47,600 nt of DNA from Dehalococcoidia bacterium (GTDB lineage Bacteria > Chloroflexota > Dehalococcoidia > Lucifugimonadales > UBA3495), in assembly GCA_030740155.1 (NCBI GenBank), contig JASLXV010000098.1, positions 1-47,600 of the forward strand. Direction: 5' to 3'. How positions within the stretch are numbered: the first letter of the stretch is position 1; each line of letters opens with the position of its first letter. The position numbers were made by a program, and so were the translations under genes. Below are positions 1 through 47,600 of this stretch, in pieces. The notes below the pieces were generated by a model. The model saw only the letters and a list, made by a program, of their open reading frames with translations, ran no database searches and had not been told where the DNA came from.

Positions 1-9
1 CAGTCTCCA

Positions 10-366
10 CTACCTTTCTCCTGCGCTCACTCGGGAATACCATAGGTCCACCTGCCGGGGTGGCGGAACGGTAGACGCGGCGGACTTAAAATCCGCTACC
101 TTAACGGGTGTGTGGGTTCGACTCCCACCTCCGGCACCAACGTCATTCATGCCTAGAGACGCCGTCTTTTCGGGCGGCGTTCTTGGCGTCTTGTTAACAC
201 TCGCCTGTTCACTGTTAACAAAAGTGTTAACACCGCCCATGTACCGCTGGTACAGATCGCGCCGCCAAGGCCGCTTGCCGTTGACCATGTAGGACAGGTA
301 GGCCGGGCTGATCTCTAGCTCGGCGGCAATCTTCCGCAGTGACAGTCTTTTACCCTCGTTCGCCAT
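10..366 (-). CDS. XRE-like helix-turn-helix protein; C-terminal part reads antisense through the tRNA (probable mobile-element remnant)
   Basis: LSLRKIAAELEISPAYLSYMVNGKRPW is a typical XRE HTH. The tail GAGGGSRTHTP...DFKSAAS is the antisense translation of the tRNA. Confidence 0.55.
   Translation of the reverse strand: MANEGKRLSLRKIAAELEISPAYLSYMVNGKRPWRRDLYQRYMGGVNTFVNSEQASVNKTPRTPPEKTASLGMNDVGAGGGSRTHTPVKVADFKSAASTVPPPRQVDLWYSRVSAGER
54..139 (+). tRNA. tRNA-Leu (anticodon TAA)
   Basis: GCCGGGG...CTCCGGC-A-CCA acceptor stem with encoded CCA; D arm TGGCGGAACGGTAGACGC; anticodon arm GCGGA-CTTAAAA-TCCGC; long variable arm; T loop GGTTCGACTCC. Confidence 0.96.
192..232. repeat. Three copies of palindromic TGTTAACA (192-199, 213-220, 225-232) plus variant TGTTCACT (206-213); candidate recombinase arm-type sites
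   Basis: Read directly about 50-90 bp downstream of the tRNA 3' end; function inferred from position. Confidence 0.55.
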
Positions 367-535
367 CGTTGGCCTCCCTGTCTATCTTCTCTTGTATCGC
401 CTCTTCGAGCCATTGGCCCAGCGCCTTCCCATCGGCCTTCGCATGTTCAAGCGCCCGCTTCATTGCATCAGGCTCTATCCTCACTGACCGTATCGGCTTG
501 TGGCCTGTAGCTGGCCGTCCCATTCGCTTCGTCAC
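350..535 (-). CDS. Small ribbon-helix-helix (Arc/CopG/HicB-C-like) DNA-binding protein
   Basis: GRPATG...RSVRIEPDAMKRALEHAKADGKALGQWLEEAIQEKI fits beta-alpha-alpha RHH; overlaps the HTH start; AT-rich promoter-like stretch at 545-570. Confidence 0.65.
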   Translation of the reverse strand: MTKRMGRPATGHKPIRSVRIEPDAMKRALEHAKADGKALGQWLEEAIQEKIDREANDGERG

Positions 536-842
536 GGCAGAGTCATACTTTATGTATTATATATAATCAAGTACGCGCTGTCGCAAGCTGGGCGAGGCAG
601 GACGGCGTTTCCGTTCACACGCTATGATTAGGGTAATGGGCAGTGAACGGAACTGCGGCGGTATGCGGCCTGCAGAAAACGGGCCGCGCCAGCGACCCTG
701 GTAGCTTGGTCAACGGTACTAGCCGCGCGGATTTTGAATTCTGAGCAGCCGGGTCAAATCGAAACGTCCTTGTTGGCCCATATTGCCCAGTTCGACACCG
801 ACGGAAGCGCCGTAACTGACTGGATGGTGTGCTCCTAGTACC

Positions 843-960
843 TAGTTGCATAAATCAGCGTTCTCAATTCCACTCGTGGTGAGCTTGTCGAACCATGGAC
901 CCGGCTCCCTTCGACAGGCTCAGGGTGAGCGGATGATTCTTACGAGGATTTCCAAAACTA
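843..960. mobile_element. MITE-like element with REP-type hairpin core
   Basis: Imperfect TIRs TAGTTGCATAAATC / GATTTCCAAAACTA, CTAG at both ends; core CTCGTGGTGAGCTTGTCGAACCA...CCTTCGACAGGCTCAGGGTGAGCGG recurs elsewhere in the window. Confidence 0.55.
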
Positions 961-1187
961 GATACTCGAAAAGGCCCATGGGAGCGCAAAACGTGGTGAA
1001 AGCCACCTCCGCTGCCTATCGAACGCTAACTTGCTGCGCGGAGAGATAGTGTTGCGCGCCGGGCGGCGCTGATTGACGGCATTCGTGAGTGACACTACCA
1101 TAGTCCTGGTCGAGGACTGCTGCCTGCCAGCGCCGAGGCAGTTCGGAATGGTGAATCCGGCTGAAAACGAAGAGAGGGAGGGGAATT

Positions 1188-2315
1188 ATGCCCCGCATGG
1201 CTACGGAGGAGAGGTTCTTTAGAAACCCAATGGTGCCCTACAAGGAGTACAAACGTATCAAATATGAGCCAGGGAGGGTGACTCGAATAAAACTGAATAG
1301 ACCCCGATACCTGAATGCTCAGAGCCATGCCATGTTCGGCGAGCTAGAGGATGCTTATGACCGCGCCTGCGAGAACACGGAGTGCCATGTTATCGTCGTT
1401 TCAGGAGAGGGCCGCTGTTTCTCATGCGGAGACGATGCTAACGGGCTTACGCCAGAGTCGGCGCCCTGCCTGGTAACCGACGAAACGGCTCAGCAGCTAA
1501 TCGAGCGGTTCGGCTCCGAGCGCGCACTTTGGCACCAATACAACATTGAGCACGACTACTATATTTCTTGGTGGCTCCACCAAAAACTGCCCCGCACCCC
1601 AAAGCCAACCATCGCCATGGTGCACAGCTATTGCATCTATGGAGCATTTGCCCACGCCACAGGGTTGGACATCATCTTCGCTTCCGAGGATGCTTTGTTC
1701 CTGGGTGGCCTCGGCAAAGCAACATGGGACCTGGGCTCACGCAAAGCCCTGGAGCTTGCGTATGAAAACCGGTTCATGACTGCTCGCGAAGCCCTCGAAA
1801 ACGGCTCGATCAACCGTGTCTTCCCCGACCACGAAACCCTGGAGAGGGAGACGCTGGCCTTCGCGGAAAGACTTGCCAGCGAAGTCCCCACCCACCTGCA
1901 GCGTATCAAGCAAGCCTATCTACAAACGCTGGACTGCCAGGGTTACACGGCGGCCTATGAGGCGAATCGTACGCCGTCTGCCCAAATCTGGCGAAACTTG
2001 GCCGCGGATGGGAACGCAATGAGATATGAAGGTAAGGGCATGGCTCGAACCCCTGCGGCTTTATTCGCCCTGGCTACAAAGCTGGAGTCGGAGGGAGCGG
2101 AGGTGCCCACCAACGTCATTGAAGCGCTGGCGAGGGCCGCTGCCAGGGATGATAAGGCAGCGTGGCAGAAAGCGCTCCATCAGGAGTGGAGGGCGCCAGA
2201 GCGATTGGCGCGTGCGGACGCCGACGCGAAGGCATGGGGCGAGAAGAAGGCAAGAGCAGGAGGTAAGGATACTAAAGAAATGATAGAAGAGCTTTTGGAA
2301 AAGCTAAGAAAATGA
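1188..2315 (+). CDS. Enoyl-CoA hydratase/isomerase (crotonase) family protein with C-terminal extension
   Basis: IKLNRPRYLNAQ, VIVVSGEGRCFSCGDD, PKPTIAMVHSYC, MTAREALENGSINRV; RBS GGAGG upstream. Confidence 0.88.
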   Translation: MPRMATEERFFRNPMVPYKEYKRIKYEPGRVTRIKLNRPRYLNAQSHAMFGELEDAYDRACENTECHVIVVSGEGRCFSCGDDANGLTPESAPCLVTDETAQQLIERFGSERALWHQYNIEHDYYISWWLHQKLPRTPKPTIAMVHSYCIYGAFAHATGLDIIFASEDALFLGGLGKATWDLGSRKALELAYENRFMTAREALENGSINRVFPDHETLERETLAFAERLASEVPTHLQRIKQAYLQTLDCQGYTAAYEANRTPSAQIWRNLAADGNAMRYEGKGMARTPAALFALATKLESEGAEVPTNVIEALARAAARDDKAAWQKALHQEWRAPERLARADADAKAWGEKKARAGGKDTKEMIEELLEKLRK

Positions 2316-2470
2316 CCGCGTGAACTCAGAAAGCACAGCCGCCCAAAGAAGAGGGTTGCAAACAAACCGGCCGGTATTGAGCTGATACCAGGCCGGAGTC
2401 TAGAGCGGGAAACAGGTGGATAGGCATGAGGGTAGACTACTCCCATGCGCGCTTGGGTCGAAAAGCTGAA

Positions 2471-2917
2471 CGAGGCGATGGTCATGTCGCAGCACACCTG
2501 GATCATGTTCCCCATCTCGATACACACCCCCCGGACGGCGGCGATGGTAGGTTTCATGGAGAGGAAGAGGCGGCCCAGGGTCCGGGGGCGGCCCACGATC
2601 TGCCGGGTTAGCTGGACCCGCTGGGGGTCCCGCCGCTCGCTCCGCGGAGCGTCGGAGGTCATGTCCAGGCCTCCCCAACCCCCCAGGTCATGGCCCCCGC
2701 AGAAGTGTTTCCCGTTTCCGATGGCGACCACGGATTCTACGTTGTCGTCGTTTTCCCAATCATCGATGGCGGCTACCAGCTCCTCGTCGGCGGATTCGGG
2801 CACCGCGTTGCGCTTCTCCGGAAGGTTGAGAGTGAGGAAGGCGCACTTCTCCTTCCGGTCTTTCTCGTACTTGTAGAAGGGCTTTTCTCCGGGGAGTATG
2901 TGGGTGAAGTCTTCCAT
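2471..2917 (-). pseudogene. 3'-truncated crotonase, copy of 40500..41438
   Basis: First ~148 codons nearly identical to the intact copy (about 7 aa differences by hand count). Homology stops after DMTIAS (~2471) and the frame runs on into unrelated sequence. Confidence 0.85.
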
Positions 2918-3219
2918 GTTTGTCCTCTCCTTTCGTTCATTCCAGGGAATACGCTGAGCCGCACCGTCACGTCGTTCATGGCGCGCCGCAAGCGCGCGAT
3001 GCCGCCGCAGATGGAATCAGGGTGACAGGCGCCAGGCCGATTCAGGTAGCGAGGCGGCCCGTTACAATCGGGGCTGGGCCGGTCGCTCACCAAGTGTTGG
3101 CCGGCCGATTCTTCCCTGGTGGCCGTCTCTTTTGGGTGGCTGAGGCGTCCGGATTCTAGCCCCTAAACACGATATGCGCCAACGTTGCGTGCCTGATCCG
3201 CCACGCGACGAGGCACGGG

Positions 3220-3248
3220 TTGACGCCCGTCGGCGCCCTGGCTAGGAT
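3220..3248 (+). promoter_or_regulatory. sigma70-like promoter of the CoA-transferase
   Basis: TTGACG-N17-TAGGAT; both hexamers conserved in the inverted copy near 40156-40184. Confidence 0.6.
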
Positions 3249-3324
3249 GGGGCTAGTAGGGCCTTGATCCCCCAATCACCGGCCGTCGAGCGAAGACGGC
3301 TAATCTCCTTAAGGATGCAATGCC

Positions 3325-4524
3325 ATGTCCGTGCCCCTAGAAGGAATTAGAGTGCTGGACTTCACCCAGCAGCACATGGGTCCCACGGCCACCGTCATGC
3401 TGGCCGATCTGGGAGCCGAAGTCATCAAGGTCGAGCCACCCTGGAAGGACCAGATGTCCGGCCCCGAGGCCCATCGGCCCGCCCCCGACGGGTATGAATC
3501 CGCCCACGAGGCCCACAACCGGGGTAAGAAAAGCATAACCGTTGACCTCAAGAGCCCAGAGGGCAAGGAGGTCATTTACCGCCTGATCCCGAAGGTGGAT
3601 GTCTTGGCCGAGAACTTTTCCGCCGGCGTGATGGACCGGTTGGGCCTGGGCTACGCGGACCTTTCGCCAATGAACCCGAGGCTGGTCTATGGAAGCTGCT
3701 CCTCTTTCGGTTCCGCGGGCCCCATGCGGGGCTGGAAAGGCATGGACAGCCTTTTTCAGGCCATGAGCGGCATCATGTGGTTGCAAGCCGGCAACGACGG
3801 AGTTTGCCCCGAGCCGGTCCAGATGAACCTAGGGGACACGGTAGGGGGCATCCTTTTCTCGCATTCGATCGTCGTGGCTCTGCTCGCCCGCGACCGCACC
3901 GGGTTGGGGCAGAAGGTAGAGTCGTCTGGGCTGGGCAACATGATTTCGCTTCAGAGGTGGCGGATCACCGCGGCGCTGCGGCATGGGTTCCGTTGGGACA
4001 TCCCTCACGGCCTCATAGCCGACGATCCCGTCAGGTACTTTCACCGGGACTTCGAAGGCAAATGGTTTGTCACATCCATGATGGCCCAGGGAAGTTGGGC
4101 TAATTTCTGCGAGGTCATCGGCCGGGAAGACCTGAGTGACCATCCTCAGTGGCAGGGCCGGGCCGGGCGCAAGGGTAGCAAGCAACTGGAGGAGTTGTTG
4201 GCCCAGGCTTTCGCAACCCGCACCCGAGACGAGTGGGTGGAAGCATTCCAGACCCACGGCGTCGCCGCCGCCCCGGTCTACTCCTACGACGACCTGGCCG
4301 ATGATCCCCAGTGTCTGGCCAACGGGTATATCGTGTCCGTGGACGACCCGCGCTGGGGACCGATGAAGCTGCCGGGCGCGATGGCGAAGTTCAGCGCCAC
4401 GCCGGCGGACCAGCCTGCCGGTTCGGCGCCCATCCTTGGAGAGCATACCCAGGAGGTCCTGACCGGCCTTGTCGGCTACAGTCTGGAGGAGGTGGCTCGG
4501 CTGAAGGACGCGAGGGCTATCTAG
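3325..4524 (+). CDS. Family III CoA-transferase (CaiB/BaiF)
   Basis: PLEGIRVLDF, GPTATVMLADLGAEVIKVE, NRGKKSI.VDLK, DVLAENF, catalytic Asp in LGDTVGG, AP.LGEHT. Confidence 0.95.
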   Translation: MSVPLEGIRVLDFTQQHMGPTATVMLADLGAEVIKVEPPWKDQMSGPEAHRPAPDGYESAHEAHNRGKKSITVDLKSPEGKEVIYRLIPKVDVLAENFSAGVMDRLGLGYADLSPMNPRLVYGSCSSFGSAGPMRGWKGMDSLFQAMSGIMWLQAGNDGVCPEPVQMNLGDTVGGILFSHSIVVALLARDRTGLGQKVESSGLGNMISLQRWRITAALRHGFRWDIPHGLIADDPVRYFHRDFEGKWFVTSMMAQGSWANFCEVIGREDLSDHPQWQGRAGRKGSKQLEELLAQAFATRTRDEWVEAFQTHGVAAAPVYSYDDLADDPQCLANGYIVSVDDPRWGPMKLPGAMAKFSATPADQPAGSAPILGEHTQEVLTGLVGYSLEEVARLKDARAI

Positions 4525-4563
4525 GGCCGGATCAAGCCGACCATCACAGTCGCCGTTTCCGGA

Positions 4564-4809
4564 CTATTCTGTAGAAACCAATGAAAGCTTTGCTTTCCTG
4601 TCCAACGACTTTATCTCGATTTCACGTCTTGAGGCGACTCCCCTGTCCTGGCAAATTTCCTGATAAACGAGCTTAAACGGCCCACGCCCTTTCGTATATT
4701 TCGCGCCCTGTCCCGCTTCGTGTTCCGCCATGCGGCGCTCTAGATCATTGGTGATGCCGGTATACAGGGTTCCGTCGGCGCATCGCAGAATGTAGACGAT
4801 CCAGTTCAC
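4564..4809 (-). CDS. GIY-YIG nuclease (UPF0213/YhbQ-like)
   Basis: VYILRCADGTLYTGITNDLERRMAEHEAGQGAKYTKGRGP...ASRREIEIK. Confidence 0.92.
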   Translation of the reverse strand: MNWIVYILRCADGTLYTGITNDLERRMAEHEAGQGAKYTKGRGPFKLVYQEICQDRGVASRREIEIKSLDRKAKLSLVSTE

Positions 4810-4926
4810 AAGCTCCTACCCTATCCAAATAGTCTCTTGCAAAAGGAGCACTCTGACACCAACCCCTTGCTCGCCCGTGCAGCCCATCGATGCAGGCAAC
4901 CGATTAGACGGGACTGGCCCACTTGG

Positions 4927-5592
4927 TCACTGGGTCTCCTCGATGGCTACATCATCGCTTGCTGTGCTGGGCAACAACTGATCAAAGAGGCGTAGCCGGA
5001 TGGTTCTGATCTCGGGAATGGTGATTTCCTGGTCGAAGACCGCTCTGTACTCCTTCAACCCATCTACGACGCCAATGAACTCGATTACATCATCTTCAAG
5101 GAGCCGTGAACCTTCACAGTGGAGGTAGACTGTGTCATCCCACCCGAAGGTGCCTTCGGTCACATTGGCTCGGAATTGGTATTCGTCTTTGCCTGCGTTG
5201 ATGACCTGAACAATCTGGGCTCGATAGTAGACGGTCTTTCCGACGTGCTGTTCATTGTTGCGGAAAAGATCATCGTAGGAAATCTTCTCCGCTTCCTGCA
5301 TAGATCGAGCAAAGGTAAGAGTTGGCGTCGGGGTTGCGGCTGGGGTGGCCAATGTACCAGGACTGTTGGACCCGAAGTCATCTGAGGAGCCGATAATGAG
5401 TGCAATGACAACGAGCAGGGCAGATGATCCGACGATTGACACGGCGACCCACATGACCGCTCGCCCAAAGGAACGCTGGCCATTCCTCTTCGGTGCGGTG
5501 ACCAGAGGGGGGCCTTGCCTCGGCCTGCCGCAGCCAGAGCAGAAACGTGCACCCTGGATGACCTCGGTGCCACAGCTAGTGCAGAACGCCAT
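4927..5592 (-). CDS. Zinc-ribbon, single-TM membrane protein with probable OB-fold C-terminal domain
   Basis: FCTSCG...FCSGCG; one hydrophobic helix; Pro/Thr linker; ISYDDLFRN...GKTVYYRAQIVQV...LLEDDVIEFIG...TIPEI. Confidence 0.75.
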   Translation of the reverse strand: MAFCTSCGTEVIQGARFCSGCGRPRQGPPLVTAPKRNGQRSFGRAVMWVAVSIVGSSALLVVIALIIGSSDDFGSNSPGTLATPAATPTPTLTFARSMQEAEKISYDDLFRNNEQHVGKTVYYRAQIVQVINAGKDEYQFRANVTEGTFGWDDTVYLHCEGSRLLEDDVIEFIGVVDGLKEYRAVFDQEITIPEIRTIRLRLFDQLLPSTASDDVAIEETQ

Positions 5593-5817
5593 TTTACTCT
5601 ATCCTTCTCATTTGCCAGACCTCTGGCCTCTGTCCGGAACCGGATGCGGCGCTATCTGTGGTGACACCGGCCCCTTGCCCGCCCGTGTGACCTGACTTCG
5701 CCCCCCCACACCCGCACCGACATCCATTCTCACGCCTAGGATGAGCGTCATCAAGAGCAAAGCACCGCCACAGGGGCAGTACGACGAGACTCGTGCCACT
5801 GCCGTGTAATTGCATCC

Positions 5818-6585
5818 CTAGCTACCTCCGAACGATTCAGTAGAGCTTCCCAACCTACGGTATTTCTTGTTCTGATTCGATGTGATCTGTCTGACCATAA
5901 AGAACGCCAAAACGATCGCGACGATCGATAGGGCCTCCCCAGTCACCCCCATATACTGGCCCATGATGAGTTCATCCCGCGTTGGGTCAGTTAATGACCA
6001 CATCGGATGGATCACGTTTTCAATGACAACAAAAAGAATACAAATGCCCCACCACCATTTTACGATTGCGCTAGTGGGAACATCATGCCAGGCTGACGAC
6101 CCTGTGTCTGTCAAAAGGGGATCACTCCCTTTCCAAATCTCTCCAACCACTTGGTACGGCCGAAAAAGGTTCATGATTGGAACAAACCACCATCCAACCG
6201 CCCACCCAGGTGTATAACGCCGCCGGGTAACACTTAGCGCGTCAAGATTCTTCGAGGCACGGTGAATCCAGAAGCAAAATGCGATTACGAGTCCCACTTG
6301 GTTCACCAGCATCAAGACGCCTAGTGTTAGGTGTAATCCGACGTCGGCTGCAAACTCTTCGTATGTGTAGCCCTTGCCTTGGTCGACCTATTGGAGCAAT
6401 CTGATCGCAACGATGGAACGGATTAAGAACGCCAGGACCATGAGGCCCTGCCCGATCAGGAAGATCGATGCCCACGTGGAGCGAGTTGAGGGTGAACGAA
6501 AAAGGTCTAGGGAGATGTAGCTCAAGGCTTCACCTTCGCGGGTGAAACCGAATTGGTCCTCTTTTTTGGCTTCTTCCTCCTCCAT
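5818..6585 (-). pseudogene. DUF4328-type membrane protein interrupted by one in-frame TAG (6388-6390)
   Basis: ORFs 6388..6585 and 5818..6315 share a frame with a single stop between them; motifs FWIHRASKNL, YTPGWAVGWWFVPIMNLFRPYQVVGEIW, KWWW. Confidence 0.72.
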
Positions 6586-6761
6586 GATGTGCCATTATAG
6601 GCGCACAATGGCGCGTTGGGTCAATGTCACGTGGGCGAATGCGGCTTGGGTTTCTGATTTCGTTGGTAGCGAAGGGCGGCAGGTTCGACGGTGACGGGGT
6701 TGGGCGCGGAGGTTGGCAGTGGTTCCGGTTATTTCTGGCCAGTTATGACGCGAAAAAGGGG

Positions 6762-7468
6762 TTATCCATTGGCACGTTTTGGAACTCGCTCGTTGCCAAG
6801 AGGCGGCCTCTTTTTCTGCTCCACATACTGGCGAAGATAATCACCTTTCCATGCTCGCGCTTGTTCCTTGGTCTCAGCTACAGCATGTCTGAACTCCATC
6901 GCGTAACCACGTTGGAGCAACGCTTTTTCGGGTGGCGACATCCAACGTTCAGGGTCGATCAGTCGTCTCCGAACGTAATCTCGCACGCTTTTCCCTGACT
7001 CGACAAATATTGTGCCTGTAGCCCCCTCAACGCGTATCTCAATGATCCCTGGAGCGTTCGCGACCTGCTCGGCCTGGAACTTACTTAATTGCTGCCATGA
7101 TGACCAGGTAGGATGGGCCGGCTTCTCTTCAACCGCACCAAATACTTGCAGGGCTTTCTCGACCTTCTGCTCTTCCGCCTTTACCACCTCTCTGGTCTCC
7201 TCTGACACAGAAGCAGGGTCAGCATCGGGAGACACACCGTCAGCGATGCCTTTGTTCTCCAGCACCTGAGAGCCAGCATGCCCGTTATGGTGCTGAATTC
7301 GTGTGGGGTCATGCCACCGACGTTGATAGTGTTTTGGTTAATGGTGGGCCGGTTGGTAACTCCTTCAAAACTGATTCGCCCGGTTTGTGGTTCCGGCACT
7401 GAACGGCCACACTGGTCGCAGAGATTGGAGTTTGGCTCCAGCTCCACACCGCATTGCTGGCACTGCAT
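6762..7468 (-). pseudogene. Zinc-ribbon protein with C-terminal degenerate GIY-YIG-like domain, frameshifted near 7270
   Basis: MQCQQCG...CDQCG starts at 7468; removing a CT from GCT-CT-CAG joins it to VLENKG...; C-terminus WSSW..L...PGIIEI...IFVES...RRRL...F...PPLGN. Confidence 0.5.
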
Positions 7469-7964
7469 GGAACCCCCTTGGCTGCCGAATGGATCAATAC
7501 TAGGTTCCAGCGTAGGGAGAGTCAAGGTTTCGATGAAAATCAGCGGGTTTCGGGAATCGTTCGCCCACCCTCGAAGCCCCAAACATAAACGCGAATTGCA
7601 TTACTCGTGTCGTGGGTGCCAATAGGGCTACGCAGTGACACCCGCGCCCATAGCAAATAGAAAGCCCCCAGCAATTAGCAGAGGGCCATCAGCTATACCT
7701 TGGGGCTTGGGGTCTAACTCTCCCCCCACCACTTCCCGTCAGCCGTCTTGTGGCTCCACCAGGCTGCCTCGCCCCGCCTGCGCTGCCTGAGCGCGGTCTG
7801 GTGTTCCTGCCCGCACCAAGAATCGGTTCAGGCCGCCCCTTGTGTCGATTTATTCACCCACATGTACAGGCGATGCAACGCTAAGATCAACCCGAGGACC
7901 GGAATGAAAATTGAAAGCGTCGGCCGTCATCGGCGCGCAACACTCCAGGTTTGGGCGTGCTTGG

Positions 7965-8387
7965 CTAGGTTTCTGTTGGATCTGGCAATACTCCGAGCTG
8001 CTGGGCCAAGGAAAGCCTATCGAGGTGGGTCCAAGTTTCTACGATCCTGCCACCGGAGGTTCGCATAACGGTAATCCCGCCTACGGTGACCCGCTTTCCG
8101 GTCGGCGGAACGCTCTCAAGCTGACTGGTATGGGTGCCGGTGAAGGTATACCGGACGGCGGCGAAGTCTTCATCGGCAAGCGCCGCCTCGACTTTCCACT
8201 CCACGTCGGAGAAAGCGTTGATGAATTGGGCCTGCCGCCGCTTCCAGGCTTCCCTTCCGAAATCGTCCTCAATTGACCCATGGTTCACAATATTTTCGGA
8301 ATGCAACTCGTCGGCGATAGCTTCGTAGTTTTCCATTCCCAAAGCGATGGCACGGTTGAGAATTGCTCCCGCTTCATCCGCGGACAT
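7965..8387 (-). CDS. SnoaL-like ester cyclase (NTF2 fold)
   Basis: AFSDVEW.VE..LADED..AVRYTFTGTH...VPPTGKRVTV.G...R..GGRIVETW..D..L.QQLG. Confidence 0.9.
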   Translation of the reverse strand: MSADEAGAILNRAIALGMENYEAIADELHSENIVNHGSIEDDFGREAWKRRQAQFINAFSDVEWKVEAALADEDFAAVRYTFTGTHTSQLESVPPTGKRVTVGGITVMRTSGGRIVETWTHLDRLSLAQQLGVLPDPTET

Positions 8388-8742
8388 CGGCTCACCTCCC
8401 GGCGCAACGTGACCCTACCCACCGAATCGTGAGGTATTGTCCGTGACAAGGCCACGTGGTCCCAATCGACGTGGGTATTAAATAATATCATTCATGCGAG
8501 CCGACAACGCTTTCTGAATATGGTCGCCTCCACTTTGCCTGGCAGAGATCGGGCCGCCGGCCGCAATGCTCGGCTGTAGCTAGGATACATCACCCGAACA
8601 GGCAACAGAACGGGGGCAGTCACCCCGAAGAGTAGTGGTAAACTGTGCAGGGCAGGAGGATCCTCGCTTGATATCGTCCAGACCCTGGGCGGCTGGCTGG
8701 TTTCGCCTCAGACCAATTTCCAATAGCCAACGTGGGAGAGCA

Positions 8743-9444
8743 ATGGGCAAGACGGTTGACGACATCATTTTCGATCTTGATGGGACCCTCGCTGACAGCC
8801 AACCGGCGGCCATTGGGGCAACCATCGAGGCATTGTCTCGATTTGGAGTATCGGTGACCGCCTCCGAAGTAAGGGAGCAGTTTGGTGGCGGATCGCGGAA
8901 GTTGATGCACCATTTCTTGGAACGGGCCCTGGGCTTCGACAAAGCCGAACAGGCGATAGACGAAGGGACCCAATTGAAAATCGACCTACAGGTGAGCTTT
9001 ACCGATAGAGTGATCCTGCTGCCTCAGGCCAGGCAACTTCTGGATCTATTAAGAGACGGTGGATACCGGCTTGCTTTGGCCACGATGGCCGCCAGGGATG
9101 TGGTGGACCGGTTGTTGAGCCATCACGGCATCGAAGAGTATTTTGACCACGTGCTGACCGCCGATGACGTGATCCATGGAAAACCAGACCCTGAAATCTT
9201 GACCAAGACCGTTGAACTGATGGGTGGACAAATCAGCCGCACCCTCTATATCGGGGACTCCACCCACGACCTGGAGGCGGCGGTTTGCCTGGGTATGCCA
9301 TTCCTGTTGGTCGACTCGGGTCTATACGTTCGAGGAGAATTCAGGAGTAAGCTCCGTGCCAGCGCGGAAGAGAACGGGTATCCTATCGTAGGCGTGGAGG
9401 GATTGCTGGACATCGGCGACATCGTTGGGACCCATGCTTCTTGA
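8743..9444 (+). CDS. HAD-superfamily phosphatase (PGP-like)
   Basis: IIFDLDGTLADS, LALAT, KPDPE, YIGDSTHDL; ATG 8743 after GGGAGAG. Confidence 0.92.
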   Translation: MGKTVDDIIFDLDGTLADSQPAAIGATIEALSRFGVSVTASEVREQFGGGSRKLMHHFLERALGFDKAEQAIDEGTQLKIDLQVSFTDRVILLPQARQLLDLLRDGGYRLALATMAARDVVDRLLSHHGIEEYFDHVLTADDVIHGKPDPEILTKTVELMGGQISRTLYIGDSTHDLEAAVCLGMPFLLVDSGLYVRGEFRSKLRASAEENGYPIVGVEGLLDIGDIVGTHAS

Positions 9445-9669
9445 TCCAACGGTCCGCTGCCCACGCCTTCTTCGTTGGCCGCTCCTCTGAAGAAGCTGCA
9501 TCTTGGACCTCAGCCTTGGAAGGTGTCCGACGGCCAATGCGCTGCTGGGTGAGACTGAGAAGGTGAGCGCTCCGAACGCCGCACCGGGCAAAGGCGCGGG
9601 GTGGAGCGCTTCGGATCATCTCGCCGGACCGGCAAGCACGACGATCCGCCACCATCCTCTGAATCTGTT

Positions 9670-10008
9670 CTAGTCGTCCAGGTGCACCGTGGCGGTCACC
9701 CTGGGCACGTCGCCCACCACCCTGGTGGTGTGTCCGTGGCCGGTCAGGTCTTCGGCCAGGTTCACGTCTCCCGGCCCCAGACGGTAGAGCGTTCCATCGG
9801 CCAACCCAATCTCGCCCGCGCCGGAGAGGGTGATTATGTATTGTCGCCGTGGCGCCAGGTGCCAGTCGCTAAATCTGCCGGGGGGTGACGCCCGGAACAC
9901 GATGGCCTTGGCGTTGTGGAGGGTGGTCCACGCGGGATGGGTGGTCGGGTCTATCTCCTCGATGTGGGACTCTCCATCGTCGCCCGAATAGAGTCTGATT
10001 GAACCCAT
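9670..10008 (-). CDS. Small cupin-domain protein
   Basis: RLYSGDDGESH, DWH.APRRQYIITLSG..EI...DG....GPGDV.LAEDLTGHGH. Confidence 0.85.
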   Translation of the reverse strand: MGSIRLYSGDDGESHIEEIDPTTHPAWTTLHNAKAIVFRASPPGRFSDWHLAPRRQYIITLSGAGEIGLADGTLYRLGPGDVNLAEDLTGHGHTTRVVGDVPRVTATVHLDD

Positions 10009-10313
10009 GACTCAGCCTCCTTGTCGTCAACTTGGCATTTAACCGTGAGAAGGAATTATAGCCTAAGCTTGGACCGGCGGGGGCTGCCTCTCTCCGGCTG
10101 CCCAGCGCGGGCCGCATTGGTCCGACGGTCCTGTTTAACACTTCGGGCCAACACCTCGGGGCCGCCTGGCCGGACCGGTTCACCAAGACCGGTTGAATGC
10201 AAGCCTTGGGCCTTGTCTTCGCACCTCCGGCCCAGGGTGTAGAATCACTATCACCGGAAATATGGCGTCGGCGGTTGATTACCAAGCCCCAACAGGGGCC
10301 TCGGCAGGCTGAT

Positions 10314-11921
10314 ATGGATGTAATTGAATCCAGGGCGCAACCCCAGAGTCCCCAGTTCGCGGAGAACCGGAAGAGCATGGCGGCGGTGGTGGCGGAGCTG
10401 AAAGACCGGTTGTCGGCGGTGCGAGAGGGGGGGAGCCCCCAGCGGGCGGAGCTGCACCGGGGCCGGGGCAAGATGCTGGTGCGGGACCGTATCGAAGCCC
10501 TCCTGGATCGTGACGCCCCCTTCCTGGAACTCAGTCCTCTTTCCGCCTGGGGTATGTACGACAACGAGGTGAACTCGGCGGGCATCGTCACCGGCGTCGG
10601 CGTGGTGCATGGAAAAGAGGTGGTGGTGGTGGCCAACGACGCCACCGTGAAGGGCGGCACCTACTACCCCATCACCGTGAAGAAGCACCTGCGAGCCCAG
10701 GAGATCGCCCTGGCGAACCACCTGCCCTGCATCTACCTGGTCGACTCGGGCGGCGCCTTTCTACCGCTGCAGGCCGAGGTGTTCCCGGACCGGGAGCATT
10801 TTGGACGCATTTTCCACAATCAAGCAAAGATGTCCGCCCAGGGGATTCCCCAGGTAGCGGTGGTCATGGGCTCCTGTACGGCGGGCGGCGCCTACATCCC
10901 CGCGATGAGCGACGAGGTGGTTATCGTTGGGGGTCAAGGCACCATCTTTCTGGCTGGTCCTCCCCTGGTGCTGGCCGCCACCGGCGAGGAGGTGGACGCC
11001 GAGACCCTGGGGGGCGCCGATGTCCACACCCGAATTTCGGGAGTCGCCGACCATTACGCGACCAGCGATGAGGATGCCCTGGCCATCACTCGCAACATCG
11101 TGGAAAACTTCGTGAGGCGGCGCAGCCCGCCCTTCGAGGTCATGACTCCGGAGCCGCCCGCCCACGATCCGGAAGAGCTGTACGGGATTATTTCAGCCGA
11201 CACCCGGCGGCAATACGATGTCCGGGAGGTGATCGCCCGCGTCGTCGATGGCAGCCGGTTTCACGAATTCAAAGCCAACTACGGCGAGACACTGGTGTGC
11301 GGCTTTGCTCGTATTTGGGGCTACCCCGTAGGCGTGGTGGCCAACAACGGGGTCTTGTTTTCGGAGAGCGCCTTGAAGGGGACCCACTTCATCGAGTTAT
11401 GTTCCCAACGGGGCATCCCCCTGCTCTTCTTGCAGAATATCAGCGGATTCATGGTGGGCCAGCAGTACGAAGCCGGGGGCATCGCCAAGGACGGCGCCAA
11501 GATGGTGATGGCGGTGTCCAACGCCGCCGTGCCCAAGTTCACCGTGGTAATCGGCGGCTCCTTTGGCGCTGGAAACTACGGCATGTGCGGGCGGGCCTAC
11601 GACCCCCGGTTCCTGTGGATGTGGCCCAACGCTCGTATCTCCGTCATGGGCGGGCCCCAGGCGGCGGCGGTCCTGGTGACCGTCCGGCAGCAGCAATTGG
11701 AACGGCAAGGCAAGTCCTTGAGCGAGGGTGAGCAGGAAGAGCTGCGCCGCCCGATTCTGGACAAATACGAGGAAGAGGGTAACCCATATTACAGCACCGC
11801 CAGATTGTGGGACGACGGCATCATCGATCCAGCCGATACCCGGACGGTGGTGGGCCTGGGTATAGCGGCGTCACTGAACGCCCCGTTTCCGGAACCGGGC
11901 TGGGGCGTGTTTCGAATGTAA
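10314..11921 (+). CDS. Methylcrotonyl-CoA carboxylase-type carboxyltransferase (beta) subunit
   Basis: [82 protein letters not shown] end. Confidence 0.95.
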
Positions 11922-11947
11922 TGATCTCCCCGGAGCGGCGCGCGTCA

Positions 11948-12094
11948 AGAGCTGATCCAATAACCAGCCGCTGTGGTTCGACAGGCTCACCACGAACGGG
12001 AAAAACCATCCGTCCCGAGAACGGGAAAACACATTCGTCCCGGTCTTGTCGGAGGGGGATGAGTGGCCTCGTTTGGAGTTGTTGGTTAGGCCCT
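11948..12094. mobile_element. MITE-like element (same family as 43451..43582)
   Basis: Starts AGAGCTGATCCAATAAC, ends GTTGTTGGTTAGGCCCT (imperfect TIR); first ~50 bp nearly identical to 43451-43503. Confidence 0.65.
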
Positions 12095-12161
12095 ATCGCC
12101 CGCTGGTCCGGTCCCGGCGCCGGCTTTCAAGGTTGACGTTCCGCCGGATTCGGTCGAAAGG

Positions 12162-13676
12162 ATGTACTCCGAATTGTTCTCCAAGGTATTGGTAGCCAAC
12201 CGGGGCGAAATCGCCGTCAGGGTGCAGCAGACGCTGCAATCCCTGGGCATAGCCACGGTTGCCGTATATTCAGACCCCGATTCGACGGCTCCCCACGTGA
12301 CGATGGCCGATGAAGCCTGGGCCCTCGGCGGGGAGACCGCGGTGGAAACCTACCTGGATATGGAAAAGGTCATCGCCATCGCCCAGCGCTGCGGCGTCGA
12401 GGCCATTCATCCGGGCTACGGCTTCTTGTCGGAAGACCCGCGATTCGCCCGGGCCTGCGGAGAGGCGGGCATCACATTCATCGGGCCCACCCCAGAGAAC
12501 ATGGAGGCGCTGGGCGACAAGATACGCTCCAAGGAGTTGGCCCGGCGGGCGGGGGTACCGGTGGTGCCCAATTCCCCGCCCTGCAAGCAGGTAGACGCCG
12601 CCGTGGAGGAATTCGTCGCCACCTGGGGTTTCCCCCTGCTGGTCAAAGCCGCCGCCGGGGGTGGAGGCCGGGGCATGAGGCTGGTCGGCGGGCTTGAAGA
12701 GTTGGCTCCGGCTCTGGAGTCGGCCGGCCGTGAAGCCAGGGCCGCTTTCGGCGATTGCCGGGTGTTCCTGGAACGGTACGTCCCGCGGCCCCGCCACGTC
12801 GAATTTCAGGTGTTGGCCGACGGCTTGGGCAACACCGTTCACCTGCTGGAACGGGATTGCAGCATCCAACGCCGCTATCAAAAAATCATCGAAGAAACCC
12901 CCTCACCCGCCTTAACCCCGGAGCTGCGGCGCCGGATGGGAGAGGCTGCGGTCGCGGTGGCCCGGTCCGCCGGATACGTCAACGCCGGGACCGTGGAGTT
13001 CCTGCTGGACTCGGAGAACAGCCAATTCTACTTCCTGGAGATGAACACCCGGCTGCAGGTGGAGCATCCAATCACCGAGCAGGTGCTGGGTCTCGATCTG
13101 GTCGAGTGGCAGGTGCGCATCGCTTCTGGCGAGGAGTTGACCCTCAGGCAAGAAGAGGTTCACGCCAGGGGTCACGCGGTGGAGTGCCGTATCTATGCCG
13201 AAGACCCCTACCAGAATTTCGTCCCGTCGGTTGGCGCGTTGGTGAGATGGGTCCCGCCCAGCGGCCCCGGCTTGCGGCTGGACAGCGGGGTCGCCCAGGG
13301 ACAGGAGATATCCACCCATTACGACCCCATGCTGGCCAAATTGATCGCCTGGGGGCCGGACCGGCCGTCGAGTATGCGACGAATGGAGCTGGCATTGTCC
13401 CAATTCCCCGTCTTGGGATTGGTGACCAATATCCCGTTTTTGCGCCAGGTCGTCCGCTGCCCCCGGTTTCAGGAGGGAGACTACGACACCGGCTTTTTGA
13501 CCGGCGATTCCGGCGTTACGCGGCCGGAGCTGTCTCAAGAAGCCCAAAATCTCGCCCAGGCGCTGGCGGCATGGGCCGCGCAAGGAATCCCCGGCCCAGG
13601 GCCAACGCCTCAAGCAGGCCCCGCAGAGGCTCAGAGCAACCCGTGGCGCACCGCCGGCAAACTGAGGCTACCGTGA
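12162..13676 (+). CDS. Biotin carboxylase subunit of acyl-CoA carboxylase
   Basis: KVLVANRGEIAVR, IHPGYGFLSE, KAAAGGGGRGMR, ERDCSIQRRYQK, FLEMNTRLQVEHP, YDPMLAKLI. Confidence 0.95.
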   Translation: MYSELFSKVLVANRGEIAVRVQQTLQSLGIATVAVYSDPDSTAPHVTMADEAWALGGETAVETYLDMEKVIAIAQRCGVEAIHPGYGFLSEDPRFARACGEAGITFIGPTPENMEALGDKIRSKELARRAGVPVVPNSPPCKQVDAAVEEFVATWGFPLLVKAAAGGGGRGMRLVGGLEELAPALESAGREARAAFGDCRVFLERYVPRPRHVEFQVLADGLGNTVHLLERDCSIQRRYQKIIEETPSPALTPELRRRMGEAAVAVARSAGYVNAGTVEFLLDSENSQFYFLEMNTRLQVEHPITEQVLGLDLVEWQVRIASGEELTLRQEEVHARGHAVECRIYAEDPYQNFVPSVGALVRWVPPSGPGLRLDSGVAQGQEISTHYDPMLAKLIAWGPDRPSSMRRMELALSQFPVLGLVTNIPFLRQVVRCPRFQEGDYDTGFLTGDSGVTRPELSQEAQNLAQALAAWAAQGIPGPGPTPQAGPAEAQSNPWRTAGKLRLP

Positions 13677-14212
13677 GCCAGGGACAACTGCGACAACAAT
13701 ACCCGGTATCGGACCAGGCTTTCGAATACCGGGTGGAGACTCAGGATGAGACCGTGCGGGTGAACCTGGACGGCAATGAAACCGAGCTGGCGGTCACGGC
13801 CCAGGGCGCCCAGGAAGGATGGTGCCGTACTCCTGATGGCAACCTGCACTCCTTTCTCTGGACCTGGGCGGGAAGTGCCCTCCAACTGTGGGTGGACGGC
13901 GATCTGTTTATCTTTGAAAAGGTGGAAAGTAGACGGCAGGCAACCAGAGAGTCCGCCGGCCATGGCAACGATATCGTGGCGCCCATGCCCGGCAGGGTGG
14001 GACAAATATTGGTGCAGCCGGGGGACTCCGTGGAACGCGGCCAAACAGTGATCATCATGGAGTCCATGAAGATGGAGCTAGAGATCGCCGCCCAACGGGA
14101 CGGAGTGGTCAAACGGGTCACGGTAGAGCCGGGCGATCAGGTAGACAAAGGTTTGAGGTTGGTGGAGTTGGAGGAGCGGTTGGAGGCAGCCGGGCCGAAG
14201 GGCTCGGAATGA
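13673..14212 (+). CDS. Biotin carboxyl carrier protein with N-terminal BT-like region
   Basis: GTGA overlap with the upstream stop; APMPG...V.PGD.V..GQ...MESMKME biotinyl-Lys motif. Confidence 0.88.
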   Translation: MSQGQLRQQYPVSDQAFEYRVETQDETVRVNLDGNETELAVTAQGAQEGWCRTPDGNLHSFLWTWAGSALQLWVDGDLFIFEKVESRRQATRESAGHGNDIVAPMPGRVGQILVQPGDSVERGQTVIIMESMKMELEIAAQRDGVVKRVTVEPGDQVDKGLRLVELEERLEAAGPKGSE

Positions 14213-14623
14213 CAAGGATCAGCAATCAAGTCGACTGGGTACCGGCTTCGGTGGACCCAGAAACCTGCATGGGTGGTTCAGCGAGAGCCGTGTTTTGTTG
14301 GTTTGCATCATTACTTGCACCAGGCCACGTCTGCTCCTTGCCGCGGGTGCCCCACCAACACTCCCGCAACTGACGCCCCTTCCCCTCTCGTGAGTTTTCA
14401 TATCCCCGGATATTTCTCGTAGCCGCCGACGATCACCAGTCCGAAACAATCTCCGGCCTGGGTGCTCCCGCGTTGTTGACCTGCGTTGTTGACCCGCGTT
14501 GTTGAGATGAAGAAGACCGGGTATACTGCCCTTGCCCGCGCCGGAGACGGGGGCCTCAGGTGACCCCGCATGCCGCCTGGGCGCCGGCTCAGCGGAACAC
14601 GCAACCGGGAAGGAGAAGTGCCG

Positions 14624-15385
14624 ATGGACTTGGGACTGGCCGGAAAGGTAGCCTTCATCACCGGATCGGGACGCGGCATCGGCCGCGCCTTCGCCCTCGC
14701 CTTTGCCAAGGAAGGGGCCTCGGTGGTGGTGGTGGAGATCGACGCCCAGCGGGCCGAGGGGACCGCCACGGAGATCGCCCAGCAGGGCGGCCGGGCCCTG
14801 GCCGTACCTTGTGACGTGGGCGACTCGGCGCAGGTCGAGGACGCGGTCCAGCGGACCCTCCGGGAATTCGGTCAGATTGACATTCTGGTCAATGACGCCG
14901 TGAGTTCCCAACTTTCCGGCTCCCTGCTGGAGATGACCGACTTGCAGTGGGATGACAACTTCCGGGTCAACGTCAAAGGGAGCTTTTACTGCATCAAGGC
15001 GGTGGTGCCCCACATGATGGAGCGGCGCTACGGCAAGATTATCAGCATGGCGTCCATCGTGGGACGCCGAGGGTCGACACCTCCGACCTCGCCGGCCTAC
15101 GCGGGCTCCAAGGGGGCCGTCATCGCCCTGACGGCCAGCGCGGCCCGGGAGCTGGGGCCCCACAACATCAACGTCAACGCCATCGCTCCCGTCATGATCG
15201 ACACGCCGCGCTGGCGTGAAGTCCGTACCCCGGAGCAGATTGAGCAGGCGGCCAAGGGGCCTCCGCTCCAGCGCCTGGGAAAGCCGGAAGACCTGGCCGG
15301 GCTGGCGCTGCTGCTGGCCTCGGACGCCTCTTCATTCATCTCGGGGCAGACGATCACGGTGGATGGAGGGACCCTGTGCATGTAG
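14624..15385 (+). CDS. Short-chain dehydrogenase/reductase (FabG-like)
   Basis: ITGSGRGIG, IDILVND, YAGSK, VNAIAP, SGQTITVDGG; RBS AGGAG. Confidence 0.93.
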   Translation: MDLGLAGKVAFITGSGRGIGRAFALAFAKEGASVVVVEIDAQRAEGTATEIAQQGGRALAVPCDVGDSAQVEDAVQRTLREFGQIDILVNDAVSSQLSGSLLEMTDLQWDDNFRVNVKGSFYCIKAVVPHMMERRYGKIISMASIVGRRGSTPPTSPAYAGSKGAVIALTASAARELGPHNINVNAIAPVMIDTPRWREVRTPEQIEQAAKGPPLQRLGKPEDLAGLALLLASDASSFISGQTITVDGGTLCM

Positions 15386-15473
15386 GGCCGGAGTGCCGGC
15401 CGGACCTGCAGACCTTGAGACGGCTGCGATAGGGAATCCGGGTAGTCCACGAAACCGCGACAAGAGAGGAATC

Positions 15474-15884
15474 ATGCCGAAGGTTATCCCTGTAGCCGAT
15501 GAGTTGAGCAAGCCCTTCTGGGATGGGGTGAACGAAAAGCGGCTCGTCTTGCAGAACTGCTCAGCCTGCAACCGGCTCCAGTACCCTCCGCGGGAAAAGT
15601 GCGCCGCCTGTGGCTCCGCTGAGAAACTGGAATGGAAAGAGGTGAACGGCAGGGGCCGCATCTCCTCGTATATCGTCATCGAAGACGGCCGGCTGGACCG
15701 GCGCATGCCCGATCAACCCTACAATCTGGCCTTGATAATCCTCGATGAGGACCAGGACATCAACTTCTACTCCAACCTCCCGGGGGTGCCGGTCGACGAT
15801 GTCCCGGTTGGAGCCGCCGTCGAGGTTTTATTCGAAGAGGTAGCGCCGGGTCAATTGATCCACGAGTGGCGGGTGGCGACTTAG
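15474..15884 (+). CDS. DUF35 Zn-ribbon/OB-fold acyl-CoA-binding protein (ChsH2-C/BbsA-like)
   Basis: PFWDG...LVLQNCSAC...YPPREKCAACGS..LEW....GRG.I.SY, PY..A.I.L, VG..VEV.F. Confidence 0.9.
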   Translation: MPKVIPVADELSKPFWDGVNEKRLVLQNCSACNRLQYPPREKCAACGSAEKLEWKEVNGRGRISSYIVIEDGRLDRRMPDQPYNLALIILDEDQDINFYSNLPGVPVDDVPVGAAVEVLFEEVAPGQLIHEWRVAT

Positions 15885-15912
15885 CATTCAGTCAGCTTGA
15901 TTTCCGACAACC

Positions 15913-15937
15913 GTCATGCCGAGCCCCTCGGAATGAC
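15913..15937. repeat. Short GTCA-type palindrome
   Basis: GTCATGCCGAG-CCC-CTCGGAATGAC. Confidence 0.5.
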
Positions 15938-16044
15938 ATCCCGTCGGCAACAAGTTGACCGCGTACCGGCGCAACATGCGGAGTATTTGGGTTACTGACC
16001 CCGGCATAAGTACCTGAACAAGATAGAAGGTTGCCTGGCGCGGG

Positions 16045-16090
16045 AAATCCCCCTATATCCCCCTTTACAAAGGGGGACCGATGGGGTTTT
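16045..16090. repeat. ATCCCCCT..CCCCCTTT..AAGGGGG palindromic repeat family
   Basis: AAATCCCCCTATATCCCCCTTTACAAAGGGGGA; related copy at 32977-33022. Confidence 0.65.
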
Positions 16091-16179
16091 ACTCCCCGCG
16101 AGATTCAGCGGCCTGGTCACAGCGCAGCAGATCGATACGCCGGTGAGATACGATCCCAACCGGCAGGAAAGGGTGAGGA

Positions 16180-17496
16180 ATGACTTCTCAGAATCAATAC
16201 TCGTGGCGGAGGAACAAGGAAGGGCTCGGAATATGGGAGCACCGGGGCAAGGTGGCGGTCGCCGGATTTGGGCACTCCCCCGTTGACCGGCGCTGGGATG
16301 GCACTTCCATGGACCAGACCCTGGGCGCCTACTCGATTCTTGCCTGCCAGCGAGCCATGGAGGACGCGGGGGTTACCGCTGACCAGATCGACGGGGTCAT
16401 CTGCTGCCAATCTCATATCGCGGGCCCCAGCGGCGGCCTCGCCGGCAGATGGGCGCCGCGGCCCTACTTCGACCCGCCCTACGATTCAGAGTGGGGCCTC
16501 ACCCTGGTGAACGCGGAGTGGCTGATCAAGCAGATGGGATTGACCAACGTCAAATACGCCCCCACCGGTGTCCCGGCCATCGGAGAGATGATGGGCCTTG
16601 CCGCCCAGGCGGTGGGCGACGGGCTCTGCACCAATTGCCTGGTGATATACCCGACGGGGAATCTGGAAGGCCGCTATCGCCGGGGCGGAGAGAACGCCGA
16701 TGACTACGCCAAAGGCGCCCGCCAATGGACCGTTCCTTGGGGGAACCACGGGGGCAACGATTTCATCAACGCCTTCCCCCACGCCCAGTATTGCCTCAAA
16801 TATGGCGGGACCCACGACGATCTGGCCCCCTTCGTGGTAAACCAGAACCGGAACGGATTGATGTATCAGTGGGGGTTCAACTATACCCACAACCTGGAGC
16901 CGCTAACCGTGGAGGACTACGTGACCTCGCGGTATATCCTCAAGCCCCTCAGGCTGTGGGACTGCGACCGCCCGGTCAACGCGTCGGGGGCCTACCTCTT
17001 CACCACCGCCGACCGGGCCATGGATATGAAGCAACCGCCCGTCTACATCCTGAACCATGTCCAGCACAGCGCCCAGCAAAAGAGCACCCAGGCAGTCCTG
17101 GGCGAGCTGGAGGCGGAGACGGACCGCGTGGCCCGGATGATCTTCGAGGGCTCAGGGCTCGGTCCCAAAGACGTCGACATCTTCAACCCCTACGACGGCT
17201 ACTCCACCATGACCCAGTTCTGGCTGGAGGCATTTCAGTGGCATGGGGTGAAACGGGGAGACGCCTTCCAATTCTACGCCGACGATATCAGAGTCGAAGG
17301 GCCCCATCCCTTCAGCTCCGGCAGCGGGAACTTGGGGACCGGCCGCATGCGCACCGCCATGTGGACCGATAGCATTGAGCAGCTCCGGGGAACGGCGGGA
17401 CCGCGCCAGGTTACCGTGCGAGCCGAGACGGCGGTGGGCGGCTTTGGCCCGCCCCTCGGTGGCGGCTGGGTCATGTTCGGCAAGCACCCCAGCTAG
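16180..17496 (+). CDS. Thiolase-like protein (SCP2-thiolase/Ltp2-like)
   Basis: KVAVAGFG, AMEDAGV..DQIDG, PLTVEDY..SR.I..PLRLWDCD.PV, PYDGYS, GSGNLGTG; follows the DUF35 gene. Confidence 0.85.
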   Translation: MTSQNQYSWRRNKEGLGIWEHRGKVAVAGFGHSPVDRRWDGTSMDQTLGAYSILACQRAMEDAGVTADQIDGVICCQSHIAGPSGGLAGRWAPRPYFDPPYDSEWGLTLVNAEWLIKQMGLTNVKYAPTGVPAIGEMMGLAAQAVGDGLCTNCLVIYPTGNLEGRYRRGGENADDYAKGARQWTVPWGNHGGNDFINAFPHAQYCLKYGGTHDDLAPFVVNQNRNGLMYQWGFNYTHNLEPLTVEDYVTSRYILKPLRLWDCDRPVNASGAYLFTTADRAMDMKQPPVYILNHVQHSAQQKSTQAVLGELEAETDRVARMIFEGSGLGPKDVDIFNPYDGYSTMTQFWLEAFQWHGVKRGDAFQFYADDIRVEGPHPFSSGSGNLGTGRMRTAMWTDSIEQLRGTAGPRQVTVRAETAVGGFGPPLGGGWVMFGKHPS

Positions 17497-17597
17497 GCGC
17501 CTGCCAGGCTTCACCTTTCGCCCGAAGAAAGCCACCGCGGCTCAGGCGCCTCAAGCGAGCGCGGGGTGTTTCCGGCAAATTCAACGGAGGGCCACGT

Positions 17598-17951
17598 TTG
17601 GCGATACTGATAAGCTTTGATATAGACGGAACCCTGGAAATGGGCGACCCGCCCGGGCCGATCACGATGACCATGGTGAGAAAGGCCAAGGAGTTGGGAT
17701 TCATAATCGGGAGTTGCTCCGACCGGACGATCCGAAGCCAGCAGCGCATCTGGCAGGACAGTGACATACTGGTCGAATTTACCGTGCTCAAGCATCAACT
17801 GGACTCGGTGAAGGCAGAGTTCGACGCGGAAGAGTACTTCCACATCGGCGACACCACATTGGACCGTATGTACGCGGAGCGGTCCCGCTTCGAATACCTT
17901 TTGCCGGACGCCGCCGCTGCCCGGCTCTGGGACTTTCCAAACTCCACCTGA
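17598..17951 (+). CDS. Small HAD-family hydrolase-like protein
   Basis: ISFDIDGTL, GSCSDR, K, HIGDTTLD; TTG start after GGAGG. Confidence 0.8.
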   Translation: MAILISFDIDGTLEMGDPPGPITMTMVRKAKELGFIIGSCSDRTIRSQQRIWQDSDILVEFTVLKHQLDSVKAEFDAEEYFHIGDTTLDRMYAERSRFEYLLPDAAAARLWDFPNST

Positions 17952-18049
17952 CTCCGGGAACCGCCGCGGCTTGCCAAGTTTCCGTGCTGCCCGCCAATCC
18001 ATGGGCCGCACGTTGCCTCAAGTCTGTCAACCCGAGGAGCAAAGCGACG

Positions 18050-19309
18050 ATGCCCCAAAACGGAGTTCTTGCGGGAGTGCGGGTTCTCAGCCTGGAGCAG
18101 GTGCACGCTCTCCCTTGGGGCACGTCCTACCTGGCCGACCTGGGGGCTCAGGTTATCCGCATCGAAAGCGTCGCCCATCTCCAGGACCGCAAAGCCGGGC
18201 CGTTTCCGGAGGGCCGGGCGGGCGCTGAGTGGTGGAACGAGGGGGGAAACCTGGCCTACTACGGCACCCGCAACAAGCAGAGCCTTTGTCTGGATGTGAC
18301 GGACCCCCGTGGCAAGGAGGTCTTCCTCAAGCTGGCCCAAAACTGCGACATCGTCACCGATAACTTCCGGCCGGGGACCATGCATCGTTTCGGATTCGAC
18401 CACGACAGCCTGGCCGGCCTGAACTCCAGAATCATCACGTTGAGCTGCACCGCCTACGGTTATACCGGACCGTGGCGCCGGGCCGGCTCACGGGCCCGCA
18501 CCGTGGACGCGGCTTGTGGACTATCCTACCTTACCGGCTATGAGGATGGCCCTTCCCAGCGGGCCAGCAATAATTACATGGACCACTCGACGGGGAACAA
18601 CATTGCCTATGCGCTACTGCTGGCCCTGTATCAGCGCAACAAGACGGGCCAAGGTACGCGGGTTGACCTCACCATGCTGGAGACCGGCGTGTCCGCTATC
18701 GGGCCGGCCATCCTGGAGGCGCAACGAGGCATCTCCCGATCCCGCTTGGGCTGCGGCCATTTGTGGAAGTCACCCCACAACGTCTTCCCCTGCCGGGGCC
18801 AAGACCGCTGGATCACCATCGTTGTATCCACCGATGAGCAGTGGCGGCGGCTCAAGCAGGCCATGGGCGACCCGCCCTGGGCCGCGGATCCACGCTTCGA
18901 CGCGGTAGCAAGCCGCTGGCGGCACCGTCACGAGTTGGGCGAGCTTTTGGGAAAGTGGACCGAAACTCAGGACGATCAGGAGTTGATGCACCACCTTCAG
19001 GGTCACGGCATGGCAGCGGGCGCCGTGTTAACCGCCGAGGACCTGGTGGCCAACCCCCACCTCCGGGAGCGAGGCTATCTGGAGGAGTTCGAGAACGTCA
19101 ACGCTCCCCATGCCGGGCCGCGAACCTACGCCGGGCGTCCCTTCCGCATGCCGGGAGTCCCCCTGGCCATCAGACACGTCGCGTCGCTGGGCGAGCACAA
19201 TGAGGCGCTACTCCGGGAGCTTGCCAACCTGACCGATTCGGAGATAGCAAGCCTGGCTGACCAGGGGATAATTTCCAGCAGACCCCTACCGAACGAAGCG
19301 CCACCCTAG
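18050..19309 (+). CDS. Family III CoA-transferase with catalytic Asp (BbsF-like)
   Basis: LAGVRVL, LADLGAQVIRIES, RNKQSLCLD, DNFRPG, YMDH. Confidence 0.92.
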   Translation: MPQNGVLAGVRVLSLEQVHALPWGTSYLADLGAQVIRIESVAHLQDRKAGPFPEGRAGAEWWNEGGNLAYYGTRNKQSLCLDVTDPRGKEVFLKLAQNCDIVTDNFRPGTMHRFGFDHDSLAGLNSRIITLSCTAYGYTGPWRRAGSRARTVDAACGLSYLTGYEDGPSQRASNNYMDHSTGNNIAYALLLALYQRNKTGQGTRVDLTMLETGVSAIGPAILEAQRGISRSRLGCGHLWKSPHNVFPCRGQDRWITIVVSTDEQWRRLKQAMGDPPWAADPRFDAVASRWRHRHELGELLGKWTETQDDQELMHHLQGHGMAAGAVLTAEDLVANPHLRERGYLEEFENVNAPHAGPRTYAGRPFRMPGVPLAIRHVASLGEHNEALLRELANLTDSEIASLADQGIISSRPLPNEAPP

Positions 19310-19398
19310 CCCAGACACAATATGACAGTCAGGGTTGCCCGAGCATTGGACTCGCGGGGCGAAACACCCATATCCTGGTTCCACGGATCGACCGACAG

Positions 19399-19560
19399 CC
19401 CGTCTCAAGATTTTGGGTGCCGGCTACAGCGGTCCTTCGACGGGTCCGACTTCGTCGAGACTCTCGATGGAATCGGAGCTCAGGACGAACGGATAGAGCG
19501 CTCCCGCACCGTTCGCGGTGAGCTTGTCGAACCACCGGCCGAGGCAGGTTCTGAAATGGG
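19399..19560. mobile_element. MITE-like element with REP-type core
   Basis: CCCGTCTCAAGA ... TTCTGAAATGGG imperfect TIR around CCTTCGAC..GCTCAGGACGAACGG / CCGTTCGCGGTGAGCTTGTCGAACCA. Confidence 0.5.
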
Positions 19561-19577
19561 AGGCCCAGCCTTAATAT

Positions 19578-19677
19578 TGTCATTCCGAGGAGCGAGCGAC
19601 GAGGAATCTGGTGCGGGGCTTCGTCCATCGGAACCTGGACCCACCACTCCAGACCCCTCGCTTCACTCGGGGTGACA
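19578..19677. repeat. TGTCATTCCGAG...CTCGGGGTGACA palindromic repeat
   Basis: Same family as 24726 and 32845. Confidence 0.7.
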
Positions 19678-19729
19678 GGTTCCAGGGTACCTTTGAGGTG
19701 ATGCACCAAGCAGGGAAACGCCAATTAAT

Positions 19730-20935
19730 ATGGGGATACTAGACGACATTAAGGTATTGGAGCTGACCAGCGGGCTATCGGGGGCCTTCTGCGCCAAGCT
19801 GCTGGCCGACCAGGGCGCCGACACCATAAAGGTCGAGCCCCCGGGTTGGGGCGACCCGGCTCGCCACGAACCGCCCTTCATCGACGGCGTGCCCCATCCG
19901 GACCGCGGCACCCTCTTCCTGGCCTTCAACACCAACAAGCGGGGCGTGACTCTGGACCTAGAGCAAGCCGCCGGCCGTGACCTCTTCTTGCGGCTGGTGC
20001 AGCATGCCGACGTGGTCGTCGAGAGTCACCCGCCGGGTGTCTTGGAGCAACTCGGCCTGGACTACCCGGCCATGAGAGAGGCCAACCCCGGACTCGTTCT
20101 GACCTCCATTACCTATTTCGGTCAGACCGGGCCCTACCGGAATTATCGAGGCAGCGACCTGGTTGCCCAGGCTCTTGGGGGCTACTTGTACGCGGTAACC
20201 GGATCGGCCGACCGACCGCCCATGGGCACGACCCTGGAGCAGATGGAGATCACCGCCGCCCGCGATGGGGCCATCGCCATCATGGCGACCCTCCTCCAGC
20301 GTCAGCAATCGGGGGAAGGCCGGCATATCGATGTATCCACCATGGAGGCCGCAGTCAGCACTCCCTCGGCCCTGATCCAGCCTTACAGCTTTACGGGCCG
20401 CAATCCGAGGAGGGGGGCCGGCGACGGCAACGTGATAGACGGAATGCACCTTCCCACCAAAGACGGCGAAGTTACGTTGACCACCTCCGGCACCGGGGGG
20501 CGTCCGATGGAAGTATGGGCCGAACTCCTAGAGGAACCGAGGCTGTTGGACGCCAAGTTTGCCACCCGTCCACTCCGCCTGGAGAATTGGCGGGAACTCT
20601 ACGACCTGGTGGCTCCGGCGCTGACCCGGTGGACCAACCTGGACCTGATGCGGGAAACGATGGCCCGGGGACTGGTTATCGGGCTGGTTCAGAGCCCCAA
20701 GCAGGTCGTGAACTCGCCACATCTGAAGGAGCGGGGGTACTTCGTCGAGCTGGACCACCCCGAAACCGGCGCCCTGAAGTATCCGGGACCGGGCTTTCTG
20801 ATCGACGGGGTGAACCCGATGGACGGTAGCCGGCCGGCCCCGCGTCTGGGAGAGCACAACGCTGAGATTCTTGGCGGCGAGTTGGGTCTATCGACTGAAG
20901 AGCTGGGCCTGCTCCGCGCCTCCAGGGTTATCTGA
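19730..20935 (+). CDS. Family III CoA-transferase subunit apparently lacking the catalytic Asp (BbsE-like)
   Basis: LDDIKVLEL, LADQGADTIKVEPP, NTNKRGVTLDL, APRLGEHN; LEQMEITAA where the Asp is expected. Confidence 0.9.
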   Translation: MGILDDIKVLELTSGLSGAFCAKLLADQGADTIKVEPPGWGDPARHEPPFIDGVPHPDRGTLFLAFNTNKRGVTLDLEQAAGRDLFLRLVQHADVVVESHPPGVLEQLGLDYPAMREANPGLVLTSITYFGQTGPYRNYRGSDLVAQALGGYLYAVTGSADRPPMGTTLEQMEITAARDGAIAIMATLLQRQQSGEGRHIDVSTMEAAVSTPSALIQPYSFTGRNPRRGAGDGNVIDGMHLPTKDGEVTLTTSGTGGRPMEVWAELLEEPRLLDAKFATRPLRLENWRELYDLVAPALTRWTNLDLMRETMARGLVIGLVQSPKQVVNSPHLKERGYFVELDHPETGALKYPGPGFLIDGVNPMDGSRPAPRLGEHNAEILGGELGLSTEELGLLRASRVI

Positions 20936-21046
20936 CGCCGGACCGCGCCGGTGCAAGACCAGGGCCGAATGCGGCGCGGCACTACGGCAAACCAGTCCGC
21001 GGCACTTTGGTTGAAGCGTAGCCAGGAGGGCGAGTACCACTAGGTA

Positions 21047-21128
21047 GCTATTCCAAAACCTTGGGCGAACGGATCGGGCGCCGCTGCCCCGTTCGTGGTG
21101 AGCTTGTCGAACCACTTTTTGAGATAGT
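21047..21128. mobile_element. Short MITE-like element with REP-type core
   Basis: GCTATTCCAAAA ... TTTTGAGATAGT TIR around CCGTTCGTGGTGAGCTTGTCGAACCAC. Confidence 0.5.
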
Positions 21129-21193
21129 CACCAAGTGTGCCTGACCAACGAGTTCCGCAACCCGAGCACACCATGCGGGCATGTATCGATACT

Positions 21194-21230
21194 CCCGTCT
21201 CCCTTCGGGTGAGGGCCCAGGGGTGAGGGG
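21194..21230. repeat. CTCCC..GGGAG/GGGGTGAGGG-type palindromic repeat
   Basis: CCCGTCTCCCTTCGGGTGAGGGCCCAGGGGTGAGGGG; relatives at 24953-24988 and 44997-45024. Confidence 0.55.
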
Positions 21231-21239
21231 CCAAGCCAG

Positions 21240-21518
21240 CTAGCCGGGTAGAAGGCCTTCGCCCACGAACAGGCCTTGCGCCTCTTCCAGCGTCGTGTCC
21301 GGCGCCGGTAGAATCAAGTCCGACTCGACAAGCTCGTCTATCGGCAATGGGGAGCCGTTATCCCGCACCACGTCCAGCAATTGCTTCAGAAGACCGCCGA
21401 AGCCGCTCCGGTCGGCGGCCGCCACGGCATCCACCAGTTGATTGTCAATCTCGTTCAGCTGGTCAACGAATGAGCCGGAAAGATTGTATTGGCCTTCGGT
21501 GGTGATACGAATGATCAT
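21240..21518 (-). CDS. PspA-associated protein (PspAA family)
   Basis: MIIRITTEGQY...LNEID...LL..VR..G..L..DEL..SDLILP.PD.TLEE...LF..EGLLPG; ATGA-coupled to pspA. Confidence 0.85.
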   Translation of the reverse strand: MIIRITTEGQYNLSGSFVDQLNEIDNQLVDAVAAADRSGFGGLLKQLLDVVRDNGSPLPIDELVESDLILPAPDTTLEEAQGLFVGEGLLPG

Positions 21519-22246
21519 GATTGGCTCCCCGGTAGTTGCTTCCTCTCTGCCGGCGGTAGGCTGGCTTTCAGGGCGCTGAGTTCATCCTCGACGTTCTGCG
21601 AGGAGGTCAGGGCCGCCAACTCCCGGCTGATGTCATCTTGAGCACCGGTGAAATCGTCCAGCACCCCGGCCCCAGCCAGTTCGTCAATGGCGCCGGCCCG
21701 GGCCCGCATCTGCTCCGTCTTGTTTTCGGCGCGCTCTACTGCCAGGCTGATGTCTCCCATCTCTTCGGAGATTCCCGAGAGGGCGGAACCGATGCGCACC
21801 TGCGCTTGGGCGGCGGTAAACTGGGCCTTGATGACTTCCTTCTTGGTGCGGAACGCGCTGACCTTTGCCTGAAGCCGCTGCTCGGCCACGGTTAGCTTCT
21901 CTTGCTCCAGTTCCATCCCGGAGATCTGCTCGTCCAATCCCTGGAGTTCCATGATGGCGGCCTGCTTGCGTTGCAGCGCCATCCTGGCCAGATCTTCACG
22001 CCCTGCCACCAAAGCCTGCCCGGCCTGGGTTTCCAGCCTGGAGATGTTTCCCTGTACCGTGGACGCTTGCTGCTGAATCCGCCGCTTGGCGGCAACCATC
22101 TCAACGACGCCGCGTTTGACGTTGCGCAGCATCTCCAGTTGCTTTTCGTACGAATAGTCGAGTGTTTCCCTTGGGTCCTCCGCTGAGTCCAATATCCGGT
22201 TCATCTTAGACTTGATGATGGTTGACATCCGCGAGAGCATTCCCAC
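21515..22246 (-). CDS. pspA: PspA/IM30 (ESCRT-III-like) family protein
   Basis: MGMLSRMSTIIKSKMNRILDSAEDP amphipathic start, coiled coil, AL..GREDLAR.AL.RK, ARAGAIDEL, VEDELSALK. Confidence 0.93.
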   Translation of the reverse strand: MGMLSRMSTIIKSKMNRILDSAEDPRETLDYSYEKQLEMLRNVKRGVVEMVAAKRRIQQQASTVQGNISRLETQAGQALVAGREDLARMALQRKQAAIMELQGLDEQISGMELEQEKLTVAEQRLQAKVSAFRTKKEVIKAQFTAAQAQVRIGSALSGISEEMGDISLAVERAENKTEQMRARAGAIDELAGAGVLDDFTGAQDDISRELAALTSSQNVEDELSALKASLPPAERKQLPGSQS

Positions 22247-22294
22247 GATGGACCCCCCTAGCTAATAATGACCCCGGCGGTGCCGGAGTTTGCC

Positions 22295-22492
22295 TCAATA
22301 ACCTCTGGACCTGCCCTTGCCACCGCTAACCAGGCCAACCAGACTAACAACAAGGGTAATTATACCAACGAATATCAGGATCCATCCCATCATGTCCAAG
22401 AGCCACTCGATCAGTCCGCTCTTCAATAGAAATCCCGTCACCACTAGGATTAAACCGATGACGATCCCGCCACCCTTACCGAGCATACCCAT
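22295..22492 (-). CDS. Small two-TM membrane protein upstream of pspA
   Basis: Two hydrophobic segments, basic C-terminus, RBS GGGAG; co-oriented with pspA. Confidence 0.7.
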   Translation of the reverse strand: MGMLGKGGGIVIGLILVVTGFLLKSGLIEWLLDMMGWILIFVGIITLVVSLVGLVSGGKGRSRGY

Positions 22493-22534
22493 TGTTGACT
22501 CCCTGTTATCCGCGAGGTCTTTCTGACTGATTCA

Positions 22535-22563
22535 ACCTTATATGCAACCGATATACAGGTCAA
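22535..22563 (-). promoter_or_regulatory. sigma70-like promoter of the pspA operon
   Basis: Minus strand TTGACC-N17-TAAGGT. Confidence 0.5.
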
Positions 22564-22722
22564 GTGGCCCATTGTCCGCAGATTGAGACGTATCGATTCC
22601 TGAATCCTTCGCGCCAGCCACCGATGGCGCGCCCAACAATCCGGAACTTGGCTCCACCTTGCTCCGGGTTCCGATGAAATCAGGACGCGGAGTCTCCGGA
22701 CGCCGGCCGGGGGACCACCAGA

Positions 22723-22751
22723 TTGACCTATAGGCCGGTCCTAAGTATACT
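22723..22751 (+). promoter_or_regulatory. sigma70-like promoter of DUF4178-DUF350
   Basis: TTGACC-N17-TATACT. Confidence 0.6.
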
Positions 22752-22992
22752 CAAATCCGCCGGAATCGCCAGGCAAGAGGCTATCCGATTGATTAGATGC
22801 GCCGTCGGGCTAGTCATGCCGCTCAATAATGCCGATTAGCACTCGCAAGCAGCCAACGGCGGCAGACCTGAGACGTTGGGATCGATACTTGCTCCGGCCC
22901 ATGGTGTTCCAACGCGGCCGCAGGTCAGCAGGCGGCACTCTTTTCCATTCGCGAGTCCTGCCTCTTCACCCAACCTACCGGAGTCTAACAAT

Positions 22993-23601
22993 ATGCTGCG
23001 GTCACTATTCGGTAGACGCAAAAGGAAGCGGGGCGCCGGCGCCGGTCCTGCCCAGGACGAGACTATCCGGGCCGCCAGGGTCGGCGATGTAGTATCTATC
23101 CAAGGACTGGCATTGGCGTATGACGATGTATACTTCTTTGTCGAGAGGCTTAACCGGTACACCAGCGACGCGGAAACCTGGTACGAGCTGACCTGCGTGG
23201 ACGGTGACACCCACATTTGGATCGATTGGACCGATGGCTACGATCTGTTCGTAACCGCGACCGACGACCCGGACCCGACCGGCTTGGAGAGCATCGGGCT
23301 TACCGAGGAACAGTTGATCGGTCTGGACGAAGAGCATTCCATCGACAATCAGATCGAGGTGGAAGGGGATCAGTACTTTTACAAGAACAGCTCCGAGGTG
23401 ATGTTCTACCAGGACAACCGGGGCCGGGGAAAAGGTTTCTACCTCTGGGATTTCATCCGGGAAGATGGAGAACGGGTCTTGGCCGTGTCCAAATGGGAGG
23501 GCAGACCCTTCGAGGTGGCCTTTGGCGAGGTCATCGATTCGAGCAGGATTACGCTTTACAAAGGCGAGCGCACGGACTCTGAGAGCCGGAGGTCGCGATG
23601 A
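22993..23601 (+). CDS. DUF4178-like protein
   Basis: RVGDVV, Y....TWYEL...DG...WI, IEVEG..Y, WDF...DG...LAVSKW......G..I; ATGA-coupled to DUF350. Confidence 0.72.
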   Translation: MLRSLFGRRKRKRGAGAGPAQDETIRAARVGDVVSIQGLALAYDDVYFFVERLNRYTSDAETWYELTCVDGDTHIWIDWTDGYDLFVTATDDPDPTGLESIGLTEEQLIGLDEEHSIDNQIEVEGDQYFYKNSSEVMFYQDNRGRGKGFYLWDFIREDGERVLAVSKWEGRPFEVAFGEVIDSSRITLYKGERTDSESRRSR

Positions 23602-24500
23602 TCGACGCATTTTCCGACACATTGAAGGTCTTTCCCCGAGGGTTGGTTTTCGTAGGTCTAGGGATGGTCATTCTGGTGATGGCCAAGCTGGCGCGGGATG
23701 TGGTGACCAGTTACCACATCGATGAGGAGGTCACCGAGAAGAATAACCTGGCGGTGGCCCTCAGGCTGAGCGGCTATCTCATCGGCGTGGTCCTGGTTTT
23801 CCTGGGAGCTTTGTACCAACCGCTGACTCTGATCGCGGTGGACGGGTTTGGCTTCGACCGGGCCTACGCCGAGGAAGTCCTTCGGGTGTTCGCCTATTCA
23901 CTCGGGGGAATCGTGGCGTTGAACCTGGTCCGGGTGCTCATGGACCGCCTGATACTGTACAAGTTCAACATAGAGAAAGAGATCGTCGAAGGCCAGAACG
24001 TGGGGACCGGCGCCGCGGAGTTCGGCATGTACGTCGCAACGGGGTTGATGATCGCCGGAGCCATCTCTGGCGAGGGCGGCAGCACCGAGACCGCGGCGGC
24101 CCTGAACGCGCTGGCCTTCTTCGGCATGGGGCTGGCATTGCTCGTCCTGTTCGCCCTCTTCTATCAGTTCACCACGCCATTCGACATCCACTCCGAGATA
24201 GAGGGCGGCAACACCGCGGTGGGTATCGCCTTCGGAGGCAACCTGATAGCCATCGGCCTGGTGACGTTCAAGGCGCTGTTCGGGGACTTCGTCGCTTGGG
24301 ACGAGAGCATCGCGGCGTTTCTCGCTTTCGCGGTGCTCGGCTTTGCGCTGCTCTACGTGCTCAGGATAATCATCGACAAGGCGATGCTGCCCACGGTCCG
24401 GATTTCCAACTCGCTGGCGGAGGGCCGCAATGTGGGCGTCGCTTTCGTCGAAGGCGCGGTGGTAATCAGCGCGGCCATGATACTGTTCCTGGCTATCTGA
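23598..24500 (+). CDS. DUF350 (YjfL-like) multi-pass membrane protein
   Basis: Four repeats of (I/L).EE(I/V)..x.N.AV(A/G): EEVTEKNNLAVAL, KEIVEGQNVGTG, SEIEGGNTAVGI, SLAEGRNVGVAF. Confidence 0.9.
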   Translation: MIDAFSDTLKVFPRGLVFVGLGMVILVMAKLARDVVTSYHIDEEVTEKNNLAVALRLSGYLIGVVLVFLGALYQPLTLIAVDGFGFDRAYAEEVLRVFAYSLGGIVALNLVRVLMDRLILYKFNIEKEIVEGQNVGTGAAEFGMYVATGLMIAGAISGEGGSTETAAALNALAFFGMGLALLVLFALFYQFTTPFDIHSEIEGGNTAVGIAFGGNLIAIGLVTFKALFGDFVAWDESIAAFLAFAVLGFALLYVLRIIIDKAMLPTVRISNSLAEGRNVGVAFVEGAVVISAAMILFLAI

Positions 24501-24566
24501 CCGGGCTTGGGCCATCGATCGCCGCTGGGCTAATGCCCGGTGTCCGTCGAGGGCCTGATGCCCAGT

Positions 24567-24635
24567 CCGTCTTCCCGGCGAAAGCCGGGAACCAGTCGGC
24601 GCCTCTCTGGATTCCGGCCTTCGCCGGAATGACGG
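24567..24635. repeat. CGTC-type palindromic repeat (double hairpin)
   Basis: CCGTCTTCCCGGCGAAAGCCGGGAACCAG...CTGGATTCCGGCCTTCGCCGGAATGACGG. Confidence 0.75.
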
Positions 24636-24725
24636 TGGTGGGGAGAGACCGTCCCACAATTTCGCCGGGGTAAAGCTTTTTACAAGCCAGTACGTTAGCG
24701 CACAGTTAGCCTGGTTCTTACATGA

Positions 24726-24776
24726 TGTCATTCCGAGCGAAGCGAGGAATCCCAGCGTATCGACGAGATTCCTCGC
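24726..24776. repeat. TGTCATTCCGAGCGAAGCGAGGAATC palindromic repeat
   Basis: Same family as 19578 and 32845. Confidence 0.7.
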
Positions 24777-24952
24777 GGAGCTTATCCTGAGCCGGGCCGG
24801 AGACTTCATTTCGCTTCGACTCTTGCGCCGGCCTTCTATCCAGGGAAAAGCCTTCTTGGGATAGTTGGAGGCTTCTGGGCCGCGCCTCCAGCCATCGGCC
24901 CGCCCAGTGGGTTTCCACGCCCGAGCACGCGCGGCAATCCTTGTTTGGTGCT

Positions 24953-24988
24953 CCCTTCTCCCTTTGGGGGAGGGGACGGGGGTGAGGG
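24953..24988. repeat. CTCCC..GGGAG/GGGGTGAGGG-type palindromic repeat
   Basis: CCCTTCTCCCTTTGGGGGAGGGGACGGGGGTGAGGG. Confidence 0.6.
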
Positions 24989-25023
24989 CCGTCCCCGAGA
25001 CGGTAACCGGTGGCCCGGAGGTT

Positions 25024-26148
25024 CTACGCCTCCACCCTTCTGAGGATCTCCTGCTGAGATTCCAGCTCCCGAGCGCGCTCCTCCCTCTCTTCCAGGAAGC
25101 CGTAGCCGCTCTCCACGATCTGGCCGATCGCCGTCTCGTCGACGTGGCAGCGGTTCACCGCCGGCTCGAGAATACCCTCGAAGAATGCCTCGTCGTCGAT
25201 GAGACTCTCCCAATTCGCGAGGGAGTCATCCAGCGAGCCATCGTACAGGCGCAGCAGGAATACGGCCCTGATGGGGTCCAATCCTTCGGCCAGGAACACC
25301 GGTACCCGCAGGTCAACGCCCCGGCCGGTCTCGAACTCAACCGAGTCCAGGTCCAGATCGAATTCGGTATCGGTGAAGTGGTCGTACCGGTCGATGTAGG
25401 ACTCGGTTTCAGCCAGCAACCGGCCGATGAATCGTCTCCCCTTCCGGGTGATGCCGAACACTCGAGCGCCCGCGGGGCACGCAATGAGGCCCTTCGACCG
25501 GAGAGCCGCCACCGCCACCTTCAACCCAGGGCCGGAGTCGCCTGAAAGCGGCTCCGTGATTTCGACCTCATGTTTGTCCAGGAAATACAGGATCGTCAGC
25601 GACTGCAGCCACTCCAGCAGCTCCTCTCTGGTCTCCCAGAGACCCATTTGCGTGGCGTAATCGAGGGCGTGGTACTGCTTCTCGATCCAAAGTCCCAACC
25701 AGGGAAGAGGTGACCCCCCATCACCCCCTTTCGGTGAAGGGATGCCGCGGGGATCTTCCCTCGCCGCCGCCGCTACGCTCGCGCTTGAAAGTTCAAGCTG
25801 CCGGGAAACGAGGCCGGCCATATCCAAGGCTTGCCCATCGCCATCGGAGAACGAAAACGTGCAACGGCCCCATCGCCACTCTTCGAAGGCCTCCAGGAAG
25901 ACCCCGTAGATCTCCGGAAGATCGGGGTTGGCCCGGAGATCGAACAGGGACGCCACCGCGCTCTGCTCCTCCTCGCCTGAAGGGAAGGTGTCGCCCAGGA
26001 GCTGGGAGACCGTGGAACCGGCGAATCCGGGAGGCAAAGCAACACTCAGGGCATCGTCCGGTTTCATGCCGGTCAACGATATTCGAACCTCGAACCAGCC
26101 GGTCCGGCTTGGCCTGGCGTTCTCCGACCTCGCCTCCGCGTTGGTCAT
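25024..26148 (-). CDS. Uncharacterised acidic protein; possible beta-grasp N-terminus and central winged-helix
   Basis: 374-aa ORF starting right after the lipoprotein stop; LRSKGLI...FGITRKGRRFI wHTH-like motif. Confidence 0.8.
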   Translation of the reverse strand: MTNAEARSENARPSRTGWFEVRISLTGMKPDDALSVALPPGFAGSTVSQLLGDTFPSGEEEQSAVASLFDLRANPDLPEIYGVFLEAFEEWRWGRCTFSFSDGDGQALDMAGLVSRQLELSSASVAAAAREDPRGIPSPKGGDGGSPLPWLGLWIEKQYHALDYATQMGLWETREELLEWLQSLTILYFLDKHEVEITEPLSGDSGPGLKVAVAALRSKGLIACPAGARVFGITRKGRRFIGRLLAETESYIDRYDHFTDTEFDLDLDSVEFETGRGVDLRVPVFLAEGLDPIRAVFLLRLYDGSLDDSLANWESLIDDEAFFEGILEPAVNRCHVDETAIGQIVESGYGFLEEREERARELESQQEILRRVEA

Positions 26149-26964
26149 TTAGAAACGGCCGTGGCCGCGGACTTTCATGGAGCCGGCGCCTCCCCGGCCG
26201 CCACTCCGGCCTCCTCCGCTCGATCGGCCTATCGAACTGGCCTTCCCGGAACTGCTCCGGGCGATGGCGCCACTGCTCTTGAAGCTGCCGCTGGTCTTCT
26301 GAGTCGACCGGTAGGTGTTGCGGTTCGAGCTGAGGTTGCCTTTGGCCGTCTGGTAGCTGGACCCGCGGAAAGACGACTGCTTGCTGCTGTAATTGGTGTT
26401 CCTCGCCACCTGCCTGCTATAGGAGGAGGATTGCCGGTAGCTGGTGCGCTGGCTCCGCATCCCGGCCCCGCGGGAGACCGGCGTGGAGTAGTAGTAACCA
26501 CGGGGAGAGATCGCGGATATCAGCATGTAGGTGAACAGAAAATTGCCCGCGCCGAAATGGCTGCCGTAGTAGCCGTTGCCGCCGTGCCCGCGCATATCGT
26601 ATTCATTGTTGGTCCCCTTGACGATGGAGAACAACTGGTCATCCTGGGCTTCGTTTATATCGTTGTCGCCGTTCAGGTCTTCCCATCCTTCCAGGGTCAG
26701 GGCGCTACCGTCCTGCTTGGCTCTGATGATGACCAAGCCGTCGCCCTCGTATATCTCGTTGACCTTGCGTTCGAAGTCGGTGGCGCTCTTGGAACTCTTG
26801 AACGCGGCTTGAACATCGTCCAGATTGATGAGTCCAGCGGCTCCGTCGGTGGCCGCCCAATCATCGTAGGTCGGGCCGCTGGCGCAGGCGGCGATCAGCG
26901 GGGCCGCGGCGACCAGCCCGCCCAAGGATATCGCGGTGCCGAGTTTGAATCGTCTCTTGCCCAT
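26149..26964 (-). CDS. Lipoprotein with long Ser/Arg/Gly-rich tail (YjfM/YgiB-like architecture)
   Basis: KRRFK N-terminus, lipobox IAA-C, DLNGDNDI Ca-binding-like loop, hydrophobic GNFLFTYMLISAI, low-complexity basic tail; RBS GGAGG. Confidence 0.85.
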   Translation of the reverse strand: MGKRRFKLGTAISLGGLVAAAPLIAACASGPTYDDWAATDGAAGLINLDDVQAAFKSSKSATDFERKVNEIYEGDGLVIIRAKQDGSALTLEGWEDLNGDNDINEAQDDQLFSIVKGTNNEYDMRGHGGNGYYGSHFGAGNFLFTYMLISAISPRGYYYSTPVSRGAGMRSQRTSYRQSSSYSRQVARNTNYSSKQSSFRGSSYQTAKGNLSSNRNTYRSTQKTSGSFKSSGAIARSSSGKASSIGRSSGGGRSGGRGGAGSMKVRGHGRF

Positions 26965-26979
26965 GTATCACCTCCGCTG

Positions 26980-29900
26980 CTAATCCCCGGCCGCAGCCAC
27001 GGCCGCAGGAAGATCGGCTATGAGAACCCTCACGTCGTCGTTCACCTGAATCGTTGGCGACGGCGGGGCGTCGGTCCGGGGTATGGGTAAGGTCAACAAG
27101 CGAGACAGAAACTCGCCGATGACCTGCCCTCGGAACCCGTCCCACGCCTGGAAACACCGTCGGATATAGTGTGCCACCGCCGATTTGTGAGAGGCGGCGC
27201 CCAGCATCTGGTTGGAAATCAAACCCTGCAACTCACTGATATGGCTCCTCCACAAATCGTCACCGGTCTGAAGAAAGACATTCCTGGCCAAGTCCGAGAA
27301 TTCCTGCCGTCCCAGCCCATCTTCCAGCCGTTCCAGCTTGCCGATGAACAACCGGCCAAGTTCCTGAGGCAGCAGGTTAAAATCGCCACCGAACAGTTCG
27401 GAGCAATCCACTCCATGATCCAATTGGACTTCATCCACGAGGCAGCCGAATTGGCCGGCATATTGCTCCAAGGTTATCGCGGGGAAGTGGCGCGCCACCA
27501 ATCGCGCCGCACCCTCCCGAGCCGAGCCGACGCAAAGATCCTTCAGGGTATTCGCGGCCATCACCCGGCGCCGCCAGCGGTAAAACAGGTCGGTCTGGAG
27601 GTCCACCACCGCCGCATAGTCTTGGATCAGGCCCCGCTGAGCTTCACCCTCCCGCTCGGCCATCTCCTGCACGCCCCGGATGTGCTCCTCGACCGCCGGC
27701 CCTGCCAGATAGATTCGGCCCGCCGCGTCCACTTCTCGGCAGTTGCCCAGCTTCAACACCCCGTCGACGTGAAGATTGATGAGGTTATCTTCCAGGGAGA
27801 GGATGGACCGGGTGACGCCGAAGCCGCCCTGCCGGCCGCTCCGGCCGTTGAGCTGGAGGTCGATTCGCGGCGTGTCGTGAATTTCAGTCCCGATGACGTG
27901 GAGCCCCAGAGAGAAGTCCAGGATGACCTGGCCATGGTCCGGACTCCCGTTCCCGATCAATGTAATCCGTAGCTGATGGCGGCCCCCAAGCTCTTCCCGG
28001 GCCGTGCAAAACAGGGTGGAGTTCGCCAGCTCGGCCTCCAGGATACCGGCTTCCGTTGGCGAGTGGCAGCTTACCAGCACGGACCCGGCGTCGCCGGACA
28101 GGAGCCGGCCGATGAGCTGGACGTACCGTCCCGCGATCCCGGCGCTGAGGCCGGGCTGCAAGAGGATGTCGGTGCCCCTACCGGCCATGTTCGTCGCCAC
28201 GGTGACCGCACCGAGGTTCCCGGCGTCCTTGATGGTTTGCGCTTCCAGATGACAGCTCAACGCGTTGAGCAGGTTATGGCCGATCCCCTCTTCCGACAAC
28301 AAGCGGCTGAGTTCTTCCGAGCGCTCCACCGTCTGTGTTCCGACCAGAACCGGCTGGCCGACGCGATGACAGGCGATCACCTGGTCCAGAATGGCCGAGA
28401 GCTTCTCCTTTCTGGTCAGATACACTTTGTATCCCAGGTCGACCCGGTTGAGGGGCCGGGCCGGAGGAAGTACCGCGACCGGCAAACCGTACTTCCGCAA
28501 GAACTCGTCCGAGGAACTCGACGCGGTGCCGGTCATCCCGGAAATGCTCTCGTACCTTCGAACGAATCCTTCGACGGAAATCTGTCCCAGCGTTTCACAG
28601 TCCGCGTGGGGGGTGACACCCTCTTTGGCTTCCAGGGCCGCGTGCAAACCCTGCTGGTAGATACAATCCGCCTTGGGCCGCCCGGTAGACCGGTCGATCA
28701 AGACTATGGAGTCCTCGGTGTCGAAATAATCCACGTCCCGGTGGAGCAGCAGGAAAGCCCGAAGCATCTGGTAGACCTGGCTGCCGAGGTTGTATTGGCG
28801 GGCCAGCCTCCGGCTGATCCCGTCGGACTTCTTCCGGCGCTGCGCCAGCGTCCAATCCTGCCTCGCCCGGATGGAATCCAACGATTCCTCCAGGGCCCGG
28901 CCGTCGTGGAATGGTCCCAGACGTTGCTCCAGGAAATCCCGGCCCTTTTCGGTCAGGGTGACGAACCGATGGCCGGGGTCGATGGCGTAATAAAGCTCCG
29001 GCGTGAGATCGGCGAAGTCCAGGTCGGCGACGGCCTGCAACCGTCTGAACCAGCCTGGATGTTCGGACAAATACTCCTTCAACGTGGAATTCTCCGGCTC
29101 CGCCAGCAGCAATTGGGCCAGCAGCCGAGTTTCGGTACCGGAGTCGAGTCCCGGCCGGGAGAGTTGGCCGGGCAGGCCCTGGGCTTCCTCACGCTGCAGC
29201 CCGATCATCTCCGCAACGACATTCTTGACCCTGGTGGTGGCCCGGTTGTTGCCGATTGGATTTCCCGAGATTATCATCGGCGTGGCCGCCTCATCGATCA
29301 GGGCGTGATCGATCTCGTCGATGATCGCTACCTCCAGCTTTCCCTGGACCTGCGCCTCTGCGGAGAATTTCAGGTTGTCCCTGAGGAAATCGAAGCCCAA
29401 CTCCCGCATGGTGCTGTAGACAATGCCCTTGCGGTACGCCAGCTTTCTTTCTCCATCATCCATGTAACCGAGGACCGCCCCCGCGCTAATACCGAGGGAC
29501 CGGTAGACCGGGGCCAGGAGTTCCGCGTCCCGGGCGGCCAGGTAATCGTTGGCGGTGATGATGTGAACCGAGCGGCCGCGAAGGGCATGCACCACGGCCG
29601 GGAAGGCGGCGGCGATGGTTTTGCCTTCACCGGCATTCATCTCCACGATGCTTCCCTGCAACATGTGGAGCCCGGCCAGCAGTTGCTCCTCCGTGGCTTG
29701 GATGCCGAGGATGCGGCCGATCGACGCCTTGACCATCGCGAATGCCTCGGGCAATATCTCGGCTGTTCCCGAGTGCCGTGCCCGATGCCTCAGGCGCAGC
29801 ATCGCGATGTTTGGATCACCGTGGGCGTTTGATTGGAGGTCAAATCGGAGGATCCGGTCCAGAATGATCTGGCAGGCGGCGGAGGAGACTTTCCGTGACG

Positions 29901-29994
29901 CGGCCGGCCGGCGCCTTTTTTCAGAGACGCTGTTGAGCCCCTTGCTAAACAATTCGGCCGGCAACCACGAAGCGTGCAGCAACCAGAACCCCAA
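26980..29994 (-). CDS. secA: SecA-family ATPase paralog without C-terminal Zn motif
   Basis: EMNAGEGKT, TANDYLAARD, IIDEIDHALIDEA.TPMIISG, GMTGTA, GQPVLVGT, ATNMAGRGTDI, RID.QL.GRSGRQG; exact start uncertain. Confidence 0.9.
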   Translation of the reverse strand: MGFWLLHASWLPAELFSKGLNSVSEKRRRPAASRKVSSAACQIILDRILRFDLQSNAHGDPNIAMLRLRHRARHSGTAEILPEAFAMVKASIGRILGIQATEEQLLAGLHMLQGSIVEMNAGEGKTIAAAFPAVVHALRGRSVHIITANDYLAARDAELLAPVYRSLGISAGAVLGYMDDGERKLAYRKGIVYSTMRELGFDFLRDNLKFSAEAQVQGKLEVAIIDEIDHALIDEAATPMIISGNPIGNNRATTRVKNVVAEMIGLQREEAQGLPGQLSRPGLDSGTETRLLAQLLLAEPENSTLKEYLSEHPGWFRRLQAVADLDFADLTPELYYAIDPGHRFVTLTEKGRDFLEQRLGPFHDGRALEESLDSIRARQDWTLAQRRKKSDGISRRLARQYNLGSQVYQMLRAFLLLHRDVDYFDTEDSIVLIDRSTGRPKADCIYQQGLHAALEAKEGVTPHADCETLGQISVEGFVRRYESISGMTGTASSSSDEFLRKYGLPVAVLPPARPLNRVDLGYKVYLTRKEKLSAILDQVIACHRVGQPVLVGTQTVERSEELSRLLSEEGIGHNLLNALSCHLEAQTIKDAGNLGAVTVATNMAGRGTDILLQPGLSAGIAGRYVQLIGRLLSGDAGSVLVSCHSPTEAGILEAELANSTLFCTAREELGGRHQLRITLIGNGSPDHGQVILDFSLGLHVIGTEIHDTPRIDLQLNGRSGRQGGFGVTRSILSLEDNLINLHVDGVLKLGNCREVDAAGRIYLAGPAVEEHIRGVQEMAEREGEAQRGLIQDYAAVVDLQTDLFYRWRRRVMAANTLKDLCVGSAREGAARLVARHFPAITLEQYAGQFGCLVDEVQLDHGVDCSELFGGDFNLLPQELGRLFIGKLERLEDGLGRQEFSDLARNVFLQTGDDLWRSHISELQGLISNQMLGAASHKSAVAHYIRRCFQAWDGFRGQVIGEFLSRLLTLPIPRTDAPPSPTIQVNDDVRVLIADLPAAVAAAGD

Positions 29995-29996
29995 TC

Positions 29997-31067
29997 CTAG
30001 AGGGTCTTCAGTAGAGCCGCCCAGGTATAGCGGCTGGAGCTAATGTACACCAACCGGTCCCCCACCGCCAGAAATAGGTCGACGAAACTGAAGTGCACCT
30101 GTTCGTCCCGAATCACACCAACCAGGTTTACGTGCTGACTCAGCAGTTTGCTGGCGATATGCTCGTAGCTCATGGAGTCTTCCACCGGCGAGTCCACCTC
30201 GGCGCTGGCCAGCGTGCCTCTAACCAGATTACTGGTCATCGCACGGGTGAGAAGGGTCACGCCGGGGTCCTGGGTTTCTTGGACCAGCAGATTGTTGGCC
30301 ATGTCCAAAGTATAAACCAGAGCTACTCCCTCGAGGTTGTTAAACAACAGCTTGTGTTTCGGATTCAGACATTCCGCAACGACTCTCAAATGGGGGTTCA
30401 GGTGGTGGATCACCGACGCTACCGACGCGGCCACGCTGTCGCTATTGGGATCATCGTAGTTGGTGCTCAATATGATGACCCTGGTGGCGTGGCTCAGCAA
30501 CGCGCGGCGATAGGTTTCTTCCTCCAGCGGGGACCCCCGAACAAACGAAACGTTGGGATGGCTGAAAGGGAGACTGGTCAGGGTGTCGGTAACTATGAAG
30601 ATATCATCGCTTTTGTGGCTGGGGTCCGACACGAACTCTTCGATGATCTGGCGAACCCTGCCTTCGTTGGGAAAGTTGATGATCAACAGGTGGCCCTTGG
30701 CTTGAAGATTTGCCATCCCGGTCTGCTCCTTGATTCGCAGGTCTAGAACCCAGTCGACCAACATGCCGGCGGTGGTGGTGAACGCCACCAGCCCGACGAG
30801 GACGATAAACACCACGGTGCCGGCGCGCGCCCCGAGGGTCGACGCTGAATAATCTCCATATCCAATGGTGGTTATGGAGATGATGCTATACCAAAAGCTG
30901 TCGGCAATGGTCAAGTCGGGCTGGGCCGGGCTCTCGAAGAAGAAGAAGGCCAGGGCGTTCCCCAGAACACTGGCCAAGAGGACCGCGACCATTGCCAGAA
31001 TCCCGAGGCTTCTCTTCCGCCGGAACCGGCGCATCAATCTGCTGATAGAGTAAATCATTATTTGCAA
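29997..31067 (-). CDS. 2-TM potassium channel with RCK (TrkA-N) domain
   Basis: DSFWYSIISITTIGYGD pore/selectivity filter; HLLII, FVRGSP, A..VIIL, VVAEC. Confidence 0.93.
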   Translation of the reverse strand: MQIMIYSISRLMRRFRRKRSLGILAMVAVLLASVLGNALAFFFFESPAQPDLTIADSFWYSIISITTIGYGDYSASTLGARAGTVVFIVLVGLVAFTTTAGMLVDWVLDLRIKEQTGMANLQAKGHLLIINFPNEGRVRQIIEEFVSDPSHKSDDIFIVTDTLTSLPFSHPNVSFVRGSPLEEETYRRALLSHATRVIILSTNYDDPNSDSVAASVASVIHHLNPHLRVVAECLNPKHKLLFNNLEGVALVYTLDMANNLLVQETQDPGVTLLTRAMTSNLVRGTLASAEVDSPVEDSMSYEHIASKLLSQHVNLVGVIRDEQVHFSFVDLFLAVGDRLVYISSSRYTWAALLKTL

Positions 31068-31210
31068 TCGGCCCCACGATCGGGCGGCTTGATGTCCTCT
31101 AGTGTACCGTCTTGCAAATAGCTTTGCATCGGCAAAATGATGCGATATTCACTCTCCACAATCGTCATCCCGGCGAGGGCCGGGCATAAAGCCGTTTGCG
31201 AGCCACGAGA

Positions 31211-32659
31211 CTAATTCCGCAGCTTCATTATAACCAGTCCCGAATCGTGGCCCGGCCCGTCACATTCGTCCAGCCGGGCCAACAGATGACCTCGGGCCAG
31301 CAGTATCCTGGCTCCAACCTCTGGCTCCGCATCGAGAAACCACGCTCCGAGGGGTGAGTCCAGTGTCCAGCTATCGGTTATCGAGGACTCCAGCCCGGCT
31401 CGCTGGAACACGTTCAGGTACTCTTGCCGGTCCCGGCGGAACTCCTTTTCGGTTCGGAACGGAATTGGCGTCACGTAGTAGTCGCTCGAGAGGTACAACC
31501 CCAACTCATTTTCAAACACCTGCATCAGATCGGAAAACGGCCACCATCCTTCCAGGGCGAAGAAGAGATTTTCCGGTATATCCTGCGGGACCCGGTGATA
31601 GAAAAAGTCCTCCTCCGACTCCACCATCCTGGCGGTAATCGGGATTTTATCCCGATAACCCAGAATGCGCTCGGCGGCAGCGTCACGGAGGAATACGAAC
31701 GGTATGTTGCCGTTGGTCACATCCACCAGGACCCGGACGCCGTCGATGTCATATAGCAGGGCGGCGTGTTGCCAAAAGCGCATGTAACGCTTGGCGAACT
31801 GGAAATCGAAGGTGGCCAGCAGCTCTCGCAGCTTCTCCACCGGCACCGGGCCTTCCGCGTTCTCGCCGGCGATGATGTACTCGGAGGTCAGCCCGTAGTG
31901 GTCGGTCAGGAACTTCAGCGCCTGAACCTTTTCCGAACAGACGGCGCCGCCGCCTTCGATGATGTTGTCAATGGTCTCATCGCCGGACTTGTACACCAGT
32001 TTCTTGCCGATGAAGCGTGAGTAGTTTTCAAATTGACTGTTCCAGACGGTCCGGGCCAGGGCCTCCAACAGCCTCAGCTTGTCGCCGGTCCCGGTCATCT
32101 GCAGTATGGCTTCGGCATCGGCGGAGCCGACCTCACGGTCCAGGGAGGTGCGCACGAAATTGGCGTACTTCGCCTCATCCCGGGCCCATTTGCGCTTGTG
32201 GAACCCGGGCCAATTGCGGTCATAGCCGACGTCGATGCGGTCGATGGCCACGTCTATGATCGAAACGTCCTGGCCGGCAACCCGAGTCCGGTGGTTGGCC
32301 GGCACATCATCCAATCCAAGAAGCCGGCCGCCGTCCTTAAAGACAACCCCATGAAACATGTGGGTCAGGAGGCCGCGGTCGGAGCTTGCGTAGACCAGGT
32401 CTTGTATGGCGTACAGTTCGTCCGCGGAGTGCTGGGTGATCCGGGACTCCTTCAGCAAGGGTTGGATCGGCGCGCGGTAGAGGTGCTTTTCCAGCAGGGC
32501 GCCCAGAGTTAGTGAGTTATCTTCGGGCTCGATACGCAGGGCGCACTTCCTGGTTGATACCAGGTCGGTGAACTGCAGTATTTGACCGGCGGTGCTTTCC
32601 ATTGGGGCACGTTCAGAGGAAGTATCTGCCTGGCGCTTCGTTCCCTGGTTAACCATCAA
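31211..32659 (-). CDS. Transglutaminase-like/arylamine-N-acetyltransferase-fold protein with uncharacterised N-terminal domain
   Basis: GGGAVC241SEK...QH298AALLY...VLVD313VTNG Cys-His-Asp pattern. Confidence 0.7.
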   Translation of the reverse strand: MMVNQGTKRQADTSSERAPMESTAGQILQFTDLVSTRKCALRIEPEDNSLTLGALLEKHLYRAPIQPLLKESRITQHSADELYAIQDLVYASSDRGLLTHMFHGVVFKDGGRLLGLDDVPANHRTRVAGQDVSIIDVAIDRIDVGYDRNWPGFHKRKWARDEAKYANFVRTSLDREVGSADAEAILQMTGTGDKLRLLEALARTVWNSQFENYSRFIGKKLVYKSGDETIDNIIEGGGAVCSEKVQALKFLTDHYGLTSEYIIAGENAEGPVPVEKLRELLATFDFQFAKRYMRFWQHAALLYDIDGVRVLVDVTNGNIPFVFLRDAAAERILGYRDKIPITARMVESEEDFFYHRVPQDIPENLFFALEGWWPFSDLMQVFENELGLYLSSDYYVTPIPFRTEKEFRRDRQEYLNVFQRAGLESSITDSWTLDSPLGAWFLDAEPEVGARILLARGHLLARLDECDGPGHDSGLVIMKLRN

Positions 32660-32844
32660 TATGCCACCGTCCCGTCCCCGCGGAACTCGAGGGCTCCGGC
32701 CGTACGATCATTGGGCCTATTGGAGAAAAGTCTCCCCGCGGCATTCGGGGAGGGCCGGACGACATTGATCCGATTGCGAGGAACCGAGTCCTTACCGGTC
32801 CGCCGGCGGGTTATTAGGAGTCAGTCAACTCGGTTTCTTGCAAA

Positions 32845-32912
32845 TGTCATTCCGAGCCGTAGGCGAGGAATCTCATTGTTACGCTGAGATTCTTCGCTTC
32901 GCTCAGAATGAC
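32845..32912. repeat. TGTCATTCCGAG...CTCAGAATGAC palindromic repeat
   Basis: TGTCATTCCGAGCCGTAGGCGAGGAATCTC...GAGATTCTTCGCTTCGCTCAGAATGAC. Confidence 0.75.
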
Positions 32913-32976
32913 GTTGGCTATGCCTCTGTTTCTTGTTACCGGCCCTTGAACAAATTGCCAATCCTTGCCAAGGGGT

Positions 32977-33022
32977 AATTCTCCTCAAGTCCCCCTTTAT
33001 GAAGGGGGATTCAGGGGGATTT
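32977..33022. repeat. CCCCCTTT..AAGGGGGATT palindromic repeat
   Basis: Same family as 16045. Confidence 0.65.
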
Positions 33023-33075
33023 CGCTCGTCAATCCAGGCGTCTGCTCACGGATCGGCAATCATGCTGTCTAAGAG

Positions 33076-34446
33076 TCAGTCGTCGGCGGTGGGCCCAATG
33101 GCGACGGACTCGGGTATCGACGAAACCGGCGCGGTACTCGTCCGCACGGTAGTCTGGGTTATCGGCCTCCGCACCGCCTTCGGGTCGATGCCTGCTTTCA
33201 AAGCGGCCATTACGCCGGCGGCTTCCCAATAGTTCGCCACCGGGTGAAACTGTCCCGGCGCCCAGGGCAGGAGCGTCAGGTCGTTCTTCATAACCGTCCG
33301 GTTTTCCCGCACGGCGATTACCGGGATCCCTTGCTCCAGGGCGGCCAACGTCGGCAGACCCAGGCATCCGTCGGGAATTACCAGGCAGGACACGTCGCTG
33401 GCCGTCAGCACGCCATGGTGCGCCATGGCCTCGGGGCCGGTCACGATCTTCGGGCTCCTCTGGAGCCCCTTCAAGACACTCTGCATGAAGGTCAGGGAGA
33501 TCGCTTCGGCCGCCATCCTCGGATCAACCACACCCGTCTCCATGTTGGCGATCTCTTGATTTTCCAGCATGGGAGAGTGGGCGGACGGGACATCGAACAG
33601 CGTGGAGATCGTATGGGTGAGCATCGCCTCCACACCGCCCCAGGGATTGAGCATGTTGCCGTCGCTCTCGAAATAATCGATGTGGTAGCTGAGCGGAACG
33701 GCAATCACGGACGAAATGGCGACCGCATCGTAGCTCCGCCGGTGGTCGTTCAAGTTGGCGACCAGCCGGTCGATGCCTTCCACCGTGCCTCCCACCCGGC
33801 CTGAGTCCATGTATTGAGACCGCATGTCGAGGGGAGGTTCCAGCCGCAGGATCATCGGGCAGATCAGCCCATATGAGGAGCGGGCCGCATGCACCGCGTT
33901 GATAGCCGCATCCACGAAGAACTCATCTTGGTGGGCGTCGACCACCACCAGGACCCGGTTGGACCTCACGGGTTGCAGCCCGATTGACCCCATCAGCAAC
34001 CGGCTGATCGCACTCCCTTCCACGTACAGGGTGTTGGGGGAGATGTCGATCAGGTCCGACCCGTTCAAGACATTCGGGTGGGTGATCAGCGTGTCACAAA
34101 TGGAGGCCAGGAGGGTGGCGACCGGCGTCGCGTCCCCGGCGTGTCCGCCGATCTCCGCGCCGACGCCCGTCGGCACCAGCAAGACGGCGTTGAAGGCCTG
34201 ACTGTTTTCGATCAGCCTCTTGCGGAATCTCAACACCGAAGCCCGGAGGGAGGGCGCCAGGTCCCGGTGGTTTCGAAGAAGCGCGACCTCACACTTGTAC
34301 CGGCCACCCGTGGACTCGGCGACCACGATCCGGACGGGCATCTCGTCATCGGAGATATGCCGGCCTAGGCCCGAGGAGACTTGCTCCAGGATGCTGCCGC
34401 GCCCGGCATCGACCGGGAACTCGGTTTCGGTTTCATGCAGATACAT
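33076..34446 (-). CDS. DUF3326 family protein with N-terminal extension
   Basis: VLLVPTGVGAEIGGHAGDA.P, TLITHPNVLNG, YVEG, GGVEA...H, AHSP, DPR.AAE, IAV.EN, V.NY.EA.G. Confidence 0.85.
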   Translation of the reverse strand: MYLHETETEFPVDAGRGSILEQVSSGLGRHISDDEMPVRIVVAESTGGRYKCEVALLRNHRDLAPSLRASVLRFRKRLIENSQAFNAVLLVPTGVGAEIGGHAGDATPVATLLASICDTLITHPNVLNGSDLIDISPNTLYVEGSAISRLLMGSIGLQPVRSNRVLVVVDAHQDEFFVDAAINAVHAARSSYGLICPMILRLEPPLDMRSQYMDSGRVGGTVEGIDRLVANLNDHRRSYDAVAISSVIAVPLSYHIDYFESDGNMLNPWGGVEAMLTHTISTLFDVPSAHSPMLENQEIANMETGVVDPRMAAEAISLTFMQSVLKGLQRSPKIVTGPEAMAHHGVLTASDVSCLVIPDGCLGLPTLAALEQGIPVIAVRENRTVMKNDLTLLPWAPGQFHPVANYWEAAGVMAALKAGIDPKAVRRPITQTTVRTSTAPVSSIPESVAIGPTADD

Positions 34447-35689
34447 GAGACCCCATCCCGCACTGAGCTGCGAACTGATCGAAGGTGTAGTGGCTCTTCG
34501 ACACCATCTCCCCCTGGGCCGTCAACGCGTAGACCGATGGCAGAGGGACTCCGTTGAACAGGTGCGCCTTGGTCATCGTATAGGCCCCTGCGTTGTTGAA
34601 CACCACCTTGTCGCCCAGCTTGAGCTTGTGGTCGAATCGGTACACGCCGAACAGGTCTCCCGCCAAGCAGGTGCATCCCGCCAGGAGGTATTCATGGGCC
34701 GCGCCGTCATCGTGACCAACGATGTCCGGTTCGAAGTCGTATTCGAACACCTCGGGCATGTGGTTGATCGAGCTATCCAGCACCGCCACAGTCGAGCCGC
34801 CGCTCTGGAATACGTCGAGGATGGTGGACACGATGTACCCCGCCGTCCGCACGAGGGCTGATCCCGGCTCGAAGAAAACCTGAACGTCGTAGCGGGACTT
34901 CAGGAAATCCACGGCGGCGGCCAGTTCGGCGAGACCCTGTCCATCGTCGAAGAGGTAGCCGCCACCCAGGTTGACCCATTCGAGCCCGGCCAGTATCCTG
35001 CCGGCGCGAGAGTTGATGTGCTCCACGGTAGCCAGTAGCTGTCCAAAGTCGGAGGAATCACAGTTGGTGTGGAAGAGGATGCCTCGCAGGCCGGCGAAAC
35101 GAGCGGGGTCCCTATCGTATTCGGTAATCAGGTCCTCCAATGGGACCCCCAATTTTGAGCCGGGCCGGCAAGGGTCATAGCGTTCGTCATCGACGAATGA
35201 GATTTGAGGATTAATGCGTATGCCGCAACTGGTGCCGTCTTTGATGCGGTCCCGGAACCTGTCCCACTGGTTCAGGGAGTTGAAGGAGAGGAAGTCGCAG
35301 AGCGATCCAATACCCTCTACCTCGTTATCGCGAAGGCCGGGGGTGGTGATGTGTATCGACCCGCCGGGTGAGACGATGCCGCGGGCCAGCCGCGCCTCGT
35401 ATAGCGAGCTGACCGCGAACCCATCCAGGCGAGGCGCCATCACCCGCAAAGCGTCGGCAACTGAGAGCGACTTTATGGCGAACAGCAGCCGGCAAAGTCC
35501 GTCCTTCCGAATGGTCTGAGCTTGGTCGAGGAGTTGGTGAAGGATGCCCTCGTCATACACGAAGGCCGGAGTGGTGATCCGGTCGAGCCCGTCCGGGAAC
35601 GTGCGCACCCAGTCGAACGCGGGCACCCGGTCAACGGAAGGGGAGCACTGTATGGCCACATCAGGTTGTTCGATATCGATCAATCGCAC
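34433..35689 (-). CDS. nspC: Carboxynorspermidine decarboxylase-like PLP enzyme (fold III)
   Basis: TPAFVYDE, LLFAIK, SSLYEARL, SFNS..QW, GIRINP..S...YDPC...SKLG, HTNC, VNLGGG, EPG, HMPEV, TCLAGD.FG, YTM.K...FNG. Confidence 0.85.
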   Translation of the reverse strand: MRLIDIEQPDVAIQCSPSVDRVPAFDWVRTFPDGLDRITTPAFVYDEGILHQLLDQAQTIRKDGLCRLLFAIKSLSVADALRVMAPRLDGFAVSSLYEARLARGIVSPGGSIHITTPGLRDNEVEGIGSLCDFLSFNSLNQWDRFRDRIKDGTSCGIRINPQISFVDDERYDPCRPGSKLGVPLEDLITEYDRDPARFAGLRGILFHTNCDSSDFGQLLATVEHINSRAGRILAGLEWVNLGGGYLFDDGQGLAELAAAVDFLKSRYDVQVFFEPGSALVRTAGYIVSTILDVFQSGGSTVAVLDSSINHMPEVFEYDFEPDIVGHDDGAAHEYLLAGCTCLAGDLFGVYRFDHKLKLGDKVVFNNAGAYTMTKAHLFNGVPLPSVYALTAQGEMVSKSHYTFDQFAAQCGMGSHVSA

Positions 35690-35819
35690 GTGGACCCACG
35701 GGATTCTTCAAGCGGATCGAGCCCGGGTGTCTGGAAGCGTGGTCGGGGAGTATTCTAGCACACCGGTGCGGGGGCGGCATAGGACGCCGTATCTGCGGGC
35801 CGGGCGGACATCATCCGGC

Positions 35820-36032
35820 CTATCGGCTGGGCTGCGGGCTTTGGACCTGATTCCACCGCACGGTGACCACCGTCCCGACATCCAACACGACATGGTAACC
35901 CGCTGAGAACTCGTCCGGGTAGTCCATGGTCCGCTGGAACACGGCGCTATCGATGACGCCCTGGCGCCCCTCACAGCTCCCGGTGACGATTACCACGTGG
36001 TCGCCTCGCTTGAATTTGTACCAGTGGCCCAT
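35820..36032 (-). CDS. Small KOW/SH3-like protein
   Basis: FKRGDHVVIVTGSCEGRQGVI KOW motif, YHVVLD.G..V.V; start taken at the internal Met. Confidence 0.6.
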   Translation of the reverse strand: MGHWYKFKRGDHVVIVTGSCEGRQGVIDSAVFQRTMDYPDEFSAGYHVVLDVGTVVTVRWNQVQSPQPSR

Positions 36033-36644
36033 GCCGGGGACGGTAGAGAATTGCCACACGGGCTGGCAATAAATGAGTGTCATCTGGGGAGTATCCAGTG
36101 GGCGCCGGCGGCCAGCCAAGAACAGGCTCGAATCAGGTTCAAGGTCCGGGGCGCGTCAGGCCTTAGCCCGTTGCCCCGGACCCATGATGCAGGGCGTATT
36201 TGGGGAGTTGGGTGGGGTCCCTATCGCTGGAGGCACGGTATCTTCCGGTGGGGCCAACGGTTGAGGGACCGCCACCCACTATGTATTTCATCGCTTTCCG
36301 CGTGCGGGAAACCTCGTCAGATACACCGGGCGCCCACCAACGGCCCACGGCGACGCGGGAGCTAGGGGCCGGTACCGCGGGCGCGGGGCGCACGTGATAG
36401 ACCGGCGCCTGATAGAATGGAATTGGGCGTCCGTCAGGCGGCCGGTATGGACCGTGGTACCGTTCTCCAACGCCTTGGCGATCCAGAGCTTTGATTGGCC
36501 TCCCATCAAAGGGCCGCCGGGATGGGGCAGCGCCCGCGGCAATAACCCTCGACTACCCCATTGGATCCCCGTGGACAGCTTGGGGTTGGCCAAAATGGGA
36601 AATCCCAGCTAATATCGAGAGAGTCGCAACAGAGAGAGGGAAGG

Positions 36645-37541
36645 ATGTTACTGGACGGAAAAGTGGCGGTGGTGACCGGTTCCGGGTCGGGCATGGGGCG
36701 AGCCTTCGCCTTGGCGCTGGCCGAAGCCGGGGCAAAGGTGGTGGTCAACGCCAGGACCGCCAGCGATGTAGCCAGCGCGGTGGAAGACATCAGAAAGGCC
36801 GGCGGCGCCGCCGAAGGGTGCGTGGTCAGCGTGGCGACCATGAAGGGCGCCAGCCAGATTATTCAGACGGCGATCGACCGGTTCGGGCGAATCGATATTC
36901 TGGTGAACAACGCCGGCGTAAGCGTCCGGAGACTCCTGGTCGAGATGACCGAGGAGGACTTCGATGATGTCGTCGCCACCAACCTAAAGGGGATTTTTGC
37001 CTGTGCCAGATACGCGGTTCCCCACATGATAAGGCAAGGGTGGGGCCGGGTCATCAACGTGGCCTCCGGCTCGGTCATCGGCCAAGAAGCGAATACGAGC
37101 TACTCCGCGAGTAAAGGTGGGGTCTTGTCAATGAGCCTGTCCTGGGCCGTGGAGCTGGCCGAGTATGGTATTACGTGCAACGCAATCCGCTCCTCGGCCG
37201 CCACCCGGTTGAATGTGGCCAGAAGAGAGCAGGCTAAACGGGAAGCCCTCGACCGGAACGAGCAACCTCTGACTGATCTGGATTTGGGGTATTTCCAGCC
37301 CGAGGAAGCAGCGCCACTCGTGGTGTTCCTGGCCAGCGAACAGGCGGGTTGGATCAACGGCCAGTTTATCTGTATCGATGGGCCTCGGCTGGCCAATTGC
37401 GAACACACCCACCACGCCAAGACGGCGATCATGCCCGGAGGTTGGACCGTTGACGGGTTGATGGAGCATTTCAAGACCACGGTAGGTATGCCGTTGCAGG
37501 CCTATGGATTCATTGCACCCGACGGCAGAAAGAATATTTAG
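36645..37541 (+). CDS. Short-chain dehydrogenase/reductase (3-hydroxyacyl-CoA dehydrogenase-like)
   Basis: VTGSGSGMG, DILVNNAG, YSASK, PEEAAPLVVFLAS, GGWT. Confidence 0.92.
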   Translation: MLLDGKVAVVTGSGSGMGRAFALALAEAGAKVVVNARTASDVASAVEDIRKAGGAAEGCVVSVATMKGASQIIQTAIDRFGRIDILVNNAGVSVRRLLVEMTEEDFDDVVATNLKGIFACARYAVPHMIRQGWGRVINVASGSVIGQEANTSYSASKGGVLSMSLSWAVELAEYGITCNAIRSSAATRLNVARREQAKREALDRNEQPLTDLDLGYFQPEEAAPLVVFLASEQAGWINGQFICIDGPRLANCEHTHHAKTAIMPGGWTVDGLMEHFKTTVGMPLQAYGFIAPDGRKNI

Positions 37542-37840
37542 CGCGATGCGAGTCATCGATGGTGCAAGAGAAGCGAAACGGCTGAAGGCGGCGGGAACTC
37601 ATGAAGTGAGACTATCGCGGATTCAGAGAGGAGCAGACGCGGGGGTCTGTACCGGGCCCGGCTGAGGGCTGACGGCACCGGGCTCAAGGCCGGCAAAGCT
37701 CCTGCGCCGGAGGGGACGCAGCGTCCCACCGGCTGCTGTTGATCGTTGGATCGCCGGCTAGACTGGATCTAAGGCATCAGTGGCGGACGACCTTCCCGAG
37801 TAACCCCTTTTGACAGAGGGAGAACCAAAGGCGTTTCCCC

Positions 37841-38332
37841 GTGGCAGGCATGACCAATATTAGGTCTAGAAAGCCGTACACGATGTTGGCCCTGGCCGGC
37901 GTCATTGGGCTGCTCGCCGCCTGTTTCGGCACGCCGTCAGTCTCCGAGTATAGAACTTCACTCCGCTGCCTGGACTGCCCAACTTTGCGGGTCCTCCGAG
38001 TCATCGATGGCGACACCTTCGAAAGCTGGAATGGCATGGTCCGGATGTTTGGGATCGATGCCCCGGAGCGAGACGACCGGTGCCACCGCCAGGCCACCAG
38101 CGGCTTGAGGCAGCTGGCCGGCAAGGATGTGAGAGTGGAGCCGGGACCAAGGGAGCGGGACCCCGGTGGAAGGCTCCTGTACTACACTTACACGATCGCC
38201 GGCAACAGCATCGACGAGATACTGGTCCGCGAAGGACTGGCCCGCGCCTGGACCAGGGACGGACAGCACCGCGAGGTTCTGATGGGTTTGGAGCAAGGAG
38301 CACGGAACGCCGGCGCGGGGTGCCTCTGGTAA
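37841..38332 (+). CDS. Thermonuclease (SNase) family lipoprotein
   Basis: LAA-C lipobox, RVIDGDT, VRMFGIDAPE, D..GRLL.Y, LVREGLAR, AR..G.G.LW; start may be 37850 or 37883. Confidence 0.88.
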   Translation: MAGMTNIRSRKPYTMLALAGVIGLLAACFGTPSVSEYRTSLRCLDCPTLRVLRVIDGDTFESWNGMVRMFGIDAPERDDRCHRQATSGLRQLAGKDVRVEPGPRERDPGGRLLYYTYTIAGNSIDEILVREGLARAWTRDGQHREVLMGLEQGARNAGAGCLW

Positions 38333-38832
38333 TGCTCTACCAAGCCGCCGTTTTCCTGCACATTCTTTCCGCCATCACCTGGGTGGGTGGGACGCTGTTC
38401 CTGGTGATCGTGATGGTCCCCTTGTCCCGCCGGGAAACGGTAGCCTCCGGGCGGGGGCTCAACCTACTGAGGCAGGCGGCCCGGAGGTTCGTGCCGGTGG
38501 CGTGGGCGTCGATAGTGGTGCTGGCGGTGACCGGCGTATATCTAGCCTGGGACCACTGGGGCATACGTCCGGGCAACTTTTTCACCTCTGGCGGCCATTT
38601 CATCAGCACCCTTCAGGCCAAGACAGGGCTGGCCGTCCTAGTGATCGGGCTGAGCCTGTTCCACGACTTCCTGTTGGGCCCCCTCGTCGTGGGGCAGCTT
38701 GAGGGCCCGCGCGGCCCCGGAGACCCTCCCGCTCCCACCTGGGGAAGGCGGTTGCTGTTGGTCCTGGCCCGGGTGAACCTGCTCCTGGTCTTGATTATCC
38801 TCTTCCTTGCGGTCAGCTTGACCCGGCCCTAG
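38332..38832 (+). CDS. CopD/DUF4149-like four-TM membrane protein
   Basis: TAATG overlap; FLHILSAITWVGG.LF, RF...AW.....L.VTG, K..L...S..HDF..GP. Confidence 0.8.
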   Translation: MLYQAAVFLHILSAITWVGGTLFLVIVMVPLSRRETVASGRGLNLLRQAARRFVPVAWASIVVLAVTGVYLAWDHWGIRPGNFFTSGGHFISTLQAKTGLAVLVIGLSLFHDFLLGPLVVGQLEGPRGPGDPPAPTWGRRLLLVLARVNLLLVLIILFLAVSLTRP

Positions 38833-38879
38833 GGGCCGCTGAAGCATACCCGTAGTCCTCCGGCTCATTCGACCCGGCG

Positions 38880-40079
38880 CTAAATAGTCCCTGCGTCCTT
38901 CAGTCGATCCACCTCGTCTGGGCCGTAGCCCGCCAGGCCGGTCAGGACATCCAGAGTATGCTCTCCGAGGGTGGGCGCCGAGCCGGCGGGGTTGGCCGCG
39001 GGAGTGGCGCTGAACTTTGCGTTCACCCCCGGCACCTTCATCGCTCCCCAGCGCGGGTCCTCGACGGGAACGATGTACTCGTTGACCAGACACTGGGGTT
39101 CGTCGGCCAAGTCGTCGTAAGAGTAGACCGGGCCGGCGACGACGCTGTGGGCTTGGAAAGCGTCCACCCACTCGTCGCGGGTGCGGGTAGCGAAGATCTT
39201 GGCCAACAACTCCTCCAGCTCTTTGCTCCCCTTGCGTCCGGCCCTGGACTGCCACTGGGGATGGTCCTTCAAATCTTCGCGCCCGATGACCTCGCAGAAG
39301 CGGGCCCAGCTCCCCGCGGACCTCAGGGATATTACGAACCACCCGCCTCGCGAGTCCCGGTGAAAGTACCTGACGGGATCATCGGCGATGAGGCCGTGGG
39401 GGACGGCCCAACGGAACCCGTGCCGCAGTGCCCCGGTGACCCGCCACCTCTGGAGGGAGATCATATTGCCCAGCCCTGACGACTCCACTTTCTGCCCCAA
39501 CCCGGTGCGGTCACGGGCGAGCAGGGCCACGACGATCGAGTGCGAGAAAAGGATGCCTCCTACCGTGTCCCCGAGGTTCATCTGGACCGGCTCGGGGCAA
39601 ACTCCGTCGCTGCCGGCTTGCAGCCACATGATGCCGCTCATGGCCTGGAAAATGCTGTCCATGCCCTTCCAATCCCGCAGGGGGCCCGTGGGACCAAAAG
39701 AGGTGCAGCTTCCATAGACCAGCCGCGGGTTCAGCGGCGAAAGGTCCTCATAGCCCAGGCCCAGCCGGTCCATCACACCGGCGGAAAAGTTCTCGGCCAA
39801 GACATCCACCTTCGGGATCAGGCGGTAAATGACCTCCTTGCCCTCTGGGGTCTTGAGGTCAACGGCGATGCTCTTCTTGCCGCGGTTGTGGGCCTCGTGG
39901 GCGGAATCGAACCCGTCGGGGGCCCGACGGGCCGCCTCGGGGTGGGCCAGATTGTCTTTCCAAGGTGGCTCTACTTTGATGACTTCGGCTCCCAGATCGG
40001 CCAGCATGACGGTGGCCGTGGGCCCCATGTGCTGCTGGGTGAAATCCAACACTCTTATTCCTTCCAGGGGCACGGACAT
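38880..40079 (-). CDS. Family III CoA-transferase, paralog of 3325..4524
   Basis: Same length (399 aa); about 63 differences by hand count (~84% identity). Confidence 0.95.
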   Translation of the reverse strand: MSVPLEGIRVLDFTQQHMGPTATVMLADLGAEVIKVEPPWKDNLAHPEAARRAPDGFDSAHEAHNRGKKSIAVDLKTPEGKEVIYRLIPKVDVLAENFSAGVMDRLGLGYEDLSPLNPRLVYGSCTSFGPTGPLRDWKGMDSIFQAMSGIMWLQAGSDGVCPEPVQMNLGDTVGGILFSHSIVVALLARDRTGLGQKVESSGLGNMISLQRWRVTGALRHGFRWAVPHGLIADDPVRYFHRDSRGGWFVISLRSAGSWARFCEVIGREDLKDHPQWQSRAGRKGSKELEELLAKIFATRTRDEWVDAFQAHSVVAGPVYSYDDLADEPQCLVNEYIVPVEDPRWGAMKVPGVNAKFSATPAANPAGSAPTLGEHTLDVLTGLAGYGPDEVDRLKDAGTI

Positions 40080-40221
40080 GGCGTTGCTTCCTTAACACGA
40101 GATTAGCCGTCTCCGCTCGACAGCCGGTGATCGGGCTCAAAGCCTTGCTAGCCCCATCCTAGCCAGGCCGCCGGCGGGCGTCAACCTATTTCGGTTCCCG
40201 AGGCTGAGTAGGCACGCGACG

Positions 40222-40251
40222 TTGACGCCTTTCGTGTTCAAGGGATAGAAT
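40222..40251 (+). promoter_or_regulatory. sigma70-like promoter of the crotonase
   Basis: TTGACG-N18-TAGAAT; the left copy has TTGGCG...TAGAAT. Confidence 0.5.
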
Positions 40252-40499
40252 CCAGACGCCTCAGCCACACAAGAGAAACGACCACCGGGGAAGAATCGGC
40301 CGGGCAACACCTGCTGAGTTGAGCGACCCCCAGGCCCCGATTGCCCGGGGCGCCGCGCCACCTCGGAACGGCCCGGCGTCTGTCACCCTGAGTCCATCTG
40401 CGGCGGCATCGCGCGCTTGCGGCGAGCCCAGAACGATGTTATGGGGCCTGACAACGCAATCCCTGGAATGCCTGGAATGAACGAAAGGAGAGAACGATC

Positions 40500-41438
40500 A
40501 TGGAAGACTTCACACATATACTTCCCGGAGACAAGCCCTTCTACAAGTACGAGAAAGACCGGAAGGAGAAGTGCGCCTTCCTCACCCTCAACCGCCCGGA
40601 GAAGCGCAACGCCGTGCCCGAATCCGCGGACGAGGAGTTGGTAGCCGCCATCGACGATTGGGAAAACGACGACAACGTAAAATCCGTGATCGTCATCGGG
40701 AACGGGAAACACTTCTGCGGGGGCCATGACCTTGGGGGTTGGGGAGGCCTGGACATGACCTCCGACGCCCCGCGGAGCGAGCGGCGGGACCCCCAGCGGG
40801 TCCAGCTCACCCGGCAAATCGTTGGCCGTCCCCGGACCTTGGGCCGCCTCTTCCTCTCCATGAAACCCACCATCGCCGCCGTTCGGGGGGTGTGTATCGA
40901 AATGGGGAACATGATCCAGTTGTACTGCGACATGACCATCGCCTCGGAGACGGCGCGGATAGGCAACCTGGGGCAGACCATCGGAATCAGCGGGATCACC
41001 ACCGCCCGCCCTTATATCTCGCTCATCGGACAGAAGCGGTACCGGGAGATGGTGACGACGGGCAAGCTGGTATCCGGCAAGGAAGCCGAGCTGTGGGGGC
41101 TGGTCAACCGGGCGGTCCCCGACGACCAGCTTGAAGCAGAGGTGATGGCCACCGTGAGAAGGATCGCCCTTCTCCCCATCGATGGTATCGTCACCGGTAA
41201 AGCGTTCACCGCATTGGTATACAGCGAGATGGGATTGGTCGCCTCTTTCATCGAGGCGGGCTTCGGCCATAGCCTGGGAGCCTTCAAGCTGGCCCATGAG
41301 GAAGACGAGTTCCACTTCTTCAAGACGGCCCGGGAGGAAGGGATATCCGCGGCCATCGGCGCCAGGAACCAGCGGTACCGGGAAGCTCCGATCAGCCGGG
41401 GACTTATCATCGGCGAAGAGGCCGGCATCGGCTTCTAG
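40500..41438 (+). CDS. Crotonase-family protein (intact copy)
   Basis: LTLNRPEKRNA, GNGKHFCGGHDL, KPTIAAVRG, CDMTIAS, G..VSG.EA..WGLVNRAVP. Confidence 0.92.
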   Translation: MEDFTHILPGDKPFYKYEKDRKEKCAFLTLNRPEKRNAVPESADEELVAAIDDWENDDNVKSVIVIGNGKHFCGGHDLGGWGGLDMTSDAPRSERRDPQRVQLTRQIVGRPRTLGRLFLSMKPTIAAVRGVCIEMGNMIQLYCDMTIASETARIGNLGQTIGISGITTARPYISLIGQKRYREMVTTGKLVSGKEAELWGLVNRAVPDDQLEAEVMATVRRIALLPIDGIVTGKAFTALVYSEMGLVASFIEAGFGHSLGAFKLAHEEDEFHFFKTAREEGISAAIGARNQRYREAPISRGLIIGEEAGIGF

Positions 41439-41968
41439 GAAACGAGCAGCGCCGGCCATCGTGCCGGCGCTTTACTTTCCCTCTGCAGCGGTCGCTTGAT
41501 GATCGGCGCGGAGGCAAATGGTGAATTCTCCGTGGTCCTTGCTCCGGTTCAATCCCCAAGGACGTATTCCCCAAACCGGCCACAAGCACGATGCCATAGC
41601 TCGGCAACTTTCCTGCCTGTGGACTTACCTTGTGCGCCATCTGGGAGTTTGCCGGCTGCGGCACGCTCGCACACTTAGCTCATTGGGTTGAATCGCGAAC
41701 CGGCCGGGTTGTGCGATATTCCAGCGCCCCGGCCCTGGTCAACCGGGCTGCCTAAGACCTCATCCCTTAGCCGACTTACACATTCCCGCCCTGGGCAGGG
41801 GGAGCCCAGCCTCCAGGTTGATAAGATCAAAGGATCAGGCGACGGATTACGGCGGCACGGGGCCAAATCCGTTGATCCAGACCCGACGCAAGGCATCATT
41901 CCAAGAGAACACTCCCTCCGGAACTACGCCTCCAAGCCCCGCTCTCGCCAATGTCCGCGGAAAGCGCA

Positions 41969-41997
41969 TTGACACTTCTCCCTCCCGGGGGTAATCT
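41969..41997 (+). promoter_or_regulatory. sigma70-like promoter
   Basis: TTGACA-N17-TAATCT, ~37 bp before ATG 42035. Confidence 0.6.
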
Positions 41998-42034
41998 CTT
42001 GGCAGATTCGGCGGATGACATTTGGGGGGGCTCC

Positions 42035-43342
42035 ATGAATGAGCGCGTTTCCTCGGTCGAGGCGGATACTCCCGAAGTTGACCCGGTGCTGGGATACGTC
42101 CCCGGCACCATTCTGCGCGACGAAGTGGTGGAATACCGGTGCGTGCGAGCGGCCCAAAAGGTGATGCTACACCGGTACCGCAAGTACGGGATCGAAGGGA
42201 TTCACAACCTGATGGGGCTGGTGGACGATGGCACCGTCCCGTCCTTCTTCAAAGGCCCGGCTTACCAGGAACGGTATTTGGGAACCGTGCTGATGGAGGA
42301 GGCGGTAACGGAGGTGGCCCGGCGGCACCTGGGAGGGGACCCGAGCTTCACCTCCCTCGTCTTCAACCGGGTGACGGCGGGCACCATCACCCTGGTCCAG
42401 GCCCTGGTGCCTCCCGGCTCTCTGGTCCCGTACATGGTGCCCAAGTACCCGGGCGTTGGAGGCCACGGTCACCCGTCCGTGCCCCGGGCGGTGGAGCTGG
42501 CCCGCTCCCGCTGGCATCAGGTCATGAGTTCCCAGGAGTTGGAGAACCTGCTGAAGGGCGAAGATCACGTGCCCTTGGTGGTGATCTGCCCTTCGTATCG
42601 TGGCGCCCTTTCCGAAGAGGAGATGCGGTCCGTCTGTGAGGTGTCCCACGCCAGGGGCATCCCGGTCTACGTGGACGACGCCTCGGGGGCCCGCACCCGC
42701 ACGGCCCACTACGGCCAACAGTCGGCGGGGGACCTCGGGGCCGACCTCATTATGACCAGCTGCGAAAAGGCGGCCCTCTTCGGGCCACGGGCCGGCCTCT
42801 TGCTGGGACGGGCCGACCTCATGGAACCCATCGGAGCCAAGATGAACATGATGGGCACCGAGGCCCGCCCCGCGGTGGTGGCGGCCGTGCTGCGGTCGCT
42901 TCAGAAATACACCCCGGAAGAGGGCCACCGGCTCTTCAACGAGTGGGTGGACCGGCACCAGCGTCTCGCGGAGCTGGCCAAACCCTTCCTCGGCGAGAAC
43001 CTCCAGTACGGGGCCTACAACGGCATCTACCTCTCCCTCGACGACTTCATGGACTTGGTGCTGGAGCGGACGGGGATAGAGAAGACGGACCTGGCCCCCG
43101 TGGACCTCAGCGCGGCCTTTTCGATGCTCCTGCTTCGAGGCTTTGGCTTTATGACCGTGCCCATTACCCACTATCCGGGGGCCTCGAAGCTGGTGAGCGT
43201 CAAAGTCCTCGCGCTGCGGCAGGGGGACGGCCTTTCCGATGACGCCATTGTCGGGGCCCTGAGAGATTCCCTGGATGCCCTGGTCCGCACGCGCCTCGAC
43301 CGTGCCGCCATCGAGCGGCTGCTTTTCGGCCCTCCGGAATAA
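42035..43342 (+). CDS. SelA-like fold-I PLP enzyme (MJ0158/UPF0425-type)
   Basis: VFNRVT, HPSVPR, VDDASGAR, GADLIMTSCEK...GPRAGLL.GR, G.EARP. Confidence 0.75.
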   Translation: MNERVSSVEADTPEVDPVLGYVPGTILRDEVVEYRCVRAAQKVMLHRYRKYGIEGIHNLMGLVDDGTVPSFFKGPAYQERYLGTVLMEEAVTEVARRHLGGDPSFTSLVFNRVTAGTITLVQALVPPGSLVPYMVPKYPGVGGHGHPSVPRAVELARSRWHQVMSSQELENLLKGEDHVPLVVICPSYRGALSEEEMRSVCEVSHARGIPVYVDDASGARTRTAHYGQQSAGDLGADLIMTSCEKAALFGPRAGLLLGRADLMEPIGAKMNMMGTEARPAVVAAVLRSLQKYTPEEGHRLFNEWVDRHQRLAELAKPFLGENLQYGAYNGIYLSLDDFMDLVLERTGIEKTDLAPVDLSAAFSMLLLRGFGFMTVPITHYPGASKLVSVKVLALRQGDGLSDDAIVGALRDSLDALVRTRLDRAAIERLLFGPPE

Positions 43343-43450
43343 GGCTCGCGGGTCCGCGGCCTCCGGCGGGAGCACAGTTCGGCTACCCAGAGAGGCGGCG
43401 CTGGCCCTTGGCCCCGGCCGGATGCGGCCCGGTGTGAGAAAATCCGGCCC

Positions 43451-43582
43451 AGAGCCTATCCGATAGCCAACCGCTGTGGTTCGACAGGCTCACCACGAAC
43501 GGGGATAATCCGTTCAATCCGTTCGTCCTGAGCTTGTCGAAGGACCAAGGGTGACCTCCTTCGGGGTTGTTGGATGGGCTGC
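43451..43582. mobile_element. MITE-like element (same family as 11948..12094)
   Basis: AGAGCCTATCCGATAGC ... GTTGTTGGATGGGCTGC imperfect TIR; core GTGGTTCGACAGGCTCACCACGAACGG / CCGTTCGTCCTGAGCTTGTCGAAGGA. Confidence 0.65.
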
Positions 43583-43731
43583 ATGCCGTTCCGGCAAAGA
43601 ACAGTTGGGCTTATTCCAACGCTGAGTCGGGCGCTGGGCTCGCTGAAATTTTGACGCTGCTGGTCCCTCCGCCCGGGCCTTCCGAGGGCTCGGCAGCAGG
43701 AATTGGGATTTCCGGCCAAACCGGCTTGAAG

Positions 43732-43759
43732 ATGGTCCCGGAGGATCCTCCGGGACCAT
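43732..43759. repeat. Perfect 28-bp palindrome
   Basis: ATGGTCCCGGAGGATCCTCCGGGACCAT equals its own reverse complement. Confidence 0.9.
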
Positions 43760-43798
43760 TCGGTGTTCGGGGCTGTCAGCTTGGATAGGGGGTGAACC

Positions 43799-44782
43799 AT
43801 GCGCTTCGGAATAAACATGGGCGGCGGAAACCTGCGGGGAGAGTCCCGGGAGGAGGCCTTGACCGGCCGGCTGGACAAGGCGCGCCTGACTCATCAGATG
43901 GGTTATCACTCCCTGTGGACCGGCGCGGGCTACCTGAACAACGATTTCCACTCGATGATGCTGCTCGCCCGGGTGGCGGCTGAAGCCCCGGGACTGGAGC
44001 TGGGCATGGTGGCCCTGCTGCCCCTGTACCACCCGGTGGAGGCCGCCGAGCAGGTGGCCACCCTGGATGTCATCACCGGCGGCAGGTTTGTCCTGGCCCC
44101 GGCCCTGGGCTGGCGGGACTTCCAGTTCGACGCCTTCGGCATCCCCAAGACCGACCGGCTGGGCCGATTCCGGGAGGTCATGGAGGTCATGAAGATGTTC
44201 TGGACCCAGGATCGGGTGACCCACCACGGCCGCTATTTCGACATAAACGACGTGCCCGGCGCGGGTGGCGCGGTGCAGAAGCCCTACCCGAGAATGTACC
44301 TCGCCGCCAACCTGGAACGGGGGGTGCTCCGGGCCGCGCGCCAGGCCGACGGCTGGCTGATCAGCTCCCGCTCGACCCTCCCCACCATTACCCAGCAGAC
44401 CGGATTATACCGGGACGCCGTCAAGAAAGAGGGGAAGCCGGGCTTCATCTCCGCTTGGCGGGAGATGTTCGTGGCGGAAACCCGCCAGAAGGCGATCGAC
44501 ATCATGCGGCCCCACGTGGAGTGGATGTACAAGGACCGGGCGGCCCTGGGCCATAGCCAGGAACTGCCCGAAGCCGACCGCATCGACGTGCCCTTCGACC
44601 GGATTCTGGAGGGCCGGTTCATCCTCGGCAGCCCCGAGGAGTGCATCGAAGAGATCGAGAAGTACCGGGCGCTGGGCATCGACGAACTGGTGCTGCGCTG
44701 CCAATGGCCCGGAATGCCCAACAAAGACTCCCTGCGGGCGTTGGAGTTGTTCGGCGACAAGGTGCTGCCGCATTACCGGTGA
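43799..44782 (+). CDS. LLM-class (luciferase-like) flavin-dependent oxidoreductase
   Basis: MRFGI, GYHSLW, LLPLYHPVEAAEQVATLDVITGGRFVL...GWR..F, H.GRYF, RAAR.ADGW, GSPEEC, LFGDKVLP. Confidence 0.93.
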   Translation: MRFGINMGGGNLRGESREEALTGRLDKARLTHQMGYHSLWTGAGYLNNDFHSMMLLARVAAEAPGLELGMVALLPLYHPVEAAEQVATLDVITGGRFVLAPALGWRDFQFDAFGIPKTDRLGRFREVMEVMKMFWTQDRVTHHGRYFDINDVPGAGGAVQKPYPRMYLAANLERGVLRAARQADGWLISSRSTLPTITQQTGLYRDAVKKEGKPGFISAWREMFVAETRQKAIDIMRPHVEWMYKDRAALGHSQELPEADRIDVPFDRILEGRFILGSPEECIEEIEKYRALGIDELVLRCQWPGMPNKDSLRALELFGDKVLPHYR

Positions 44783-44865
44783 GCGTGGGAAGATGCCCTG
44801 GTTAGCTGGTGCAGGTACCGAAGACGTGATCTGTAATTGCGCGTCAAGGTTTGAAGGCCGGCGTC

Positions 44866-44890
44866 AGGGCGGGTTGAAACCCGCCCCTAC
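44866..44890 (-). repeat. GTAG-type REP
   Basis: Minus strand GTAGGGGCGGGTTTCAACCCGCCCT. Confidence 0.7.
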
Positions 44891-44996
44891 ATTGCCGCAC
44901 CCCTCCCCTAAGCCCGTGCTCTAGTCGCTGAAAACCGGTGCGGGCATCTTGGCCACCGGCGGCAGTGGCCGATGAGGGCGTAGCGGCGGCCCCGGC

Positions 44997-45024
44997 AAGG
45001 GTGAGGGGTTATCCCCTCACCCTT
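44997..45024. repeat. 12-bp-stem hairpin between convergent genes (REP-like; possible terminator)
   Basis: AAGGGTGAGGGG-TTAT-CCCCTCACCCTT. Confidence 0.6.
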
Positions 45025-45061
45025 CTACCGGAGCCGATCGATTTGCGGCGGTTACGGCGCC

Positions 45062-45841
45062 CTAGCGGGCGTGATAGGTCGGCGCCCGCTTCTCCACAAA
45101 GGAGACGCTGGACTCCTTGAAGTCTTCGGTTAGGTGCAGCTTCAAAGGCTGGCTGTACATGTCGGCGTCGGCGACGGGCTGCACCCACTGGCGGCGGCTG
45201 AGCCGGACCCCGGCGCGGCAGGCCAGCGGCGGCGTCTTCAGCACCTTTTCCGCCAGCTCTTCGGCAGCCTCCAGGTGCTTGCCCGTGGGGACCAGGCGGT
45301 TGATCAGCCCCAACCGGTACAACTCCGGGGCGCCCACGGGCTCGCCGGTGATGACCATCTCGGAGGCAATCTTCGACGGCATGAAGGCGTTGACCTTAGC
45401 CCAGACCCGGCCGCCGGTCAGGCCCCGCCGAGTCTCGGTGATGCCGAACTTGGCTTCCTCCGAGGCGACGATCAGGTCGCATTCGACGGCGATGGACATA
45501 CCGGCGCCCAGGGCGTAACCGTGGATGGCGGCAATGACCGGCTTCCAGTTGATGGACCGGCCCAGGTAGCCCTCTCCGCTTCGGCCCCGGGCCCGGGCAG
45601 CCGCCTGTATCGGCGTCATGCTGGCGAAGCGCTGCTTGATGTCGGCCCCGGCGCAGAAGCAGCGGCCCGTGCCGTGGAAAATGCAGACCCAAGCTTCATC
45701 GTCGGCGTCGAACTCCAGGAACGCGGCGGTAAGATCGATCTCGAACTGGTCGTTCACCGCGTTGAGCGACCGGGGGCGGTTGATCATGATGTAGCCGATC
45801 TTGCCCTTGCGCTCGTAGTTCATTGTTTCGTACTCGGTCAT
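45062..45841 (-). CDS. Crotonase-family protein, tandem copy 3
   Basis: NRPRSLNA, GRCFCAGADI, KPVIAAIHGYALG, CDLIVASE, EDFKE...F.EKRAP. Confidence 0.95.
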   Translation of the reverse strand: MTEYETMNYERKGKIGYIMINRPRSLNAVNDQFEIDLTAAFLEFDADDEAWVCIFHGTGRCFCAGADIKQRFASMTPIQAAARARGRSGEGYLGRSINWKPVIAAIHGYALGAGMSIAVECDLIVASEEAKFGITETRRGLTGGRVWAKVNAFMPSKIASEMVITGEPVGAPELYRLGLINRLVPTGKHLEAAEELAEKVLKTPPLACRAGVRLSRRQWVQPVADADMYSQPLKLHLTEDFKESSVSFVEKRAPTYHAR

Positions 45842-45899
45842 CGTTGAGACCTCCTCTAAAGTTTCTTGTAAAGTTTCTTGGTATTTGAAGCCGGTGAGC

Positions 45900-46679
45900 C
45901 TAATGGGCGTGATATGTTGGCGCCCGCTTTTCCACGAAGGACTGGCTGGCCTCCTTGAAGTCCTCGGTGAGGTGCAACCTCAAGGGCTGGGTGTACATGC
46001 CGGAGTCGGCGACCCCCTGGACCCACTGGCGGCGGCTGAGACGGACACCGGCGCGGCAGGCCAGAGGCGGCGTCTTCAGCACCTTTTCCGCCAGCTCCTC
46101 GGCGGCCTCCAGGTGCTTACCCGTGGGGACCAGGCGGTTGATGAACCCCAACCGGTAGAGTTCGCCGGCGCTTATCTGCTCGCCCATGATGAGCATCTCG
46201 GTGGCTATCTTGGACGGCATGAAGCAGTTGACCTTGGCCCACACCCCGGCGCCGGAAAGGCCCCGTTTGGTCTCGGCGATGCTGAACCTGGCTTCCTCCG
46301 AGGCGACGATCAGGTCACACTCGGAGGCGATGGAGATGCCCCCGCCGAGGGCGTAGCCGTGGACGGCGGCGATGACCGGCTTCCAGTTGATGGACCGGCC
46401 CAGGTAGCCCTCGGGGCTTCGGCCCTTGGACCGGGCGGCTGATTGCAGGGGCGTCATGGCGGCGAAGCGCTGCTTGATGTCCGCTCCGGCGCAGAAGCAG
46501 CGGCCCGCGCCGTGGAGAATGCAGACCCAGGCTTCTTCGTCGATGTCGAACTCGAGGAACGCTTCGGTAAGATCTTTCTCGAACTGGTCGTTCACCGCGT
46601 TGAGCGACTGAGGCCGGTTGAGCATGATGTAGCCGATCTTGCCCTTGCGCTCGTAGTTCATTGTCTCGTATTCAGTCAT
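45900..46679 (-). CDS. Crotonase-family protein, tandem copy 2
   Basis: 259 aa; about 42 differences from 45062..45841 by hand count (~84% identity); RBS GGAGG. Confidence 0.95.
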   Translation of the reverse strand: MTEYETMNYERKGKIGYIMLNRPQSLNAVNDQFEKDLTEAFLEFDIDEEAWVCILHGAGRCFCAGADIKQRFAAMTPLQSAARSKGRSPEGYLGRSINWKPVIAAVHGYALGGGISIASECDLIVASEEARFSIAETKRGLSGAGVWAKVNCFMPSKIATEMLIMGEQISAGELYRLGFINRLVPTGKHLEAAEELAEKVLKTPPLACRAGVRLSRRQWVQGVADSGMYTQPLRLHLTEDFKEASQSFVEKRAPTYHAH

Positions 46680-46744
46680 CAGTAGAACCTCCTTATATTA
46701 GTTCCTCCGTTTTCCCGCTTCCGCGGCGGATGAGCCAAATAGCC

Positions 46745-47524
46745 CTAGCGGGCGTGATACTCCGGCGCCCGCTTCTCCACGAAGGACTGGCTGGACTCCT
46801 TGAAGTCTTCGCTCAGGTCCAGTTTCAAGGCCTGGATGTACATGTCGGCGTCGGCCGAGGGCTGGACCCACTGGCGGCGGCTCAGCCGGACGCCGGCGCG
46901 GGAGGCCAGAGGTGGCGTCTTCAGCACCTGTCGCGCCAACTCCTCGGCGGCCTCCAGGTGCTTGCCCGTGGGGACCAGGCGGTTGATGAACCCCAACCGG
47001 TAGAGTTCCGGAGCGCTTATCTGCTCGCCCGTGATGAGCATCTCGGTGGCTATCTTGGACGGCATGAAGGCGCCGACCTTGGCCCAAACCCGGCCGCCGG
47101 GCAGGCCCCGTTTGGTCTCGGTTATGCCGAACATGGCCTCCTCCGAGGCAACGATCAGGTCGCATTCGGCAGCGACGGAGGTGCCGCCGCCCAGGGCGTA
47201 GCCGTGGACCGCGGCGATGACCGGCTTCCAGTTGATGGCCCGGCCCAGGTAGGCCTCCGGGCTCCGGCCCCGTGCCTGGGCGGCCGCCTGCTCGGGCGTC
47301 CTGCCGGCGAAGTTCTGCTTGATGTCGGCCCCCGCGCAGAAGCAGCGGCCCGTGCCGTGAAGGATCGCCACCCAGGCTTCCTCGTCGGCGTCGAACTCCA
47401 GGTACGCGGCTGCCAGGTCTTTCTCAAGTTGGTCGTTCATCGCGTTGAGCGACCGGGGGCGGTTGAACATGATGTAGCCGATCTTGCCTTTGCGCTCGTA
47501 GGTCATCGTTTCGTACTCGGTCAT
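46745..47524 (-). CDS. Crotonase-family protein, tandem copy 1
   Basis: 259 aa, same motifs as the other two; RBS GGAGG. Confidence 0.95.
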   Translation of the reverse strand: MTEYETMTYERKGKIGYIMFNRPRSLNAMNDQLEKDLAAAYLEFDADEEAWVAILHGTGRCFCAGADIKQNFAGRTPEQAAAQARGRSPEAYLGRAINWKPVIAAVHGYALGGGTSVAAECDLIVASEEAMFGITETKRGLPGGRVWAKVGAFMPSKIATEMLITGEQISAPELYRLGFINRLVPTGKHLEAAEELARQVLKTPPLASRAGVRLSRRQWVQPSADADMYIQALKLDLSEDFKESSQSFVEKRAPEYHAR

Positions 47525-47600
47525 TGGCGATACCTCCAGTGCCGGCTCTCCCCGGCACCCCCGGCGCCGTCCGGAGCCTCAGGTTTGACGTCCCGCCCAT

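Follow-up and report, generated by a model that had tools for sequence, protein, structure and literature searches.

Do twelve contiguous genes of a Dehalococcoidia bacterium form a conserved system and, if so, which of them make up its core and what would that core do? The window analysed here (the whole 47,600-nt stretch of contig JASLXV010000098.1) had initially been annotated as carrying a membrane-stress system in which a polyamine made by an NspC-type decarboxylase is conjugated by a papain-fold transferase and coupled to dedicated export, K+ flux and ESCRT-III-like membrane repair. All twelve ORFs were confirmed in position and strand, as were the acyl-CoA genes said to form the left flank (a thiolase and two CoA-transferases by Pfam). 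Pfam matches above cut-off were obtained for PspAA, PspA_IM30, DUF4178, DUF350 (two repeats), DUF3326 and Orn_DAP_Arg_deC, for SecA_DEAD/P-loop/PP_bind/SW in a SecA paralog and for Ion_trans_2 and RCK in a channel; ORFs of 374, 271 and 482 aa matched no family in the Pfam or NCBIfam search.

A four-gene core and its accessory neighbours

Conservation was surveyed at 80 loci, mostly from close relatives, anchored on the gene of a Cys-His-Asp enzyme (31211..32659, - strand; likely start 32602), with core genes counted within 10 kb. Gene content was also followed in an order sample of 121 genomes, 32 of them enzyme-bearing (31 besides the window's own genome, which is 93.7% complete). Genes for the SecA paralog (SecA2; 26980..29994, - strand; 66/80 loci), a lipoprotein (26149..26964, - strand) and an acidic partner or adaptor (25024..26148, - strand) lay no more than 10 kb from the enzyme gene in 61/80 loci. 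The same four genes were present in 3/4 loci of a second Dehalococcoidia order, the remaining locus ending at a contig edge, and, in a different gene order, in loci labelled Desulfobacterales. Since these four recur in the second order and in Desulfobacterales, enzyme, partner, SecA2 and lipoprotein constitute the core, and PspA does not belong to it. The cluster is real. It is conserved among uncultured Dehalococcoidia and, in part, among Desulfobacterales, and its recovery from dozens of genomes bears out the claim of a conserved unit.

The same recurrence argues against a chance neighbourhood, or unrelated modules kept together by shared descent only, which we regard as highly improbable. 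The close kinship of most of the 80 loci would suit such an origin, as would the breakage of the block into sub-blocks in several genomes and a genome (G300) with two copies of the NspC-DUF3326 gene pair and no enzyme; in five near-complete genomes, parts of the cluster lie >150 kb apart. However, NspC-DUF3326 rejoins the cluster at several different positions, DUF350 is present in 32/32 enzyme-bearing genomes of the order sample even when unlinked, and a rearranged version of the core is found in another phylum, which largely refutes this explanation for the four core genes.

Among the remaining genes, PspAA (92 aa; 21240..21518, - strand; PF22743, E 1e-32; 34/80 loci) is an accessory, lineage-specific neighbour. 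The ESCRT-III-like PspA (21515..22246, - strand; PF04012, E 2e-24), also accessory, had been called a paralog, but it is a single-copy gene and the only PspA found in the window's genome. Upstream of pspA, a ribosome site and hydrophobicity point to a 65-aa protein with probably two membrane helices (22295..22492, - strand; 10/80 loci). The + strand encodes an acidic DUF4178 protein (22876..23601; PF13785, E 1e-10; 47/80 loci), the likely start of which is ATG 22993 and the sequence conservation of which starts at residue 40, and a two-repeat membrane protein of the DUF350/YjfL family (23598..24500; PF03994, E 1e-50). In four genomes without the Cys-His-Asp enzyme, a second, unrelated transglutaminase-family gene follows the DUF350 gene. 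The optional two-TM K+ channel with an RCK domain (29997..31067, - strand; PF07885, PF22614) has a GYG filter conserved in 52 sequences.

These neighbours bear on the full model of the initial annotation, which joins polyamine conjugation, export, K+ flux and PspA repair in one membrane-stress response. PspA is indeed present in 32/32 enzyme-bearing genomes, the PspA-PspAA pair is adjacent in 34/80 loci, PspA and K+ channels are components of known DUF350 operons (PMC11237479), and TelA and USP genes lie next to some loci. However, PspA occurs in 55/121 order genomes, 23 of these without the enzyme, and is ≤15 kb from DUF350 in 2/31 other enzyme-bearing genomes, which belong to the same family as the window. 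No CesT/Tir-PspA dyad occurs at this locus, where PspA is flanked by PspAA and the 65-aa membrane protein; for contrast, a DUF2170-PspA dyad was seen at another locus (L088). The channel is found in 39/80 loci, and neither it nor PspA is present at the Desulfobacterales and second-order loci. We treat PspA-PspAA and the K+ channel as add-ons; coupling to repair and to K+ flux is not supported as originally stated, and the full model is decidedly unlikely.

The Cys-His-Asp enzyme and its predicted partner

The structure model of the enzyme (pLDDT 80) comprises a ubiquitin-like domain (residues 25-143), a NAT/transglutaminase-like papain fold and a C-terminal domain; the protein has no signal peptide. 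C241, H298 and D313 are invariant in 30 homologues at identities down to 17%. NATs were the best fold matches (Z 10.7, rmsd 4.5, 206 aligned), transglutaminases scored lower (TglA, Z 8.9; factor XIII, Z 8.6), and proteases, PNGase and isopeptidases appeared in the same list at Z 6-7.7. Four motifs are collinear with NAT 7qi3, the sequence match by itself being weak (E 0.9), and an Atlas feature score of 0.87 for the NAT family is a lead only. No Pfam match was obtained to PF00797 (arylamine N-acetyltransferase) at E 0.1 or to PF01841 (Transglut_core). The enzyme thus shares fold, triad and collinear motifs with NAT/amide synthases (F. verticillioides NAT1, 7qi3; GdmF, 8oom), but it is ~13-18% identical to them, carries the ubiquitin-like and C-terminal domains in addition and has a partner predicted as a second subunit. 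It is, by its predicted fold, a papain-type acyltransferase with an intact Cys-His-Asp triad, in line with the papain-fold transferase proposed earlier.

The partner model (pLDDT 89) combines a ubiquitin-like domain (16-158), a winged-helix-like part and a helical C-terminus, with a net charge of -32. The winged-helix reading behind the original 'wHTH' label fits this model weakly (Z ~6), and both the role of this protein and the ubiquitin-like domains of the two proteins had been overlooked. Prokaryotic ubiquitin-like conjugation systems use a free modifier ending in Gly-Gly, encoded near E1, E2 or JAB genes; here, both beta-grasp domains are fused N-terminally and have no Gly-Gly at their ends, and no E1, E2 or JAB neighbour was found among the twelve genes. 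In the complex screen among the products that had been suggested as a check, enzyme and partner were predicted to bind (score 0.65 vs 0.01 for the best control), at a mark reached by 116/157 solved pairs and 2/215 mismatched pairs; runs shared at least 80% of contacts, with partner pLDDT at least 83. The predicted contact places partner residues 72-80 beside the catalytic His of the enzyme and involves enzyme R291/R294 and partner N74-P75-D76, all invariant in the input alignments. The second order retains both contact motifs, which were seen together in L226, and in Desulfobacterales the interface motif is altered on both sides. In one family (f84), the partner gene is present in 0/3 and the enzyme has lost F288 and R291, the loss of partner and interface counting as one event; 28/29 genomes with the partner gene also have the enzyme.

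Docking beside the active-site His would also be expected of an inhibitor, and the enzyme might instead be a hydrolase (amidase, deacylase or protease), restrained or aimed by the partner, that removes an acyl group or polyamine or trims the lipoprotein tail. The proteases, PNGase and isopeptidases of the fold list are consistent with this. However, the best matches are transferases, the locus holds no ligase to make a substrate, and a Poribacteria lineage in which the enzyme is fused to agmatinase (20/24 loci), a putrescine-making enzyme, fits synthesis better. We consider hydrolysis quite unlikely.

Many relatives add PaaK-like acyl-CoA ligases and GNAT, a feature missed by the initial annotation. 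The PaaK-like gene, often co-directional with NspC-DUF3326, occurs in 22/32 enzyme-bearing genomes, and all 22 carriers are enzyme-positive; it was not found in the window's genome and nine other enzyme-bearing genomes. A DegV fatty-acid-binding gene lies upstream of the enzyme gene in 9/80 loci. The flanks of the agmatinase-fused lineage (three loci with 10 kb on each side) contain no SecA2, lipoprotein or partner gene. Thioesters serve NATs as donors and small molecules as acceptors, and the 22/32 genomes with a PaaK-like ligase favour a small acyl donor. Together with the NATs and amide synthases that top the fold list and the collinear motifs, these observations suit a NAT-type amide synthase that would move an acyl group from acyl-CoA to a polyamine, the acyl source being the PaaK-like ligase in most relatives and the housekeeping pool in the window's genome. 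The N-acyl-polyamine would be handled or sensed by DUF350, lipoprotein and channel, and SecA2 would export the lipoprotein only. This route is possible, if rather unlikely: ten enzyme-bearing genomes, including the window's, lack the ligase gene, and the steadiest companions of the enzyme, SecA2, lipoprotein and partner, are left unexplained.

Possible polyamine supply and related operons

The optional module consists of a DUF3326 gene (33076..34446, - strand; PF11805, E 2e-97) overlapped by a gene for a carboxy(nor)spermidine-decarboxylase-like PLP enzyme (NspC-like; 34433..35689, - strand). The latter scores 296 bits against TIGR01047, below the cut-off of 409; among solved structures, CANSDCs come closest (E 3e-75), and Lys73 is conserved. 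The two genes are adjacent and occur in the identical 20/121 order genomes (20/20 paired), and 13/32 enzyme-bearing genomes lack the pair. A search for carboxy(nor)spermidine dehydrogenase (CASDH; PF03435) gave 0 matches in the genome. The earlier statement that NspC makes the polyamine is thus insufficient, since the dehydrogenase was not found and the pair is missing from many enzyme genomes. PavA and PavB similarly pair a CANSDC-like decarboxylase with DUF3326 and have no CASDH, and both are required for bis(aminopentyl)amine (bioRxiv 10.64898/2026.06.12.731819). By this analogy, DUF3326 is likely the amine-condensing partner of the decarboxylase, and the product need not be norspermidine. 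The pavettamine cluster (pavABC) has a Rieske fusion and a JmjC hydroxylase; since the window has a 418-aa decarboxylase only and neither family among its twelve genes, its product is not pavettamine. The PavA/PavB precedent and the agmatinase fusion give the polyamine link outside support.

The reported lack of an ATP-grasp ligase was upheld by a profile search for GSP_synth (PF03738), with 0 matches in the window's genome and 0/121 in the order sample. The reported lack of spermidine synthase holds among the cluster genes; elsewhere in the genome, a stand-alone speD-speE pair lies on contig C93, but its SpeE is a 303-aa housekeeping-type protein and not the 577-aa membrane-fused form of PSP operons, so that it completes the canonical operon in letter only.

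Ravi et al. 2024 (PMC11237479) describe PSP-linked DUF350 operons, of which group 2 has CesT/Tir-PspA, a 7TM-spermidine synthase, 8TM DUF350, Ctha_1186 lipoprotein and DUF4178. Group 3, the type of E. coli yjf, has an ATP-grasp ligase, a K+ channel, 4TM DUF350 and a DUF1190 lipoprotein; the terms 'SecA' and 'transglutaminase' do not occur in that paper. The window shares DUF350, DUF4178, a lipoprotein, polyamine enzymes, K+ channel and PspA with these operons. However, it is without CesT/Tir, ATP-grasp ligase and membrane-fused SpeE, and adds the NAT-fold enzyme with its partner, the accessory SecA and NspC-DUF3326. In the review PMC11762307, the ATP-grasp enzymes of related E. coli operons (YgiC/YjfC) are reported as peptide-spermidine ligases, YgiC being encoded beside a lipoprotein. 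The window's enzyme would likewise form polyamine amides beside a lipoprotein gene, but through a Cys acyl-enzyme rather than ATP-grasp chemistry. The cluster is an undescribed variant of DUF350/lipoprotein/polyamine operons: the initial annotation knew of no description of the combination, and our literature search found no paper describing the core as a system that attaches polyamine before export.

Accessory SecA, lipoprotein and a proposed modification-export model

SecA2 is 31% identical to the housekeeping SecA in a genome with one SecY, which supports the initial reading of it as a paralog and marks it as accessory. Its ATPase motifs are intact, it has no C-terminal zinc tail, it falls below every SecA2 NCBIfam cut-off, and three family-specific inserts are common to SecA2 of both phyla. 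Since the two-helix-finger Tyr is replaced in 25/27 Dehalococcoidia copies, translocase activity is not certain. Accessory SecA2 proteins operate as SecA2-only systems in mycobacteria and Listeria and as SecA2/SecY2 systems for glycosylated serine-rich proteins. The window resembles these in having a second SecA with intact motifs and no zinc tail, and in placing its gene beside genes for an exported, Ser-rich protein and for a modifying enzyme. It differs in the inserts and in having no glycosyltransferases, SecY2 or Asp proteins (Asp1-3); one SecY was found in the 93.7% complete genome, and no locus gene is left unassigned.

The lipoprotein combines a weakly hydrophobic signal with an N-domain that is acidic and a tail that is basic (net +21) and rich in Ser, Gly, Arg and Gln. 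The lipobox Cys is retained in 81/81 lipoproteins; Q185, Q222, R173, R177 and R215 are invariant in both phyla, two tail Gln being invariant in 17 sequences drawn from the two. It was assigned to no Pfam family (DUF1190 matched weakly, E 0.12, in 1/17), and the match probability to the L088 lipoprotein was 1%.

The reading we favour, at somewhat less than an even chance, is a modify-then-export system in which enzyme and partner would polyaminate a target, possibly the lipoprotein, and SecA2 would export the lipoprotein. DUF3326 and the decarboxylase would make a symmetrical triamine, and genomes without them would draw spermidine or putrescine from housekeeping genes. Working through an acyl-enzyme, like NATs and transglutaminases, the enzyme, bound to its acidic partner, would amide-link the polyamine to an acyl group, likely on the Gln-containing tail. 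SecA2 would then export this awkward basic cargo through the single SecYEG, with DUF350-DUF4178 as membrane-side partners, as in known operons. Against this scheme stand the 13/32 genomes without NspC-DUF3326, the flanks of the agmatinase-fused lineage without export genes, a fold and motifs closer to NATs than to transglutaminases, the PaaK-like ligase of 22/32 enzyme-bearing genomes, the altered interface in Desulfobacterales, the single event behind the f84 loss, the replaced SecA2 Tyr and the wide split of the cluster in five near-complete genomes.

Taken further, the cluster may represent a new class in which a surface lipoprotein receives a CASDH-independent triamine from a two-subunit, ubiquitin-domain NAT-fold enzyme and is exported by a private SecA, a proposal we regard as unlikely. 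If true, such a machine would parallel, for polyamines, the glycosylation-coupled accessory Sec systems. DUF350 operons generally, including E. coli yjf/ygi, would then be protein-polyamination systems, in which ligases of ATP-grasp, aminopropyltransferase and NAT/transglutaminase fold would be interchangeable.

Gene content of the cluster and its genome

All twelve ORFs of the initial annotation were present in the window as described, and the families assigned to them held for nine of the twelve products in Pfam and NCBIfam (the 65-aa ORF lay outside the scan). The three exceptions, without a single match in either database, were the 482-aa product with a Cys241-His298-Asp313 triad (31211..32659, minus strand; hereafter the enzyme), which had been called transglutaminase-like, the 374-aa product read as a winged-helix protein (25024..26148, minus strand; the enzyme's predicted partner, hereafter the partner), and the 271-aa lipoprotein (26149..26964, minus strand). 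The remaining members are an accessory SecA paralog, SecA2 (26980..29994, minus strand), an NspC-like decarboxylase (34433..35689) paired with a DUF3326 protein (33076..34446, both minus strand), PspAA, PspA, the 65-aa ORF, DUF4178, DUF350, and a K+ channel. To the right lie a CopD-domain protein (38080-38832) and a SelA-like PLP protein (41951-43342), both unrelated to the cluster.

The window is the entire contig C98 of a 3.6-Mb genome that is 93.7% complete, and the GC and GC3 of the cluster are those of the genome. A housekeeping SecA (878 aa, 31% identical to SecA2) is encoded separately, there is a single copy of SecY, and a speD-speE pair and an agmatinase are located elsewhere. At this completeness, neither a GSP synthetase nor a CASDH-type domain was found in the genome. 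Promoter and terminator scans of the window gave results at chance level only. RNA contigs with 0-1 differences, from runs of three studies, spanned parts of 10 of the 12 genes and covered a flanking gene likewise; such contigs carry no information on strand, level, or co-transcription and were not counted as proof of expression. Many stray joints in the RNA contigs trace to REP-like intergenic repeats at 24540-24740, 32780-33020, and 21060-21110, which have tens to more than 100 BLAST matches in the genome.

Distribution and a recurrent four-gene core

With the enzyme as query, 243 loci were confirmed across GTDB genomes. Neighbors within 10 kb were counted in the best 80 of these 243; many of the 80 are close kin, and contig ends or the 10-kb limit truncate some of them. 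The SecA paralog was present at 66 of the 80 loci and the partner and lipoprotein at 61 each, followed by NspC (52), DUF350 (51), DUF4178 (47), DUF3326 (46), the K+ channel (39), and PspA and PspAA (34). Placement of the NspC-DUF3326 pair varied, being upstream in both orders, downstream of DUF4178, or within the block, a pattern that speaks for selection over inertia. At five of the best 80 loci (L048, L049, L053, L057, and L070), a TelA toxic-anion-resistance gene accompanied by a membrane partner is oriented divergently to the enzyme; at other loci PadR-DegV lies upstream of the enzyme.

Separate searches with each gene all covered the same 121 genomes from the window's order. The enzyme occurred in 32 of them, all of which were among the 35 with a two-repeat DUF350, and 28 of the 29 genomes with the partner had the enzyme as well. 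The SecA paralog was detected at E 1e-150 in 25 genomes, 24 of them with the enzyme, some misses at this threshold being divergent copies visible in the fetched loci. NspC-like and DUF3326 genes occupied an identical set of 20 genomes (19 with the enzyme), a PaaK-like ligase was found in 22 genomes, every one with the enzyme, and GSP synthetase (PF03738) in none of the 121. In the class sample the enzyme was detected in 5 of 300 other genomes, of which those outside the order were four genomes of one family of another order, and it was in none of 250 other genomes of the phylum sample (at least 80% completeness); viral contigs searched with two alignments yielded no relatives. The distribution of the system is patchy.

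PspA was present in 55 of the 121 genomes, including all 32 with the enzyme. The coupling to PspA proposed in the initial annotation was not supported as stated: among the 31 other enzyme-bearing genomes, just two, both of the window's family, have PspA at a distance of no more than 15 kb from DUF350. A fully integrated PspA/K+ response, to which the co-occurrence across genomes would be congenial, is improbable. Among the 32 genomes, 13 had PaaK only, 10 the NspC-DUF3326 pair only, 9 both, and 0 neither. This apparent complementarity gave a naive Fisher p of 0.0016, but with ~20 lineages and 5 and 7 losses the value is near 0.08; lineages were counted by hand on a quick tree, and complementarity was not used as evidence.

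In the second order, the genes run enzyme, PaaK-like pair, GNAT, SecA2, lipoprotein, partner, complete at three of four loci. A metagenome scan (best 80 of 83 confirmed loci) added a lineage of 15 loci, with 90%-cluster members labeled Desulfobacterales, arranged as methyltransferase, SecA2, lipoprotein, partner, enzyme, NspC, and DUF3326. Short contigs limit the counts here (NspC 13, partner 10, lipoprotein 8, DUF3326 7, and SecA2 6 of 15), and none of DUF350, DUF4178, the channel, or PspA was seen in the flanks. The SecA paralogs of both phyla have inserts of ~70, 33, and 66 residues in common relative to housekeeping SecA. Together, recurrence in the second order and in Desulfobacterales and the common SecA inserts identify enzyme, partner, SecA2, and lipoprotein as the core and the remainder as modules. 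Juxtaposition by chance is very improbable for genes that recur in this way. With the Desulfobacterales partner as query, 33 relatives were found, and no additional phylum was named among them. Relatives' clusters at L103:10444-17057, L092:10542-14337, L216:7269-12326, and L226:11059-13666 enclose a PaaK-like adenylating enzyme and a GNAT, both absent here; the same clusters hold a shorter PaaK-like paralog, apparently without a P-loop, which is absent from the window's genome.

The enzyme, its partner and polyamine supply

The model of the enzyme (pLDDT 80) comprises a beta-grasp domain at residues 25-143 (SAMP1, Z 7.0, rmsd 2.9, 81 aligned) and a core of papain type. The nine strongest matches to this core were arylamine N-acetyltransferases (NATs) and amide synthases (top match Z 10.7, rmsd 4.5, 206 aligned), with TglA (Z 8.9) and factor XIII (Z 8.6) below them. 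C241, H298, and D313 are invariant across homologues down to 17% identity, and four motifs are collinear with those of NAT 7qi3, the E value of this alignment being weak (0.9). At E 0.001, Foldseek matched neither the enzyme nor the partner model, the C-terminal part of the latter being barely covered. That the enzyme is a hydrolase is unlikely, its nine leading matches being to transferases and amide synthases. The protein lacks both a signal and membrane segments, and ubiquitin conjugation was ruled out since there is no Gly-Gly. Far full-length homologues of 17-22% identity (P0325-P0378 in alignment A5) keep the triad and miss the partner-binding motif. In one lineage of 24 loci (L124-L147, in which two of the agmatinase fusions are 62% identical), the enzyme is fused behind a full agmatinase (20 loci), is an adjacent ORF (2), or is cut (2); one cluster member is labeled Ca. 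Poribacteria, and upstream of the fusion there is often a DnaJ-TPR gene (at 9 loci) or DUF711 (at 4 loci). Four other genomes of the order, which do not carry the main system, encode a single-repeat DUF350 followed by an unrelated Transglut_core protein (one scanned, three aligned), a second pairing of DUF350 with the enzyme's fold class; that protein is apparently secreted and C-terminally anchored (L084:8742-10094, L085:9273-10618, L086:9562-11003, and L087:1-1105).

The partner is acidic (net -32), and its model (pLDDT 89) has an N-terminal beta-grasp followed by a winged-helix-like part, both matches reaching only Z ~6; an Atlas search with it gave no credible match. Modeled together, enzyme and partner scored 0.65 vs. 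0.01 for the best control. Solved pairs attained this mark in 116 of 157 cases and mismatched pairs in 2 of 215, a yardstick that is only roughly applicable because our own alignments were used. At least 80% of contacts agreed between runs (partner pLDDT at least 83), and the modeled contact sets enzyme residues 288-294, just before His298, against partner residues 72-80. Of 100 enzyme sequences, 95 have R291, and three of the five that do not belong to one family, f84. In this family the partner was not found by genome search, and at two loci nothing occupies its place between lipoprotein and DUF350; this co-loss is a single evolutionary event, and a highly divergent partner could escape the search. 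In Desulfobacterales the contact motif differs in both proteins. As a prediction, the model supports binding of the two.

The decarboxylase is nearest to CANSDCs and falls under the NspC cut-off. In a preprint (bioRxiv 10.64898/2026.06.12.731819), PavA, a CANSDC-annotated fusion protein, and PavB (DUF3326) were both needed for N-(5-aminopentyl)pentane-1,5-diamine. By analogy of annotation, the NspC-DUF3326 pair here may make a similar symmetrical triamine, not necessarily of the same chain length. DUF3326 had no relative among solved structures. A genome without the main system, G300, has two such pairs amid IS elements and defence-like genes (L116:9244-11767 and L117:8617-11175), one of the DUF3326 genes being split over two frames, and the pair may move independently of the system.

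Proposed export and function, and related systems

Of 27 SecA2 copies, 25 retain an exact Walker A and all 27 have Walker B; the later motifs are kept as well, and the zinc tail is lacking. Among 27 Dehalococcoidia copies, 25 have another residue in place of the finger-tip Tyr, which the three Desulfobacterales copies examined retain. The lipobox Cys was found in 81 of 81 lipoproteins, Q185 and Q222 do not vary among 17 sequences from both phyla, and the tail (net +21) is 21% Ser, 15% Arg, 14% Gly, and 8% Gln across homologues. The signal is weak, second lowest among 15 lipobox-like ORFs, a small control of minor weight. A Tat signal was ruled out, the twin Arg not being conserved. Our best, still tentative reading is that in the cytoplasm enzyme and partner would attach a polyamine to the lipoprotein tail through an amide bond, after which SecA2 would export the modified lipoprotein. 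A close rival, itself rather doubtful, holds that the product is a small N-acyl-polyamine derived from acyl-CoA, as the NAT matches would allow. Since the two readings have their proposed chemistry in common, polyamine N-acyl transfer by the enzyme is probable.

Operons of DUF350, a lipoprotein, and polyamine genes are widespread, the E. coli yjf and ygi genes among them, and we know of no physiological substrate for any. According to the main text of Ravi et al. (2024; PMC11237479), PspA-DUF350-DUF4178-lipoprotein operons carry a 7TM-spermidine synthase or an ATP-grasp ligase; that text mentions neither SecA nor transglutaminase, and its supplements could list further variants. The cluster falls outside both operon groups as described there, yet would work like them. 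YgiC is credited with peptide-spermidine ligase activity in a review (PMC11762307), and the portions seen of PMC4284462 and bioRxiv 10.64898/2026.10.24.761521 added nothing on function. The literature searched, which left out most subscription papers, contained no description of the combination of genes seen in the cluster. The only DUF350 that forms part of a classical operon of the SpeE type belongs to a genome without the enzyme, G276; this is one case, and its contig is possibly foreign to the bin. The DUF2170-PspA-7TM/SpeE-DUF350-lipoprotein operon in question (L088:5688-11811) lies among contig proteins unlike those of the rest of the order.

The cluster is a variant in which the ligase is replaced by an unrelated enzyme fold and a dedicated SecA is added. 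It would narrow the common function of these operons to making a polyamine amide in connection with a lipoprotein that is exported, and it points to an acceptor open to testing. Three uncharacterized families come with it, all soluble or standard for expression in E. coli: an NAT-fold enzyme of putatively two subunits, a SecA subfamily distinguished by inserts, and the NspC-DUF3326 pair, which would give DUF3326 a function beyond one toxin cluster.
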